64,000 bases of DNA, taken from positions 32,001 to 96,000 of the IMG/VR virus record IMGVR_UViG_3300034284_000578; one strand, 5' to 3'. Positions 1-64,000 of this stretch are shown here, in pieces. The notes below the pieces were generated by a model. That model saw nothing but the letters and a program-made list of their open reading frames with translations. It made no database searches and had not been told where the DNA came from. The DNA is from a virus. The translations under genes and the position numbers were made by a program. Numbering within the stretch: the first letter of the stretch is position 1; each line of letters opens with the position of its first letter.

Positions 1-1274
1 CCTAATTCCGCACCAATTGCTTCCTTCTTTTGTTCTGGAGTTAAATTGGGATCTTGTTGTATTGCTGGTATGTTTAAGTATCCGATGATACCTTCAATTG
101 CAGTACCAAGTAATGGTACTCTTTTTAAAGCAGGAAGTATTACGTTTTTACCAGGTCCTTTTAGGAATGCCATAGGATTTTTAATGGCTTTTGCTAATTC
201 TAGACCACCTTGTCCAAGTTGTTGCACCATTCCTACCGCACCAGTGCCTATATTTCTTGCAGTTTGTAACATTCTACCAAAGAAGCCGGGCTTTGGTGCT
301 GCTGCCGCTGCTTGTGCTGTTGTGGATGCGGGGGTTGAAAGTAGTTGAGCAGGACTTGTGGTTGGTGTTGACGGGGGTTGCATAACAAACCCTTGACCTG
401 GAATGTTTTGTATTCCGGCTGCAACTGGGGCTACTGATTGTGCTATTGCTGGAGCAGCTGATCCAGCGGCACCAAGTGCAGTTCCAAAACCTAAACGCGA
501 TAGTATTTTTGCGCCAAATTTTGATGCAGTTCCCGTTATTGCTGATTTTGTACCAGTTGCTGCTTTTGTTGTGGTATCAATTGCTTTAGCCGTCATTGTA
601 ACTGGGGCTGATGCTCCTCGGACTTTTGCTAGTGCTCCTAATTTACTACTAGTTGCTATTTTTGCAATACGAGCAAGAGTACCACCCTTAGTACGTCCTT
701 TTAGCAGAGAAGCAAGCATGGCGGCATCAGCAGCAGTATCCAACCATCCACCACCTTCTCCACCACCCCCACCTGTTCCAATTTTCTTCAAGATCTTTTC
801 CATAAGAACTTTAATATCAATTAAAGTTTTATTTTGATCCATCTGCAAAGAAACTTGTTCTTGTTGAGCCTCAGCGGTTTCTCTTAGTTGTTCTGTCGAT
901 TGTTGGGGTATTGGTGAACGAGTTTGTGCCTTTAACGACGCACTTTCATTTTGTATACCAAGTATGGTTTTTACTTTTTGGATTAAATCGTTTACAGTCT
1001 TTTTTATGTTGTTTGCTAAGTTTATGTAAATATCAAATGCTTTTTTGACAAACTTGTAATCTAATCCCTGAGTTTGTTTTTGTACCGCAGCATCCATTTT
1101 TTCTGACAGAGTAGATGACTCTGGACGGGCAATTCTTCTTCTTCGTGGTGGAGTCGTGTTTCTTTGAAAAGAAGAAACCATAGCAGTTCCAGTATTTGAG
1201 AACATTCGTCCAATACCAGAAACTGCTTTAGTGTTTTGTTTACCCTCGGATGTTATTGTTGGTAGTGCTAACAT
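1..1274 (-). CDS. Tape measure / baseplate hub (gp29-like) protein, partial (runs off the left edge); absent from the ORF track
   Basis: ATG at 1274 (MLALPTITSEGKQNTKAV...). Frame read manually stays open to position 3 (>424 codons). Ala/Gly/Lys-rich, amphipathic (LGTALGAAGSAAPA, LKRVPLLGTAIEGIIG). Lies directly after the gp26/gp51 chaperone module. Confidence 0.65.
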   Translation of the reverse strand, partial: MLALPTITSEGKQNTKAVSGIGRMFSNTGTAMVSSFQRNTTPPRRRRIARPESSTLSEKMDAAVQKQTQGLDYKFVKKAFDIYINLANNIKKTVNDLIQKVKTILGIQNESASLKAQTRSPIPQQSTEQLRETAEAQQEQVSLQMDQNKTLIDIKVLMEKILKKIGTGGGGGEGGGWLDTAADAAMLASLLKGRTKGGTLARIAKIATSSKLGALAKVRGASAPVTMTAKAIDTTTKAATGTKSAITGTASKFGAKILSRLGFGTALGAAGSAAPAIAQSVAPVAAGIQNIPGQGFVMQPPSTPTTSPAQLLSTPASTTAQAAAAAPKPGFFGRMLQTARNIGTGAVGMVQQLGQGGLELAKAIKNPMAFLKGPGKNVILPALKRVPLLGTAIEGIIGYLNIPAIQQDPNLTPEQKKEAIGAEL

Positions 1275-1277
1275 TAG

Positions 1278-1466
1278 TTATTTTTTCTTTAATTGTTCTC
1301 TTCTTTTATTTATTTCCTCTACATGTTTTATTAAAAGATTTAGATAAATTTCTCTTTCCCACGGTATCATGTTTTCTAATTCAGTTAGGCTGTACTTGTG
1401 TTCTTGTAGGAGAAGAAAATTTGTTTTATACAAATTCTCTAAAGACTCACTCGCCAGCCCTAGTCG
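1278..1466 (-). CDS. gp51: gp51-like baseplate hub assembly catalyst C-terminal module, probably reached by -1 frameshift from gp26
   Basis: Manual translation RLGLASESLENLYKTNFLLLQEHKYSLTELENMIPWEREIYLNLLIKHVEEINKRREQLKKK* carries the conserved T4-like HKYSLTELENMIPWERE motif. The only in-frame ATG (1370) is inside the motif. Confidence 0.8.
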   Translation of the reverse strand, partial: RLGLASESLENLYKTNFLLLQEHKYSLTELENMIPWEREIYLNLLIKHVEEINKRREQLKKK

Positions 1467-2164
1467 AAAAAATCTACAAATTTATCGAGAACAACCTTTA
1501 CTTTCTTTTGTGTAAATGGAGAAACTGCTTCTGATTCATAATAAATGGAAGGCATGGTATCGAAGAAATTACTTAATTTTTCATACATGTCTTGCGTAAA
1601 TTGCTCAACAAATTCTTGCAATTCTACTTTGGAATAATCTGATGCTTTATACTCAGATTCTTTATCATAAATTTTATTGATACAATTTACGATTAAATTA
1701 AATCCATTTTCAACCAATGGTTTTGAGGGATCTACAGACAAAATTGTACGCATATTGGGATACTTCATTTCTACAAATAAAGAATCTGATAATTTTAATT
1801 TGGTTTCATGTTTTGTAGATCTTTTTACAATAACTTTATTAAGATCAACGTCTACTTGAAATTTTTTACTAGTATCGGGATCAATTACATTAATTTTTAT
1901 AACTTCTCCCATAGATTTTTCGCGTAACTTTAAGAAAATATACTCTATGTCAAATGAAGGAACATCTTCAATATCAATCTTGTCTATTAAACAATTGCTA
2001 ATAACTTGATCCATTGCTAATAGTATTTGATCATTGTCTTTAGATTCTGCTGCTATTAAAAGAATCTTTTCTTCTTTAACTAAAAATGGTCTATATCTTA
2101 TCTTTTGACCATTTGATGGTAATTTCATTTCAAAGGTTGCAACGTCAATTTTTGGTAGTGGCAT
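1460..2164 (-). CDS. gp26: Baseplate hub subunit / assembly chaperone gp26-like
   Basis: MPLPKID...IRYRPFLVKEEKILLIA, FDIEYIFLKLREKSMGE, MKYP, FFDTMP and the C-terminal DFF are typical of the T4 gp26/gp51 family. Confidence 0.9.
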   Translation of the reverse strand: MPLPKIDVATFEMKLPSNGQKIRYRPFLVKEEKILLIAAESKDNDQILLAMDQVISNCLIDKIDIEDVPSFDIEYIFLKLREKSMGEVIKINVIDPDTSKKFQVDVDLNKVIVKRSTKHETKLKLSDSLFVEMKYPNMRTILSVDPSKPLVENGFNLIVNCINKIYDKESEYKASDYSKVELQEFVEQFTQDMYEKLSNFFDTMPSIYYESEAVSPFTQKKVKVVLDKFVDFFD

Positions 2165-2187
2165 AGTAAAATCCTATTCTAAATAAT

Positions 2188-2706
2188 TCAAATAACCGAT
2201 GCATCTCTATATGCAAAGGTAACGGTTTGTTTTAAGTACGAATCGCGTTCATCGTATGATAATTGAACGGCTTCTATATTGCTCAACATCGCATACGAAA
2301 GTTTAATTGTGAAAAGTTTTTTATCTTTTTCTGTATCAAGACAAGAAATGTCAATATCACCAACAACATCATCCAAATAACCAATAAAGTAGTCTCCATT
2401 TACATTTTTAACAATTCTGTTATTTATTTCGCTGTAAAATGTTTTAACTGGGTTTCCTAGTGCATCTAAACGAAAAGTTATATTACAAGTTTGTGCCGGA
2501 AGTTTAACGTATGGTATTTTTAGCAAAGGTTGAGTGTTGAATTGAAAATCCGCAGTACCTACTCCCAATGGTGGTATGTCAATACTTTCAGCATATCCAC
2601 TAAAATACAAATTAGCATTATTAAAGTTTAGATTTACAGTAAATCTATTTGGTCTTGCCAAACCTCTTATACTGTTTAGTGCTGTTTGTACGTCTGCGTA
2701 TGCCAT
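2188..2706 (-). CDS. gp54: Tail tube initiator / gp19-fold protein (gp54-like)
   Basis: GLARPNRFTV N-terminus and QLSYD...TVTFAYR C-terminus, tube-fold signature; position next to gp2 and gp26. Confidence 0.65.
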   Translation of the reverse strand: MAYADVQTALNSIRGLARPNRFTVNLNFNNANLYFSGYAESIDIPPLGVGTADFQFNTQPLLKIPYVKLPAQTCNITFRLDALGNPVKTFYSEINNRIVKNVNGDYFIGYLDDVVGDIDISCLDTEKDKKLFTIKLSYAMLSNIEAVQLSYDERDSYLKQTVTFAYRDASVI

Positions 2707-3279
2707 TTAATTTCGTGTTTCCTTTAATATTTCGGAATACAATTTACTGGGAGAAATACCTTTAAACATTGGTAAAAATGCAAACTGAGTCCATTCTTCC
2801 GGTGTAGTTATTTTTGGTTTTCCGATTATATTGCTGACATTATATTGATTAAAAACAACACCAGTATATTTAGCAAATATTTTCTTATTCAATATTGACA
2901 TTATTTTGATACGAATTCTGTGTGGATCGGTTTCTTTGGGATTTAACATTAAAGTGTTCATTAACATGATCATTTTAAATCTATCCTTGGGGGGGATATA
3001 ATGCAGATTAATACCATAAAACCCCCCTCCCCCTATTCCAGTAACCAAAACTAAAGGATACCTGTCAAAAATTCTTGTGCGGGTTGATGGTTTGTATTTA
3101 AACAATAAAACCTGTCCCGGTAGTTTTCTTTTTATGTTTTTGGTGGTGTCTTTTAAAAAATCAGAGTAGTCTGTTACTTTGCCCGTTTTGTTGACTCCCC
3201 GCATAGAATCACGTAACCATTTTAAAGCGGATTGGGGTGTATTAATCGGTTTCGGTTTCTGTTGGTTCTTTTCCACCAA
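2707..3279 (-). CDS. gp2: DNA end protector protein
   Basis: PGQVLLFKYKP...FDRYPLVLV...FYGINLHYIPP...EEW..FAFLP motifs. Confidence 0.9.
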   Translation of the reverse strand: MVEKNQQKPKPINTPQSALKWLRDSMRGVNKTGKVTDYSDFLKDTTKNIKRKLPGQVLLFKYKPSTRTRIFDRYPLVLVTGIGGGGFYGINLHYIPPKDRFKMIMLMNTLMLNPKETDPHRIRIKIMSILNKKIFAKYTGVVFNQYNVSNIIGKPKITTPEEWTQFAFLPMFKGISPSKLYSEILKETRN

Positions 3280-3706
3280 ATAACTCTTTCTCTGTTATTA
3301 TTTTAAATTTCCAATTACGCTTTTTAGCATATTCTTCTGCAAATGCCCACTTTGATTTATTTATTTGCCACTCGACTACTTCTTGCAAATAACCTTTTGT
3401 TATTTTTTTCTTTTTTGCTGGTTCTGAGCATTTTCTATGTGGTTTTATTTCAACCATGTAGGTTTGAATTGTTCCATCTTTTTCTTTTACTTCAATGATG
3501 AAATCTACAAAATATCTGTGATATTTTTTGTCAACAGGAGAAATGTAAGGTATTGGTAATTCTTCTGAAGCCCATTTAATAATGTTATCTGTGTTATCGC
3601 AAAATGTCATAAATTTACGTTCCCATAGAGAACGATAGACTATGTTGGTGGGATCACCTCTGTACTTTGAGGGATTCTTTGGCTTAAACTTACCTTTGTA
3701 CGACAT
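3242..3706 (-). CDS. gp4: Head completion nuclease (start revised to ATG 3706)
   Basis: MSYKGKFKPKNPSKYRGDPTNIVYRSLWE, WASEE..IPY.SP.D..HRYFVDF, VEIKP, NKSKW..A, FKIITEKEL. Confidence 0.95.
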   Translation of the reverse strand: MSYKGKFKPKNPSKYRGDPTNIVYRSLWERKFMTFCDNTDNIIKWASEELPIPYISPVDKKYHRYFVDFIIEVKEKDGTIQTYMVEIKPHRKCSEPAKKKKITKGYLQEVVEWQINKSKWAFAEEYAKKRNWKFKIITEKELFGGKEPTETETD

Positions 3707-3711
3707 ACATA

Positions 3712-3719
3712 TATTTAGA
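3712..3719 (-). promoter_or_regulatory. Late promoter variant TCTAAATA for the gp4-gp2-gp54-gp26 operon
   Basis: 5 nt upstream of the gp4 ATG in the 25-nt divergent spacer. Confidence 0.6.
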
Positions 3720-3731
3720 AAAGGATTATAC

Positions 3732-4463
3732 ATGGGAAAAATAGTAAACTTTTTTGCACCAACTACAGGACAACCACAAAATTCTAAAATATTTTGTGTA
3801 ATTGATATACTTAAGAATACCAAAGTTCTGGAAGCAAACCCTTCACCAGAAAAGACTTATTATATGCAATTACCAAAAGAAATAACTGACGTTTTTAGTA
3901 TGGATTGGCAACAAGAAGAACTTGCGGGAACTACGTTAGATGCGATTGCTCAAAGACTTTTGGGATCGCAGGGACAAAGTTTTGATCTTATAGGGATTGG
4001 AAAAAGTATTGCTCCAGAATTTGCTGCACAAATTGGTCTAGGTGGTACTGCTAAAGAAGGATTGAGGCGTGCGGGAGAAGCGAAAAACCCAATTAATACT
4101 TTACTATTTAAAAATGCAAATCTTAGACAGTTTCAATTTAGTTGGGATTTTATGCCAATAAATGCACAGTCTGCTAACGACTATGAAACTTTTATAAATG
4201 ACATGAGAGAAAATATGTTACCTGAAATAAATGGAACGGGCTATAAAACTCCAAATATATTTAACATTGAAATGAAAGTTGGTTCTAAAGTTTTTCTTTC
4301 TGCTAAGAAATGTGCTTTAACTAATATGACAGTAAATCCATTTGGTTCTGGACTTCCCGCGTTTCACGAAGACGGTCATGCCGTGCATAATGTTGTGACT
4401 TTAGAATTCCAAGAATTGGTTCCAAGTACCAAAGAATCAATAAAGAATTTGTATAAAAAATAA
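3732..4463 (+). CDS. gp48: Baseplate tail-tube cap (start revised to ATG 3732, AAGGA SD upstream)
   Basis: NP..TLLFKNANLRQFQFSWDFMP.N..A, P.IFNI, KKCALTNMTVN, TLEFQEL. Confidence 0.85.
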   Translation: MGKIVNFFAPTTGQPQNSKIFCVIDILKNTKVLEANPSPEKTYYMQLPKEITDVFSMDWQQEELAGTTLDAIAQRLLGSQGQSFDLIGIGKSIAPEFAAQIGLGGTAKEGLRRAGEAKNPINTLLFKNANLRQFQFSWDFMPINAQSANDYETFINDMRENMLPEINGTGYKTPNIFNIEMKVGSKVFLSAKKCALTNMTVNPFGSGLPAFHEDGHAVHNVVTLEFQELVPSTKESIKNLYKK

Positions 4464-4473
4464 GGATTAATAC

Positions 4474-5223
4474 ATGTATTTTAATAAACTAGGAACAACA
4501 GATTATCAAGGAACAACCATACCGGACATATTAAAGCGGGTGGTGGTTTCTGATCCTAATGTTTTAAATACAGATTTATTTGAAAAATACGACATCACTG
4601 AAGGTGAAACCCCCGAAAGTCTGTCTTTTAATTACTATGGCAAAGTTGATTACTATTGGGTAATAATGTTGTTGAACAACATCAAGAGTAGATATTTTGA
4701 TTGGCCTATGTCTTCCCAAGAATTGGGACAATATATTGAATCGAAATACGGAAATAAAAGTTCATTGTTTGTTAGCGACAATCAATTAATATCAAATCCT
4801 GTTCCTTTTTGCAACGCAAAATATGTGTTAAAAGGAACAACAGAATATCAAGTTTTAGGTTGTGACCGTGATTTGAATAAGTTGGAAGTTACCAAACTCT
4901 CCGATCCTGCTTCCGGAGATCCGACAATTGAAATAGATGACATATTAACTGTACTGGATAAAGATAAAAATTATTTATTTGGATTGTTTCCAGAAAAAAT
5001 AGTTTACGAAAATGCTTATAGTCTTCATCATTTTAATTTTTCAGATGAAAGAAACAATAGAGTACTACTACAAAGTTATATTTCTGGAGTAATACCACCA
5101 GAAACAATTACAAATCAAGAATATGAAAATAACTTAAATGAAGCAAAAAGATCTATAACATTGATCAAACAGGAATACGTTTCATTGTTTGTAAACAACT
5201 TTAAAACAATAGCACAGGGTTGA
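4474..5223 (+). CDS. gp53: Baseplate wedge protein (LysM-like)
   Basis: MYFNK..., YDITEGETPESLSFNYYG..DYYWVIMLLNNI...DWPMS, TNQEYE..NEAKRSITLIK. Confidence 0.92.
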   Translation: MYFNKLGTTDYQGTTIPDILKRVVVSDPNVLNTDLFEKYDITEGETPESLSFNYYGKVDYYWVIMLLNNIKSRYFDWPMSSQELGQYIESKYGNKSSLFVSDNQLISNPVPFCNAKYVLKGTTEYQVLGCDRDLNKLEVTKLSDPASGDPTIEIDDILTVLDKDKNYLFGLFPEKIVYENAYSLHHFNFSDERNNRVLLQSYISGVIPPETITNQEYENNLNEAKRSITLIKQEYVSLFVNNFKTIAQG

Positions 5224-5224
5224 T

Positions 5225-6520
5225 ATGGTTCATAACGTTATATTAACAAATAAACCTAACATTTTATTAAATGGTGTTGACATAACAGAAGTTACGCTGT
5301 CGCTAACTTTAACTGAAAGTTTGTTCGATCCTGTATTGAAAGGTAACATTGTTGCTTTAAATACTCCAAGCACAAATTTATATCAGATAACAGGCGCGCT
5401 CGGTGGACTAAATGAAATTCAGTTTTCATTTCATAGCACAACAAATGAAGAACCCGAAAAAGAAATAACATCCAAAGATTTTTATGTTTACAATATTGTT
5501 CCGGAAAGCACAGATGCTGGTTCTTCTCTTGTAAAAGTGACTGCTTATTTTGCAGCAAAACCTCTTTTTACAAATAATATAAGAATGGTTTCAAAAAATT
5601 ATAATGATACCATTTCAAACATAGTAAAATCTCTATGTAAAGAAATAGAGATAGAATGTAATGTTGAAGCGACTAAAGGTAAAATTAAAAGAGTTTTGAC
5701 TTATGAATCACCATTTGGACATATTGTAAATTTAAGCAAACAAGCAGTGTCTGAAAATAATCCTAAAGATGTAGATTACACATTTTATCAAGATATAGAT
5801 GGCAAGTATTGGTTTAAACCTATTTCTTTATTTAAAAAACAACCAGTAAAATGGAAATATAAACAGTTTTTACCATATCCAGAAATGACATTAGATGAGG
5901 TAAAATATTCAATTTTGCGCCATTCTTGTGATTCATTTTCTCCAATACAAAATGCACTTCAAGGAATGTATTCTTCTGAAATAATTTCATTTGATACTAC
6001 AACTGGTGATTATTATTCCAAGACGCATGTGTACAATAAGGATAAGTATACTACTCTATCAGACAAACCAATATTAGATTTAAATGATAATGAAGAGTTT
6101 AAAAAAATAGCAAAAAGTGGTGTTGCAGTTCGAAGATTTACAAAACAAAGATTTTTACACGATCCTTCGGAAGAGGAATCGGGACAAGATGGAGTTGGTT
6201 TACAAGACGATTGGGTTGGGAATCGCATGGCATCTATGCAAAATATGGATCAAAGCATTGTGTATTTAAATGTTCCCGGTAACAGTGAAATGAAAGTTGG
6301 TGATTTAATTGAGGTTAGAAAACTTGTAAACGAATCTCTTATTGAAGAATCTGGTGAAAATTTAAAAGAAAAAGATGTATTGGGTACTGGTGTTTTCTTA
6401 ATCACCACTATTTCTCATGATATTGGATTAAAGAGTGGTGGTCCGTCCGATGCTTTGTCAGCAACATATATTATGCGAATTAAAGCAGTAAAAGATTCTA
6501 AGGGAGACGAATATGCCTAA
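5225..6520 (+). CDS. Baseplate hub protein (gp27-like)
   Basis: LTESLFDPVLKG, YTFYQDIDG, VPGNSEMKVGDLIE, GVFLITTISH, KDS C-terminus; position between gp53 and gp5. Confidence 0.7.
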   Translation: MVHNVILTNKPNILLNGVDITEVTLSLTLTESLFDPVLKGNIVALNTPSTNLYQITGALGGLNEIQFSFHSTTNEEPEKEITSKDFYVYNIVPESTDAGSSLVKVTAYFAAKPLFTNNIRMVSKNYNDTISNIVKSLCKEIEIECNVEATKGKIKRVLTYESPFGHIVNLSKQAVSENNPKDVDYTFYQDIDGKYWFKPISLFKKQPVKWKYKQFLPYPEMTLDEVKYSILRHSCDSFSPIQNALQGMYSSEIISFDTTTGDYYSKTHVYNKDKYTTLSDKPILDLNDNEEFKKIAKSGVAVRRFTKQRFLHDPSEEESGQDGVGLQDDWVGNRMASMQNMDQSIVYLNVPGNSEMKVGDLIEVRKLVNESLIEESGENLKEKDVLGTGVFLITTISHDIGLKSGGPSDALSATYIMRIKAVKDSKGDEYA

Positions 6521-7349
6521 TGATCATTTGGGTGATCCCAGTTTTAGATGGTGGTGGGGATGTGTAGAAGATAGAATAGATCCTTTACAAAAAGGAAGAG
6601 TCCGAGTACGCATCCACAGTTATCACAGTCCATTTAAAAAGGATATTCCCACCGATGCTTTACCTTGGGCTGAAGTAATTCAACCAGCAACAACAGGTAA
6701 TACCCCACAAGGTGCTCCAGTTGGGTTAGTCGAAGGGTTATGGGTCTTTGGATTTTTTAAAGATGGTGTTGAGTGCCAACAACCAGTTGTGCTAGGTTGG
6801 TTGCCCACTTTACCGGAAAATCCACCAAAAGAAGAAACTTCAGGTTCTGATACTTTACAACAAAAAGATTCAGAGGGAGAAACGTTCCAAAAAAATTATG
6901 GAGATGGGTTTAGAGATCCAAGAAAACAAGAAGATTTAAAAAACTTTCCATCAAAAGAAGTTAAAAGAGAATACCCATTTGGTAAAGGAAAGAAAACTAA
7001 AGACCGCGGTGTTCAATTAACAGAACAAGAACCAAAAAAACAAACGGATCGTTTTGGTAGAGCCATTGCTATAAATGATGCGACTAAAATTAAAGATACA
7101 ATTATTGGATTGAAGAAATTAAAAAGACCAGAAGGACTTTACGATCAAGCGTATGTTGCTGATATTGAAGTAGAAGAAGAATTTAAGTGTGGTGTTGTTA
7201 ACTTAAATGGTAAAAATACTGGCACTTTAAGTGGATTGGGTTCTGGTGATAATTCTGTAAAAAGTAGCATGGAGTCTTCTAAATTTGATAATTGGAAACT
7301 AGTAAAAGAAGAACCGCTGAATAGTGCAAATAAAAAGATTTTAGGATAA
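6513..7349 (+). CDS. gp5: gp5 N-terminal OB-fold part of the baseplate spike (split gene, part 1)
   Basis: FRWWWGCVEDRIDPLQKGRVRVRI..H...IPTDALPWA, GLVEGLWVFGFFKDG..QQPVVLG; no lysozyme domain follows. Confidence 0.88.
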   Translation: MPNDHLGDPSFRWWWGCVEDRIDPLQKGRVRVRIHSYHSPFKKDIPTDALPWAEVIQPATTGNTPQGAPVGLVEGLWVFGFFKDGVECQQPVVLGWLPTLPENPPKEETSGSDTLQQKDSEGETFQKNYGDGFRDPRKQEDLKNFPSKEVKREYPFGKGKKTKDRGVQLTEQEPKKQTDRFGRAIAINDATKIKDTIIGLKKLKRPEGLYDQAYVADIEVEEEFKCGVVNLNGKNTGTLSGLGSGDNSVKSSMESSKFDNWKLVKEEPLNSANKKILG

Positions 7350-7353
7350 TAAT

Positions 7354-8958
7354 ATGTCTAATTGCGATGATAATTTAAAACCAACAGAATCAACTACCAG
7401 CACTTCTGGTATTAGAAATAATAAACCATCCTCAATTTTACCCCAACGCGAGCGTACCCAAAGAACAACTATTACTAAAGGGCAAAAAGTAACCGGAGGA
7501 ATAACTGCCGCAGATTTAACAGAAGATGGAACTGTTGGTGCTTCTTCCGGTTCTGCTAGTGGCGGTGGTGGTGCAGGACAAACTACATCTAAAGGTGGAG
7601 TTACTGGTAGTTCATCCCAAGCGCAAGCATCGGCTGCACCAGCAAAAACAAAAGAAGAAATACAAAAAGAAAAACAAAAGAAAAACGACGACGAACAAGT
7701 AACGCAATCGAATAAACAATGGACTCAACCAGAAACTGAACACGGCAGGAAACAAGGCGAAGAAATAGAAGGTAAAGATTTATACCCAAATCAAGAAAAG
7801 AAAAGCAAAGAATTTAAACCAGTATCAATATATCCATTTAATAAAACATATCAAACTGAAAGCGGCCACGTATTCGAAACCGATGATACTCCCGGTAGCG
7901 AAAGACTATCCGTTTTTCATCGTTCTGGTACAAATTTAGAAGTTTATCCTAATGGTGATTTCGTAGAGCAGCATGTGAGAGATAGTTATTTTCATGTTTT
8001 TCGAGACCAATATGTTCACTTGGGTGGATATTCTAGCGTAACCGTTGATAAGGGATTAAAGATTCTTATAAATGATGACGAAGAAGAAAACAGTAAAGAA
8101 GAAAATGTAAATTTTGATATTCATGTAGCGGGAAATGCAAATGTAAACATTTATATTCATAAAGGAAATATGAATGTTTCTTTGGTTGAAGGTGACGCAA
8201 ATATTCGTTTGAACAAAGGTGACGTAAATATACGTCAAGACAAAGGAAATTATAACCACACCGTTGCCGGCGATTACAATTTAGAAGTTGGTGGTCATAT
8301 GCACGTTGTGGTTGCAGGCGATGTAGTTAACGAAATAGGAGGGAACAGGGATGAAAGAATTGATGGGGAATTTGATCAAAAGTATCTGTCAAACTCTTCA
8401 GGCTATTTGGGCGAATATTTGTTGGGGGATAAAAGAACTTATGTCGGCGGAAATCAAATAACCGAAGTCAATGGTAATATTAACGAAAAAGGACAACACA
8501 AAAAACAAGAGTTACAATCTCAAGAAAAATCAATTTATGGTTCTTTTGTTACTAAAACTGGTGGTAATTGGTGGTTAGCATCAACCGCAAGTATACAAAT
8601 TGATGGACTTTCGGAAATTACAATTAAAGCAAAAAAGAGCATGGACATATTTGGTGCAGAATATACTGGTAAATTTAGATTGTATTCTGGAAATAGTCTA
8701 GAAATAATAGGTGAAAAATTTACAGTATTAAGATCTGCAACGGATAAAATAGAGCTAAAAACACCTAAAGATGTAACTCTAAAAACTCCATTGTTATACA
8801 AACCAGACGACAAAAAAGCACCACCATTCTCACCAGATCCAAAACCAATTAATTTGGATAATCCAAGTCAGTACGAAACTGCTAAACCATCGGAAACAGA
8901 ATCATTTATGAAAAATAACAAGAAAGAATGGACACCAACTGGCGCCAAAAATTCATAA
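7354..8958 (+). CDS. gp5: gp5 C-terminal beta-helix needle part (split gene, part 2)
   Basis: YPFNKTYQTESGHVFETDDTPGSERL..FHRSGT, then V.G[DN] beta-helix repeats (VAGDYNLEVGGHMHVVVAGD). Confidence 0.88.
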   Translation: MSNCDDNLKPTESTTSTSGIRNNKPSSILPQRERTQRTTITKGQKVTGGITAADLTEDGTVGASSGSASGGGGAGQTTSKGGVTGSSSQAQASAAPAKTKEEIQKEKQKKNDDEQVTQSNKQWTQPETEHGRKQGEEIEGKDLYPNQEKKSKEFKPVSIYPFNKTYQTESGHVFETDDTPGSERLSVFHRSGTNLEVYPNGDFVEQHVRDSYFHVFRDQYVHLGGYSSVTVDKGLKILINDDEEENSKEENVNFDIHVAGNANVNIYIHKGNMNVSLVEGDANIRLNKGDVNIRQDKGNYNHTVAGDYNLEVGGHMHVVVAGDVVNEIGGNRDERIDGEFDQKYLSNSSGYLGEYLLGDKRTYVGGNQITEVNGNINEKGQHKKQELQSQEKSIYGSFVTKTGGNWWLASTASIQIDGLSEITIKAKKSMDIFGAEYTGKFRLYSGNSLEIIGEKFTVLRSATDKIELKTPKDVTLKTPLLYKPDDKKAPPFSPDPKPINLDNPSQYETAKPSETESFMKNNKKEWTPTGAKNS

Positions 8959-8961
8959 ATA
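8954..8961 (+). promoter_or_regulatory. Late promoter variant CATAAATA upstream of the holin-like gene
   Basis: ATAAATA core overlapping the gp5C stop, 28 nt before ATG 8990. Confidence 0.6.
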
Positions 8962-8989
8962 GAGGCACGCACTTTACTGGGATATTCTT

Positions 8990-9628
8990 ATGTTTTCAAT
9001 ATTCAAATCAATCAGTCCTGAAATGTGGTATGCTGCTGGTGTTTCCATCATATCCTTTGCTATGGGAATTAGTTTTGCATTACTAAAGTTATTAAAAAAT
9101 ACAAAAAATAAAAAACATACATTGTTTTCCAACAATGGCACAGATTTTACAAAGTTACACACACAAGTAAATGAAGTTTTAACCGAGGTGAGAATACAAT
9201 TAGACTGTGCAAGAGCATATATTGCACAATTTCATAATGGTGGTGATTTCTTTAGCGGGGAAAGCATATTAAAGTTTTCCATAACACATGAATCTTGCTC
9301 TTTGGGTGTAGAACAAACCATAGATCAACAACAAGGAGTATTGTTGACTAGATTTATAGAAAAACTTAAAATATTACAAGAAGATGAAGCCAGAATAATT
9401 TTTACAAATACATTAACAGATAGTCATTTTAAAGGATTTATGGAAGCACGAAATACAATTGCATTTGTATTAGTTCCTTTAAAGAAAGATACCAGTCTAT
9501 CTCCATATGGTTATATTTGTGCTGAATGGTGTTCTTGGAATCATGCAGAACAAATAAATGCTGATTTTGTTCTAAATTTTCTTAAAAAAGACATACGAAT
9601 CTTAAATACTTTACTGATTAAACACTAA
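8990..9628 (+). CDS. Single-TM protein with GAF-like domain; candidate holin (T4 gpT-like architecture)
   Basis: N-terminal hydrophobic helix (WYAAGVSIISFAMGISFALL), then L.EVRIQLDCARAYIAQFHNG...KFSITHE...AFVLVPL...GYICAEW, a GAF-like pattern; late promoter upstream. Confidence 0.5.
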   Translation: MFSIFKSISPEMWYAAGVSIISFAMGISFALLKLLKNTKNKKHTLFSNNGTDFTKLHTQVNEVLTEVRIQLDCARAYIAQFHNGGDFFSGESILKFSITHESCSLGVEQTIDQQQGVLLTRFIEKLKILQEDEARIIFTNTLTDSHFKGFMEARNTIAFVLVPLKKDTSLSPYGYICAEWCSWNHAEQINADFVLNFLKKDIRILNTLLIKH

Positions 9629-10023
9629 TGGCAAAAATCAAAATAACAGATTTAAGTAACGATTTTACCAGCAACCCAATAACTGGTGATATATCCGTTA
9701 AAAAGGATCTGGATGCAGTAAAGCAAAGTTTGCGTAATTTGATGTTTTTGAAAAAGTTTGATAAACCATTTGATCCACTAATAGATGTGGGATTAAATGA
9801 GGTATTGTTTGAAAATTTCCCAGATGCAATTTTATCTGATATTATTACAAAAAAAGTAGAATATATAATTTCGAAATATGAAACACGAGCATTATTGCAA
9901 AAGGTAGAAGTACAAAACTTTGACGACAAAAATTTGCTGCAAATAGACATAACTTTTACTTTAAGAAATGAAGATCAAAGCACTCCACAGAGTCTACAAA
10001 TAAATCTTGAGAGGATCAGATGA
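9628..10023 (+). CDS. gp25: Baseplate wedge subunit
   Basis: DLSNDFTSNPITGDI..KKD.DAVKQSLRNL, KPFDP, LFEN, YETRA, LERIR. Confidence 0.95.
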   Translation: MAKIKITDLSNDFTSNPITGDISVKKDLDAVKQSLRNLMFLKKFDKPFDPLIDVGLNEVLFENFPDAILSDIITKKVEYIISKYETRALLQKVEVQNFDDKNLLQIDITFTLRNEDQSTPQSLQINLERIR

Positions 10024-11906
10024 ACCCAGATTTTTCAAAATTAGATTATAATGATATTAAACAAAATTTAATATCATTCTTAAAAACACAAGACAAGTTT
10101 AATGGCTATAATTTTGAGGGTTCTACTCTAAACATTCTTTTAGATATTTTAGCATACAACACACATTATCAATCATTATACAACAATATAACATTTAATG
10201 AAGCCTTTTTGGATACAGCGCAAAAAAGATCATCAGTTGTTTCTATTGCAAAAAATTTAGGATATACTCCAACTTCAACAACTTCAGCAACATGCTCAGT
10301 AGAAGTTAGTCGCCCCGCAAGTAATGGAATGTTGGATAGTTATGTTTTGGAAAAATATACTGCGTTTAAAGTAAATAAAGACACTTCTGTTTACTATTTT
10401 TATAATTTAAATGACGCTCTATTCACCGAAGCCGAAAAGGCTGAGGATGGCACAGTAACAACATTTTCAACAGGTGCAATTAATTTAAAAGAAGGAATAT
10501 TGCGTACAGTCAATTATGTAATTGATGGTTCCAATCCTTTCAAAAAAATAACACTAAGAAGCACAAAAGTAGACGTAAGCACAATAACTGTAACAGTACA
10601 AAGAAGTGTAACGGATGCTTCGGGTTCTTCTGATGTCTGGAGTGAAGCATCAAATATTACAGAAATAGATGGTAACTCTAATGTTTATTTCCTAGAAGAA
10701 GGACCTGATGAGTATTATAGAATATACTTTGGAGATGGAGTAATAGGAAAAAGATTAACAGAAGGTAACTTAGTTACAATTACATTCTTAGAAAGTTCTG
10801 GTTCTGAAGCAAATGGTATTGGTATTAATGATGACGTTCTTTCTAGAGTGTTCACATCTCCTGCTTTAAGTGATGCCACTATAGCCGTAGTAACACCCTC
10901 ATTTGGTGGTTCTGAAAGAGAAACAATACAATCTATTAAATATAAAGCACCAAAGGCATTTACAGCACAAGAAAGAGCAGTAACTGCAAACGATTATTCT
11001 GTTTTACTACAAAAAGATTTTGGTTTCATTAAATCAATAAAGTGTTGGGGTGGAGAAGAAAATGATCCACCATTTTATGGTAAAGTTTTTATTGCTATAA
11101 AACCAGAAAACCGGGCCGCTTTAACCCAAACCGAAAAAAATACAATTCTAAAGGGATTATCTAGAGACAGATCTGTTGTTGGTATAATTCCTGAGATTGT
11201 GGACCCAAACATCATTTACTTAATAATTAATTGCGATGCGAAAATTGACATAATTAAAAATAAAGGTTCTATAGAGCAACTTAAAACTAAAATTAAAACA
11301 GCAATAAACAATTACATCATAGACAATTTAGATGTTTTTGATGCCGATTTAATTTCAAATGAATTGGAAAGAACTATTTTGGATATCGATAGTTCCATTT
11401 TAAGTGCAACAATAACACCGCAATTAGAATATCGTTTAGCTCCAGTTTATAACATAAAACAAAATTACACAATAAAATTACAAAACAGATTGGTAAGAAG
11501 TGATTCTATAGAAAAACCAAATATTCAATCTTCGTTGTTTAATTGTCTTGATTATAAAAATGTAATTCGTTCGTGTAGAATATACGATGATGGTATTGGT
11601 AATTTGTACATTTCATTTGTGCAAGAAGGAAAAGAGTACTCTTTAGGTGCTTTGCAAAATATTGATTTAAGTTTGTCTGGTAATTTACCAGAAGCAATTG
11701 GAACTGTAGATTACACAACAGGCAAATTGCAATTAAATAATTTTAAACCACTTAGTTCTACAAATTCAATAATAAAATTCTTTGCAAATGTTTATGATTC
11801 TGATGTATTTGTAAACCCAGATACTATATTAAGTATTGATCAAGCAGATGTAAATTCAGTTGTAATAAATCTAGTAGAAAGCGCATTTAGAAAACCAATT
11901 AAATGA
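10020..11906 (+). CDS. gp6: Baseplate wedge subunit
   Basis: LDYNDIKQNL..FL, YNFEGS.LNILLDILAYNTHY, NEAFLDTAQKRSSVVSIAKNLGYTP, FGDGVIGK, QERAVTANDY, WGGEENDPPFYGKVFIAIKP. Confidence 0.96.
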   Translation: MNPDFSKLDYNDIKQNLISFLKTQDKFNGYNFEGSTLNILLDILAYNTHYQSLYNNITFNEAFLDTAQKRSSVVSIAKNLGYTPTSTTSATCSVEVSRPASNGMLDSYVLEKYTAFKVNKDTSVYYFYNLNDALFTEAEKAEDGTVTTFSTGAINLKEGILRTVNYVIDGSNPFKKITLRSTKVDVSTITVTVQRSVTDASGSSDVWSEASNITEIDGNSNVYFLEEGPDEYYRIYFGDGVIGKRLTEGNLVTITFLESSGSEANGIGINDDVLSRVFTSPALSDATIAVVTPSFGGSERETIQSIKYKAPKAFTAQERAVTANDYSVLLQKDFGFIKSIKCWGGEENDPPFYGKVFIAIKPENRAALTQTEKNTILKGLSRDRSVVGIIPEIVDPNIIYLIINCDAKIDIIKNKGSIEQLKTKIKTAINNYIIDNLDVFDADLISNELERTILDIDSSILSATITPQLEYRLAPVYNIKQNYTIKLQNRLVRSDSIEKPNIQSSLFNCLDYKNVIRSCRIYDDGIGNLYISFVQEGKEYSLGALQNIDLSLSGNLPEAIGTVDYTTGKLQLNNFKPLSSTNSIIKFFANVYDSDVFVNPDTILSIDQADVNSVVINLVESAFRKPIK

Positions 11907-13834
11907 TAGAATTACTACTAAAAACACCAATAAATAACGACATCGTTTTTTCTGATGTCATTACTATAAACTATGAAGTAAGAGACACCAGTGGTGTATT
12001 TTCTAAAGTTGTTTTTGAAGTCAACAATCAAGTAATTGAAAAGACTGCACGTATAGATGTATTTCAAATTCAATTACCTGAAGGTGAATACATTCTAACT
12101 TGCTATGTTAAAAACAAATACAATAAAGAGATATTAGAGACAAGAAAAACAATATCTGTATCTACAAAACCAATAACTTTAGAACTAAAAAATAAACTAT
12201 CTTCTGTTGTAAGTTCAAGCATACCAGATTTTTTGGAACAAGATTATCAAACTTTTGTTGATTTTATCAAGTATTATTACATTTGGTTGGAATCTACAAA
12301 AAATGTAAATTTAATCCCACACACATTAGAACAATATTTTGATGTTGACACAATACCTCCGGAATTAGTTGATCGTTTTCAAGAAACATATTTAAGCACA
12401 TTTCCAAAACAATTTTCAATAGATAGAGAAACCGGAAATGCTCCGGATGTTACAAAAGTATTAAAAAGAATAAAAGACTTTTATTCCAAAAAAGGAACTG
12501 AAGATTCTTTTAGATTTTTGTTTAGAGTGATGTTTGATACGGAAATAACTTTTACGTATCCTAGAGAAAAATTATTAAAAGCATCTGAAGCACAATGGGT
12601 AGTTCCAAAATTTATAAGAGCAAAAAATTTAAATGAAGAAGATGCTGCTTTACTAATTGGCACCGAACTTTATGTTTTAGATGAAAATGGTTCAAAGACA
12701 TTTTCTGCTATAATAGAAGATACGTATACATTTTACTATGCAAGTAATCCAATAACCACTTTAAATTTAATAAATGTAACTGGAAATTTAAATAGTTCTA
12801 AAGTTTACTATAGCAAAAATGTATTTGGAGTAATAGAGGAATATAGTATTGATTTGTATTCTATGATAATAGATTACTATCTTTATAAATGCCCGGATTC
12901 TTTTGGTTATCCAATATATGATTTTGAAGTTGGAATGATCGTTAATTTGGTTAATTTGGGGACTGCTATTTGGCTATTGTGTAATGGTGGTGAAACCGTG
13001 GAAGCAATAACAGAAGATGGATGCACTCCACTTTATGGAGGAATTATAGATCCAGAAAGAATAGATTTACCTAATCAAAATTTAAAGCACGAAGATTTTG
13101 GAGCAGGATTTGAAGCCCAAATTAGTAAAGTGAACGAAAAGGGCGAAATAGAAGAAATACAAATATTAGATCCTGGATTTAATTGGGGATTAAATGTAAA
13201 TGGATATGGCACGCAATTTACAGGTAAGCCTAATCCCAAAATTGAAAGTACTGACAGACTTTATGATTGCAGAATACGTTATGTTACTGGTTATTTGTTT
13301 ACTGGAACTGGGTTTTATAGAAGTAAAAAATCACTGTTAAGCCAAATGGGCATTCTTCAAGATAATTTTTATTATCAACAAAACTCATATGAAATTGGTT
13401 CTAACGTTAATTCTTACAAATTTTCTGACATTTTAAAACAAAATGTACATCCTGCGGGGTATAAGGCATTTTATCGATATGATGTTTTAGACAATATTAT
13501 TGAAAAACGCGAATTGACTACTTCTGAGCCGGGATCATTTGAATTGCGTTTTGGTTTTGATGAAGATGGAAATACACTTGGTTCTGATGTTTATGAAAAT
13601 ATCATACAGACTGAATTTCAAACCTTTTCCAATTTTGCAAATTTTAAAATTGGTTTAGAACCACCTGAAGTTACTGATCTAAATATACTGGAAGAAGAAA
13701 TTATATACACCACAGATTTAGAAATTTCAACAAATGATATTCCAGAAGATTCTGACGGTATAGAAGATTCTCCGTTAGTAATTCCAAATGAATTAACTTC
13801 ACCTCCCAGATCTACAACAAGTCCTATAGAATAA
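11903..13834 (+). CDS. gp7: Baseplate wedge initiator gp7-like
   Basis: IPDFL..DY..FVDFIKYYY.WLE, KRIKDFYSKKGTEDSFRFLFRVMFD, LQDNFYYQQNSY, VHPAG; extra Ig-like N-terminus and acidic tail. Confidence 0.8.
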   Translation: MIELLLKTPINNDIVFSDVITINYEVRDTSGVFSKVVFEVNNQVIEKTARIDVFQIQLPEGEYILTCYVKNKYNKEILETRKTISVSTKPITLELKNKLSSVVSSSIPDFLEQDYQTFVDFIKYYYIWLESTKNVNLIPHTLEQYFDVDTIPPELVDRFQETYLSTFPKQFSIDRETGNAPDVTKVLKRIKDFYSKKGTEDSFRFLFRVMFDTEITFTYPREKLLKASEAQWVVPKFIRAKNLNEEDAALLIGTELYVLDENGSKTFSAIIEDTYTFYYASNPITTLNLINVTGNLNSSKVYYSKNVFGVIEEYSIDLYSMIIDYYLYKCPDSFGYPIYDFEVGMIVNLVNLGTAIWLLCNGGETVEAITEDGCTPLYGGIIDPERIDLPNQNLKHEDFGAGFEAQISKVNEKGEIEEIQILDPGFNWGLNVNGYGTQFTGKPNPKIESTDRLYDCRIRYVTGYLFTGTGFYRSKKSLLSQMGILQDNFYYQQNSYEIGSNVNSYKFSDILKQNVHPAGYKAFYRYDVLDNIIEKRELTTSEPGSFELRFGFDEDGNTLGSDVYENIIQTEFQTFSNFANFKIGLEPPEVTDLNILEEEIIYTTDLEISTNDIPEDSDGIEDSPLVIPNELTSPPRSTTSPIE

Positions 13835-13838
13835 AATT

Positions 13839-16800
13839 ATGCCAAATATTACTACATCAATAACTATTCAGCCCACAATAAGCAGTTTGGATTCTTTAAT
13901 AAATAGTCCGAATAATGCATATAATCAAGCATTGGGATCTTTGCCGGATGTTCCGCCACCCCCACCACCATCAACAGATGTGGTTATTGAAACCGATACA
14001 ACAACAGATTTCGTATTCACTACAGACACAACAACAGATTTCGTATTCACTACAGACACAACAACAGATTTCGTATTCACTACAGACACAACAACAGATT
14101 TCGTATTCACTACAGACACAACAACAGATGTTGTTGTTCCTCCATTGGATACTGATGTATCCGCATTAGACTACACTGTTTGGGCAGCAGCATGGCAACG
14201 TGATGTAAATGTAAATGCACATTCTGTTGTTCCTATGATTTGGGTTGATCCTATGGGTGGATGGGGAGGACCAGGAACTACAGATGTATTTACAGATGAT
14301 GTGGTAAGTTCAACAAAATATAATCAATTTAAAACAACACTATTAAATGTACCAGAGGGAAGAAGAGTAATACAACCAACATTTTGGGCAGCAGTTCCAC
14401 CAAATTTAAATTGGTCACCTCTTACTTTTATTGATTATTATACTGCTTTGGATGGAACTACTTTTGATGGAAGAAATATTTCTTGGACACCATGGCAAGA
14501 AAATATTATTGATGATGCAAAAACAAGTTTTAATCAATTTTTGGGTAGATGTAAAGCGGATGGTTTAACTTTTAATTATATAACTGATAACACTTATTAT
14601 GGTGATGGTGGTGCCCCAAGTATATGGAATTTATCAAAACCACCTGTAAGTGATAGAGATGCATACAAGATATACGTTTCAACCACCGGAAATGATAATT
14701 GGACTGGTCTATTCCCATATACTACAGGAACAAATGGACCAGTAAAAACAATTAAAAAGGCATCTGAACTTGCTAGAAATTATACAGGCAATAAAAACGT
14801 TGAAATTCAAATTCGTCAAGGTACATATCGTATGCTTGGCACAGATGCAAATCCTATCTTTTACTTAAATGAATCGAATAGTGGTAAAGAAGGAAAGTAT
14901 ATAACTTATAGACCATATAAGAATGAAACAGTCGTTATAAGTGGTGCTGAGGAAATAAGCCACAGTGCATTTACTTTAGTCAACTCTTCAGATTCTAAGT
15001 GGAGCAGAATATCGGCAGAAGCAAGAGGAAATGTTTATGTTGCTGATATTTCTGGTTATGATATTGGGCCCGGAATTCCTTCCATGTGGAATGGTGGAAA
15101 TATGGGTGGTGATGTTGGTAATGTCCAAGATATGCCTGCTTTGCCTGAATTGATTTTCAATGGCAAAACAATGACTGTTGCTAGATGGCCAAATAAAACA
15201 TCACTCAATAGTAATGGATATACTTTTGGTGAATCTGCTGTAATTTCTTCTGTTGTCAGTAGTGGAACAAGCGGGGTGTGGTGTGTAGATCCAACTTATC
15301 TTGGAAGTAATGTCGATTTGTTAACAGATGGTCCGGCGGACGATGCAAGTTGTTATTGTGGTAGTGGTGCCCCACGTAATGAAAATTGCTTTCAAAATGC
15401 AACATTTACATATTCTTCAGATTATGATTCTGTTATTTCAACGTGGAGTAGTGCTGCAATAAATGATGGGATTTGGTTACACGGATTCTGGAGATGGGAT
15501 TGGGCCGATGAAGCATATAAAGTCGTATCCATTAATACTGGTTCTAGAACTATTACTGTAGCATCAAAGAAGTCACAATATGCTGTACAAAATTATTCAC
15601 TTTGCAATCCAACAACTGGAGCATTAGATTCAACAGGAACATATTTATCCAATCCAACACCAAGACGTTGGTTTGCTCTTAATATTTTAGAAGAATTGGA
15701 TACACCCGGTGAATATTACATCGATAGAGCCAACAAAAAGTTATATTTTTGGCCAACAGAAGCAATATCTGCTTCTTCAGAAATACGCATAACACACCGT
15801 GCAGTTGCTGGGCCCGGAGCAAAAGACGACGACGAGAATAGTTTTGAAGTTGGTTATCACCCAAACGGTTTCCCAGACAGAACATGTTCAAAGTGTTTCC
15901 CATATAAAGGTTGGGAGGACACCAATTATGGTTGGTATCAACCCGGCGGCGCTTTGCAATCAAGACATGTTTACAACAGCAAAAACACTTTAAAATCTCT
16001 ATTTAAATTATACAAAACAAAAAATATTATAATTGAGGGATTAACTTTCCGTGATAGTGCTGGTAGTGGAATTGAATTAAATCTATGCGAAAATGTAATT
16101 GTTCGCAAGTGCAAGATTTTTAACGTTAAAAAGGATGGAATAAATGCTATGGGTGGTAAAAATGTTACCATCGATAGTTGCACATTATATGATATTGGTA
16201 GAACTGCAATAATTAATACTGGCGGAAATAGACAAACTTTAGAACCAGCAAATAAATTGGTAACTAAATGTTCCATTAAACGATGGAATAGAAATAAGTA
16301 CAATTATGCTTCTGCTATAATTTTAAATGGCTGTGGCAACACTGCTTCTTATAATTTAATGTCTGATGGTAGTGCAGGTATACTGATTTATGGTGCAAAT
16401 CTAACTGTAGAATATAACCATTTACATAATTTGATTGGAGAAACGGATGATGCTGGAGGAATATATGCAGGCAGAAATACATCATTCATCAACAATGTAA
16501 TCAGATACAATTTCTTTAACAACGTAAAAACTAATCTTCCGGGTGGTTATTATTACAGCAATTCAACAGTTCCGAGTGGTTGTGTTACTGCTGAAAATAA
16601 AAATACAGCAGGAACACACGGTGTTTATTTTGACGATTTAATGTCAAATTGTTCCGTTATTGGAAACGTTTTTTATCAAATTGGTGGTGGTGAAGGATGT
16701 GCCGTATATTTTAATGGTGGTGTGAAAAACACTGTAAACAATAATCTTTTTATTGATTGTAATCGCGCATATGGTGCTGCGGTATCTACAAAAGGTTATT

Positions 16801-19800
16801 GGAATAATCATTTGAATGCTTCAAGAATAGCGATTGTTAATAATTTAAATTATCCTTGGTATGAAACTGGTGGACCGCTCGATTCAAATGGTAAAGAAAC
16901 AAACGTTAGTGGATATAGTCCATACACTTGGTATGGTTCTGGTAATGGAAATACTTCTTGGGCTAATAACTCTTTAGCGGGAATAATGCCTGTTGTTGAT
17001 ATAACTGCCCCAATATATCAACAAACATGCCCACAATTATCTCAAATGATTTCTGTAAATGCTTCAAAGGTTGCAACAATCGTTGAGGATGCTGCACAGT
17101 TTAAAAATAACACAAATAACAACGTAATAATTAATACTCCTTCGAATTCCGATAGGCTTGGAATTAACACCATTAGTGGTGAAACATGGTCGCAAGCAAT
17201 ATATGGAGGGTTTAATGTTGGTTCTGAATTAATAGAAGATACTAACACCGTTATTACTTTTGCTGAAAGAGCAAGTTTAAATTTCAAATTATCTGCTTCG
17301 GATTTGGCAACAATCAGAGCATCGTTGCCAACATTTGAAGATATTCCTTTTGAAAAAATACCAACATTATCTTATGTACCAGAATCTTATACTCAGCAAA
17401 CATATTCAAACTGTGCTGTAGATAATAGACATTACACTTGCGAAAGAGATTTTTCAGATCCAGATGCTTTGGAGGCCATAGTAACTGATAGTAGATTTAC
17501 AAGTACGGTAAATCCAGTAAATGGTAAAACGCTGTCGCAAGATTTTATGGATCGTTATAATGCTATTATTACTGAAACAAATGGCATGGATCGTTCCCTA
17601 TACACAAATCGAAGTTCCAGTTGGTATGTTTCACCAATAGCAACAGCATATAATGTACTATCTCCTAATTTTGGTTACATTGTAGATGTTGGTGAACCAT
17701 TTAGAATGCAACAGTTTCCGTGGTCCAATTCAAGTACAGATGCTGCAACTAGAGCATGGACTGGTGTGACTTTTGATTGGGGAATTTATTATAGAACCAC
17801 TTTCTTTAAGCAACCTCTTGCGAATAACGGTTATTCGAACGTCAAATATTCTATTGATTATTCTTATGCATTAAATGCCGAAGAAGCACAATATGTTCAA
17901 GATCAATATGGTGGTTGGCAAGGAGACATAAGAGAAGATTACCCAGACGCTTTGTATACTCCACCATTATATGGTGAATTGGAAACTGGAATGTTTAATC
18001 GTTACACTTATGCAATAAATCCAGAAAATGATGATCAAAAATATTTGATGGGATTTGTGTGGGAAAATCAAGATTTACCACAAGGTTATTTGAGATTTAC
18101 AAGTCCAATTTGGGTTGCATTCTTAAGAGATATGAAACTATTAAGAGGCATAATTAGATCAAATCCAAACGCTTGGCAAAAATTGACACCTTGGATACCA
18201 AGTCCAGATGGTGGTGATATATCTGGTTCTAGAATGAGATATTCTAGAAGTCAAGGAGAAACGGCATTACAATTCTGGAAAGAAATGATTTTCCATGCTT
18301 GCTTACATGGAACACAACATTTTAATTATTGGAATTCTGGAGCCACATCTACAGTTGGTACAACAAATACATTAGAGTTGCACAATATTTTAGAAGAATG
18401 GCGTCAACGAAGCGGAAATAGTAGAGCGCAACCAGTAACAAATAGTAGAATTGCTGTTAATTCTTCTGTTATTATTAGTGGCGGTAGATTGCTTAGTAGT
18501 AACAAGTATCTTTGGAGAGTAACGGCTAAACCATCATCTTCAGTAACACTTAGAGCATACGGCAATTCTCTTGACAGAACCGACATTCCACAAACAATAA
18601 CTTTAAATAATAACTCAAGAGGTGCTTGGCTTTTGACTGATAGTTCAGTTCCTCCAACTTATGTTCTTGATGAGGGTGGACAACAAGAAGATGTTGAATT
18701 GAAGTATATCACTTTGATGCGAGCAGATTATCATACTCAAATACACAGAGGTCGCGCCATATTTGGAGGCGCTTCTCACGACTATGGTAGTGGAATTGGA
18801 TTTGATCAAAATGGTAAATCTCTCTCGGCTCTTCAATACATTTATAACACAGGTATTACATGGTCAGCTCACTCAGTTGGTAATTTGAATTGGTATTATG
18901 CTGCAAATTATAGATTAGATTCTAATGGAAATGCCATACCTGTCGTAGTTCGGACATCTCCCACAACAACCGTAACTCACTGCAATAATGCATGTTATAG
19001 TAGTAGTGGTTGCTTCCAAGTACCAGGTATTCCTAGCATAATGTTTGTGAAATATATGTCCGAAACCGGCGAATGGGGAGCACCAATGCGTCCAAATGAT
19101 CCATTCCCAAATGGTGCTGGTGGTAGTTTTGAATTTGTAACGGTAAATGGTGTTGTGTTTACAAAACAACCAACAGATAGAGGAAAACCACTAGATTATA
19201 GTTTTACACATTATGGAAACAGCACCAATTCTTCTGGTATTCCTTATAGTTTCTGGGCAAGAACTCCAGCACAAAATGGAAGAAATGATTTGGCATATGA
19301 TTATACTTGGCAAGGAACAGTACAACTTAGACCTGGTCATGAACATGTCATTGACAGTAATAATTTAACAGTAAAATTACGTCAACCTAGCGATGGTGCT
19401 CATCCTAAAAATGAACCGGGAAATATATGGAAGTATAAAGGTTTCGTTTTTGCACCAATAAGACAAGATGATGGATGTGCTGATCATTTGTTTGTCGATC
19501 AATATAAAATGTTGTTAAACCTGTACAAAGCAGAGGAAGAATACAAATATTTTGTAATGAATTTGCCCACAGTACCTTCTTGCATTGTTCAAAGTGCAAC
19601 TTGGAAATCTTTAGTTGCAGAAGAATTTGTAAATGGTGTGTTTAAACCAAAAGAAATATTTGTAAACTATGAAGATGAATTAGTAGATCAAATTCGTTGT
19701 TTAAACATTACTGGCAGAACAGGTCCTAATAATTATGGTAGAATTAATAACCAACCACTAACCAATGAAATATGGGAAAGAATAGTTTCTTATATTAAAT

Positions 19801-22800
19801 TGACCAGAAAAATGAATTATCATATTAAATCGGTATTTGGACCACAAGTTAAAATATCGCACTATGATATGTTTAATTTACCATACTATCAGGAATGGAA
19901 ACAGGGTTGGTGGCCAGCAAAAGATGGTCTTATATGGTCGACGGATTATTACACGGATATAGATAATGGTTGTCCATTCTGTTCTGAATTGGACATAGAT
20001 TACCCAGGTGATGTTGCGTATGCTGCTTTACCTTTAGAACAAAAACTAGTTTTTATACGCAAAGCAGTCGAAGCATTACAGAGTAAAATATTTAAAATGG
20101 GTGCAGCGATTAGTAAAATGTGTCTATTTGAAAACGTAGAAGGACAACCAGATGTTCTTGACTTGAGACAAGAACTCTCAGAACTATTACCACAAATAGA
20201 TCCTAATTTGTTTATTATTGAAGGATTAAATCACTATCCAAATTCTGCACATGGTGAAATATGTAATAACGTTCACAAATATTATGCTGCAACTCCTAAT
20301 GGATTTAATGAAGCCGCAGATGTAAATTTCAAAAATAATTCAGAAATAAACAAAAGTAGACAACAATCCATACACCACAAAGAACAAGCCAGAGTTGGTA
20401 TGTTTAATAATCAACGATCTGGTAAATTGTATTCTTGGTTTGTTCAGGGAGTTTGTGGTTCTGATGTGGCGGAAGCCATGTATGAATATTACAATTCCAA
20501 TTTGAAAGATAATGCTGGATTTGTAAAATCTTGGACAGATACTAGCTTTGCTGCAACAGAAGTGTCTTCGTTCCCATCTACAGAAACAGATCCAAATCAT
20601 CTTGCTGGAGAAAGAATTTATAAAGTTAAATTTGCACCAAAAAATGCTTTAAGGAGAAGTTTTTTGAAACATATGCCATGGATTAACATGACAAATGATT
20701 TCTTAAATCGTTCTCAAATTGCAACAACAATCAAATATAAAGATGAGGTGATTTGGTCAGATAATAATATTTCCTCTGTTATAACTACAAATTTAAACGG
20801 AATAGCATCAGAACCAAAAGAATATCGCACTGAGGAGTATAACTTAAGACCATGTGCTCAAGGTGAATCACCAGTTTGTGTTTCAAATTGTCAACCAGGC
20901 GAAACACCAACGTTCAGTTGTAGAGATATAGTAGCAAATCCATATATAAAACCAAAACTGATAGAAGATAATTTTAAACTAAGAAACAATAATTTTGATA
21001 CATTTAGTTGTAGTTCAGGAACTGCGGTAGTAGGGACCAATAAATCACCAAATTGTGTATCTTATTGCCATGTTGATCCTGTTGTTCACGGTGCAGGTTC
21101 TACATCATATCCAACAACTAGTCTACTCAAAGCAAGAAGACACATTTATGGATTAGCGGTAGAGTATGCCGGTTATGATGATATGGTAGCAATACCTCTT
21201 GAAGATTTTCCAAATGACATATATTGGGGTGGTTATCTGGGTGCAAATGGGGGCTTTGATCCATTTATCACCACACCTCCTGCAACCGTATCGGCGGCTC
21301 AAGCACTTGATCGACCGGGTTGGCCTCATATTAGAGGAAGTGAAACTGCAAAACGAGCACAAGGATTAGGATTAATTCTTGCTGCAAGAAAAGATTATTC
21401 AATTTACAAATACATTAAAAACCCAACACAAACAAATGTTAGAGATTGGCCACAACCAGCGGCAAACTTTGATGTGGACAGAAGACCAGGTATTGCTGCT
21501 ACTATTACTGTATCTGGTGGACCAGGTGCTGAAGTAGTAATGGGCTATAGTGGTACAAACACAAATAGAGCAGAATTCTTTAAGAAGTGTTTGGATGGAA
21601 GTGGAAATCCAATACCAAATGTTGGTTTCCAAAAACTTATTGATAACTATTTTACATGGAACTATGATAAGGGTGTTCGTAGATTTATGATTTGGACACC
21701 AGGCGGAACTGTATACCACACATATCCAAATGGTGAACGGCCAGCGGTATATACCTCTGCCATCACAAGTTCAATGGAACGTAGAATTTATGAAATTTAT
21801 CAAGTCGCACAAGATGGTGTAACTACAGTAATTAATAAAATTGTAAATCCTGCCGAAGCATGTTGGAGAAATATAACAACTCCAGTTGATGTATTCCCAA
21901 CAGATGGACAAGTTAATACTCTTCTAATACCTGCAACTGTAGCAGAAGCAGAAAGTTATCCTCTTTGCTCTGATACTGATTGGAATGGAACTTCACCTTG
22001 CTTTGATCCTGAAGGTAGAAAAAATGAAGTATTGACTTGTATGGAGCAATGGATTGATTCTCATCCAGACGCAGATGTTGGTGTTTATATGGGTTATACA
22101 ATACCAACCTTAAATGGTGAACCCGAAACTGGAACACCAACAATTATTGGTGATGCTGGTGGTGGTGGTTGGTTGCAAAATGCAGGAGATGCTGTTTGTT
22201 GTGAACCTGAGTGTTCTTTCAGTTTACTTTCAGATGCAAGTAATGGACTTCCTGCTAATAATCAAATCAGAAAACTGTTAGTAAATGGTAATACAATATA
22301 TTCTGTAAATGCTGGTTCGGGTGGATTGTCTATATCCACTGATGGTGGTGCAACATATGTGACCAGAACAACAGCCAATGGTCTTGGAAGTAATACGATT
22401 AGTGATATTTTTGTTGTGGGTAATAATGTATATGCTGCAACTAACGGCGGATTATCTATCTCTACTGATGGTGGTCAAACTTTTATTAACAAAAGTGGTG
22501 GTTCTTCGGGTTTGGGGGGCACCAATTCAGCACATGTTGCTAGGATTAGTGGAGTTTTTGTAAAAAATAATACAATTTATGCCGCAGTTGCGGGAGTTTC
22601 TGGTCCAACAGGAGGACAAACCGGGCTAGGTATTTCAACGGATGGTGGTGCTACTTTTACAATGCGAAATAGGACTAACAGCGGTTTAGGTGGTGGTAGC
22701 AGCGGTTCAGCTTGTAATACAGTATTTGTTGACACCGATAACAAAATTTATGTTGGAACACAGACCGGAGGATTGGGGATTTCAACCAATGGTGGCACCA

Positions 22801-24509
22801 CCTTTACAATGAATGATTTTGGTGTCCAACTAGTTGACGTTCAACGTATAAAACAACTTAATAATAAACTTTATGTTGTTGCAAATAGAATTGGTATTTC
22901 TACTGATGGTGGACAAACATTTACCATTATTACACAAACAACTGCTCCGGGAATAATTCCTGGTTCTAATTTTATAGATTTGACACCAGTAACGAATGAT
23001 ATATTTTATACTAGTACGGGAACTGGTTTATACAAAACTATTAATAATGGACAATCTTTTACTAAAATTGATTTTGGTTACAATGGCTTATCACCAACAT
23101 TAAATAGTTCCACAATAGAAATACACAACAATCTACTTTATATTGCTTCGTCGGCCGGTGGAGGAATAAGAGTAGGAACTAATTGTTTGCCAGCACCTTC
23201 TATTAGAGGATGGCAAATTCCAAATCCAGAAAATAATCCGGCACATGCTGCATTCTTACAATCCGAATTACAACCTTGGATTGATATTGGAATTAATTTC
23301 CTTGGAATGGATGTTGGAGTTGGTATGTTTAATTACCAATATGGTGGTGCATTGTCGTTTGGAGCAAATCCAGTATCGAGAGAACCAGTTGGTGATTATA
23401 AACAATGGTTACAAACAACATTCCCAACCCTAAAAACAATCATTAATGAAGCAATACAACCCGACTGGAAAGCACCAGTATTGGATGAATTTAATAAACC
23501 AGTTGTTGGAAGAACTTATCCAAGAAAAACTCTGTTAAAGACAAATCGTGCAACAGAAGTATGTAAAGGTGTATTGGTTTCTTCTGAAACTTTGGGTGGA
23601 GAGCCTTGGAACACAGTATATACTGACGATTGCTGGCATAACAAAGGAAGAGAAAGATTTAGAAAACTAGATCCTGCTGGAAAAGATTACCGTACAGCGC
23701 AAGATCCTAATAATTTTGTTTATGCGCCAGGTGCATACCAATATTCTGCTTATATGATTCTTCTTAATGGTAATTTGAATTCATCAGAATGGAATATAGG
23801 ATTACACAGTAATGCAAATACCATACAAGGTTGGGGTGGCTTAGATCCAAATAAAATGTGGTGTTGGTATAGAAAAAATACAGAAATTGGTTTATTTGTT
23901 GAAACCTTTTATCTGTTAAGTAAAACAATGAGAGATGCATATAGATTACAAAATCCAAATGAAGTGGATGCCGCTGGAAATAACACATATAATAATCTTT
24001 GGCAATTCACTCCAGCATGGCATGATAAAGGAATTTCTACACCTACTCCCACACCAAGTGGTGTTGCGTCTTGGGATGGTAGAAATATATTGAGAGATAG
24101 TGATACCTACAACAAAGTAAGAAATGAAATGTTTGTCGAAGTTAAAAATTACATAGAAAGAGGATATGTTTATTGGACTTCTCTCGGTAAAGATGCATTC
24201 CAAGTGCTTAAAGATGTACATTCTGATCTATTGAGTTATGTTGCCGGATTTGAATCCGACGACAATATCTTCCCAGAAGACGAAATTACAGAAAATCGTG
24301 CTACAGTTTTGTCGGACGATGTAAAAAATAATATAATAATTTCTACAGTATCTACAAAAGATAATGAAACCCTGTTGGCAACAGTAATAAATAATGAGGA
24401 AATAATTACAACAGATTTTGGTACAGATACTAGTCCGTTTGGAGATCCAGAATTAGTGGATTTTGAACCCAGCCCAGGGGAATTTGGTGGTGGTGGATTT
24501 GGACCATAA
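13839..24509 (+). CDS. Giant (3556 aa) multidomain virion protein: GH141-like right-handed beta-helix, Asp-box/BNR propeller, putative glycoside-hydrolase-like domains; candidate depolymerase / receptor-binding protein
   Basis: YVSTTGND..GPVKTI..A, ARWPN, WLHGFWRWDWAD, NILEELDTPGEYYID, DDAGGIY, GVYFDD (beta-helix family); six S.DGG.TF Asp boxes; located between gp7 and gp8. Confidence 0.7.
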   Translation: MPNITTSITIQPTISSLDSLINSPNNAYNQALGSLPDVPPPPPPSTDVVIETDTTTDFVFTTDTTTDFVFTTDTTTDFVFTTDTTTDFVFTTDTTTDVVVPPLDTDVSALDYTVWAAAWQRDVNVNAHSVVPMIWVDPMGGWGGPGTTDVFTDDVVSSTKYNQFKTTLLNVPEGRRVIQPTFWAAVPPNLNWSPLTFIDYYTALDGTTFDGRNISWTPWQENIIDDAKTSFNQFLGRCKADGLTFNYITDNTYYGDGGAPSIWNLSKPPVSDRDAYKIYVSTTGNDNWTGLFPYTTGTNGPVKTIKKASELARNYTGNKNVEIQIRQGTYRMLGTDANPIFYLNESNSGKEGKYITYRPYKNETVVISGAEEISHSAFTLVNSSDSKWSRISAEARGNVYVADISGYDIGPGIPSMWNGGNMGGDVGNVQDMPALPELIFNGKTMTVARWPNKTSLNSNGYTFGESAVISSVVSSGTSGVWCVDPTYLGSNVDLLTDGPADDASCYCGSGAPRNENCFQNATFTYSSDYDSVISTWSSAAINDGIWLHGFWRWDWADEAYKVVSINTGSRTITVASKKSQYAVQNYSLCNPTTGALDSTGTYLSNPTPRRWFALNILEELDTPGEYYIDRANKKLYFWPTEAISASSEIRITHRAVAGPGAKDDDENSFEVGYHPNGFPDRTCSKCFPYKGWEDTNYGWYQPGGALQSRHVYNSKNTLKSLFKLYKTKNIIIEGLTFRDSAGSGIELNLCENVIVRKCKIFNVKKDGINAMGGKNVTIDSCTLYDIGRTAIINTGGNRQTLEPANKLVTKCSIKRWNRNKYNYASAIILNGCGNTASYNLMSDGSAGILIYGANLTVEYNHLHNLIGETDDAGGIYAGRNTSFINNVIRYNFFNNVKTNLPGGYYYSNSTVPSGCVTAENKNTAGTHGVYFDDLMSNCSVIGNVFYQIGGGEGCAVYFNGGVKNTVNNNLFIDCNRAYGAAVSTKGYWNNHLNASRIAIVNNLNYPWYETGGPLDSNGKETNVSGYSPYTWYGSGNGNTSWANNSLAGIMPVVDITAPIYQQTCPQLSQMISVNASKVATIVEDAAQFKNNTNNNVIINTPSNSDRLGINTISGETWSQAIYGGFNVGSELIEDTNTVITFAERASLNFKLSASDLATIRASLPTFEDIPFEKIPTLSYVPESYTQQTYSNCAVDNRHYTCERDFSDPDALEAIVTDSRFTSTVNPVNGKTLSQDFMDRYNAIITETNGMDRSLYTNRSSSWYVSPIATAYNVLSPNFGYIVDVGEPFRMQQFPWSNSSTDAATRAWTGVTFDWGIYYRTTFFKQPLANNGYSNVKYSIDYSYALNAEEAQYVQDQYGGWQGDIREDYPDALYTPPLYGELETGMFNRYTYAINPENDDQKYLMGFVWENQDLPQGYLRFTSPIWVAFLRDMKLLRGIIRSNPNAWQKLTPWIPSPDGGDISGSRMRYSRSQGETALQFWKEMIFHACLHGTQHFNYWNSGATSTVGTTNTLELHNILEEWRQRSGNSRAQPVTNSRIAVNSSVIISGGRLLSSNKYLWRVTAKPSSSVTLRAYGNSLDRTDIPQTITLNNNSRGAWLLTDSSVPPTYVLDEGGQQEDVELKYITLMRADYHTQIHRGRAIFGGASHDYGSGIGFDQNGKSLSALQYIYNTGITWSAHSVGNLNWYYAANYRLDSNGNAIPVVVRTSPTTTVTHCNNACYSSSGCFQVPGIPSIMFVKYMSETGEWGAPMRPNDPFPNGAGGSFEFVTVNGVVFTKQPTDRGKPLDYSFTHYGNSTNSSGIPYSFWARTPAQNGRNDLAYDYTWQGTVQLRPGHEHVIDSNNLTVKLRQPSDGAHPKNEPGNIWKYKGFVFAPIRQDDGCADHLFVDQYKMLLNLYKAEEEYKYFVMNLPTVPSCIVQSATWKSLVAEEFVNGVFKPKEIFVNYEDELVDQIRCLNITGRTGPNNYGRINNQPLTNEIWERIVSYIKLTRKMNYHIKSVFGPQVKISHYDMFNLPYYQEWKQGWWPAKDGLIWSTDYYTDIDNGCPFCSELDIDYPGDVAYAALPLEQKLVFIRKAVEALQSKIFKMGAAISKMCLFENVEGQPDVLDLRQELSELLPQIDPNLFIIEGLNHYPNSAHGEICNNVHKYYAATPNGFNEAADVNFKNNSEINKSRQQSIHHKEQARVGMFNNQRSGKLYSWFVQGVCGSDVAEAMYEYYNSNLKDNAGFVKSWTDTSFAATEVSSFPSTETDPNHLAGERIYKVKFAPKNALRRSFLKHMPWINMTNDFLNRSQIATTIKYKDEVIWSDNNISSVITTNLNGIASEPKEYRTEEYNLRPCAQGESPVCVSNCQPGETPTFSCRDIVANPYIKPKLIEDNFKLRNNNFDTFSCSSGTAVVGTNKSPNCVSYCHVDPVVHGAGSTSYPTTSLLKARRHIYGLAVEYAGYDDMVAIPLEDFPNDIYWGGYLGANGGFDPFITTPPATVSAAQALDRPGWPHIRGSETAKRAQGLGLILAARKDYSIYKYIKNPTQTNVRDWPQPAANFDVDRRPGIAATITVSGGPGAEVVMGYSGTNTNRAEFFKKCLDGSGNPIPNVGFQKLIDNYFTWNYDKGVRRFMIWTPGGTVYHTYPNGERPAVYTSAITSSMERRIYEIYQVAQDGVTTVINKIVNPAEACWRNITTPVDVFPTDGQVNTLLIPATVAEAESYPLCSDTDWNGTSPCFDPEGRKNEVLTCMEQWIDSHPDADVGVYMGYTIPTLNGEPETGTPTIIGDAGGGGWLQNAGDAVCCEPECSFSLLSDASNGLPANNQIRKLLVNGNTIYSVNAGSGGLSISTDGGATYVTRTTANGLGSNTISDIFVVGNNVYAATNGGLSISTDGGQTFINKSGGSSGLGGTNSAHVARISGVFVKNNTIYAAVAGVSGPTGGQTGLGISTDGGATFTMRNRTNSGLGGGSSGSACNTVFVDTDNKIYVGTQTGGLGISTNGGTTFTMNDFGVQLVDVQRIKQLNNKLYVVANRIGISTDGGQTFTIITQTTAPGIIPGSNFIDLTPVTNDIFYTSTGTGLYKTINNGQSFTKIDFGYNGLSPTLNSSTIEIHNNLLYIASSAGGGIRVGTNCLPAPSIRGWQIPNPENNPAHAAFLQSELQPWIDIGINFLGMDVGVGMFNYQYGGALSFGANPVSREPVGDYKQWLQTTFPTLKTIINEAIQPDWKAPVLDEFNKPVVGRTYPRKTLLKTNRATEVCKGVLVSSETLGGEPWNTVYTDDCWHNKGRERFRKLDPAGKDYRTAQDPNNFVYAPGAYQYSAYMILLNGNLNSSEWNIGLHSNANTIQGWGGLDPNKMWCWYRKNTEIGLFVETFYLLSKTMRDAYRLQNPNEVDAAGNNTYNNLWQFTPAWHDKGISTPTPTPSGVASWDGRNILRDSDTYNKVRNEMFVEVKNYIERGYVYWTSLGKDAFQVLKDVHSDLLSYVAGFESDDNIFPEDEITENRATVLSDDVKNNIIISTVSTKDNETLLATVINNEEIITTDFGTDTSPFGDPELVDFEPSPGEFGGGGFGP
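13998..14129 (+). repeat. Perfect 30-bp tandem repeat x4.4 (ACAACAACAGATTTCGTATTCACTACAGAC; TTTDFVFTTD)
   Basis: Directly visible in the sequence; in frame within the giant ORF. Confidence 0.97.
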
Positions 24510-24524
24510 TTAAAGGAACTATAA

Positions 24525-27002
24525 ATGGCAACATTCAGACAAAGAGGTAGAGAAAATAATGCAAAGGTGTTCATTAGTGATTTTGAAACTAAAACAAATA
24601 ACACTTATTTTATTTCAATTGGCAATGCTGTAACAAGTCCAGTTGCCTCGGTTACACGAGCAGCAGATACCATGCAAGCAGATCAAAATGCATGGAACAA
24701 TATGTTCTTTATGAACCAAATTTTCCGTTCAGATTTATCTCTAATGATAAAAAAGATAGATTGGATTTCCGGAACCAGATACGAGGCATTTGACAAAAAT
24801 AAAAATCAATATGAATTGAACGAAAAGTTTTACGCATATAATTCTGAAAACAATAGTGTGTATCTTTGTTTAGCAAGTCCCGAAAATGAAAACAGTGTAA
24901 GCACCTATCCACCAACAACTCAAGGTTTAAACCCAGAAGTTAAACCCGATGGATATACTTGGAAATTTTTGTATCAAGTTCGAGAAGAGAATCTAGAAAA
25001 ATTTGATTATCCCGGATTTCTACCAATAGAAAATGTAGGTGTTGAATTATATACAGACGAAAGAGTTTTACAACAAAATGTCGAGGTAAACACGGTAAAG
25101 GGTGCAATTGAATCGATTGATGTGGTTCAACAAGGTACTTCTTTCCCAGAAATAGTAAATAATAATTTTGTCTCGAATTTGTATTATGGTTATGCTACAG
25201 AAGATACTGTTGAGGGGGATGATATTCATACAGAATATTATTTTGACGCAGATCTTGAAGGAAGAACAGAACTTTCAAGAGTTGCCAATTTTTATGATAA
25301 TAACTATATAATACATTTTAAAAATGGTTACACTGCATTAATAGAAGAAACAGAAACAGTTACAAATCCCACATCGGGCAATCCTGCTATCAGATTTAAA
25401 ATATGTAATCTATTGTACGATTTAGGTTCATTTTCAGGTGATATTGAATTTATAATACCACCACTAAACGAACCATTTTGTATTATTCCTTATATAAGAG
25501 TAATTGGTAATGGTTCGGATGCGGTAGCAATACCTGTATTTGATCTTGATAAGAAAATTACAAGAGTAGATTTAATCTATAATGGAAAAAACTATACTTA
25601 TGCTGAAGCAAAGTTTTTAGTAAATTCCACTACAATTTTAAGCCCAGTTTTGGGATTAAATGGATTGACATCCAATATAGTAAAACTTCTTGGTGCAAAA
25701 CATGTAATGATATCCAAGAAAATTAAACCAATTACTACATTATCACAATCAGATCCAATACTATATTCTTCTGTAGAAAATACAGGAGTTGTATATAGCG
25801 GAGATCAGTATCTAGATGTTGTTTCTGAAAATACATATTACACTCAATTTTGTTTAATTAAAAATCCTAAGATTTTAAATATCAACACCAATTTACAAGA
25901 AATTGCCGGTTCGACTATTTCCGAAATACGAGAAATGGTAATAGAATCCATAGATCCCAAAGTAACTATAGTTGTTGGTACTCCACTTAATCCATATACA
26001 AATAGTACAAACTTTTTTGAAGTAGATGACATAATTGTTCGGGGACCAGATTCTAGACCAGATCAATTTCAAGCAAAAATAACAAATGTTTCTGTAAGTG
26101 GAATCAGTACGACTGTAGAGTGCGATTTAATTAATGGTGCATTTGAAACATATTCTGGTTATAGAATAAAAAACAATAAAAATACCTCTACAGATTTTTC
26201 CGATGATGAGTTTTTTCAATTTTTAGATTGTGAAGAAAATTGTTCAAATTCCATTTATGCAACCTATACCAATGTTTTTAATCCCACAGACTTTTCTTCG
26301 GATGATGCGCTTTTTGGGACAAGCAGTTATAAAAGTGCAGAAATATACCCACCCTTAAGTGGATATGTTTTTGTTAATCCTGTATATCCAAATAGAGCAA
26401 AAGTAAAAGTAAAAGATGCCGAACTTGGTTTCTTGCCGGCAAGATATGTAGATGGGGAATTTGTGCCTGGTGAAACTATAATTGGATTAAAAGATGTATT
26501 GGGTGTACCAACCATCACGGCAAAAGGTTCTCTAGTATCAATTAGTGAACCCACAGAAATATTGTCGGAAACCTCATTTGGTTATGCTTATATTTTAAAA
26601 TGTACCGTCAATCGTCCGGGTGCAGACACTATATACGATTTAGTTAATGAAGATGGTGTTTCTTTAGAAACTAATACCATTATAAAACAACCAAGCACTG
26701 GTGCTATTGGAAAAATAATTAGAGTGGGATTACCAACAGGCACGGATGGTTCCAGCACTGTATATCTTTATGTTAACAATTATAACGATAAATCTTTTTA
26801 TGCTTCTTCATCAATACTACAAACAATTAATGATTTATACGATCCAACAACTGCTGAAAATATGAATATTTACGTTCAGGAAGTTATTTTTAATCCAAGA
26901 CTTGTTCCATACTCTGGTGATTTGTTATATATAAATGATGCAGGTCCTGTGCAAAGACGAGTAGAAAATTCTGAAATAATAAAACTTTTAATAGAGTTCT
27001 GA
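24525..27002 (+). CDS. gp8: Baseplate wedge subunit gp8-like (expanded, 825 aa)
   Basis: IKKIDWISGTRY, FYAYNSENNSVYLCL, DGYTWKFLY, YSGDLLYIND..PVQR...SEIIKLLIEF. Confidence 0.85.
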   Translation: MATFRQRGRENNAKVFISDFETKTNNTYFISIGNAVTSPVASVTRAADTMQADQNAWNNMFFMNQIFRSDLSLMIKKIDWISGTRYEAFDKNKNQYELNEKFYAYNSENNSVYLCLASPENENSVSTYPPTTQGLNPEVKPDGYTWKFLYQVREENLEKFDYPGFLPIENVGVELYTDERVLQQNVEVNTVKGAIESIDVVQQGTSFPEIVNNNFVSNLYYGYATEDTVEGDDIHTEYYFDADLEGRTELSRVANFYDNNYIIHFKNGYTALIEETETVTNPTSGNPAIRFKICNLLYDLGSFSGDIEFIIPPLNEPFCIIPYIRVIGNGSDAVAIPVFDLDKKITRVDLIYNGKNYTYAEAKFLVNSTTILSPVLGLNGLTSNIVKLLGAKHVMISKKIKPITTLSQSDPILYSSVENTGVVYSGDQYLDVVSENTYYTQFCLIKNPKILNINTNLQEIAGSTISEIREMVIESIDPKVTIVVGTPLNPYTNSTNFFEVDDIIVRGPDSRPDQFQAKITNVSVSGISTTVECDLINGAFETYSGYRIKNNKNTSTDFSDDEFFQFLDCEENCSNSIYATYTNVFNPTDFSSDDALFGTSSYKSAEIYPPLSGYVFVNPVYPNRAKVKVKDAELGFLPARYVDGEFVPGETIIGLKDVLGVPTITAKGSLVSISEPTEILSETSFGYAYILKCTVNRPGADTIYDLVNEDGVSLETNTIIKQPSTGAIGKIIRVGLPTGTDGSSTVYLYVNNYNDKSFYASSSILQTINDLYDPTTAENMNIYVQEVIFNPRLVPYSGDLLYINDAGPVQRRVENSEIIKLLIEF

Positions 27003-27009
27003 GGAAAAT

Positions 27010-28944
27010 ATGACTTTTAAGAATCCAGATTTTAGTTCAAATTCACCATATTATGATGATTTTGAGGAAGCAAAGAACTTTCTAAAAATACTTTTTAAGC
27101 CTGGATATGCAGTTCAAGCCAGAGAACTGACACAACTGCAAACTATTTTGCAATCTCAAGTTGCAAAATTTGCTGATCATATTTTTCAAGATGGTAGTCA
27201 AGTTTTTGGTGGTAAAATACAAATTGTTAATACACCTTATGTTCGTTTAGAAAAATATACACAATCCACCATAGGTGCTACGACAAATTTAGCAAACGAT
27301 TATTTAACAAATCTTCCTACCAATTTATTAAAAGTTTATAGCAAATCTGGAACAACATTTACCGAATTAGCAACAGTAAAAATATCGTATTTTGAACCAT
27401 CCGGTTATTCTGCTGCTGATGATTATGCTGTTGCATTTTATAATGTAATTTCTATTGCAGAAACTCAAAACGGTACATTTGATATGCAACGGGAATATTA
27501 CATTGGTTCTTCCACTGCTGGACCATTTGTAAAAGTTATAAATCCAACACAACAAACAACAACACCAGTTCAATATACAGTTGAACCATTCGGAAATGGT
27601 TACTTAGTAACTGTGGATGATGGTATTTTTTACATAGATGGTTATTTTGTAACTACACAAAAACAAACAATATCTCTATTTAAAAAATCTTCTCAGTATG
27701 AATCTGATTTTAGTATTGACACCGGATTAACATATAACTGGGCAAGTCAAGGTGTCAGATTATTTAATAAACCATCACACAGAATTGGTTATACTATAAA
27801 TCGTCAAATTGTTACTGCTACAGAAGATAGTACTCTAAATGATCCAGCGCGAGGATTTTATAATTACAATGCACCGGGTGCCGATAGATACAAAATTTCT
27901 CTAGAACTTACTCAAATTGAATATCGTTCTGGTATTGTAGATATTGATAATTATGTTACAACCGATTTCATCCAAATTTTAAGAACAACAAATGGTGTAG
28001 TAGATTACATCAAAGATAAATCTTCTTATTCGCAGATTTTAGATTTATTTGCAAAAAGAACTCAAGACGAATCTGGTTCTTATACAGTTAAACCATTCAT
28101 TGCTGAAGTAAAAAATCATTTAAGAAAAGATAGATATGTTTTAACAGTTAGCAATGATTCAATTACAAGTATGTTTCCGGCTACATCTTTTAGACCAGCA
28201 ATAGATGGTTATGTGTGGGCGGGTTCTGCTGCATTTAATCCATATACTTCACCTTCATTAGCAAATGAACCATTTGTTATTGCAAAAATTGTGGATGTCA
28301 TTGGTGATTATGATGCAAGTTTAGCAACACCAAAATCATTAAAAATTGTGGTCGAATTGCAAAATGCAAATAAATTTGCATTTGGACCTGCTTCGTATTT
28401 CTTAAAAAATACAAGCACTGGTGCCATAACTGGATTTAATATAAGTGGTGTTGAATTACAAATAGATTCTAAAGGAACCTATTCCTTATCAGATGTGCCT
28501 GTTGGTGATCCAACTAAGATGACAATTACAATGCAACCCGGAAAGGCATATGTTTATGGTTATAATTATGAAACATTTGCACCAAGAAGCGTTGATTATG
28601 TTATAAATGGGAATCAAACAGATATAAAGGTAGTTACTGGTCAAAATGTAGAATTTGAAGTTGGAAATTATGTTAAAGGTGTATTTGTACCAAGAATAAC
28701 AACAAATACTATAAATTATGAACAAATGCCTTCTTTGGATTTGGTTGATGTTGATACAAATACATTTTTGATTTATCCTGCAAATACAACTACAGCAGAA
28801 AGAAGAATATATGCATGGGCCCCATTCCTTGGAGCAAGTGAAGATATACAAGGTGACATGATTGATATGGTGTATTTAACCGATAGTGAAGGATTAGATG
28901 GTGCGAGATTTCCACACGAAAGCGTAATCTTTGTGGCCGAATAA
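27010..28944 (+). CDS. VrlC/DUF4815-like structural protein, N-terminal part
   Basis: SPYYDDF..KNFLKILFKPGYAVQARELTQLQTILQ.Q, D.TLNDPARG..NYNAPGADRYKI, AKRTQDESGSY.V.PF, PGKAYVYGY. Confidence 0.85.
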   Translation: MTFKNPDFSSNSPYYDDFEEAKNFLKILFKPGYAVQARELTQLQTILQSQVAKFADHIFQDGSQVFGGKIQIVNTPYVRLEKYTQSTIGATTNLANDYLTNLPTNLLKVYSKSGTTFTELATVKISYFEPSGYSAADDYAVAFYNVISIAETQNGTFDMQREYYIGSSTAGPFVKVINPTQQTTTPVQYTVEPFGNGYLVTVDDGIFYIDGYFVTTQKQTISLFKKSSQYESDFSIDTGLTYNWASQGVRLFNKPSHRIGYTINRQIVTATEDSTLNDPARGFYNYNAPGADRYKISLELTQIEYRSGIVDIDNYVTTDFIQILRTTNGVVDYIKDKSSYSQILDLFAKRTQDESGSYTVKPFIAEVKNHLRKDRYVLTVSNDSITSMFPATSFRPAIDGYVWAGSAAFNPYTSPSLANEPFVIAKIVDVIGDYDASLATPKSLKIVVELQNANKFAFGPASYFLKNTSTGAITGFNISGVELQIDSKGTYSLSDVPVGDPTKMTITMQPGKAYVYGYNYETFAPRSVDYVINGNQTDIKVVTGQNVEFEVGNYVKGVFVPRITTNTINYEQMPSLDLVDVDTNTFLIYPANTTTAERRIYAWAPFLGASEDIQGDMIDMVYLTDSEGLDGARFPHESVIFVAE

Positions 28945-28956
28945 TTAACGGATACA

Positions 28957-28964
28957 CATAAATA
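28957..28964 (+). promoter_or_regulatory. Late promoter variant CATAAATA between the two VrlC-like halves
   Basis: In the 36-nt spacer, followed by AAGGG and ATG 28981. Confidence 0.65.
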
Positions 28965-28980
28965 AGATAAAAGGGTAAAA

Positions 28981-31900
28981 ATGGCATTAACAACAGAAAC
29001 AGATAACGGTTATAAGAATGGTTTGTCAAACGAACTCATGAGAGTTTCGGGTGAAACTAGTCAAGCAACATACACTGCGAGTTGTTTTTCTGACAAGGTT
29101 CCCGATGTCATTAGAATTAACTTTTTAGATCCATTTAGAGGGAACTTTAGAACTGCTTACGATCCAACCCGAACAAATCTGGATGAAAGTTTAGATGGAC
29201 AAAGAGGGTTTCGTGAAGAAATATTTTTAGAAGCAACAAGTCAAGGTAATTATGATATTTTAAAACATTTTAGAGTTAAACAAATTGACGGTTTAACTGG
29301 TAATGTTGTAGCAGAAGGTATTCCTTTAAGATGGGTTCCACCATCAGCAGATGGAAGAGGTGGAACGTTATTCATAAAGGTACTATATCAAGATTTACCA
29401 AATCCTACAACTTTTAATCAAGCAAATGGTGTAATATATTGTGACGCAATTGATCAATTTACATATGGTGGGAAAACATATAGTGGTAATCCAATATCCG
29501 TTGGTACTACAATTAAATCTATACAAACAGTTTCTAACGTTTATAAACTAACAAGCGTTGAGGCTTATAATAGTGCCCCATCCACTCTACCTTGCGTTGG
29601 TGGTACAGAAGGTGTAATTACTTTGGGTAAAGGAATATATCAAAGCGGTCAAAGAGTAGTTTTGAAAGAATTATTAGCCGCAAATGGTTCTCCATGTACT
29701 AGTAGTTTTTCAGGTACGGGTGTAGTAATATCATCCACAATTGATACACTATCACAAAAAGTTTCGGTTTTCGTGGAGTTTGATCAACCACTAAACGATA
29801 CTGCTGGAGAGAACGGCAATTGTTCGAATTGTACAAATACATCTGAAAGACTAGTTCTCTGCACAGGAGATGCTTCTGGTAGTTGCTTATCATCATGTTG
29901 CATATATTCTATCGATAACGTTAGAAAAATAAGTACACCAGAGTGTGGTACTGTACAAAAAATATATTTTTCGGATGAGATTGCAGAAACCGGAGAATTT
30001 GTGCCTGGTAGAGAACTCTATCAATGGAAATATGAAAATTGTGGAAACCATCCCGGTAATGCGGCATTTTATACCACAAAACAAGCAGATGCTCAATCTA
30101 AAATTGTCGGTGAATATTTAAATTGGGATACGGCGACTAAAGTTCTTTATGTTCTTTGTCCAAATTCTATAATGCAAATTAAGTACGGAAACGTATATCA
30201 ATTAACAGAAACAGGAACTTTATTGTCTAGAGGTAGTGGTATATCTCCAACCAGTAAATTTGAAAGAAGAACAGGTTCATTTGTAAATCTGAGAAATACC
30301 ACAGAAACACCAACCTATATTTCTGGTAGAGAATATCAACAAGTTTGGGACAGTACATCAGGAGGAGAGTTACTGGTTCAAACATTGACCAGTACTTCAA
30401 CTTCATATAATACAAACTATGAATATGTAATTGGTGAAACTGTATTGCAAGCACTTACTGAAGATTTTGATGGTAATGTTGTTGGTTATGCTGCTGGTAC
30501 TGTTGTAGATTGGCAACCAAATACAACGGCTCTCGATAGTGTTCCAAGTATATTAACTATTAAAAGAAAGAAAATTGGTACAGAAAATCCTTTATTCATT
30601 GATACAAATGATCCATTAATTCCAGCCACAACAGAACTTGCTCGTTTTAGATTTGGTACAAATCTTGCACCAACCACTACAGGTACACTATTAAAAAATA
30701 CAAAAAGAAATATTCTTCCTTTGCGTGTGTTTGAAACAGTAAATACCACAGGAAATATAGCAACAGACTGGTATGATTTTAGTTCTGAAAATGTTGTTCA
30801 GAACTCCACAACAACTGAACTAACTGATACTGTTGTCGTTGCTTCTATAGGAACGATTGCTAAAGGATCATCAATAGGTTCTACCAGAATAAAGGCAATA
30901 AAATTAAATGCAGGAAATGTTTACGATATTTCGTTGATGAATACAAATATATTCTATAATGAGCCTGTTTCATTTAAAGATGTAACTCAAATTGGTAAAT
31001 CAAATATTTTAACAAATACTACTGGTGTGTCATATAGTTCAATTGAACCAGTTATAGAAGTACAACAAGACTATATTAGTGGTGAATATGTAACTAGAAT
31101 ATTTAATCCTACCTCAGATAAACAAATAATACCATTACCAGCAGGCGATGTAATTGAAAATGTAACGTCTGGATCTGGTAATTTTGGTTCTACTTTATTA
31201 ACAATACAACAAATTTTTGATGTAAATTTCCCATCAAATAGTGCAGAAGTTTTCATTGAAGGTAATATTAATGGTGCAGAATTTCCTAGTACATTTTCCA
31301 CAACATATTCATTTGCAATAGATCAACTTGGTAATAGTTTAAATTTGGTTAAATATAACAATTTAGCAGCTGCTAATGCTGAACCTTCAGACAACAATAC
31401 ACTGTATTATGATGTAATTGTAGCAGATGATGCAAATGTTGGTATAAAATTTAAGAAAAAATCAACAAGTACTGTTACTAGTATTATCTTTGGTTCTGAA
31501 GTAAAGTGTTCTGCATCAAATGTTATAAAGGAAAAACGACAAAAAACATTTAATGCTACAACTTATTTGACGTACAATACGTCTGGGCCATTTAAAGATA
31601 AATGGACTGCGATTATTCCCATTACAGGCGCTATTGATGTTTATAAATTAAATTCTGTTTTTGGTGTTTCCGGAACATCTTCACTTACAATAATTACAAA
31701 CAATGTAAAAGATTGGTTCGGTATTTCAAAGGAAACAGACGATTATTTGTATAAACCAAGTATTTTAGTTCTAAACGGAAACGGTGTCACAACAAATACA
31801 AATACTGATCCAAATCAAGGACCAATAACACCAACTGTACCAACTTTTGGTTTATTTGAGCGAGAAGGACTAACCGAAAATTATAGAGTAAAAATTAGAG

Positions 31901-34860
31901 TTAATGGTCTTGGATATGAAGGACCAACAGGTGGGGGAATTGTAGTCAGAGAATCTTATAAAGATACTAATGGTAATCTTTTAAGTGTTAAAAATATTCC
32001 GTATTATGTCTCCAAAGTGGATGGAGAACAATATCATAGTACTGCATTTATAGATTGCAGAGGCACTTTAGTTGATGATATTGTTTTCAATAAATTTGTA
32101 ATATTACCACAATCATCTACAATTGGTACTACTCTTGGTGTGTATGCGCCCAGATATGATATTTTGTACATTAATAAAAATGGTTCATTTAAAGTTGCTT
32201 ATGGAACTGCATCGTTTAATCCATCATATCCAGAATTGCCAGAAGATGGAATGATTCTCTATAAGATAAAGAAACCAAGTTATGTTTTTGATAATCAAGC
32301 ACTAACTTTACAATATACAGACAATAGACGCTATACAATGCGCGACATTGGAAAATTGGAAAAGAGAGTACAACAATTAGAAGTATATTCTGCCTTGTCC
32401 TTGTTGGAAAAAGACGCAGATTCACTTTTAGTTGAAGATGTTAATGGTAATAACAGATTTAAAAATGGTATAATTGTAGATCCATTTGAAAACCACAAAA
32501 TTGGTGAAGTTTCTCACGTAGATTATAATGTTGCCGTAGATCCTACAGAAACTTGTCTACGTCCAAAAGCACAAACAGAAAATTTAAAATTGTCATATGT
32601 GACTCCTACAGAGTCTGCAAAATTTATTGAGGTTTTAAATACTAAAACTGGCGTGACCGGAAATGTAAGTAATCCTTCAATATCAACTGGATTGTTTATG
32701 CTTCCATTTACTGAAACGGCATTCGTCGTTCAACCACAAGCAACTCGTGCAATGTCAGTTACTCCATTTGAAACATTAAACCTTGAAGGTACTGTTCGTC
32801 TTTCTCCAAGAGAAGATGACTGGGTAGATACTGAAACTAGACCAGATTTGAATGTAAATCTTGCTGGAGAAAATGATATATGGGAAGATATTTTGGATGA
32901 ACTAAATTCATCTGAAGATGGTCCTTTTGCTTTGAACTTTGGTAATTGGTCTGAATTAAGTAGACAAACTACTTCAAACACAACAACCAATACAACAAGA
33001 AGAGGAAGAAGAAGAACAACAACTAGAACTACAACTACCAATTCAACAATAAGAGAAGAAAGAAATATTACTGGAGAACAACTGCGAACCGGAACTGAAC
33101 AAGTTTCTTTGGGTGATCGGGTTGTGGATGTTTCTTTCATTCCTTATATGAGAGGTAGAAGAATTAAAATAGTAATTACTGGTTTGAAAACCAATGCTAG
33201 ACTATATCCGTTCTTTGACGGTGTTGATGTTTCACAATATTGCTATTTGTATAATACTTTGGGTGCTTTAGATACAGATCTAGCACAAGTTTCTTTGACC
33301 GAAGCGAATAAATTTACAAATACCAATAGTGGGTTTAAGAAATCTTCCGCACAAGGAAATGCTTTTATAATTTTTGATATGCCAACTGGTACTTTTAGAA
33401 CTGGTGATAGAAAATTTACAATTTCAGATAACCAAAATAATGATTTTTCAAGAGCAACTACGTTTGCAACCGGAACATATTCCGCATCTGGTCTTTCTCA
33501 AGTAAGAGAAACAACAAAAGCAACAATTAGAACTTTTGAAACTGAAACAATTAATATAACAGAAGAAAGAGTAAGATCTGAAACGGCTGTAAATGTTCAA
33601 ACAACAACTGTTCGTGTAGATCCTTTGGCACAAACATTTACAATAAATCCAGAACTCTATCCAAATGGAATATTTTTAAGTAGCATTGATGTTTTCTTTG
33701 CAAGAAAACCCGATAATTCTACAAACATTCCAGTAAAGGTAGAAGTAAGACCAACTGTAAATGCATTCCCAGATGCATATAAAATTTATCCCGGTGGTAT
33801 CTCTATACTTCACCCAAGTCAAGTTAATGTTTCAGATACACCATCTGCTAACAATTCCGCAACAGCAACAAGATTTAATTTTGAAACTCCGGTATATCTT
33901 GAACCGGGTGAGCATTGCTTTATTGTAAGGTCAACAACAGATGAATATGAAATTTATGTTGCAGAAATAGGTCAAACATTAGTTAATAGTACACAAAGAG
34001 TAACAGAACAACCATATGTTGGTGTTTTCTTCAGTTCTTCAAATGCAACTACTTGGTTGCCACAACCAGCAATGGATATGATGATGGTACTCAATAAGTG
34101 TGAATTTACCCCAAATCAAACATATACTTTTGCATGTAAAACAAATGTTGCCGGAAAAGATGTAAAATATGAGTTATTGAATCTAAATAATGCTTATCAA
34201 GAATTTGATGTTTCAAAACTTTTCTGGAGAATAAGTGATAATAATACATTAAATGGAACATATTCTCCAATTAATGCAAATGAAAACGTTAAATACACCT
34301 CCACAAAAACATTACTAGATGGTGAATCTTTATACTTCAAGGCAACAGCATTAACTACAAGTAAAGATGTTTGCCCAATTGTTAACACCGAAAGAATGAG
34401 TGCATTCTTGGTAAAGAATTTGATAGAAAATAACAGCTCCACACAAACCAATGGAGAATTGAATCCATATGCAAATGATTTTGGTGATATAAAGAGAACT
34501 AGATATATTACAAAAATAGTAACTCTTGAAGAAGGATTTGAATCTACTGGATTTAAATTAATACTATCTGTAAATAAGCCTGTTGGTACAAAAATAAAAG
34601 CATTCTTAAAGTATCAACCAGCAGAACAAACAAAAACATTCCACGAAAATCCATATGTTGAACTTGTTCCTGATATGGGTTCTTCAGCATTTGATAGTTT
34701 CTTTACAAGAACAGAAGAAGAATATGTCGATGTTCAATTTGCTTTACCAGTAGACTCTTCTTCGCCATATAATAAATTTGCTATAAAACTGTGTTTGTTT
34801 AGTGATAATCCTGCGTTTGTACCAAAAATACAAGATTTAAGAGGAATTGCTGTTCTATGA
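28981..34860 (+). CDS. VrlC/DUF4815-like structural protein, C-terminal part
   Basis: NRRYTMRDIGKLEKRV..LE.Y.ALSLLE, NRFKNGIIVDPF, IPYMR.R, FRTGDRKF, DPLAQTF, AT.FNFETPVYL, FAIKL...PKIQDLRGIA. Confidence 0.85.
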   Translation: MALTTETDNGYKNGLSNELMRVSGETSQATYTASCFSDKVPDVIRINFLDPFRGNFRTAYDPTRTNLDESLDGQRGFREEIFLEATSQGNYDILKHFRVKQIDGLTGNVVAEGIPLRWVPPSADGRGGTLFIKVLYQDLPNPTTFNQANGVIYCDAIDQFTYGGKTYSGNPISVGTTIKSIQTVSNVYKLTSVEAYNSAPSTLPCVGGTEGVITLGKGIYQSGQRVVLKELLAANGSPCTSSFSGTGVVISSTIDTLSQKVSVFVEFDQPLNDTAGENGNCSNCTNTSERLVLCTGDASGSCLSSCCIYSIDNVRKISTPECGTVQKIYFSDEIAETGEFVPGRELYQWKYENCGNHPGNAAFYTTKQADAQSKIVGEYLNWDTATKVLYVLCPNSIMQIKYGNVYQLTETGTLLSRGSGISPTSKFERRTGSFVNLRNTTETPTYISGREYQQVWDSTSGGELLVQTLTSTSTSYNTNYEYVIGETVLQALTEDFDGNVVGYAAGTVVDWQPNTTALDSVPSILTIKRKKIGTENPLFIDTNDPLIPATTELARFRFGTNLAPTTTGTLLKNTKRNILPLRVFETVNTTGNIATDWYDFSSENVVQNSTTTELTDTVVVASIGTIAKGSSIGSTRIKAIKLNAGNVYDISLMNTNIFYNEPVSFKDVTQIGKSNILTNTTGVSYSSIEPVIEVQQDYISGEYVTRIFNPTSDKQIIPLPAGDVIENVTSGSGNFGSTLLTIQQIFDVNFPSNSAEVFIEGNINGAEFPSTFSTTYSFAIDQLGNSLNLVKYNNLAAANAEPSDNNTLYYDVIVADDANVGIKFKKKSTSTVTSIIFGSEVKCSASNVIKEKRQKTFNATTYLTYNTSGPFKDKWTAIIPITGAIDVYKLNSVFGVSGTSSLTIITNNVKDWFGISKETDDYLYKPSILVLNGNGVTTNTNTDPNQGPITPTVPTFGLFEREGLTENYRVKIRVNGLGYEGPTGGGIVVRESYKDTNGNLLSVKNIPYYVSKVDGEQYHSTAFIDCRGTLVDDIVFNKFVILPQSSTIGTTLGVYAPRYDILYINKNGSFKVAYGTASFNPSYPELPEDGMILYKIKKPSYVFDNQALTLQYTDNRRYTMRDIGKLEKRVQQLEVYSALSLLEKDADSLLVEDVNGNNRFKNGIIVDPFENHKIGEVSHVDYNVAVDPTETCLRPKAQTENLKLSYVTPTESAKFIEVLNTKTGVTGNVSNPSISTGLFMLPFTETAFVVQPQATRAMSVTPFETLNLEGTVRLSPREDDWVDTETRPDLNVNLAGENDIWEDILDELNSSEDGPFALNFGNWSELSRQTTSNTTTNTTRRGRRRTTTRTTTTNSTIREERNITGEQLRTGTEQVSLGDRVVDVSFIPYMRGRRIKIVITGLKTNARLYPFFDGVDVSQYCYLYNTLGALDTDLAQVSLTEANKFTNTNSGFKKSSAQGNAFIIFDMPTGTFRTGDRKFTISDNQNNDFSRATTFATGTYSASGLSQVRETTKATIRTFETETINITEERVRSETAVNVQTTTVRVDPLAQTFTINPELYPNGIFLSSIDVFFARKPDNSTNIPVKVEVRPTVNAFPDAYKIYPGGISILHPSQVNVSDTPSANNSATATRFNFETPVYLEPGEHCFIVRSTTDEYEIYVAEIGQTLVNSTQRVTEQPYVGVFFSSSNATTWLPQPAMDMMMVLNKCEFTPNQTYTFACKTNVAGKDVKYELLNLNNAYQEFDVSKLFWRISDNNTLNGTYSPINANENVKYTSTKTLLDGESLYFKATALTTSKDVCPIVNTERMSAFLVKNLIENNSSTQTNGELNPYANDFGDIKRTRYITKIVTLEEGFESTGFKLILSVNKPVGTKIKAFLKYQPAEQTKTFHENPYVELVPDMGSSAFDSFFTRTEEEYVDVQFALPVDSSSPYNKFAIKLCLFSDNPAFVPKIQDLRGIAVL

Positions 34861-35054
34861 GCGAAATACCAATAACTGGTAGAGACGATCTAAAGAGAGA
34901 TCGTAAAACTGGAGCAGTTTTATCATGTGATCGAAATAAACTAATGGAAGCAAAAAGAATTAAGCGAGAAAACGATAGATATATAACATTAGAAAAAAGA
35001 GTTAGAGAATTAGAAAATATAATTCAATCATTACTAAAAGGCAATAACAAATGA
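34857..35054 (+). CDS. Small conserved coiled-coil protein following the VrlC-like gene
   Basis: LKRDRKTGAVL motif then coiled coil; ATGA overlap with both neighbours. Confidence 0.75.
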   Translation: MSEIPITGRDDLKRDRKTGAVLSCDRNKLMEAKRIKRENDRYITLEKRVRELENIIQSLLKGNNK

Positions 35055-38000
35055 GTGCATTCAGAGAACCAGTATTTGATTTAGATACACTAACAAATTC
35101 AGATACAGTAATCACTTGGTTGAATCGCACAAACCAATTAATTAATGGTTTGAATTCTTTATATGTGGTTGATATCTTTGATGGTGATGGTATATGCACT
35201 ACTCGCGCTGATGGTATTGTTACCATTAACATTGATCCTGGTCCGGGTATTGGGTTCACTGTTGGGAATGAATTAACAATAAAATTTAATGGAGTAACTG
35301 AACTTACTAGTGCTTCTACCGTTTCTCCAACTCTTGGGACGGACTATGCTTTAATTGAAAGATCTGGAAGTCTTCTAAAGGTAAAATTGGATTCTCTTTT
35401 ACCACCAACACTAAAGCACACTCACACATTTGAACAAAGTTTAAATATTCAAGGACAACAATTAACTTTAGCATCTTCTCAATCTGTAATAGGAAGTAGT
35501 GCAAATAATTGGTTTGCCATTCTTAAAGCAAATGGAAATAGCATAGGTGAATCATCAAATGCTTATATAAAATTTGGTGGATTTAATAACAGTTGGTTCG
35601 TTGGCACTAATTTTACATTTGAAAATAACTATGGAATATTTTCAAATTATGTGACAGAATCAAATACTCAAGCAAATTTTAATTTCTGCACACAAGATTT
35701 GCCGGGTTCAAATCTTTCTACAAACGATGACGATCTTTCTGTAAGCATATTGTCTTTAAATTTTAACGTAGGTGCAGCACCAACAGATTGGAAGTATGGT
35801 GCTATTGGTGAAACTGCAACAACAACTTGGCCAGCAACTTGGAAATTAAAATTTGCAGAATCTCTTGCAGGATTTTACTTCTATGATGCAGATTCTACTG
35901 ATTTAGATCAACCAATTTTGACTTTGCAAAAGTTGGGTGCTTATGACAATTTAGTTAATATTAATGGTAAAATTTATATTACCGACATAGAAAATTCTTC
36001 ACAATTTATTTCTTCTCCATCTGGAGCAAATAAAGTAGTTTTAACTGGTTCTGATGGACAAGTAAATAAAAAGTTTACAAACAGAATAGTCACTACAGAT
36101 TATGTGTCTTTGTCTGAAGGTGATATCGTATATGTTGGAACAATTACAGACGGAGATATAACTTATGCAAAAGCACAAGCATCACCAGCAGGAAACTATG
36201 ACATAGTTGGTATAGTTGAATCTGTAATAGGTGGTCAAGCCACAATAGTTTTAAATGGTGAATTTGAGTTTAATTCAATAACAAGTCTTGAACCAGGCAT
36301 TAAATATTACCTTTCCCAAAGCACTGCTGGTGATTTCGTGGAGGAAGGAACATACAGTTCTGGAATAATTAAACCCGTATTTGTTGCAATTTCGGATAAA
36401 AAAGGTGTTTTGATTACATCGTTTACTCCCGAAAATGCAAATATAGATCAAATTACTATTTTCAATAGTTCCGATTCTAGCACAGAGAGTTTGGAGATTG
36501 ATGAACCAAATTATAATTTGACTCTCGTTGGTGGTCAAAATATTAAACTTGACATCAATACAGATAATGAAATTGAAATTCGCGTAGAAGGTTTGGCTGG
36601 TGCACAAGACACATTTAAGATCATACAAGTAAATGGTGTGGGTTCTGATGGAGATGGACAAGTAGTTTCAGCAAATCCAGATGACGTTATATCGTTTACT
36701 AGTAGCACACTTAAAATAGAAGCAAATAATACAACTAAAACTATTAATTTTGAAGGGCAAAACAGTTTTAGCAGCGTAATCTTTACAGATGCAGATTCTG
36801 CTATTACATATACCGCCGAAGTACCTTCAGATACATTACAATTTATTGCAGGACCCGGAATAACATTTACACACAATACAGATGATTCTATTATCATAAC
36901 AGCATCTGTTACTGGTGGTGTTGCTACAAGTAATATCAACTATGATGCAAGATACCAAGTATTGGCAAGCGGAAATACAACAACTGCTTCAACTGTAAGT
37001 TTATTGGGTAGTGGAACTGGTTCATTCGTATCTAATTTGGGTGCCAGTTATGATGATGTTTCTCTAGCATTAGAGCCTGCAAAAACAATAACATATACCA
37101 CTAGTGGAATATACACTTACGATTCTTCGAGTTATGATGTTGACTCCGGAGGATTCTGGCCAACAGATACGCTTGGTAAATATCTACCCTCGGAACTTGC
37201 TGGTTTCGTTGTTGGTAGAATAACACCAAGTGCAAATAGTACATCAGTGTTCCCCTCTTCTTCGATACAAAGACTGGGAAGAAACGCATTACGTTTCTTG
37301 ATGGGTATTGCTCCAACAGGATATATTGACAATATAAGCAGTGTATACAGCAAATGGACAATAGATGGTGGTTCTAATTACATTACCGCAGCTGATAAAA
37401 ATGGTGCAATTTTCTTTGAAGCAGGAACTGGAATTTCTTTATCAAATCCAGGCTCTCCAAATAGAATAGTAATAACAAATACTGGAGTTGCACAAAACGC
37501 ATTTGCTAAGGTAAACATTAAGAATAAAAATGGTACTACTTTAGATAGTTTTGACGCAAATACTTCTAGTGATAACTTTACATTAAAATCTGGTCAATTT
37601 ATATCAATAACATCAGACACAAATAATGATACTGCTATTTTTGATTTAAATATATCAGACGATTATGTGTTGCTTGGAAATCCCGGAACAACAGATGGAA
37701 TGAGCGCAATTTCAGTTTCCTCTAACTCTTTTGTTGGAAGAGTTGGCAGTGGACCAATTGAAGCAATAACAAATTCAGATTTGGCATGGACAACAGGGGC
37801 TGGAACTTCTACAGCACCATCTTTACAAATGCCATATTTTGGTTTAATTGAAGTTGGTACTGGTGGTTCTCCTACTTATTTAAATGCACTAGGGGCAAAC
37901 AAAGGAAAACTTACATTTAGTGCTGGTACAAATATTAGTTTTACCGCAAATGACGCAACAAATACTATAACTATAAATTCACTTGGAGGTTCAACTCAAC

Positions 38001-39655
38001 CAACACCAACTATACGTCAAATTATTGTTGGTACTGGAGGAGTCAACACTGTTGATGCTAATTTAACTTCTTTAGCATTCAAAACTGGTGCTGGTTTAAC
38101 TGCTACTGGTACTTACGATTCAACAGCAAAAGAATTAACTGTAAATTATGCTTTATCTCCTATAGGACCAAATTCAATTTTAGCAAATGCTACATCCCTT
38201 GGCGCTGTACCATCCACAATAACAATAAGTCCAAATACTTTCTTAGGACGCGCATCATCGGGCGATATGCAGGCAATTCCTGTTAGTGGAGCAGGAACAA
38301 CAGTTAGAAGTATGTTGGGTATAAGTTGGTTTAATAATATTGGTACACAAAATTTCTCAGAACCAAGTCCAAATTTAAGTACTGCGGTGGCAACAAATGG
38401 TGAAACTTTGTTGTTTAGAAACACGGATGGAACCGCAACTTTAACAACTACAGCAGTTTCTGGTACAAAAACTATAGGAATATCTACAAAAACTCTTCTT
38501 TTTACTGATGCAACCCCAAGATTTGCATCAGCAAGTACTCTTATGAGTGCAACTTCTTTTGGTACAGAAGTATATTACGGTAATCTGACATCAGGCTTAG
38601 GCTCAACAACAACAAAACAAAATTATTATTATCTTGAATATTTTAATGCTAAACCAGGCGGTGAACAAACTGATATTCTTTCCAAAGAATATAGATTTAA
38701 TGCAATAGGTAATTTTGATGATGACAATACAATAGAAATAACTTCAGCATTAGCCGGAAGAACTGCAATATCCTATGTCTTCAATAATGCAGTAACTGAA
38801 ATTGTGTATACTGATGCTTATACACTAAATGTTAAAACTTACAATAGTTCGAGTGCTTTACAAAATGGGACATTTACTGCTTTAGCAAGTAACATTACAT
38901 TGAATTCTGAAAATGACATAGCATTTTCTGGTTCTGGTCGGAGTGTGACTCTAAACTCTAAACAAATTAGATCTACTTCTAATATTGTTGACATAGGAAC
39001 ATCAGGCGCATACGCAAAACTCCGTTCTGTAAATTTTACAGGGACAGCAACCGAAGACCTTCTTTTTATAGCAGATGAAGTGTTTGTATTATCATTTCAA
39101 CCATTTTCTGGTACTGAAACCGCCGGGTTATATTTTCAAGATACCGCCCCAACAGTGAAAATATTTGGATCACCGGATTCTGGCACCAATAAAATTACAT
39201 TTGATATTAATATTGATTTTGGTGTTGTTGCGGGTACAACTAGAACTATTAATTTTGCAAATGCAACGGTTACAGGATTGTCTGTAAGCACCCACTCTGA
39301 TACACATAGATGGGCGCAAGATGAATTGTTTGATAGTAACGGTGGTAGCGCGGCCGCAGATGCAATTCAAGCATGGGAAGTTGGTGCTGTTGCAAGAGGT
39401 AAACCAGTCCTCCTAAATACCATTGCAATAGCAAATACAGATGGTAAGTATAATTTTGATTTGAATGCAGTGGCAACAAAAGATCTATTATACAGTGGTA
39501 CGACTACATATAATACCACAAACTATTCTGTAACAATTACAGATCCAAATAGAGGACCACTGTATTTGGTAGTACCAAATGGCACAGATCCAACTGCTGG
39601 CGGGGCACCTATTGGACCACCCGGACAAATTATCTTTGTAAGAAAGCAACCTTAA
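35051..39655 (+). CDS. Long tail fibre / fibritin-like structural protein
   Basis: N-terminal DTVITWLNRTNQ attachment motif; cement-like domain (GDIVYV..AKAQA..VGIV..LEPGIKYYLS); about five ~50-aa repeats (F..I.V....A....D.L.F.AG..I.I); G/S/T-rich. Confidence 0.75.
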   Translation: MSAFREPVFDLDTLTNSDTVITWLNRTNQLINGLNSLYVVDIFDGDGICTTRADGIVTINIDPGPGIGFTVGNELTIKFNGVTELTSASTVSPTLGTDYALIERSGSLLKVKLDSLLPPTLKHTHTFEQSLNIQGQQLTLASSQSVIGSSANNWFAILKANGNSIGESSNAYIKFGGFNNSWFVGTNFTFENNYGIFSNYVTESNTQANFNFCTQDLPGSNLSTNDDDLSVSILSLNFNVGAAPTDWKYGAIGETATTTWPATWKLKFAESLAGFYFYDADSTDLDQPILTLQKLGAYDNLVNINGKIYITDIENSSQFISSPSGANKVVLTGSDGQVNKKFTNRIVTTDYVSLSEGDIVYVGTITDGDITYAKAQASPAGNYDIVGIVESVIGGQATIVLNGEFEFNSITSLEPGIKYYLSQSTAGDFVEEGTYSSGIIKPVFVAISDKKGVLITSFTPENANIDQITIFNSSDSSTESLEIDEPNYNLTLVGGQNIKLDINTDNEIEIRVEGLAGAQDTFKIIQVNGVGSDGDGQVVSANPDDVISFTSSTLKIEANNTTKTINFEGQNSFSSVIFTDADSAITYTAEVPSDTLQFIAGPGITFTHNTDDSIIITASVTGGVATSNINYDARYQVLASGNTTTASTVSLLGSGTGSFVSNLGASYDDVSLALEPAKTITYTTSGIYTYDSSSYDVDSGGFWPTDTLGKYLPSELAGFVVGRITPSANSTSVFPSSSIQRLGRNALRFLMGIAPTGYIDNISSVYSKWTIDGGSNYITAADKNGAIFFEAGTGISLSNPGSPNRIVITNTGVAQNAFAKVNIKNKNGTTLDSFDANTSSDNFTLKSGQFISITSDTNNDTAIFDLNISDDYVLLGNPGTTDGMSAISVSSNSFVGRVGSGPIEAITNSDLAWTTGAGTSTAPSLQMPYFGLIEVGTGGSPTYLNALGANKGKLTFSAGTNISFTANDATNTITINSLGGSTQPTPTIRQIIVGTGGVNTVDANLTSLAFKTGAGLTATGTYDSTAKELTVNYALSPIGPNSILANATSLGAVPSTITISPNTFLGRASSGDMQAIPVSGAGTTVRSMLGISWFNNIGTQNFSEPSPNLSTAVATNGETLLFRNTDGTATLTTTAVSGTKTIGISTKTLLFTDATPRFASASTLMSATSFGTEVYYGNLTSGLGSTTTKQNYYYLEYFNAKPGGEQTDILSKEYRFNAIGNFDDDNTIEITSALAGRTAISYVFNNAVTEIVYTDAYTLNVKTYNSSSALQNGTFTALASNITLNSENDIAFSGSGRSVTLNSKQIRSTSNIVDIGTSGAYAKLRSVNFTGTATEDLLFIADEVFVLSFQPFSGTETAGLYFQDTAPTVKIFGSPDSGTNKITFDINIDFGVVAGTTRTINFANATVTGLSVSTHSDTHRWAQDELFDSNGGSAAADAIQAWEVGAVARGKPVLLNTIAIANTDGKYNFDLNAVATKDLLYSGTTTYNTTNYSVTITDPNRGPLYLVVPNGTDPTAGGAPIGPPGQIIFVRKQP

Positions 39656-39657
39656 TT

Positions 39658-42240
39658 ATGTTTGTTAGAGATAACTCAAATAACCCAAGAGAAATTTCTA
39701 GAATTTTTGTACGTGATGCTTCTGGAACTCCACAAGAAATTTCTAAAATTTATGTTAGAGATGCAAGTGGTGTACCAAAGTTAGTATTTGATAATACCGT
39801 AACCACTGTGCCTTCATTGTGTAGTGATTGTGATGTTGGTTATGTTTATTATTATAATACAGGCATTTCAACAACAGCGAGTGTTGTTACTAGTAACATC
39901 AATGTTACTACAAAAACACGGCTGCTTCAGATCGCGCCAACAATTACATGTTCTGGAAATTTGACGATTTCAACCGGAGCAAGACCAGCCCTAAATCCAA
40001 TTAGAACTTTAGATAAAACTTATTGGAAAAAAACATCACTATCCTATAATTATATTAAAACATATTTAGAAAATAATAATATAGAAACAAACGAAGATTT
40101 AGCTTCTTCAATATATTTTCAAACTCTTGAACAATCTTTATTGTGTAATTCTTCAACTTGTTTTTGTAATTGGTTTGATAGTACATTTATTGGGCCTATT
40201 CTTTCCCAAACATCATCGTCCACGCAACCAATTTTTGGATATGCCGGTGACGTAACCAATGCGTTTTGGACAGCATTACAAGATGGATATGCTCCATTAA
40301 TAAATTATCCCATATTACCCGGATTCATATTAATAGATTATAAGACTTCTAATTTTAAAAGCACAATAGTTTCTCGCATAAGCAGACCGAGATATAAATG
40401 GACAGATCATGGCAGAACTGTGACTGTTTTAGATGACGATGGTATTGAAGAAGAAACATATATACCCACCGGCGCCTACGATCAAAGATATGCTCCCGGA
40501 GGTACGTGCTTAACCGGTTCAGCTCAAGTTGCTGCAACTAGAGACAGTTCAATATATCCATACTATGATCGTTTTGTACTACTTGATGTAGATTTAAGTA
40601 CAATAGGAAATTTTAATTCAGTTGGTGGAAATAGATCTTATCTAGATTTACCATGCGGACAAGAATATTGTGTTACTTTATTTGATCAAGAATTTTATAG
40701 AACATGGGCCCACGGGACATGTTGGAATTTTGGTAACGGCGGTACACAAGAATTTATATGGGCAATAGGAAATAATAATAATTTTCCAGCAACTGTAAGT
40801 TGTGCTAATTCTGGATCATATGGAGCACCTTGGACAAATACACAAATTTCACTTGGTACATTAGGAACAACATCCGGGTTTGGTGGGGATTGTGCGGTTT
40901 TCGTTGATAGAGATCAAATAACCATAGATGGTGTTGGACAATATTATAACCCATATTCATATTTGTTAATTGCTGACAATTCTGCAACAGATCGAACAAT
41001 TCCAGTTTTGACTGCGGCAAGTGATTTACAGGATTGCTGCACTAACTGTTTCTATGGTCCTGTGACTGATGACACAACAACAGAAGATATGTGTCGTGAA
41101 ATATACCAAATACCACCAATTAATACACAAAATCCTAATGGTGCTAATTTAAAATTTTTTGAAGATGTTAGTACACTCATTGCGCTTAATACGGAAAACG
41201 AAAACCAAACTGCAAGCGCAAAGGTTAGATTTACTTTGCCATTATATTTGACTTTACCGGAATTCGATACTCTTATTGTAAAATTAAAAAATCTAACAGA
41301 TACTCAACTTGACGATTTTATTAATGGTGGAGATTTTAATTACAATGGAACACAATCAATAAAAGACTTAGTTGGTGTAACTTTGTCTGGAAAAGATTTA
41401 GTTTTATGGAAAGCACTGTGCGATATACTTGGTTTTAATTTATTTACAAGAGATCCATTAAATACGGGTGGAATACCACTATCTTCACATAGTTTTCAAT
41501 ATGAAGAAAATCGTTGGCCTGTTACAGTCAGTGGTTCGTGCATTCCGGCATCAGTCCCCTATCAACGGGGTCCTCTAAGCTCAGGATTTAGTGGTTCTCA
41601 ACAATTAATTGGTATTACGACCGCAACAAATGCTGCTGCTCTGGGTCAATTTCCAATACTGAAATGGAACATTTTTGGATTTCCAACTACTGATACAACA
41701 CACTATGTTGTTTTTGAAATGATAGCAAGTGGAAATAGATGTATATCTGCTGCAATAAATTTAAATACTATTCGAAATAATAATAGAAATTTAAGAGCAG
41801 CACTAAAAGGAATAACATTACAACCTGTAAATTTTGCATGTGAAAATCTTAAAAAATCTAAAGTTCCAATTAGTGGTAGTTCTTCGTTAGAGCCAAAAAC
41901 TTATAAATTTGCTCACCCTGTTTTTATTGATTCACTCGTAAGAAGCAACAATTTAAATATATCTATTTACGATAATTTTAAATCAAATGTGACACCTCCG
42001 GGATTAACAATTGATCAGGGGGGTACAGAATCTGGATCGTGGTCTACACTTTCTGGAACCACCTCTAATGAGTTTAAATATAAATTTTTGGTATTTGCAA
42101 GATCTACAGATTTAACAAATACCGCCCCAATTGCCCACTATTCATGTTTGATGCTTAGGCCGTTTACAACTTATAAAGCATTTTTAGATAAATATTACCC
42201 ACTAGAAAAGTTTACAACAACTGATGGTATTCCAGATTGA
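39658..42240 (+). CDS. Putative fibre tip / adhesin-like protein, Cys-rich, with 3x 15-aa N-terminal repeat
   Basis: MFVRDNSNNPREISR-IFVRDASGTPQEISK-IYVRDASGVPKLVF; starts 2 nt after the fibre gene stop. Confidence 0.5.
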   Translation: MFVRDNSNNPREISRIFVRDASGTPQEISKIYVRDASGVPKLVFDNTVTTVPSLCSDCDVGYVYYYNTGISTTASVVTSNINVTTKTRLLQIAPTITCSGNLTISTGARPALNPIRTLDKTYWKKTSLSYNYIKTYLENNNIETNEDLASSIYFQTLEQSLLCNSSTCFCNWFDSTFIGPILSQTSSSTQPIFGYAGDVTNAFWTALQDGYAPLINYPILPGFILIDYKTSNFKSTIVSRISRPRYKWTDHGRTVTVLDDDGIEEETYIPTGAYDQRYAPGGTCLTGSAQVAATRDSSIYPYYDRFVLLDVDLSTIGNFNSVGGNRSYLDLPCGQEYCVTLFDQEFYRTWAHGTCWNFGNGGTQEFIWAIGNNNNFPATVSCANSGSYGAPWTNTQISLGTLGTTSGFGGDCAVFVDRDQITIDGVGQYYNPYSYLLIADNSATDRTIPVLTAASDLQDCCTNCFYGPVTDDTTTEDMCREIYQIPPINTQNPNGANLKFFEDVSTLIALNTENENQTASAKVRFTLPLYLTLPEFDTLIVKLKNLTDTQLDDFINGGDFNYNGTQSIKDLVGVTLSGKDLVLWKALCDILGFNLFTRDPLNTGGIPLSSHSFQYEENRWPVTVSGSCIPASVPYQRGPLSSGFSGSQQLIGITTATNAAALGQFPILKWNIFGFPTTDTTHYVVFEMIASGNRCISAAINLNTIRNNNRNLRAALKGITLQPVNFACENLKKSKVPISGSSSLEPKTYKFAHPVFIDSLVRSNNLNISIYDNFKSNVTPPGLTIDQGGTESGSWSTLSGTTSNEFKYKFLVFARSTDLTNTAPIAHYSCLMLRPFTTYKAFLDKYYPLEKFTTTDGIPD

Positions 42241-42265
42241 CATTTATTTTTATTGACTATATAAT
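42237..42265 (+). promoter_or_regulatory. Perfect sigma70-type promoter TTGACA-N17-TATAAT
   Basis: TTGACA 42237-42242, 17-nt spacer, TATAAT 42260-42265; followed by AAGGAG SD and ATG 42292. Confidence 0.85.
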
Positions 42266-42291
42266 GTACCTGACTTTATAAAGGAGAAATT

Positions 42292-42639
42292 ATGAAAGTT
42301 CGATTGATTGATATTTATAGTTCTGTATCTGTTTTAAACAAATTAATTGAAGAACCACTTCCAACAAAGATTTCATTTAAATTAATGAAACTGTTAAACG
42401 TATTGAACGCAGAAGTTAAGTTAGTAGAAGATCAAAGATTAAAGTTGGTAAAGCAATACGCATCAGATGGTACGGTTGTTTCTGAAGAAAATAAAGAACT
42501 ATTTTTGAAAGAATTTAGTGAGTTTTTGAACGAAGAAGTAGATGTCTCATGGGAACCAATTGAAGTAGATACGTTGGGCGATAACATGAAACTTTCGGTT
42601 GCAGATTTAGCAAAAATTCAATATTTGTTTAAAGATTAA
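42292..42639 (+). CDS. Small helical protein (DUF1617-like), function unknown
   Basis: Strong SD; LP.KISFKL.KL...L..E....E..R.KLVKQY pattern. Confidence 0.7.
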   Translation: MKVRLIDIYSSVSVLNKLIEEPLPTKISFKLMKLLNVLNAEVKLVEDQRLKLVKQYASDGTVVSEENKELFLKEFSEFLNEEVDVSWEPIEVDTLGDNMKLSVADLAKIQYLFKD

Positions 42640-42662
42640 GTAAACAACATTTACAAAAAAGG

Positions 42663-42701
42663 ATCTCCTTGGTTTTATAAATAATGTAGAACCAAGGAGA
42701 T
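42663..42701 (+). promoter_or_regulatory. Hairpin occluding the gp13 RBS, with late promoter TATAAATA (42676-42683) in the upper stem/loop
   Basis: ATCTCCTTGGTT(TTATA)-AATAA-(TGTAG)AACCAAGGAGAT: 12 perfect pairs plus 5 more with G:U; the 3' arm contains AAGGAG. Confidence 0.88.
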
Positions 42702-42708
42702 TTTACAT

Positions 42709-43533
42709 ATGGCAAAACCTTCAACAAGGGAACAACTTAAAGATTATTGTCTAAGACGACTCGGTTATCCTGTTGTACAAATCAACGTGGATGATTCGCA
42801 AATAGAGGATCGTGTAGACGATGCTTTACAGTTTTTTGCCGAATACCATTTTGATGGTGTAGAGAGAGTTTATTTAAGAAAACAAGTCACTCAGCAAGAC
42901 ATAGAGCGGGGTTATATAGATTTAACCCAACCAACTTTGGCTGCAACTGACGATGGTATAGAAATTAAAGCAGCACCCGCATTAGACCCAGATGGTAATT
43001 CAATAATTAGTGTAATTCGTTGCTTTCAATTATTTGATACTTTGGGTGGTTTGGGTATGTTTGATGCAAAGTATCAAATCGCTTTAAATGACTTATACGG
43101 GTTAAGAACCAACACATATGGTGACTCGTTAATTGGGTATAACATAACAAGAAGTCATATGCAAATGCTTCAGGATATGTTGACCCCCGAGAAGATGATT
43201 GAGTTTAGCCGTGTCACAAACAGAATTTATGTGGAAACAAATTGGTCAGAAAAAATGACTAAGGGTGATTACTTGGTATTTGAGGCATATAAAATTCTTG
43301 ATCCTTCGTTGTATCCAGAAATCTATAATGATCGTTTATTAAAGATGTACTTGACTGCTTTAATTAAGCAACAATGGGGATTGAATTTATCGAAGTTTAG
43401 CGGTATGAGTTTACCGGGTGGTGTTTCATTTAATGGTGCTAATATGGCATCTGAAGCAAAATCAGAAGTTGAAAAAATAGAAAACGAAATTCAAGCCAAA
43501 TACGAACTCCCACCACAAGGATTTATAGGATAA
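42709..43533 (+). CDS. gp13: Neck protein
   Basis: MAKPSTREQLKDYCLRRLGYPVVQINVDDSQIEDRVDDALQFF.EYHFDG, ALIKQQWG.NL.KF.G..LPGGV. Confidence 0.96.
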   Translation: MAKPSTREQLKDYCLRRLGYPVVQINVDDSQIEDRVDDALQFFAEYHFDGVERVYLRKQVTQQDIERGYIDLTQPTLAATDDGIEIKAAPALDPDGNSIISVIRCFQLFDTLGGLGMFDAKYQIALNDLYGLRTNTYGDSLIGYNITRSHMQMLQDMLTPEKMIEFSRVTNRIYVETNWSEKMTKGDYLVFEAYKILDPSLYPEIYNDRLLKMYLTALIKQQWGLNLSKFSGMSLPGGVSFNGANMASEAKSEVEKIENEIQAKYELPPQGFIG

Positions 43534-43534
43534 A

Positions 43535-44251
43535 ATGGCTTTAAATCCACACTTTAATAATTACGCCTATAAGCCCCAACAAGATCTCATGGAAGATCTT
43601 ATTGAGGAGTCCATTAAAATTAATGGAATAAATGTCTATTACATTCCTCGTAGATTTGCAAATTTAGATCAGTTGTTTGGTGAAGATTCTACTTCTTATT
43701 TTAAAGATGCAATTCAAATAGAAATGTTTATGGACAACTACTCTGGGTTTTCTGGAGAGCGCGAAATTATTTCAAAGTTTGGTTTAGAAATAAGAGATAC
43801 ATTAAGTTTAGTTGTTTCGAAAAGAAGATTCCAAAGAGAAGCAGCAAAATTTGAAGTAATGGCAGATCGTCCAGTTCAAATAAGCAATCCAATGGAAGGT
43901 GATTTAATTTTTCATCCATTCTCAAAGGGATTATTTGAAATTAAATATGTAGATAACAAAGAAGTATTTTATCAATTTGGAAAACTATACACATATAAAT
44001 TAGAATGCGAACTCTTCAAGTACTCTTACGAAAACTTGAATACTGGTATATCCGAAATAGATTCAATACAAACAAATTTGACGCAAACTGTTACACAACA
44101 AATGGATTATAATTCCGATGGAATCGTAGACGAGACCATCACATCTATTCAAGATACAAAACAACAAAGCGATAATGATATACTACAATCTGGTACAAGA
44201 GATTTGATTGACTTTACTGAAATTGATCCATTCTCGGAGAATAAGTATTAA
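43535..44251 (+). CDS. gp14: Neck protein
   Basis: MALNPHF, QDLMEDLIEESIKING..VYYIPR, SKFGLEIRD, P.EGDLI, FYQFGK..YKLECELF.YS.E, IDFTEIDPF. Confidence 0.96.
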   Translation: MALNPHFNNYAYKPQQDLMEDLIEESIKINGINVYYIPRRFANLDQLFGEDSTSYFKDAIQIEMFMDNYSGFSGEREIISKFGLEIRDTLSLVVSKRRFQREAAKFEVMADRPVQISNPMEGDLIFHPFSKGLFEIKYVDNKEVFYQFGKLYTYKLECELFKYSYENLNTGISEIDSIQTNLTQTVTQQMDYNSDGIVDETITSIQDTKQQSDNDILQSGTRDLIDFTEIDPFSENKY

Positions 44252-44919
44252 TGTTTACTACTTTCTATCATGGTATTACAAAAAAGATAACAGCGGCTTT
44301 TGGTACGCTGTTTAATAACATTTACATAGAACGTGGTTCTGGGAATACTTATAAGAAAATAAAAGTTCCATTAACATATGCTCCAAAAGAAAGAATGATG
44401 GAGCGTTTAAATTTGGAATTAGATGATCCTGTTGCATATGCAACTGCGCTTGGAATACCAAGAATGTCATTTATGATGACAGGATTGGAATATGATACGG
44501 AAAGAAAACTGAATAGTTTAACAAAAAGACGCGCAGAAAAGGTACAAACAAATGGTGATGTTATCATTAATTATCACTTTAACGAAGTACCATATAAACT
44601 AGCATTTTCTTTATTCATTTATAGTCGCACTATGGATGATGGTTTAAAAATTATTGAACAAATATTTCCATTCTTTACACCTGAATTTACAATAACAATT
44701 AAACCAAGTGTATTGAGTGATGGTTATGAAAAATTAGATATTCCTATTACATTGGTTAGCACCAATACCGATCAACAATTTGAAGGATCGTTTAAAGACG
44801 ACAATCAAAGAACCATTATATTTGAATTGCAATTTACTGCTAGAACTTATTACTATGGACCAGTAAAAGAAGCAGGACTTATCAAAACTATCGACGTTAA
44901 TCTTTTCAATTTGGATTAA
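44251..44919 (+). CDS. gp15: Tail sheath stabiliser / terminator (core)
   Basis: FYH...K...AFGTLFNNI, KVPLTYAPK, PRMSF.MTG..YD..RK, VPY, QIFPFF.PEF, F...RTII..LQFTA..Y.YGP. Confidence 0.93.
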   Translation: MFTTFYHGITKKITAAFGTLFNNIYIERGSGNTYKKIKVPLTYAPKERMMERLNLELDDPVAYATALGIPRMSFMMTGLEYDTERKLNSLTKRRAEKVQTNGDVIINYHFNEVPYKLAFSLFIYSRTMDDGLKIIEQIFPFFTPEFTITIKPSVLSDGYEKLDIPITLVSTNTDQQFEGSFKDDNQRTIIFELQFTARTYYYGPVKEAGLIKTIDVNLFNLD

Positions 44920-44920
44920 T

Positions 44921-45088
44921 ATGGCAAAGAAATTAGTAAACATTCATATAGAACCAGTAGTATATTTAAAGGACACCAATGATGATTATGTCCTAGATAC
45001 TAATGGCGATAAAATTGAATTAAAGTCTGGAGTACAAGTAGTTCCAAGTGATGACTACGATATAAAAGAAACAATCACAGAATATTAA
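44921..45088 (+). CDS. 55-aa ORF resembling the detached C-terminal tail of gp15; absent from the ORF track
   Basis: MAKKLVNIHIEPVVYLKDTNDDYVLDTNGDKIELKSGVQVVPSDDYDIKETITEY*; fills the gp15-gp16 gap; P.DDY...ETITE resembles gp15 C-termini. Confidence 0.6.
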   Translation: MAKKLVNIHIEPVVYLKDTNDDYVLDTNGDKIELKSGVQVVPSDDYDIKETITEY

Positions 45089-45098
45089 TGGATACATT

Positions 45099-45554
45099 AT
45101 GTCATTTGATGAACTGGAAAAACAATTTAATATAGAACCAACCCCGCAACCAGAAGTCCCACAATTACGCAAAGCAACAGAAATTACTGTTCAAAAGGAC
45201 GATCTGGATAAAGATTATCTCACGGTAAGAGATAATTTAAAAGAACTAATAAACAAAGGTACATCTGCTATAGATGGTATTCTGAATTTAGCATCGGAAA
45301 CAGAACAACCAAGAGCATATGAAGTTCTTGCACAATTAATTAAAACTGTTGCTGAGACGAATAAAGATCTGTTGGATATGCACAACAAAATGAAGGTCAT
45401 TAAGGGAGAACCTCAAGCCAATACTCCCAATTCTGTAACAACCAACAACTCCATATTTGTTGGTAGCACAGCAGATCTTCAAAAACTGCTCCGTGGAAAA
45501 ATAAAAGAAATTGAGAAGTTAGAAAATAATGGCGATATTATAGATGCAGAATAA
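45099..45554 (+). CDS. gp16: Terminase small subunit
   Basis: DY..VRDNL..LI.KG..AIDGIL..A...EQPRAYEV..QLIK, TNNSIFVGSTADLQKLL. Confidence 0.95.
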   Translation: MSFDELEKQFNIEPTPQPEVPQLRKATEITVQKDDLDKDYLTVRDNLKELINKGTSAIDGILNLASETEQPRAYEVLAQLIKTVAETNKDLLDMHNKMKVIKGEPQANTPNSVTTNNSIFVGSTADLQKLLRGKIKEIEKLENNGDIIDAE

Positions 45555-47166
45555 AGAAAAAACATATCTTGGAAATCCAAATCTTAAGCGAGCAAATGTA
45601 AACGTTTCTTTTACTCCCGAACAAGTAGAAGAATATGTTAAATGCTCTCAAGATCCGATTTACTTTATTAAAAACTATGTCAAGATTGTAAGTCTGGACA
45701 AAGGACTTATCAATTTTAATATGTTTGATTTCCAAGAATTGTTTGTTGAAACTATTAATGAAAATAGATTCACAATAGGCAAAATGCCTCGTCAGTGTGG
45801 TAAGTCAACTACTCTGGTTGCTTATATTCTTTGGTATATTCTTTTTAATCCTACCAGTAATGTTGCTATTCTTGCGAATAAACAAACTGTAGCAAAGTTG
45901 CACATGGATAGATTGAAGGTTGCATACGAATACCTCCCAAAGTGGCTGCAACAAGGTATTAAAGAATGGAATAAAATGAGCATAGAACTGGAAAACGGTT
46001 CTAAAATTATTGCTGCTGCTACCTCTGCTTCTGCTATCCGTGGTGGATCTTTTAATCTCATCATGTTGGACGAGTTTGCTCACGTTCCCGAAAACATTGC
46101 AAATGATTTCTATACCTCTGTGTTTCCAACAATTACTTCTGGTAAGAGTACCAAATTAGTAATAATTTCCACACCAAATGGTTTGAATTTATTCTATAAG
46201 ATTTGGGTAGATTCTGCGGAACACCGAAACGACTTTAAGAATGTAGAAATTCATTGGAGTCAAGTACCGGGTAGAGATCAGGCTTGGCGGGAACAAGAAA
46301 TCCGCAACTTGGGTTCTGAAGACAAGTTCCGAACAGAACACGAATGCGATTTCATTGGTTCTACAAATACACTTATTAGTGCAAATAAATTAAAGACTTT
46401 GGTATTCCGCAATCCAATTTATAAAAATGACGATGGATTGAAAGTTTATGAAAAACCAAAAGAGAAGCATAGTTATTTGACTTTGGTTGATACCTCTAGA
46501 GGACAAGGATTAGACTATAGTGCATTTTGTGTACTTGATATAACTGAGATGCCCTATAAGGTTGTTGCTGTGTTTAAAAATAACATGATTTCTCCTATGG
46601 TATATCCCAATATTATTATGAATACTTCTAGGGAATACAATGAAGCATTTATTTTAGTAGAAATTAATGATATTGGCGGACAAGTTGCTGATATTTTGTA
46701 TAAAGAATTGGAATATGAAAATGTTCTAATATCTTCGGTACGGGGAAGAAAGGGTCAGACTTTAGATGGTGGGTTTGGTAATTCGGATACCCAGTTGGGT
46801 GTACGCACCACAAAGGTTGTAAAGCGTCTAGGATGCTCCGTATTGAAGAGTATGATAGAGAGCGACAAACTGATACTAAACGATATCGATATCATGCGGG
46901 AACTTGTTACCTTTATTTCAAAAAATAATTCATATGAAGCAGATACTGGCAGCAATGACGATCTGATCATGTGCTTGGTTCTTTTTGGTTGGTTGAGTAC
47001 ACAAACTTATTTTAAAGATTTGACAGATTTGGATATAAGAAAGACTCTATTTCAAAAGCAAATTGATGCGATTGAGGAAGAAATTATGCCTTTTGGTTTC
47101 CTAAGTAACGTGGATTATGGGGATGATGATGGGTTTGGTGGTGAATTTGGCAATACTATTTTGTAA
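45544..47166 (+). CDS. gp17: Terminase large subunit
   Basis: YLGNPNLK, Walker A PRQCGKST, Walker B LIMLDEFAH, STPNG, nuclease VDTSRGQGLDYS and DDLIMCLV. Confidence 0.98.
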   Translation: MQNKEKTYLGNPNLKRANVNVSFTPEQVEEYVKCSQDPIYFIKNYVKIVSLDKGLINFNMFDFQELFVETINENRFTIGKMPRQCGKSTTLVAYILWYILFNPTSNVAILANKQTVAKLHMDRLKVAYEYLPKWLQQGIKEWNKMSIELENGSKIIAAATSASAIRGGSFNLIMLDEFAHVPENIANDFYTSVFPTITSGKSTKLVIISTPNGLNLFYKIWVDSAEHRNDFKNVEIHWSQVPGRDQAWREQEIRNLGSEDKFRTEHECDFIGSTNTLISANKLKTLVFRNPIYKNDDGLKVYEKPKEKHSYLTLVDTSRGQGLDYSAFCVLDITEMPYKVVAVFKNNMISPMVYPNIIMNTSREYNEAFILVEINDIGGQVADILYKELEYENVLISSVRGRKGQTLDGGFGNSDTQLGVRTTKVVKRLGCSVLKSMIESDKLILNDIDIMRELVTFISKNNSYEADTGSNDDLIMCLVLFGWLSTQTYFKDLTDLDIRKTLFQKQIDAIEEEIMPFGFLSNVDYGDDDGFGGEFGNTIL

Positions 47167-47255
47167 AAATCGAAACACCATAAAATTATACATATTCCTA
47201 GCAAATAGTATTTTCTAATTATAGAAATAACACACGGCGTCTAGAAGGAGAAACA

Positions 47256-49082
47256 ATGGCAATTCAAATTAGCCCAGGCGTAAATGTAACAGAAAAAGAT
47301 GTCACACTTTTGGTGCCAGCAATCGCCACCACACCAGCAGGTATGATTGGCTTGTTCCAATGGGGACCAGGCAACGAACCAGTGACAATTACGAGCGAAA
47401 AAGAACTTTCAGAAGTATTTTATAAGCCAGCAAAAGCATCAGGCGTAATGACCGATGCCACCAAATACAACAGGTGGTGGTGGTCTGCTGCCAATTTCTT
47501 GTCTTACGGTAACAATATTAAAATTGTAAGATTTATTAACGATAGTGCTGGTTCATTTACCGCAACCTCAGGAACTGCTGCGGTTGCAGGACATAATCTT
47601 TGCGGATTGACATCATTTAGAGCATATACCCCAGTAGTTGGAAATGGATTCTGGGGAGCAAAGTATCCAGGCGAACTCGGCAACAGCATCAAGGTAGTTG
47701 TTTTAGATTACTATGCTGCTGAAACATATGATGCCGATACAGACGGAAACGCCAATCAATATATCGACTACATTGGTAATTTTGATGGTTTGCCAGGAAC
47801 ATCCCCTTGGGCAGAAACAGTAACCGGAGCAGAAATTAAAGACGAGATTCACGTTCTTGTAATTGATGCTGATGGTAAAATTTCTGGTACTGCTGGTACA
47901 ATTCTTGAAAAATTTGCATACCTTTCAAAGGCATCAAACGCAGTAAATCAAAACGGAACAACTAATTATTATAAAGATGTTATTAACAATGAATCAAAGT
48001 ATGTTTGGTCATTATATCATTTAGATAACGCAAGTGCTGCAAATAATTCATCAAATGTAAGTGCATTTGGTGCTGTAAGTTCCACTGGTACTACACCGTG
48101 GGGAACCGCCGTAACAACTACTACATCCGCCTTTAAAGTAGTTAAAACTGGTGAAAATCTTGTTGTTACTATGCTCTACGGTGGATTGGTTGGAAATACA
48201 CCAAATGATAACGATATCGCAGAAGCATTTAACACATACATGGGTGATCCAGAAATTATCGATGTTTCAATGTTCATTACCGGACCACTTGGTAAAACAG
48301 CGGCTTATCGTGTAACAGAAATAGCAGAAACAAGAAAAGATGTTGTGGCATTCGTGTCCCCAACACCAACAAATGGTTTCAATCAAACACCAAGTGCATA
48401 TTTGAATGACATCATCACATTTAGAACAAATGGAGATTCCACTTCATACGGTGTAGCCGATACTGGTTACAAATTGCAATACGACAATTATAACGACGAA
48501 TATGTTTATATTCCTCTAAATGCAGATATTGCAGGATTGTGCGCTCGTACAGACACAACAAACGATCCTTGGTTCTCTCCAGCCGGATTAAACCGTGGTG
48601 GAATTAACAGAGTAATCAAACTTCCTTTCAATCCAAATCAAGCACAACGCGATGATTTGTATAAGATTGGAATGAATCCTGTAGTTTCATTCCCCGGAAT
48701 TGGTCCTGTTCTTTACGGAGACAAGACTCTCTTAAGTAGACCATCTGCCTTTGACAGAATCAATGTTCGCAGATTGTTCATAATTCTTGAGAAATCAATT
48801 GCAACTGCCGCCAAGTTCCAACTCTTTGAATTCAACGATGAGTTTACAAGAGCACAATTTGTAAACTTGGTAACTCCATTCCTCAGAAATGTTCTTGGAA
48901 GAAGAGGTATCACCGATTTCCGTGTAGTTTGTGATGAAACAAACAATACAGCACAAGTAATCGACTCAAACAACTTTGTAGCAGATATCTATATCAAACC
49001 AAACAAATCAATCAACTTCATTCAACTCAACTTCATTGCTACACCAACTGGTTTGAGCTTTGAAGAGGTCGTTGGAGCCTAA
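47256..49082 (+). CDS. gp18: Tail sheath protein
   Basis: ISPGVNVTEKD, FQWGP, AKYPGELGN, PWFSPAGLNRG, SAFDRINVRRLF, FEFNDEFTR, IKPNKSINFIQLNF. Confidence 0.98.
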   Translation: MAIQISPGVNVTEKDVTLLVPAIATTPAGMIGLFQWGPGNEPVTITSEKELSEVFYKPAKASGVMTDATKYNRWWWSAANFLSYGNNIKIVRFINDSAGSFTATSGTAAVAGHNLCGLTSFRAYTPVVGNGFWGAKYPGELGNSIKVVVLDYYAAETYDADTDGNANQYIDYIGNFDGLPGTSPWAETVTGAEIKDEIHVLVIDADGKISGTAGTILEKFAYLSKASNAVNQNGTTNYYKDVINNESKYVWSLYHLDNASAANNSSNVSAFGAVSSTGTTPWGTAVTTTTSAFKVVKTGENLVVTMLYGGLVGNTPNDNDIAEAFNTYMGDPEIIDVSMFITGPLGKTAAYRVTEIAETRKDVVAFVSPTPTNGFNQTPSAYLNDIITFRTNGDSTSYGVADTGYKLQYDNYNDEYVYIPLNADIAGLCARTDTTNDPWFSPAGLNRGGINRVIKLPFNPNQAQRDDLYKIGMNPVVSFPGIGPVLYGDKTLLSRPSAFDRINVRRLFIILEKSIATAAKFQLFEFNDEFTRAQFVNLVTPFLRNVLGRRGITDFRVVCDETNNTAQVIDSNNFVADIYIKPNKSINFIQLNFIATPTGLSFEEVVGA

Positions 49083-49100
49083 TCGAAGAGGGAGCAATAA

Positions 49101-49646
49101 ATGGACATTAGCAAGTTTACATCTAAATTCGATGGCGGAGCAAGATCAAATCTGTTCCAATTCAGAGTCAGTAATTTACCATCAGGCATTCCTGCTTTCA
49201 ATGCGGACGATCAAATCATCCACGTTAAAAGCATTCAATTGCCAGAAACAACAGTTGGTGAAATTCCTGTAAATCACATGGGAAGAATTTACAAATTCCC
49301 AGGCGATAGAGTTTATAATGACGTATCACTTACTATCTTGAGTGATGGTAGTGATATGCGCGTAAGACATTTCTTCGAAGCATGGAACCATGTTTGGAAT
49401 CGTCATTTTGCAAACGTAGGATTGTTGCCAAATGCTGAAAACTTGAACGCTGTAGTTGAATTAATTCAATTGGATCGCGGTCACAACCCAATCAGAACAT
49501 ATAAACTACAAAAAGCATGGTGCAGTGATGTCTCTGCCGTAGATTTGTCACACGACAACAATGACGCTTTAGTTGAATTTACAGTAACATTGAAGTACCA
49601 CTTCTTCGAAGTAGACGGTAAGAACGGTCTTCACTTAAGACGTTAA
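49101..49646 (+). CDS. gp19: Tail tube protein
   Basis: GGARSNLF, LPETTVGEIPV..GR..KFPGDR, FEAW, QLDR, VEFTVTL.Y. Confidence 0.95.
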   Translation: MDISKFTSKFDGGARSNLFQFRVSNLPSGIPAFNADDQIIHVKSIQLPETTVGEIPVNHMGRIYKFPGDRVYNDVSLTILSDGSDMRVRHFFEAWNHVWNRHFANVGLLPNAENLNAVVELIQLDRGHNPIRTYKLQKAWCSDVSAVDLSHDNNDALVEFTVTLKYHFFEVDGKNGLHLRR

Positions 49647-49677
49647 CCTACCTATATACTCGTGAAGGAGTTTTATA

Positions 49678-51315
49678 ATGGCATTTGATATATTCGGTTT
49701 TACTTTTGGTAGAACTAAAGAGCAACAACAATCTGTTCCCTCAGTAATTCCCCCGGCTATGGACGATGGCGCATCCTTCGTCCAAGCCGGTGGTTTTCAA
49801 GGTTGGTATGTAGATCTTGATGGTACTGTCAAGTCTGATGTAGATTTGGTTAAAAAGTATCGTGAAATGAGTCTCCATGCTGAAGTTGAAATGGGCATAG
49901 AAGATATTGTGAATGAAGTAATAACAGAAGATGCTTCCGGTACATTTATTAAATTAAATATAGACAAAGTAGATTCTAGTATTATTCCAGAAGAAGTTAA
50001 AAAAGTTTTATATGACGAATTTAAACACATTTTATTCTTATTGGATTTCAATAGAAAGTGTTATGAGATTGTTCGTCGCTGGTATATTGATGGTAGGTTA
50101 TATTACCACATTATTCTGGAAGATGATCCACGACAAGGAATAAAAGAAGTACGACAAGTAGATCCTCTTAGAATTAAAAAAGTAAGAGAAATAAAGAAAA
50201 AACAAAAAGTAAATGGTGTTGATGTTATTGATGGTGTAGAAGAATATTATTTGTACACCGTTCAAGAAAGATTTAACATGTATGATACCACTCAAGGTAT
50301 CAAGTTATCTCCCGACTCCATTAATTACTGCCACTCAGGTTTATTTGATTACGGCACAAAAAGAGTAGTAAGTTATCTTCATAAAGCAATTAAACCATTG
50401 AACCAATTAAGAATGGTCGAAGATGCTACCGTAATTTATCGTTGGTCAAGAGCACCAGAGCGTAGAATATTCTATATCGACGTTGGTTCTTTGCCAAAAA
50501 ATAAAGCAGAGCAGTATCTGAGAGACATCATGTTGCGTTATCGCAATAAGATTACATACGATGCCGGTACTGGCGAAATCCGCGACGACAGAAAACACTT
50601 GAGTATGTTGGAAGATTATTGGCTCCCCCGTCGTGAAGGTGGTAAGGGAACAGAAATTCAAACACTATCCGGTGGTCAAAATCTAGGCGAAATGGAAGAT
50701 GTAAAATACTTCCAAAAGAAACTGTTTAGAAGTTTGAATATACCCATGTCACGTTTAGAAGCGGACAATGGATTTAACATGGGTAGAGCAGCAGATATTA
50801 GCAGAGACGAATTAAAGTTTGCTAAATTTATTTCTCGCCTTCGCTCTCGGTTCTCAGAGTTGTTCTTAAACTTTATGAGAACTCAATTGATTGCAAAAGG
50901 AATAGTAGATATTGACGAATGGAATAAGATTTGTCAATATATCCGATTTGACTATTCTACAGATTCAATGTTCTTAGAATCTAAGCAATCTGAAGTGCTA
51001 AAAGACAGAATGGCAATTTTGAGAGAAGTTTCCGATTATTCTGGTAAGTATTTCTCGGAAGAATGGATTAGAAAGAATATTCTTCATCAAACAGACGAAG
51101 ACATTCAATTGATTGATTCTCAAATTGAACAAGAAAAAATGATACAAGAACAAAAGCAAATGGAAGAACAAATGCGCGCCGAGCAATTGGCAGCACAAAC
51201 TATGGGTGTTCCTGGCGGTGCGCCTGGAGCGGGAGCATCCGCACCAAGTCAACCAACAGCAGTTGCACCACAGCAATCAACGGGAGTAGATTACGATGCC
51301 AGCAGCCTTTTATGA
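49678..51315 (+). CDS. gp20: Portal vertex protein
   Basis: YREMS.H.EV, RRWYIDGR, SYLHKAIKP.NQLRM.EDA.VIYR.SRAPERRIFYIDVG.LPK.KAEQYL, MLEDYWLPRREGGKGTEI. Confidence 0.98.
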   Translation: MAFDIFGFTFGRTKEQQQSVPSVIPPAMDDGASFVQAGGFQGWYVDLDGTVKSDVDLVKKYREMSLHAEVEMGIEDIVNEVITEDASGTFIKLNIDKVDSSIIPEEVKKVLYDEFKHILFLLDFNRKCYEIVRRWYIDGRLYYHIILEDDPRQGIKEVRQVDPLRIKKVREIKKKQKVNGVDVIDGVEEYYLYTVQERFNMYDTTQGIKLSPDSINYCHSGLFDYGTKRVVSYLHKAIKPLNQLRMVEDATVIYRWSRAPERRIFYIDVGSLPKNKAEQYLRDIMLRYRNKITYDAGTGEIRDDRKHLSMLEDYWLPRREGGKGTEIQTLSGGQNLGEMEDVKYFQKKLFRSLNIPMSRLEADNGFNMGRAADISRDELKFAKFISRLRSRFSELFLNFMRTQLIAKGIVDIDEWNKICQYIRFDYSTDSMFLESKQSEVLKDRMAILREVSDYSGKYFSEEWIRKNILHQTDEDIQLIDSQIEQEKMIQEQKQMEEQMRAEQLAAQTMGVPGGAPGAGASAPSQPTAVAPQQSTGVDYDASSLL

Positions 51316-51895
51316 ATTTAATATAGAACAAGGTTCTGATTTTATAACATCAGTAAAGGCGATGAAACCCGGCGGTGGTATTTTTCGCTTTATTCCAAAA
51401 GCAAATCAAACTGTTTGGACTGGTACAACTTTAAACATTGATGTGCCTGAAGAAATTAAGTTGTTTAAATCAACAGAATCTGCTGCATTCGGTTGGATGA
51501 AAGGTATACCATCTAGTACATTTTTGACGGTAAGAAGTAAAGTAAAAGATAATAAAGGTGTTTTACAAATACAAGGAACTAGAGTCTATACATTTAATGG
51601 TTCTACCAAAAGAATAACAACTACTAGTTTTAGTCCAGAGGCCTCAACCAAAGAACTAATAGAATTTACATTAGTTCCAGACAATACCGAATATAATTTA
51701 ACTATGAGAATGCCTGCTGGCACAACCTGTGGAACAAATGGTAACGCACCAACAGGAACAACATGTTACAGTGGAAAATATCTTTATGATATTGAACTGG
51801 AATATAAAATTGGAGATGAGGGAGAAACACCAACCCCATTTGTTATTCGTTTATTGCAAGGAAGAATGACATTTAATCCTAACGTAACCACGTAA
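51296..51895 (+). CDS. BppU-like / fibre-adaptor protein inserted after the portal
   Basis: MPAAFYEFNIEQGSDF N-terminus and GKYLYDIEL...RLLQG.MTFNPNVT C-terminus, a common phage virion adaptor pattern; overlaps the gp20 end by 20 nt. Confidence 0.6.
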   Translation: MPAAFYEFNIEQGSDFITSVKAMKPGGGIFRFIPKANQTVWTGTTLNIDVPEEIKLFKSTESAAFGWMKGIPSSTFLTVRSKVKDNKGVLQIQGTRVYTFNGSTKRITTTSFSPEASTKELIEFTLVPDNTEYNLTMRMPAGTTCGTNGNAPTGTTCYSGKYLYDIELEYKIGDEGETPTPFVIRLLQGRMTFNPNVTT

Positions 51896-51896
51896 A

Positions 51897-54215
51897 ATGG
51901 CAACTAATTTTAAGATATACGTCAGTAATTTTCCACAAAAGACCGCCTATAGAAGAGGCGCAACTATAGACGTATACCAAATAAATAAAATCATTTACAC
52001 CCAAGCACAAGAAATAGATAATTTAAACTTAGCAGGTGAATTGTATGAAGATGCTATAGGAATTAAAGGAGATTCTTGTACTAGTGGTTTAATTGGTTGC
52101 GATGAAGCATTCGTAGCACCAAATCCAAATGAATGTAGTGGTGGAGAAAGAGGACCAGCAGGACCAGCAGGTCCACAAGGACCTGCCGGCCCAACAGGAC
52201 CCCAAGGACCTGCTGGTGGTGGTGCTAGAATATTTTGCGGTTATCTTCAAGGACCACCAGCACCACCGGCTGGAGAAATTTCAATTGAATGTTTAAAAAG
52301 CGCAACTGGTTATGTTGTAAATAAAAATGGTGCAGCACTTGGTGGTACAAATCCATTTAGTCCCGGTTCTGGATCTAATTTAAATAATTTTCAACATAAC
52401 TTTGGTACTACTGGTGGAACTCAGTATGTCATAGGGACTAATGGTAGTCCAGTACAAGGAAATAATTGTAGTAGCCCTTCTCCCGCACAAGATAGATTAG
52501 ATGAATTTTTTGATCCACCAAAATATATTCACACTCCGGTATTTAAAGGTTCAAATGTTAATGAAACTTGTTATTCATCAACTCAATGGACATTTGGTGA
52601 ATATTTAAACGCATTTGGTCAAGGATCAGCAGAACTTGGTAGTGGTTTGAGTAATTTTTGTCGAAATGGGGCAAATGCAGCAAACAATAGTGCATCTGGA
52701 TTAATATTCGTCCCAACACAATCAATATACGGTGGTGGTAACGCTACTAGAATGGAAGATTGGTGGGAAATATTAAAGGGAGCAGATGGTAACGGTGGTA
52801 ATGGACTATATGACTCATTAGTAGACAATAATCCAGATTGTGGTCCAGAAGGACCATCATCATCACCACCAATAGCAGATCAGGGTGGTGTATTAAATAG
52901 TCAATGCACTGAAACCGGTGGAACTCCTCCTTCTTCTACACCATTAGAGGGAAATGACAATCCCTGCAATGGTGGATGCAATAATCCTATTGCAAATTGT
53001 TCAGAGTTAACAGATGGTGATATTTTTATCGACGCAACTAACGGAGTAATGTATTTCTACTCAGGGGGAGCGTGGTCAAGTTCCGGTGTCCCTTTAGGGG
53101 GTGAGTCTGCTTGCGATGGACAAGCAGACGGAGGACCAGATTTTACATCAGCAGATGAGTGCCCACAAATAACTTGTTTTTGCCCACCGTGTGAAGAATG
53201 TCCAGATCCATGTCCAGATCCATGCACCGGATGCACCAGTGGTTGTATAACAAATCAATGCTGTCCAGATGGTGAACCTAGTTTAATACTTTGCGGTCCG
53301 CCAAATACAGGGGGTTGTCCACCTGGACAATGCCCGAGACCAGATGGATGCGGTTCGTGCGGAAGTTGTGATGGAAGCACCAATCAATTCAATAGTGCTA
53401 TGGTATTTCCAGATGAAATGATTACAGAAAATGCTAGTGTTTTAAATACACTACTAAACACTTTAAATGCAAGTAATCTTGACTATTATGTTTCTGGAAC
53501 TATGGCACTGGAAGCATACTTAAATGGAAGTGGATTCCCTGGCAAACAAAGAATGGGTGATTTTGATTTTGTTATTGATAGAAAAGATCTTAAAACATTT
53601 AATAATTTAGTTCAAGATAATTTTTATTTAGATATTATTACTGTAGAGGCACCATTCATGTCAAGAGATGATGCAATGCCTCAGTTGTCCTTGATAAGTA
53701 AAACTAATAATTACGCTCCTTATTTTGATCCCATAACTATACCTGTTATTTTATCGGGTTCTGAAGAAATATGGTCAGGAGTAACTATTCCTAAACCAAG
53801 TGAATTTGGACAAAAAAGTTTTAAAACTATAAATTATGGAGGAAAAAGAAACTTATCATTTAAGTGTATTCCTCTATACTATCCTATATTACAAAAAGTA
53901 AGAGCTGGCCGTCCAAAAGATATAATAGACTTAAAGGTTTTATATTTTGCTGGTTTAATAACTGAAGATGTTTTATCTGAATTTACTCCAACTGATTTGG
54001 AAAAATACAACGAAATAGTATCTTACTTTGGAGATGGTTCTAATGCTGCATTTTTTGCAAGAAAAAACTACACTATTGATCAATTACAAAATTTGGCTAA
54101 TAATTACAATAATTTTAAATATGCACCAGCATTTAAAAAGAAATGGACATGGGTTCCAGCATATGGTGGATGGGTAGACCCAGAGGACATAATAACGCCC
54201 GGTTCCGGTTCTTAA
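51897..54215 (+). CDS. Collagen-like, Cys-rich fibre protein with C-terminal nucleotidyltransferase-like domain
   Basis: (G-X-Y)8 at 52143-52214; DGDIFIDATNG.MY.Y..GAW; Cys-rich linker; YYVSGTMAL..Y......RMGDFDFVI and K.RAGRPKDIIDL NTase motifs. Confidence 0.7.
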   Translation: MATNFKIYVSNFPQKTAYRRGATIDVYQINKIIYTQAQEIDNLNLAGELYEDAIGIKGDSCTSGLIGCDEAFVAPNPNECSGGERGPAGPAGPQGPAGPTGPQGPAGGGARIFCGYLQGPPAPPAGEISIECLKSATGYVVNKNGAALGGTNPFSPGSGSNLNNFQHNFGTTGGTQYVIGTNGSPVQGNNCSSPSPAQDRLDEFFDPPKYIHTPVFKGSNVNETCYSSTQWTFGEYLNAFGQGSAELGSGLSNFCRNGANAANNSASGLIFVPTQSIYGGGNATRMEDWWEILKGADGNGGNGLYDSLVDNNPDCGPEGPSSSPPIADQGGVLNSQCTETGGTPPSSTPLEGNDNPCNGGCNNPIANCSELTDGDIFIDATNGVMYFYSGGAWSSSGVPLGGESACDGQADGGPDFTSADECPQITCFCPPCEECPDPCPDPCTGCTSGCITNQCCPDGEPSLILCGPPNTGGCPPGQCPRPDGCGSCGSCDGSTNQFNSAMVFPDEMITENASVLNTLLNTLNASNLDYYVSGTMALEAYLNGSGFPGKQRMGDFDFVIDRKDLKTFNNLVQDNFYLDIITVEAPFMSRDDAMPQLSLISKTNNYAPYFDPITIPVILSGSEEIWSGVTIPKPSEFGQKSFKTINYGGKRNLSFKCIPLYYPILQKVRAGRPKDIIDLKVLYFAGLITEDVLSEFTPTDLEKYNEIVSYFGDGSNAAFFARKNYTIDQLQNLANNYNNFKYAPAFKKKWTWVPAYGGWVDPEDIITPGSGS

Positions 54216-54232
54216 ACTTAAATAAACTAAAG

Positions 54233-54240
54233 TATAAATA
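54233..54240 (+). promoter_or_regulatory. T4-type late promoter TATAAATA (gp67/gp21)
   Basis: Exact T4 late consensus in intergenic DNA; gp55 sigma is encoded in the window. Confidence 0.85.
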
Positions 54241-54260
54241 ATGAAAAGAGGATTATACCG

Positions 54261-54536
54261 ATGTCTACAGAAAAAATTATAGATTCTTTATTTGATAACA
54301 ACTTGGAGCAATTCCGCAAGCAAGTCCATGCTGCTTTATTTGTAAAAACCGGAGAATATATGAACTCCGCAAAACAAGTAGTCGCTGGCGCCATGATGAA
54401 TCCTCCAGAAGAAGTACAAGAGGAAAAAAAGAAACTATCTAAAGAGCAATTAGCAGCAGTAAGAGCACCACATGATAAAATTACCCGTGGAGACATTATT
54501 GCTCTTGCTCAAAAGAACGCAAAGAAAAAGGGGTAA
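54261..54536 (+). CDS. gp67: Prohead core protein gp67-like
   Basis: IIDSLF.NN...F.......L..K....M...K..VA pattern; directly upstream of gp21. Confidence 0.6.
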   Translation: MSTEKIIDSLFDNNLEQFRKQVHAALFVKTGEYMNSAKQVVAGAMMNPPEEVQEEKKKLSKEQLAAVRAPHDKITRGDIIALAQKNAKKKG

Positions 54537-54541
54537 TATAG

Positions 54542-55189
54542 ATGAAACTTATTACTGAAACAAGACAACAAGACATTCAATATGTTTCTGAAGCCGCAGA
54601 GGGTGGTAAGAAGTCTTACTTCATTCGTGGTGTTTTCGCAGAGTCCAATAAAGTAAACAAGAATCAACGATTTTACGAAGGACCAGTCATGGAGATGGCT
54701 GTACAAACATACAATGATACCTTTGTAAAAAATAGTCGCGCTTTGGGTGAACTTGGACATCCAGAAGGACCAACTGTTAATTTAGAAAGAGTATGCCACA
54801 TGATCAAAGATCTTCATGTGGAGGGTAGTCAAGTAATGGGTAATGCAAAGATCATGGACACCCCATATGGTAGAATTGTACAAAACCTTATTGATGAAGG
54901 TGCTAAACTTGGAGTGTCTACCCGTGGTATGGGTTCATTGGCTGAGCGCAATGGAGTCAATTATGTGCAAAAAGACTTCATGCTTGCCGCTGTCGATGTA
55001 GTTGCAGATCCCTCTGCACCAAACGCATTCGTAGACGGCATCATGGAAGGTAAAGAATGGGTTTGGGACAATGGTGTTTTCAAACCAACAATCATTGAGA
55101 ATTACAAAAAACAAATTGAAAAAGCAGGATCAAGAAACTTGGAAGAAGCCAAATTGAAAGTATTCCGCGATTTCTTATCTAAATTGTGA
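54542..55189 (+). CDS. gp21: Prohead protease
   Basis: MKLITE, N.N.R.Y, RALGELGHP.GPTVNL.RV.H, LGVSTRGMGSL, DVVADPSAPNAFV.GIMEGKEW. Confidence 0.98.
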   Translation: MKLITETRQQDIQYVSEAAEGGKKSYFIRGVFAESNKVNKNQRFYEGPVMEMAVQTYNDTFVKNSRALGELGHPEGPTVNLERVCHMIKDLHVEGSQVMGNAKIMDTPYGRIVQNLIDEGAKLGVSTRGMGSLAERNGVNYVQKDFMLAAVDVVADPSAPNAFVDGIMEGKEWVWDNGVFKPTIIENYKKQIEKAGSRNLEEAKLKVFRDFLSKL

Positions 55190-55193
55190 AATA

Positions 55194-55201
55194 TATAAAT
55201 A
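55194..55201 (+). promoter_or_regulatory. Late promoter TATAAATA (gp22)
   Basis: Exact consensus upstream of AAGGAG SD and ATG 55232. Confidence 0.85.
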
Positions 55202-55231
55202 ACTGAGCGACAAATCAAGGAGATTTAACAA

Positions 55232-56446
55232 ATGGACCCCAAGAAAATTGCAGAAGAAATCGTAAAAGATTTATTCGATACATATGAACTCGTCGAAGAA
55301 AAAGAAGAAAAGGACGAGGAAGAAGAAGGCGAAGAAGAAGAAGAAGCCGGTGAGGAAGAAGAAGGCGAAGAAGAAGCCGGTGAGGAAGAAGAAGGCGAAG
55401 AAGAAGGTGAAGAAGAGGCAGAAGACAAGGCTCCAGTTGCTAAAGCAGTTGGTAATGCCATGAAGGGTTCTGCTACTACATCTGCTGCCGCTTCAATCTC
55501 CCTTAAAGGTCAATTACCACAACCAACAAAAGGTTCTGGACATGTCCACGATGCCTTGGGTGGTGGTGTAAAGGATGCACATGGCGGTGGTGAGCAAATC
55601 ATCCAACCAACAGGTGGAAATCCCGGTGCATTGGCTGCATCTCTCAACATGAAGCCATCATTCACTTCTCCACAAGCACCACAAATGACCAGTGAGCAAT
55701 TAGCCTCTGATATTACAGCAATCTTTGGTTCACAAGAACTATCTGAAGATTTTGTAAAGAATGCTGCTTCAATTTATGAAGCCGCAGTTGCTTCAAAGGT
55801 TGAAACAATTGCAGAAGCATTAGTCGAACAATTTGAAGAAAAGTTGGTAGAAGAAGTAGAAACTGTAAAGTCTGCTTTGGTAGAACAACTTGATAATTAT
55901 TTGGCTTATGTTGTCCAAGAATGGGCAAAAGAAAATGCAGTTGCCATTGAAAATGGTTTAAGAACAGAAATTGCAGAAGACTTCATCAATGGTTTGAAGA
56001 ATCTTTTTGCGGAATCTTATGTTGAAATTCCAGAAGAAAAAGTAAATCTGTTTGATGAACTTTCGGAAGCGGTCGAAACTCTTGAAGGTAGAATAAACGA
56101 AGAGATTGAAAAGAACGTAGTTCTCAATCAAGAAATTAGTTTACTAACCGCTCAAAGAGTATTTGCTGAAGAAACAAGAGGATTGACTGTTCTTCAAGCA
56201 GAAAAAGCAAGAGAGATTGCAGAAAATCTCGAATACTCTGGAGAAGAAGATTTCCGCAGTAAAGTAAAGACCTTGGTTGAAGGTGTTGTTTCTGGAGCCA
56301 AAAAGGTTGCACCAAAGAATGTTCAAAAGGTAAATGAACAAATTACACTTTTGGAACAAGCAACTGAAGATGAGCCAGAGCAAGAAACACTCTCTCCACT
56401 CATGGAACTTTATTCAAACACAATTAACAGAACACTAAAATCTTAA
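55232..56446 (+). CDS. gp22: Prohead core scaffold protein
   Basis: LSEDF...A..IYEAAV..KV, LDNYL.YVV.EW..EN..AIE.GLRTEI.EDFI.GLK.LF.E.Y..IPEEK; acidic N-terminus. Confidence 0.95.
   Translation: MDPKKIAEEIVKDLFDTYELVEEKEEKDEEEEGEEEEEAGEEEEGEEEAGEEEEGEEEGEEEAEDKAPVAKAVGNAMKGSATTSAAASISLKGQLPQPTKGSGHVHDALGGGVKDAHGGGEQIIQPTGGNPGALAASLNMKPSFTSPQAPQMTSEQLASDITAIFGSQELSEDFVKNAASIYEAAVASKVETIAEALVEQFEEKLVEEVETVKSALVEQLDNYLAYVVQEWAKENAVAIENGLRTEIAEDFINGLKNLFAESYVEIPEEKVNLFDELSEAVETLEGRINEEIEKNVVLNQEISLLTAQRVFAEETRGLTVLQAEKAREIAENLEYSGEEDFRSKVKTLVEGVVSGAKKVAPKNVQKVNEQITLLEQATEDEPEQETLSPLMELYSNTINRTLKS
55337..55396 (+). repeat. 30-bp tandem duplication (EEEAGEEEEG x2) in the poly-Glu tract of gp22
   Basis: GAAGAAGAAGCCGGTGAGGAAGAAGAAGGC repeated exactly twice, with degenerate flanking copies. 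Confidence 0.9.
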
Positions 56447-56463
56447 TTCAAAAATTGAGAAAT

Positions 56464-56471
56464 TATAAATA
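56464..56471 (+). promoter_or_regulatory. Late promoter TATAAATA (gp23)
   Basis: Exact consensus upstream of AAGGAG SD and ATG 56507. Confidence 0.85.
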
Positions 56472-56506
56472 AACTCAGACAAAAAGGTTTAAAGGAGCAA
56501 AGAAAA

Positions 56507-57970
56507 ATGGACCCTAATCGTCAAATGATCACAGAATCTGCCCGCAAAAAGTGGCAACCAATCCTTGAGCACAAGGCATTGCCAGAAATCAAGGACAGTT
56601 ATAAAAAGACTGTAACAACAATCCTCTTGGAGAACCAAGAGCGCGCACTCCGCGAATCATACCAAGGTATTGCCGGTACAGGACTCGGTAACATTGGTGG
56701 GTTTGAAGCCGGTGCAACCTCAACAACTGGTACTGGTATCGATTCATTCGATCCAATCATGATCAGTTTGGTTCGTCGCGCTATGCCAAATTTGATGGCT
56801 TACGACATCGCTGGTGTTCAACCAATGAACGGCCCAACCGGCTTGATCTTCGCAATGAAGACAAAGTATCAAAACGCTGGTACAGGAACAATTGGTGCCC
56901 GCGCTGGTAATGCCAGTGAAGCACTGTTCAAGGAAGCCAACACAAGTTGGTCCGGTGAAACTGGTGCTGCTGGTGACATGGGAGATATCTTCCAAGATGA
57001 CGCCGGTTCAACCGATGGACGCTTCGAAGCCGGTCGTGGATTTGCCACATCTAAGGGTGAAAAACTCGGAGATGGTACAAATAACTTTAACGAAATGTCT
57101 TTCACAATCGAAAAGACAGCCGTTACAGCCAAGACTCGCGCCCTCAAGGCAGAGTACACAACAGAACTCGCTCAAGACCTCAAGGCCGTTCACGGACTTG
57201 ACGCTGAGACAGAGTTGGCTAACATCCTCTCAACCGAAATCATGTTTGAAATCAACCGCGAGTTGGTTCGTCAAATCTATGATGTCGCTAAGTTGGGTTG
57301 CCAACAAGCCGACCTCGCCGGTAAGGCTTCAGGTGGTGGTTTGAATGGTGCCGCAGGTGGTGGTACATATAACCTCGAACTCGACTCCGATGGTCGTTGG
57401 AGTGCTGAAAAGTTCCGTGGTTTGACCTTCCAAATCGAGCGCGAGTGCAACGTAGTAGGTGCTGAGACTCGTCGTGGTAAGGGTAACTTTATCATCACAA
57501 GTCCAGACGTTGCTGCTGCCCTCAGTATGAGTGGTTTGCTCGACTTCTCTCCAGCCTTCAGTGGTGCTCTTAACACAGACGTTAATGGCAACACCTTCGC
57601 TGGTACACTCCACGGTGGACGTATCAAGGTTTACATTGATCCATATTCAATGCCAACCCACACAGAAACCTTCTCACCAATCAATTTCGTATGCGTAGGA
57701 TATAAGGGAACAAGTCCATACGACGCTGGTCTCTTCTACTGCCCATACGTTCCATTGCAAATGGTAAGAGCCGTTGATACAGGTACATTCCAACCAAAGA
57801 TTGGTTTCAAGACCCGTTATGGTATGGTAAGTAACCCATACGTTCTCAATGCAAGCAGTCTCCCAGACGCTGAAACATTGACACGTAGACGTAATCAATA
57901 CTACCGCATCTTCCGCGTAGATAACCTACACGGTAACGACGCCACATACAACCCAACAACCGCTAACTAA
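56507..57970 (+). CDS. gp23: Major capsid protein
   Basis: KW.PILEH, LLENQE, FDP..ISLVRRAMPNL.AYD..GVQPM.GPTGLIFAM, TAKTRALKAEY..ELAQDLKAVHGLDAE.ELANILS.EI, DAGLFYCPYVPL, FQPKIGFKTRYG. Confidence 0.99.
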   Translation: MDPNRQMITESARKKWQPILEHKALPEIKDSYKKTVTTILLENQERALRESYQGIAGTGLGNIGGFEAGATSTTGTGIDSFDPIMISLVRRAMPNLMAYDIAGVQPMNGPTGLIFAMKTKYQNAGTGTIGARAGNASEALFKEANTSWSGETGAAGDMGDIFQDDAGSTDGRFEAGRGFATSKGEKLGDGTNNFNEMSFTIEKTAVTAKTRALKAEYTTELAQDLKAVHGLDAETELANILSTEIMFEINRELVRQIYDVAKLGCQQADLAGKASGGGLNGAAGGGTYNLELDSDGRWSAEKFRGLTFQIERECNVVGAETRRGKGNFIITSPDVAAALSMSGLLDFSPAFSGALNTDVNGNTFAGTLHGGRIKVYIDPYSMPTHTETFSPINFVCVGYKGTSPYDAGLFYCPYVPLQMVRAVDTGTFQPKIGFKTRYGMVSNPYVLNASSLPDAETLTRRRNQYYRIFRVDNLHGNDATYNPTTAN

Positions 57971-57993
57971 TATTAGCGCGTAAACCAACGAGT

Positions 57994-58025
57994 AGAGGGT
58001 TCCGAAAGGAACCCTTTATTCTTTT
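57994..58025 (+). terminator. Rho-independent terminator after gp23
   Basis: AGAGGGTTCC-GAAA-GGAACCCTTT stem with GNRA loop, followed by ATTCTTTT. Confidence 0.88.
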
Positions 58026-58037
58026 ATAGATACTATT

Positions 58038-58565
58038 ATGAGCAATCTAATTACAAACGCAATACAAAGACAGCCAAAGTCGATCAACCCAATGCAGTTG
58101 AACGAATATAAAATGGTATTGCATAGAACTCCTCATATAGTTTATTTCTGTCAGTCAATCAACCTACCCGGTATCCAATCTAGTCCTATATCGCAGCCTA
58201 GTCCCTTTGCCACCGATATAAAGAGGACTCCAGGCAAGGTAACGCATGATGATTTAAATGTTAAATTCATTGTAAATGAAGATATGTCTAATTGGCTGGA
58301 ATTGTATAATTGGTTGAGAACGATAACTCCAATCGATACATTCAATAATCAAGTTCAAGAAACACAAAGATTTTCTGATATTTCAATAATAGTAATGAAC
58401 AGCAAGTCTTTAGGTTTATTGCATTTCACATATAGAGATTGTTTTCCTTTGGCAATATCTGGATTAGATCTAGACAGTACTGTTAGTGATATTAATCCTG
58501 CGATTGCTGGAGTAACATTTGCATACAGCGGGTTTACAGTAGAAACCCTCAGACAGAACATTTAA
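58038..58565 (+). CDS. gp3: Tail completion / tube terminator
   Basis: YFCQSINLPGI, DLNVKFIVNEDMSNWLELYNWL, F...DCFP..ISG, VTFAY. Confidence 0.9.
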   Translation: MSNLITNAIQRQPKSINPMQLNEYKMVLHRTPHIVYFCQSINLPGIQSSPISQPSPFATDIKRTPGKVTHDDLNVKFIVNEDMSNWLELYNWLRTITPIDTFNNQVQETQRFSDISIIVMNSKSLGLLHFTYRDCFPLAISGLDLDSTVSDINPAIAGVTFAYSGFTVETLRQNI

Positions 58566-58593
58566 TTGCTTTTTACTTGATGTGTGATATACT
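58566..58593 (+). promoter_or_regulatory. sigma70-type (early/middle) promoter of uvsY
   Basis: TTGCTT-N16-TATACT with extended -10 TG; AGGAG SD and ATG 58610 downstream. Confidence 0.7.
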
Positions 58594-58609
58594 CCCAATA
58601 GGAGATTTT

Positions 58610-59047
58610 ATGCTATTTGATGATATTAAAAAGATGGCGGATGTTGATTTGAAGTTCAATGAATCTGAACTGGATACGGAGTCTCTACGCATTCCCCAGT
58701 TACATGGTAAATATTTAAATATGCTGTACGATGAGAAACTTGTACTACGCAAATGGAAAAATGAACTCGGTCAACTTTTAAAACTAAAATGGGAATACTA
58801 CACTGGCAAAATGTCAGAGGAACAACTAAAGGAACTCAATTGGGAGCCATTTCAGTTGCGTATTCTAAAACAAGATGTTGAATTGTACATGGAATCTGAT
58901 GCAGATCTAAATCAAAAAAGAGATAGAGTATTTGTACAAGAAGAAAAAGTAAACTACTTAGAATCAATTATCAAAATGATTTCTAATCGTCAATACCACA
59001 TACGAGACGCCATTACTTGGCGTAAGTTCATAAATGGAGAATCATAA
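58610..59047 (+). CDS. uvsY: Recombination mediator UvsY (start revised to ATG 58610)
   Basis: D..ESLRIPQLH.KYL, KWEYYTGK, PFQLRILKQD...Y..SD.D, YLESIIK.I.NR.YHIRDAI.W.KF..G. Confidence 0.92.
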   Translation: MLFDDIKKMADVDLKFNESELDTESLRIPQLHGKYLNMLYDEKLVLRKWKNELGQLLKLKWEYYTGKMSEEQLKELNWEPFQLRILKQDVELYMESDADLNQKRDRVFVQEEKVNYLESIIKMISNRQYHIRDAITWRKFINGES

Positions 59048-59048
59048 T

Positions 59049-59067
59049 TGTCCTAAATAATAGGACA
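59049..59067 (+). promoter_or_regulatory. Hairpin over the uvsW RBS/start containing late promoter CCTAAATA (59052-59059)
   Basis: TGTCCTA-AATAA-TAGGACA perfect 7-bp stem; the 3' arm is the AGGA SD plus the A of ATG. Confidence 0.75.
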
Positions 59068-60542
59068 TGAGTGATTTAATAATTGAACCAGTTGATTCTG
59101 TTTATATCAAGGTAAAGTGTGAAAAAGGATATGCTAAAGAACTTTCCGATTTTTTCACGTTCAAAGTACCTGGTCATAAATTCATGCCTGCGTTTAGGAA
59201 TAAAATGTGGGATGGACAGATCAAACTATACAATATCTACAAGCAAGAAATCTACGCCGGATTGGAAGATTATGTTATCCAATTTGCGAAAGATAGATCG
59301 TATAACATTGAGAGACGCGAAACTCCAAAGAAAAATTCGATTACTCCTGATGAAGTCGTAAAGTTTGCAAAACTTTTAAATATCCCATTCAATCTTCACG
59401 ATCACCAAGTAGAAGGCATCTGTCATGCAATTAACAATGATAGATGTCTTTTGCTTTCTCCAACTGGTTCCGGAAAGAGTCTTATCATTTATACTTTGGT
59501 AAGATACTATCTTGATAGAATCAGTCCTAAAAAGAAAATACTAATCATTGTTCCAACTATTTCATTAGTTACACAAATGTATTCCGATTTCTTTGAATAT
59601 TCAAAAACATCCGAATGGAAACTGCGGAAGTATTGCCACAAGATACATGGTGGGGAAGAAAAAGAAACAGACAAGCAAATAGTAATCTCAACTTGGCAAA
59701 GCATTTATAAGATGCCAAAAACTTACTTCGACGAATTCGAAGTAGTAATAGGCGACGAATGCCATTTGTTTAAATCAAAATCACTAACAGCGATAATGAC
59801 CAAACTTACAGGTTGTCCTTATCGCATCGGTACAACTGGTACTTTGGATGGAACATTCACCCATAAACTAGTAATAGAAGGACTGTTTGGAAGAGTCCAC
59901 AAAGTCACCAGTACAAAAGAGTTGATGGATAAGGAACTATTATCCAAATTAAATATTGATTGTATTGTTTTAAATTATCCACCAGAAGTAAAACAAAGTT
60001 GTAAGAAATTCAAATACGCAGAAGAAATTGACTGGTTGGTGCAAAATCAAAAGCGAAACGAATTCATTTGTAATTTGGCAGAAAGTTTAAAGGGAAATAC
60101 TCTAATACTATTTCAGTTTGTAGAAAAACATGGAAAGGTATTGTACGACATTTTACAAAAGATGAACAATAAAAAAGTATTCTTTGTGCATGGTGGTACT
60201 GAAGCAGATGACAGAGAAATGATAAGAAAAATTGTAGAGAAGGAAGAAAACGCCATTATTGTAGCATCATACGGTACATTCAGTACAGGTATATCCATTA
60301 AACGACTACATAATATTGTATTCTCATCTCCATCTAAGAGTAGAATACGGGTGTTACAAAGTATTGGAAGACAACTTAGAAAATCGGAATTTAAAGAAAA
60401 AGCAAAGTTGTATGATATAGCGGATGATTTGTCTTGGAAGTCTCATCAAAATCACACGCTTAGACATTTTGGTGAAAGACTTAAAATATATGAACACGAA
60501 AAGTTTGATTTTCGTAAAATAGTAATATCGATAGAGGAGTAA
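59067..60542 (+). CDS. uvsW: RNA-DNA/DNA helicase UvsW
   Basis: FTFKVPG.KFMP..R...WDG.I.L, SPTGSGKS, STWQS, GDECH, GTTGTL, ASYGTFSTGI, LQSIGR.LR. Confidence 0.97.
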   Translation: MSDLIIEPVDSVYIKVKCEKGYAKELSDFFTFKVPGHKFMPAFRNKMWDGQIKLYNIYKQEIYAGLEDYVIQFAKDRSYNIERRETPKKNSITPDEVVKFAKLLNIPFNLHDHQVEGICHAINNDRCLLLSPTGSGKSLIIYTLVRYYLDRISPKKKILIIVPTISLVTQMYSDFFEYSKTSEWKLRKYCHKIHGGEEKETDKQIVISTWQSIYKMPKTYFDEFEVVIGDECHLFKSKSLTAIMTKLTGCPYRIGTTGTLDGTFTHKLVIEGLFGRVHKVTSTKELMDKELLSKLNIDCIVLNYPPEVKQSCKKFKYAEEIDWLVQNQKRNEFICNLAESLKGNTLILFQFVEKHGKVLYDILQKMNNKKVFFVHGGTEADDREMIRKIVEKEENAIIVASYGTFSTGISIKRLHNIVFSSPSKSRIRVLQSIGRQLRKSEFKEKAKLYDIADDLSWKSHQNHTLRHFGERLKIYEHEKFDFRKIVISIEE

Positions 60543-60544
60543 AT

Positions 60545-61177
60545 ATGGATTCAGAGTATAAAGTGCTAAAACTAACAAACGGTGATAGCGTTATTACGGA
60601 AATAAGTTCTACTTCCGAAAAATCAATATTTCTCCATAGACCTATGGCATTTAAGACAGTAATGATGATGGATGAGAATATGAATTCTACCGAAGTTCTT
60701 TTATTAAAGAATTGGGCAGAGTATTCAGCCGATACTGATATAGAAGTACCATTAAACTCTATTATGACATCATGGAAACCCGATGTTCTATTATTAAATT
60801 GTTATGAGATGGAAAAGATAAAACAAGACGCTCCGGAGATATACAAACTTTTAAAATCAAAGGATAAAAGTTTGCCTCCAGTAAATCCAAACATAATGCC
60901 AATGCTGCCTGGAATGCCCGGTTTAATTCCACCCACTCCCAAAAACATTCCAAATAATATGGCAAATTTTAATTTAAATTTACCAATGGATGTTGCTAAA
61001 CAATTGATTGAATTTTTAGAGGCGCAGGGTATAGATTTAATTGGACCGGACTTTTCAGATAATGAATTACCCGAAGAGATGTCTGATGAAGAAATGATAG
61101 ATGACTTATCAGAAGATCAGGGTTTTGGGAATAATTTAGACGATTGGTCTTCCGATCCCCAAGACTACCTCAAGTAA
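60545..61177 (+). CDS. Conserved hypothetical protein (Sm-like N-terminus) between uvsW and gp55
   Basis: KVLKLTNGDSVI...P...W..YS.D pattern, acidic tail; GAGGAG SD; typical T4-like synteny. Confidence 0.7.
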   Translation: MDSEYKVLKLTNGDSVITEISSTSEKSIFLHRPMAFKTVMMMDENMNSTEVLLLKNWAEYSADTDIEVPLNSIMTSWKPDVLLLNCYEMEKIKQDAPEIYKLLKSKDKSLPPVNPNIMPMLPGMPGLIPPTPKNIPNNMANFNLNLPMDVAKQLIEFLEAQGIDLIGPDFSDNELPEEMSDEEMIDDLSEDQGFGNNLDDWSSDPQDYLK

Positions 61178-61212
61178 TATATTGCAGGGCCCGGTATCCA
61201 CCGGCACTGAGA

Positions 61213-61240
61213 ATTATAAGGGGTTTCGCAAATCTGTCAA
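61213..61240 (-). promoter_or_regulatory. Antisense sigma70-type promoter TTGACA-N16-TATAAT
   Basis: Reverse complement of ATTATA-AGGGGTTTCGCAAATC-TGTCAA; intergenic; no credible minus-strand ORF downstream. Confidence 0.7.
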
Positions 61241-61261
61241 GACAAAAATATAGGAAATCGC

Positions 61262-61289
61262 TTGCTTTATGCGAGCGTTGTAGTATCAT
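61262..61289 (+). promoter_or_regulatory. sigma70-type promoter of gp55/gp47
   Basis: TTGCTT-N16-TATCAT, same -35 and spacing as the uvsY promoter; GGAG SD and ATG 61310. Confidence 0.6.
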
Positions 61290-61309
61290 ACTCACAAGCG
61301 GAGAACATT

Positions 61310-61906
61310 ATGAAAAAGAACAAAAAGAAAAAGAAGAAGCAAGAAGAAGTTATAGAAGAGCCTCTTCCTGAAGAAGTAATTGAAGAAATTCAAAAGAAAT
61401 CACATTACATCAACAATAAAATGTTTTTTGATGAAATGGTTGAATGGAAAACAAAAGTAAACGAATCAAAAGAGGTTGGAGATCCCATACCACCAGTAAC
61501 TCCGTATATTGGTCAATGTTTTATGGAAATTGCTGAAAATTTGGCAAAGAAACCAAACTTTATGAATTATCCATTTAAAGACGATATGATTGGTGATGGG
61601 GTTGAAAATTGTTTGATGTATTGCTCAAACTTTGATCCCACCAAATCGAATAATCCCTTTTCTTACTTTACCCAAATAATTTACTATGCGTTCTTGCGTA
61701 GAATTCAAAAAGAGAAGAAACAAACATTAATTAAATACAAATACCTAAAGTCTTTGGATACAAAAGGTGATTTATCTGAATACTTAAAGCATATGGGTAT
61801 AAGTGAAGACGAAGAAAATTATTTAAAAACATTAGATGAAGAGACACCCAAAAAGCCAAAGAATAAAAAGAAAAATCGCAAGAGTCTAATAATGGAGGAT
61901 GAATGA
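61310..61906 (+). CDS. gp55: Late-transcription sigma factor (start revised to ATG 61310)
   Basis: HYINNK.F, YIGQCF..IAE.L..KPNF.NY...DDMIGDG.ENCL.Y..NFDP.KS.NPFSYFTQIIYYAFLRRIQKEKKQ. Confidence 0.97.
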   Translation: MKKNKKKKKKQEEVIEEPLPEEVIEEIQKKSHYINNKMFFDEMVEWKTKVNESKEVGDPIPPVTPYIGQCFMEIAENLAKKPNFMNYPFKDDMIGDGVENCLMYCSNFDPTKSNNPFSYFTQIIYYAFLRRIQKEKKQTLIKYKYLKSLDTKGDLSEYLKHMGISEDEENYLKTLDEETPKKPKNKKKNRKSLIMEDE

Positions 61907-62952
61907 AAATAGCATTTTTGGCTGATACTCATTTTGGTGCTAGAAATGATGCTCCATTATTTTTAGATCACTTTTTAGACTTTTTTGAAAATCAATTCTT
62001 CCCGTATTTGGAAGAACACAATATTAAGACAATAATTCACTTGGGTGATCTAATGGATCGCCGCAAGTTTGTTAATTTTCATACACTAAATCAAGTTCGC
62101 AAGAGGTTTATAGACAAATTAAAAAATGGCAACTACGAAATGCATTGTATTGCGGGCAATCATGATACCTATTTTAGAAATACTAATGATGTTAACTCTC
62201 TTCGAGAATTGTTTGACGGAGACTTCAAGATATACGATTTTTTACCAGCAAAGGTAAACTTTAGTGGAGTTGATTTTGTATTTGTTCCGTGGTTAAATAA
62301 AGCAAACAGTGAACAATCTTTAGAGTTCATTAAAAATACCTCTGCTGATTTTGTTCTTGGTCATTTTGAATTTGTGGGATATCAAGTTCTCCGTGGGGTA
62401 AAGCACGAAGAAGGAACCGATCCATCTTTGTTCTCCAAGTTTGAACACGTTTATTCGGGACACTTCCATTGTAAGCAAACAGATAAGAATATCTCATATC
62501 TTGGCACACCTTACCAAATAACATTTGGTGATGTTAATGAACGCAAAGGTTTTCATGTGTTTGACACAGATACCCGCGTTATGGAATTCATCCCAAATAA
62601 AAACCGAATGTTCTATGTTCTTCGTTATAATGATAAAGACGAAGATCCTATGAAAATTGATTTTACAGAATATAAGAACAAGTTTGTAAAAATTATTGTA
62701 GAAACAAAAACTAAACCATACATTTTTGATAGATTTATGGATAGTCTTTATGGTGCTCAAGTAGCAAACTTAACGGTTGCGGAAGAGCAAAACAATGATA
62801 TACTTTCGGTTGATAAAGTTGATGCATCATTGGATACGGTATCCATCATCAATAATGAAATTGATGGGATGCAAGAAGTTCAGAATAAAGAAAAACTTAA
62901 GAAGATTATTCATGAACTTTATTTAGAGAGCCTTTCTTCACAAGAAACATGA
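61903..62952 (+). CDS. gp47: Recombination endonuclease subunit (SbcD/Mre11-like)
   Basis: DTHFGARND, HLGDLMDRRK, GNHDTYF, GHF, SGHFH, YLGTPYQ. Confidence 0.97.
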   Translation: MKIAFLADTHFGARNDAPLFLDHFLDFFENQFFPYLEEHNIKTIIHLGDLMDRRKFVNFHTLNQVRKRFIDKLKNGNYEMHCIAGNHDTYFRNTNDVNSLRELFDGDFKIYDFLPAKVNFSGVDFVFVPWLNKANSEQSLEFIKNTSADFVLGHFEFVGYQVLRGVKHEEGTDPSLFSKFEHVYSGHFHCKQTDKNISYLGTPYQITFGDVNERKGFHVFDTDTRVMEFIPNKNRMFYVLRYNDKDEDPMKIDFTEYKNKFVKIIVETKTKPYIFDRFMDSLYGAQVANLTVAEEQNNDILSVDKVDASLDTVSIINNEIDGMQEVQNKEKLKKIIHELYLESLSSQET

Positions 62953-63512
62953 ATATTTTTGTATTAGATAACAATCCACGAATCGCCGCGCAAATGATGT
63001 GCGATAAGCATGTAGTTAAAATGATTCTAGAATCTTGTCAATTGATGTCTACTGCCCATCATGTTTTGGATGGTAATGAGATTACAAGAACCACAAAGAA
63101 CGGAAGAAAGTTTAAGACATGGGAAGTAAATAAGCCAGGATTTACTTTTTTGCGTTGCACTATGATAAACCACCCATGCACCATATGGACTCGCGCAAGC
63201 GCAGAATCATATTACTGGTTGTGGGAACATACTCACGAAATGTTAAAAGTGTATCAAGCACGGTATAACAAAATTCATTGTTATGACAATATGATTCAAT
63301 ATAGTTTGGCACATTGTCCGAAAAATATACCAAATAATACAATGCCACCATTTGCTCAAGCGATGCCGGATCAATACAAAAATTCTGATGCGGTTCGGGC
63401 ATATCGTGATTATTACATTCACGAAAAGTCTAGATTTGCAAAATGGAAAACAGGAAATGCACCATCTTGGTATACGGAAGGTGTGAGCAGCATAAATACT
63501 GTACAAACATGA
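62949..63512 (+). CDS. Pyrimidine-dimer DNA glycosylase / DenV-like protein
   Basis: MNIFVLD..P..AA...CDKHVVKMILESCQL.STAH, NHPCTIW.R.S..Y.WL, FAQAMP..YK..D.V.AYR.YY. Confidence 0.8.
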   Translation: MNIFVLDNNPRIAAQMMCDKHVVKMILESCQLMSTAHHVLDGNEITRTTKNGRKFKTWEVNKPGFTFLRCTMINHPCTIWTRASAESYYWLWEHTHEMLKVYQARYNKIHCYDNMIQYSLAHCPKNIPNNTMPPFAQAMPDQYKNSDAVRAYRDYYIHEKSRFAKWKTGNAPSWYTEGVSSINTVQT

Positions 63513-63943
63513 TTACAATAGTAGAAAATATAATTACAGTAGATACAGAAGAAGAAACCAAAATGGTTGAATTGTTTTTGGAAGAAAACCATTTTGATTT
63601 TGATTTATTGTGTAATAATTTTTTAATATACGATCCGGTTGACGAGTTACTTGAAGAATTTATGGATTCTTCTTTGGATATTTTGCTTGACGAAGGCGTT
63701 GCACAGCGTAAAATTGTAGTCAGAAACGGAAAAAGAAAAGTTATCTTTAGATGCAAGCCCGGTGAAAAGAAAATAGGAAGACGTTGCGCTCGTAGAAAGA
63801 GTTCCGAGTTGGCAAAAATGCGTCGGCGCGCCAGACGGGCTGCTAGAAAATCAAAGAGTAAAAGAGGTCGTGCATTAAGAAAGAGAAGAATTTCTTTGCG
63901 TAGAAGAAAGACTCTTGGTGGTGCTAAGAAGCACAAGCATTAA
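63509..63943 (+). CDS. gp68: Prohead core protein gp68-like, relocated (start revised to ATG 63509)
   Basis: Acidic N-half, then RKIVVRNGKRKV..C...RRARRAARKSKSKR..ALRKRRISLRRRK.LG basic tail; late promoter CATAAATA at 63491-63498. Confidence 0.7.
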   Translation: MITIVENIITVDTEEETKMVELFLEENHFDFDLLCNNFLIYDPVDELLEEFMDSSLDILLDEGVAQRKIVVRNGKRKVIFRCKPGEKKIGRRCARRKSSELAKMRRRARRAARKSKSKRGRALRKRRISLRRRKTLGGAKKHKH

Positions 63944-63945
63944 TT

Positions 63946-64000
63946 ATGATTACATTTACTAAGATTCGTTGGAAGAATTTCCTTTCAACTGGAAATAGTT
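63946..64000 (+). CDS. gp46: Recombination endonuclease ATPase subunit, N-terminal fragment
   Basis: MITFTKIRWKNFLSTGNS matches the gp46/SbcC N-terminus; downstream of gp47. Confidence 0.88.
   Translation, partial: MITFTKIRWKNFLSTGNS

Follow-up and report, generated by a model that had tools for sequence, protein, structure and literature searches.

The slot between the portal gene and the gp67-like gene of an uncultured marine T4-like phage is best read as encoding an external fibre whose exchangeable tip recognises the host and derives from a nucleotidyltransferase (NTase), a tentative reading to which we give a probability of about 0.4. Two open reading frames, ORF1 and ORF2, occupy this slot, and the distal cassette of ORF2 would act as the host-interaction tip. 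Because no NTP is available outside the cell, a tip of this fold could only bind its ligand there. Inside the producing cell, the same domain, all of whose catalytic residues are kept, may nucleotidylylate the same ligand, for instance hiding precursors of the receptor or decorating the virion. From the features described below we infer the location of ORF2 in the virion, its binding of a ligand and any catalysis. We know of no receptor-binding domain with an NTase fold, and none was found in the literature.

Gene layout of the portal-proximal slot

Within the window, the whole stretch of 64,000 nucleotides that was analysed, the slot contains the following features:
49678..51315, + strand: gp20 portal gene (Pfam Portal_T4, E 6e-167), upstream boundary of the slot
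51296..51895, + strand: ORF1 (199 aa), probable Ig-like beta-sandwich, candidate fibre anchor (T5 p132/LtfC-like)
51897..54215, + strand: ORF2 (772 aa), collagen-stalked, Cys-rich and fibre-like, with a C-terminal NTase domain
54233..54240, + strand: TATAAATA, the T4-type late-promoter consensus, just 3' of the cassette and just 5' of the gp67-like gene
54261..54536, + strand: gp67/68-like small prohead ORF (91 aa; phrog_1064 'prohead', E 0.003), downstream boundary of the slot

ORF calls together with Pfam and PHROG matches bear out the pair of genes that the initial annotation had placed between gp20 and gp67. The portal shares 52% identity with that of Pelagibacter phage Mosig, and the gp67/68-like ORF, which is kept in all related loci, is followed by gp21, gp22 and gp23. 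The pair had also been described as an insert at a place where T4-like phages normally lack such genes. However, the gp20-gp21 interval is not normally empty in relatives, with five small ORFs in Mosig and one in P-SSM4. Instead of a single isolated insertion, the pair represents one form of a slot that varies throughout the clade and whose distal cassette is exchanged. Nor is the fusion within ORF2 an assembly chimera, a concern raised at the outset, because independent assemblies carry the same architecture. Specifically, a locus from a different metagenome (L012) is continuous from the ORF2 N-terminus into the NTase domain, a second locus (L004) runs from the middle domain of ORF2 via the NTase into gp23, and two independently assembled proteins (P0001 and P0002) possess the full ORF2 architecture in identical layout.

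Translation of ORF1 and ORF2 is coupled to that of gp20; ORF1 begins within gp20, sharing its last 20 nt, and a single nucleotide separates the ORF1 stop codon from the ORF2 start. The late-promoter consensus occurs in four + strand copies in the window, each 20-43 nt 5' of a structural gene. Sites are present on both sides of the ORF1-ORF2 unit, and none of the + strand copies in the window is an upstream site of ORF1 or ORF2 themselves. The two genes may constitute an accessory fibre module whose late transcription is shared with the genes for the sheath, tube and portal. They belong to the head module, the part of the genome in which T4 has its genes for internal core proteins, and this position speaks against a tip.

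ORF1 appears to be an Ig-like sandwich. It was originally described as a BppU-like adaptor, and while the look of a fibre-anchoring adaptor holds, its nearest likeness seems to be the T5 fibre collar protein p132 rather than BppU specifically. Both its fold and its PHROG links lead to the T5 fibre collar family, and the Pfam LtfC model was matched only at E 0.097. Compared with PDB 7qg9 and 8hqz, whose chains we take to be the collar proteins T5 p132 and DT57C LtfC of the L-shaped tail fibre, ORF1 differs by an insertion of ~85 residues. The setting also differs, in that ORF1 adjoins the portal gene of a T4-like myovirus while the T5/LtfC gene lies in the tail tip. Relatives of ORF1 in other phages (L025 and L026) adjoin collagen-rich fibre genes in a baseplate context, and ORF1 and the ORF2 N-terminus occur together in every related locus that spans this stretch (L007-L024). 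We infer a contact between the two proteins, by which ORF1 would anchor the conserved ORF2 N-terminus to the particle, either at the neck/portal vertex or on the capsid.

The stalk and the C-terminal domain of ORF2

ORF2 is made up of the following parts:
51897..52142, + strand: aa 1-82, N-terminal domain, presumed attachment end, conserved across the clade
52143..52223, + strand: aa 83-109, collagen-like run of nine G-X-Y triplets
52224..53156, + strand: aa 110-420, middle domain, 52-87% identity in relatives
53010..53114, + strand: aa 372-406, near-invariant block T-DGDIFIDATNGVMYFYSGGAWS...PLGGES-C, shortly before the cassette junction
53157..53393, + strand: aa 421-499, Cys/Pro-rich linker, 17 Cys in 79 aa
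53394..54029, + strand: aa 500-711, NTase-fold core (G534-T535, D555, D557, D579, K602, K667, R672, K674-D675, D678)
54030..54212, + strand: aa 712-772, aromatic-rich C-terminal extension, low-confidence model (pLDDT 31-45)

The N-terminal domain is 33-67% identical in all ORF1-linked loci, with F5, K6, I7, V9, F12 and K15 invariant. The collagen run is uninterrupted, with Pro at most X positions; a regular-expression count gave nine triplets where eight had been reported. Relatives possess 21-30 residues of G-X-Y at the same position, and the PHROG tail-fibre matches to ORF2 are confined to this stretch. A PDB profile search with the middle domain returned no match. The previously quoted fibre motif was recovered as DGDIFIDATNGVMYFYSGGAW at aa 373-393, and in the block of aa 372-406 about 30 of the 35 positions are invariant, while the same homologues are ~50% identical elsewhere. 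The Cys-rich stretch begins at aa 422, and 31 of the 32 Cys fall within aa 1-491, so that both the very Cys-rich linker and the fibre-like character of the protein (collagen triplets and 31 Cys) agree with the first description. Pfam and PHROG gave no match in ORF2 to Peptidase_S74 or another fibre chaperone signature. ORF2 may trimerise via the short collagen segment, and its Cys-rich stalk would project from the particle, where disulfides or metal would stabilise it after release from the cell.

As modelled, the C-terminal domain adopts the NTase fold of the Pol-beta superfamily, as the initial annotation had proposed. Structure prediction returned this fold, the top 33 structural matches are all NTase-fold proteins, and the quoted motifs sit on the canonical elements. 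These motifs are SGTMAL (G534-T535), GDFDFV (D555, D557), YLDII (D579) and KVRAGRPKDIIDL at aa 667-679. The model (mean pLDDT 67; last 60 residues not modelled) has a core of alternating helices and strands, in domain numbering H6-26, E31-34, H35-45, E58-61, H63-73, E77-83 and E96-102. V-S-G534-T535 (domain residues 33-36) lies exactly where E31-34 passes into H35-45, which is the strand 1/helix 2 junction; D555-F-D557-F-V lies at the start of E58-61 (strand 2), with both Asp invariant in all homologues; and the invariant D579 lies inside E77-83 (strand 3). At the second position of the hG[GS] motif, ORF2 has Thr and the homologue P0004 has Ser, while the Gly is invariant. The Gly, the DxD pair and D579 are invariant down to ~40% identity, and over the same range the Lys/Arg/Asp helix motif is invariant or near-invariant. 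Such a complete catalytic set argues for an enzyme and not a pure binder. The aromatic extension is kept in P0001 and P0002 and missing from P0003.

The structures closest to the domain are the MenT tRNA-modifying toxins, and we read it as probably derived from the MenT / ANT(2'') / Lnu branch of Pol-beta NTases, whose acceptor pocket takes up hydroxyls of the sugar type or the ends of RNA. The AbiEii/MNT-like signature noted earlier stands only as kinship at the level of the fold: PF08843 (DUF1814/AbiEii/MenT) gave no hmmscan match at E <= 1 or 10 and none in a six-frame genome search at E <= 1, and PADLOC gave no match. Several features separate ORF2 from MenT1, MenT3, MenT4 and AbiEii (PDB 8an4, 6y5u, 6y56). 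The MenT toxins possess an electropositive tRNA-binding face (PMC7450476), whereas the ORF2 domain is acidic (pI 4.7). In the conserved K667...K674-D675...D678 of ORF2 the Lys-Asp spacing is 8-11 residues, compared with 15-22 from the motif III Lys to the motif IV Asp in MenT1, MenT3 and MenT4 (PMC10435456), and ORF2 lacks the Ser/Thr two residues before the first Asp. Moreover, MenT and AbiEii stand alone, whereas the NTase of ORF2 is fused to a collagen-containing, Cys-rich phage fibre; no cognate antitoxin (AbiEi/MenA) lies beside ORF2, which has the fibre stalk upstream and the gp67-like ORF next downstream. ANT(2'')-Ia and LnuA (PDB 5cfu, 4fo1) gave no sequence-level match, nor was PF10706 matched, and these are soluble cytoplasmic resistance enzymes while the ORF2 domain is part of a fibre-like protein. 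The LicD/FKRP profile (PF04991) had no match in the genome record.

Exchange of the distal cassette

Two overlapping stretches mark the exchange:
53210..54218, + strand: exchangeable cassette (ORF2 aa 438-772), from blastn of the window against L011
53360..54376, + strand: laterally exchanged block, 98-100% identical to the L004 lineage by sliding-window identity, with the backbone at ~80%

Throughout the phage clade the slot always contains ORF1 and the collagen stalk, while the distal part varies. In a phage that is 96% identical (L011), the cassette is replaced by 1218 bp encoding a short Cys-rich tail and a separate ORF of Pfam family DUF6734 (E 7e-38). The DUF6734 ORF has an invariant HxDGD, NxGxxGG and His, with no profile similarity to GT8 glycosyltransferases; its presence in this cassette as a separate ORF is easier to reconcile with an accessory enzyme than with a tip. 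The slots of other relatives hold Cys-rich proteins, the largest of which have RCC1 repeats. Homologues as distant as 41% identity still have the NTase fused to the far end of the stalk.

Sliding-window identity indicates that the NTase domain has recently been exchanged laterally between lineages. The differences from the L004 lineage within the domain comprise 13 non-synonymous and one synonymous, with the catalytic residues untouched; for comparison, the dN/dS of gp21 is 0.05. Five of the 14 variable sites lie in the aromatic extension, or seven counting from domain position 196. The 13:1 ratio rejects strong purifying selection only. It is not significantly above neutrality (binomial p ~0.18), which counts against a tip.

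Together, the Cys linker, the NTase-fold domain and the aromatic tail (~335 C-terminal residues) would form a self-contained cassette that recombination swaps between phages, the near-invariant block just before it providing the anchoring homology. A constant proximal part joined to a distal cassette that recombines is likewise seen in phage receptor-binding fibres with exchangeable tips, as are rapid amino-acid change at the tip and lateral transfer between lineages. The known enzymatic fibre tips are hydrolases, lyases and esterases that need no cofactor, whereas the putative ORF2 tip has an NTP-dependent fold. The literature search found no such fold at a fibre tip and, as the initial annotation had supposed for the collagen-NTase fusion, no description of a phage fibre fused to an NTase.

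Other roles for the domain

The domain could instead be a decorating enzyme of the producer cell, active only in the cytoplasm, that covalently attaches an NMP or a phospho-alcohol to the fibre itself or to some other component of the virion; in sibling phages the DUF6734 protein would do the equivalent job as a separate protein. While the confinement of NTP donors to cells, the intact catalytic motifs and the enzyme-like ORF of the alternative cassette are consistent with this role, it seems unlikely. Donor-synthesis genes were not found, LicD is likewise unmatched, and the missing GT8 similarity makes the enzymatic nature of DUF6734 only a guess. A housekeeping enzyme is expected to be under purifying selection, but 13 of the 14 recent differences change the protein, and an enzyme acting in trans would not need the conserved fusion to the stalk.

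It is improbable that the domain is an effector, by analogy with polymorphic toxins, MuF-toxin fusions and T4 Alt a MenT/AbiEii-like toxin carried by the particle into the next host to block translation or defence. The MenT toxins are its nearest structures, the gene adjoins the portal in the head module, the polymorphism of the C-terminal cassette and its fast protein evolution are polymorphic-toxin-like, and the virion-borne cofactor-dependent enzymes that we know of (Alt, N4 vRNAP and MuF fusions) are injected (PMC5512222 in part). However, a collagen helix, 31 Cys and an anchor of external-fibre type are ill-suited to passage through the tail tube, and neither MuF, a capsid-targeting feature nor an immunity or antitoxin gene accompanies the domain. 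The acidic charge, the short Lys-Asp spacing and the failure of the AbiEii model also argue against a toxin of this kind.

A pseudo-enzyme is more improbable still. Here the NTase fold would be a C-terminal trimerisation, chaperone or structural knob without a ligand, perhaps removed after assembly. Folding of many phage fibres depends on a C-terminal domain, the recent substitutions appear unconstrained, and an 80-residue Cys-rich knob can replace the NTase domain. Yet pseudo-enzymes usually lose catalytic residues of the kind that ORF2 keeps to ~40% identity (the Gly, three Asp and the Lys/Arg/Asp helix motif), no chaperone signature was matched, and the NTases in this branch occur as monomers or dimers and do not form trimers (for MenT, PMC7450476 and PMC10435456). 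Least probable are soluble late proteins, for example an anti-defence enzyme whose N-terminal region is repetitive, in a permissive head-operon slot: the gp20-gp21 interval does vary, with assorted small genes in Mosig and P-SSM4, but the collagen triplets, extreme Cys content and fibre-collar link point to a structural protein, relatives of the collar family occupy the baseplate/fibre module, and the N-terminal architecture is conserved clade-wide.

The polyvalent and MuF-fusion phage proteins resemble ORF2 in their near-portal genes and variable C-terminal enzymatic domains, and they have the virion association that is predicted for ORF2 (PMC5512222). RelA/SpoT-type NTases are found among the MuF fusions, while the survey of Iyer et al. 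(2017) placed Pol-beta NTase domains only in conjugative-element proteins (PMC5512222). ORF2 differs in having no MuF, MPTase or other polyvalent hallmark and in its carrier, a collagen-like fibre. The particle might display an active NTase on an external collagen fibre and act on the host, with the domain crossing the envelope like a CDI toxin to nucleotidylylate a tRNA or defence protein, or with its own receptor nucleotidylylated. This is rather improbable, and catalysis at an external tip is problematic because there is no NTP donor outside the cell, a point on which the initial annotation was silent. If true, an active displayed NTase would represent a new viral action on the cell before or apart from DNA injection.

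Gene order, expression and integrity of the fusion

The source contig, from IMG/VR, is 108.6 kb long and estimated to be approximately 60% complete. The window derives from an uncultured T4-like myovirus whose portal is approximately 52% identical to the portals of Pelagibacter phage Mosig and marine cyanophages. The gene pair ORF1 and ORF2 lies between gp20 and a gp67-like gene, with gp21, gp22 and gp23 further downstream.

Genes around ORF1 and ORF2 (positions in the window)
45544-47166, gp17
47256-49082, gp18
49101-49646, gp19
49678-51315, gp20 portal
51296-51895, ORF1, 199 aa
51897-54215, ORF2, 772 aa
54261-54536, gp67/68-like ORF, 91 aa

The initial annotation held that T4-like phages normally lack such genes between portal gp20 and gp67. 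This was too strong, as Mosig has five small ORFs at this position and P-SSM4 has one. The first 20 nt of ORF1 lie within the end of gp20, and a single base separates the ORF1 stop from the ORF2 start. Four copies of TATAAATA, the T4 late-promoter consensus, are present on the + strand of the window (at 42676, 54233, 55194 and 56464); this total is below chance expectation, and the copies are notable for their placement rather than their number. A structural gene follows 20-43 nt downstream of every copy, namely an ORF at 42709, the gp67-like ORF, gp22 and gp23, and none of the copies precedes ORF1 or ORF2. Together with the close spacing of gp20, ORF1 and ORF2, the lack of a late promoter before either ORF suggests that the pair is expressed late, within the sheath-tube-portal transcription unit.

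Several neighboring features were also recorded. Among relatives, the length of the gp67-like ORF ranges between 84 and 142 aa (window 54261-54536; related viral contigs L004:1954-2367, L013:6634-7026 and L024:14053-14469), with four Cys in the longer forms and none in the short forms. The gp22 scaffold homologue (window 55232-56446) begins with an acidic low-complexity run of about 50 residues rich in Glu, Gly, Ala and Lys. At approximately 9.7 kb upstream of the window, a 205-aa open frame contains a short match to the Pfam family Glycos_transf_2 (E 6e-9; G000:C1:22117-22302 in the genome record holding the window).

The collagen, putative fibre motif, Cys-rich linker and nucleotidyltransferase (NTase) motifs named in the initial annotation are all present in ORF2. 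Specifically, nine G-X-Y triplets occupy aa 83-109, aa 373-393 read DGDIFIDATNGVMYFYSGGAW, and a Cys/Pro-rich linker begins at aa 422, with 31 of the 32 Cys falling within the first 491 residues. The last 273 residues contain SGTMAL (G534-T535), GDFDFV (D555, D557), YLDII (D579) and KVRAGRPKDIIDL (aa 667-679). A profile search with the middle domain (aa 110-420) found no match among PDB sequences, and none of the other large structural proteins encoded in the window has the DGDIFIDATNG motif.

The fusion of collagen and NTase is real and not an assembly artefact, as it recurs in other contigs and in independently assembled proteins. L012, which comes from a different metagenome, connects the ORF2 N-terminus to the NTase domain; L004 extends from the middle domain across the NTase domain and into gp23; and L005 and L006 span the end of the NTase domain and the downstream head genes. 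Moreover, two protein homologues from independent assemblies, P0001 (801 aa) and P0002 (802 aa), share the whole ORF2 architecture, and the NTase domain of P0002 is 55% identical to that of ORF2. Among 50,697 cultured-phage records searched by tblastn, there was no match for ORF1, ORF2 or the DUF6734 protein of sibling phages described below.

The C-terminal nucleotidyltransferase-fold domain

Searches of Pfam, NCBIfam, PADLOC and PHROGs, as well as phmmer and PDB-sequence profile searches, returned only collagen matches for ORF2 and its C-terminal domain. In six-frame searches of the genome, the Pfam models for AbiEii (E <= 1) and LicD (E <= 0.1) had no match. When 1.84 billion representative proteins were searched exhaustively with phmmer, six matches were returned, of which five were real and the sixth, P0007, was spurious. 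No relatives emerged from scanning metagenomes with alignment A5 or viral sequences with the homologue P0003. By sequence, the domain is a rare family without an existing model.

The AlphaFold model of the domain, built on a small alignment of seven sequences, has a mean pLDDT of 67, with values of 70-91 over most of the core; its final 60 residues are unmodelled. In a Foldseek search of the PDB with this model, MenT1 ranked first (E 7e-6, probability 1.00), followed by MenT3/TglT, TM1012, JHP933, ANT(2'')-Ia and LnuA. Independently of Foldseek, protein-language-model features placed the domain among the AbiEii, DUF6036, Aminoglyc_resit and NTP_transf_5 clusters, with scores of 0.93-0.95. In the model, the G-T lies at the junction of strand 1 and helix 2, the DxD on strand 2, D579 on strand 3 and the Lys/Arg/Lys-Asp/Asp motif on two C-terminal helices. 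G534, D555, D557, D579 and K602 are invariant in homologues down to approximately 40% identity. With structure matches that are NTases and motifs at the positions the fold requires, the model supports the Pol-beta NTase fold proposed initially. The further proposal of an AbiEii/MNT-like relation stood in part: the fold neighbors include MenT, but the AbiEii Pfam model has no match, and membership of DUF1814 is not demonstrable. As modelled, the domain is a catalytically competent-looking NTase of the MenT/ANT/Lnu/TM1012 branch. Motifs I and II, as defined for MenT, are present, while motifs III and IV are plausible, although their spacing is 8-11 residues compared to 15-22 in MenT (PMC7450476, PMC10435456). 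The NTase superfamily thereby gains a sequence family that is rare and had no earlier model.

Swappable-tip phage fibres, NTase toxins and NTase resistance enzymes are each well known separately. The present case combines two known kinds, phage fibres with exchangeable tips and NTases of the Pol-beta superfamily. The initial annotation knew of no described phage fibre with this fusion, and a full-text search of the literature agreed, in that no protein joining an NTase to a phage fibre was found and the sole return was unrelated. Phage virion proteins with C-terminal enzymatic domains have been described, including RelA/SpoT NTases fused to MuF, and Pol-beta NTase domains appeared in the same survey only in conjugative-element proteins (Iyer et al., PMC5512222).

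A clade-wide slot with an exchangeable cassette

Every related viral contig spanning the slot (L007-L024) has an ORF1 homologue after gp20 and then a protein with the N-terminal 80 residues and collagen run of ORF2. What follows these differs among phages.

States of the slot
(a) fused NTase: the window, L004, L012
(b) stalk ending at about 500 residues, then a separate ORF of 322-323 aa: L011, L013-L016
(c) 462-aa collagen protein, then a 740-aa protein with 36-38 Cys: L018-L020 (L020:9001-11220)
(d) 529-551-aa collagen protein, then a 1302-1567-aa protein with about 58 Cys: L021-L024

In state (d), the 1302-aa protein of L021 (L021:9304-13209) contains beta-propeller repeats of the RCC1 type (Pfam WD40_RLD, E 2e-89); its L024 counterpart of 1567 aa (L024:9309-14009) aligns with it along its length. 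In these more distant relatives (L020, L021 and L024), the Cys-rich proteins have 740-1567 aa and 36-59 Cys. Pfam assigns the separate ORF of state (b) to DUF6734 (E 7e-38), a family whose members are mostly viral.

DUF6734 genes
L011:9169-10137
L013:5633-6598
L014:9157-10125

The DUF6734 proteins share the invariants E-x-F-x-H-x-D-G-D and N-x-G-x-x-G-G and a late His, a pattern that looks like that of an enzyme. An hhalign comparison revealed no relation to the NTase. A GT8-like glycosyltransferase identity was not supported: hhalign against E. coli WaaJ/WaaO gave a probability of 0.2% with shallow alignments, and a PDB profile search, also with shallow alignments, lent no support.

The window and L011 are 96% identical in DNA over 45000-53209 and 54219-58678. 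The sole replaced segment is 53210-54218, corresponding to ORF2 aa 438-772, hereafter the cassette. About 100 nt before its left junction is a block of approximately 35 residues around DGDIFIDATNG (DGDIFIDATNGVMYFYSGGAWS...PLGGES; window 53010-53114) that is almost invariant, while the stalks are otherwise about 50% identical. Because it is nearly invariant and lies just upstream of the junction, the block may serve as a homology anchor for cassette exchange. Alternatively, it may be a structural nucleus.

The region of the NTase domain also bears signs of recent lateral transfer. The window and the L004 lineage have backbones that are approximately 80% identical (gp21 dS 0.71) and are 98-100% identical over 53360-54376, a stretch that takes in the NTase domain and late promoter and reaches into the start of the gp67-like gene. 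Between the NTase domains of the window and L004, 13 codons differ non-synonymously and one synonymously, and almost all differences among five contigs are non-synonymous. No motif residue is affected: the 14 variable sites fall within the N-terminal helix, the loop at 83-90 and the C-terminal region. Given approximately 171 synonymous and 648 non-synonymous sites in the domain, the non-synonymous excess over neutrality is not significant (binomial p ~0.18); the 13:1 ratio is incompatible with strong purifying selection such as that on gp21 (dN/dS 0.05). A diversity-generating retroelement was set aside as the source of these differences, with the sites scattered over 800 nt and no repeat evident. 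Host-interaction surfaces typically undergo modular exchange and unconstrained or diversifying change.

ORF1 and the proposed role of the putative fibre

ORF1 has 51 homologues of 35-98% identity, some of them on contigs of 90-150 kb. Its confident model (pLDDT 86.7) is an Ig-like beta-sandwich. The best Foldseek matches were chains of 137-140 residues from the DT57C baseplate and T5 tail tip, followed by chains from the Douge baseplate (7.8), P74-26 neck (7.2) and 80alpha baseplate (6.7), and further by those from the R4C portal-adaptor complex (6.3) and Sf14 neck (6.0). We take chains in this comparison to be p132 and BppU. By sequence, ORF1 matches phrog_1084 (E 1e-4). A 112-residue relative in L026 matches phrog_1084 (E 1e-18) and phrog_3304, 'L-shaped tail fiber protein assembly' (E 6e-15), and in L025 and L026 this relative is encoded between baseplate-hub and short-fibre-like genes on one side and collagen-rich fibre genes on the other. 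The Ig-like matches, phrog links and fibre context make the adaptor reading of the initial annotation reasonable, although its closest family appears to be that of the T5 collar rather than BppU. Co-folding of ORF1 with ORF2 aa 1-82 gave a score of 0.30 (mark 0.32). In L025 and L026, which represent a different phage type (L025:6761-8866, L026:6965-9733), the 112-aa protein follows a short-tail-fibre-like protein of 1277-1678 aa; after it come an ORF of 196-197 aa and fibre genes rich in collagen sequence (75-192 residues of G-X-Y), and the surroundings are those of a baseplate hub.

The collagen, the extreme Cys content, the fibre-collar-type partner and the binding-type modules in the slot of relatives point to an external fibre that would be attached through its N-terminus and display the cassette distally. 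An external tip would have no NTP supply, which favors the NTase domain as a ligand-recognition tip, a reading to which we assign a probability of about 0.4. Such a tip would derive from a branch whose acceptor pocket takes sugar-type hydroxyls (ANT, Lnu) or RNA ends (MenT). Since the catalytic set is intact, the domain may also act on the same ligand within the producing cell.

That the domain is instead a producer-cell enzyme decorating the fibre or virion seems rather unlikely. It would fit the separate DUF6734 gene of sibling phages, but no donor-pathway gene supports it and the GT8 test of DUF6734 failed. Delivery of a MenT-like effector is more doubtful again: despite the portal neighborhood and a pattern like that of polymorphic toxins, a disulfide-rich collagen fibre fits poorly with this role. 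In addition, the domain is acidic (pI 4.7), whereas the MenT face toward tRNA is electropositive; no antitoxin gene accompanies it, and an effector would be without an immunity gene. Enzymatic action on the host is of low probability. A pseudo-enzyme serving as a folding knob is slightly less probable than a delivered effector, and a non-structural late protein is the least probable reading.

If the ligand-recognition tip only binds, marine myoviruses, which are abundant, would have recruited a new fold for recognizing their hosts. An active tip would represent either a new form of self-modification by the virion or a new enzyme directed at the host and borne on the virus exterior. The natural swap in near-identical phages, between the NTase tip and a Cys-rich knob with DUF6734, provides a ready comparison for the role of the cassette.
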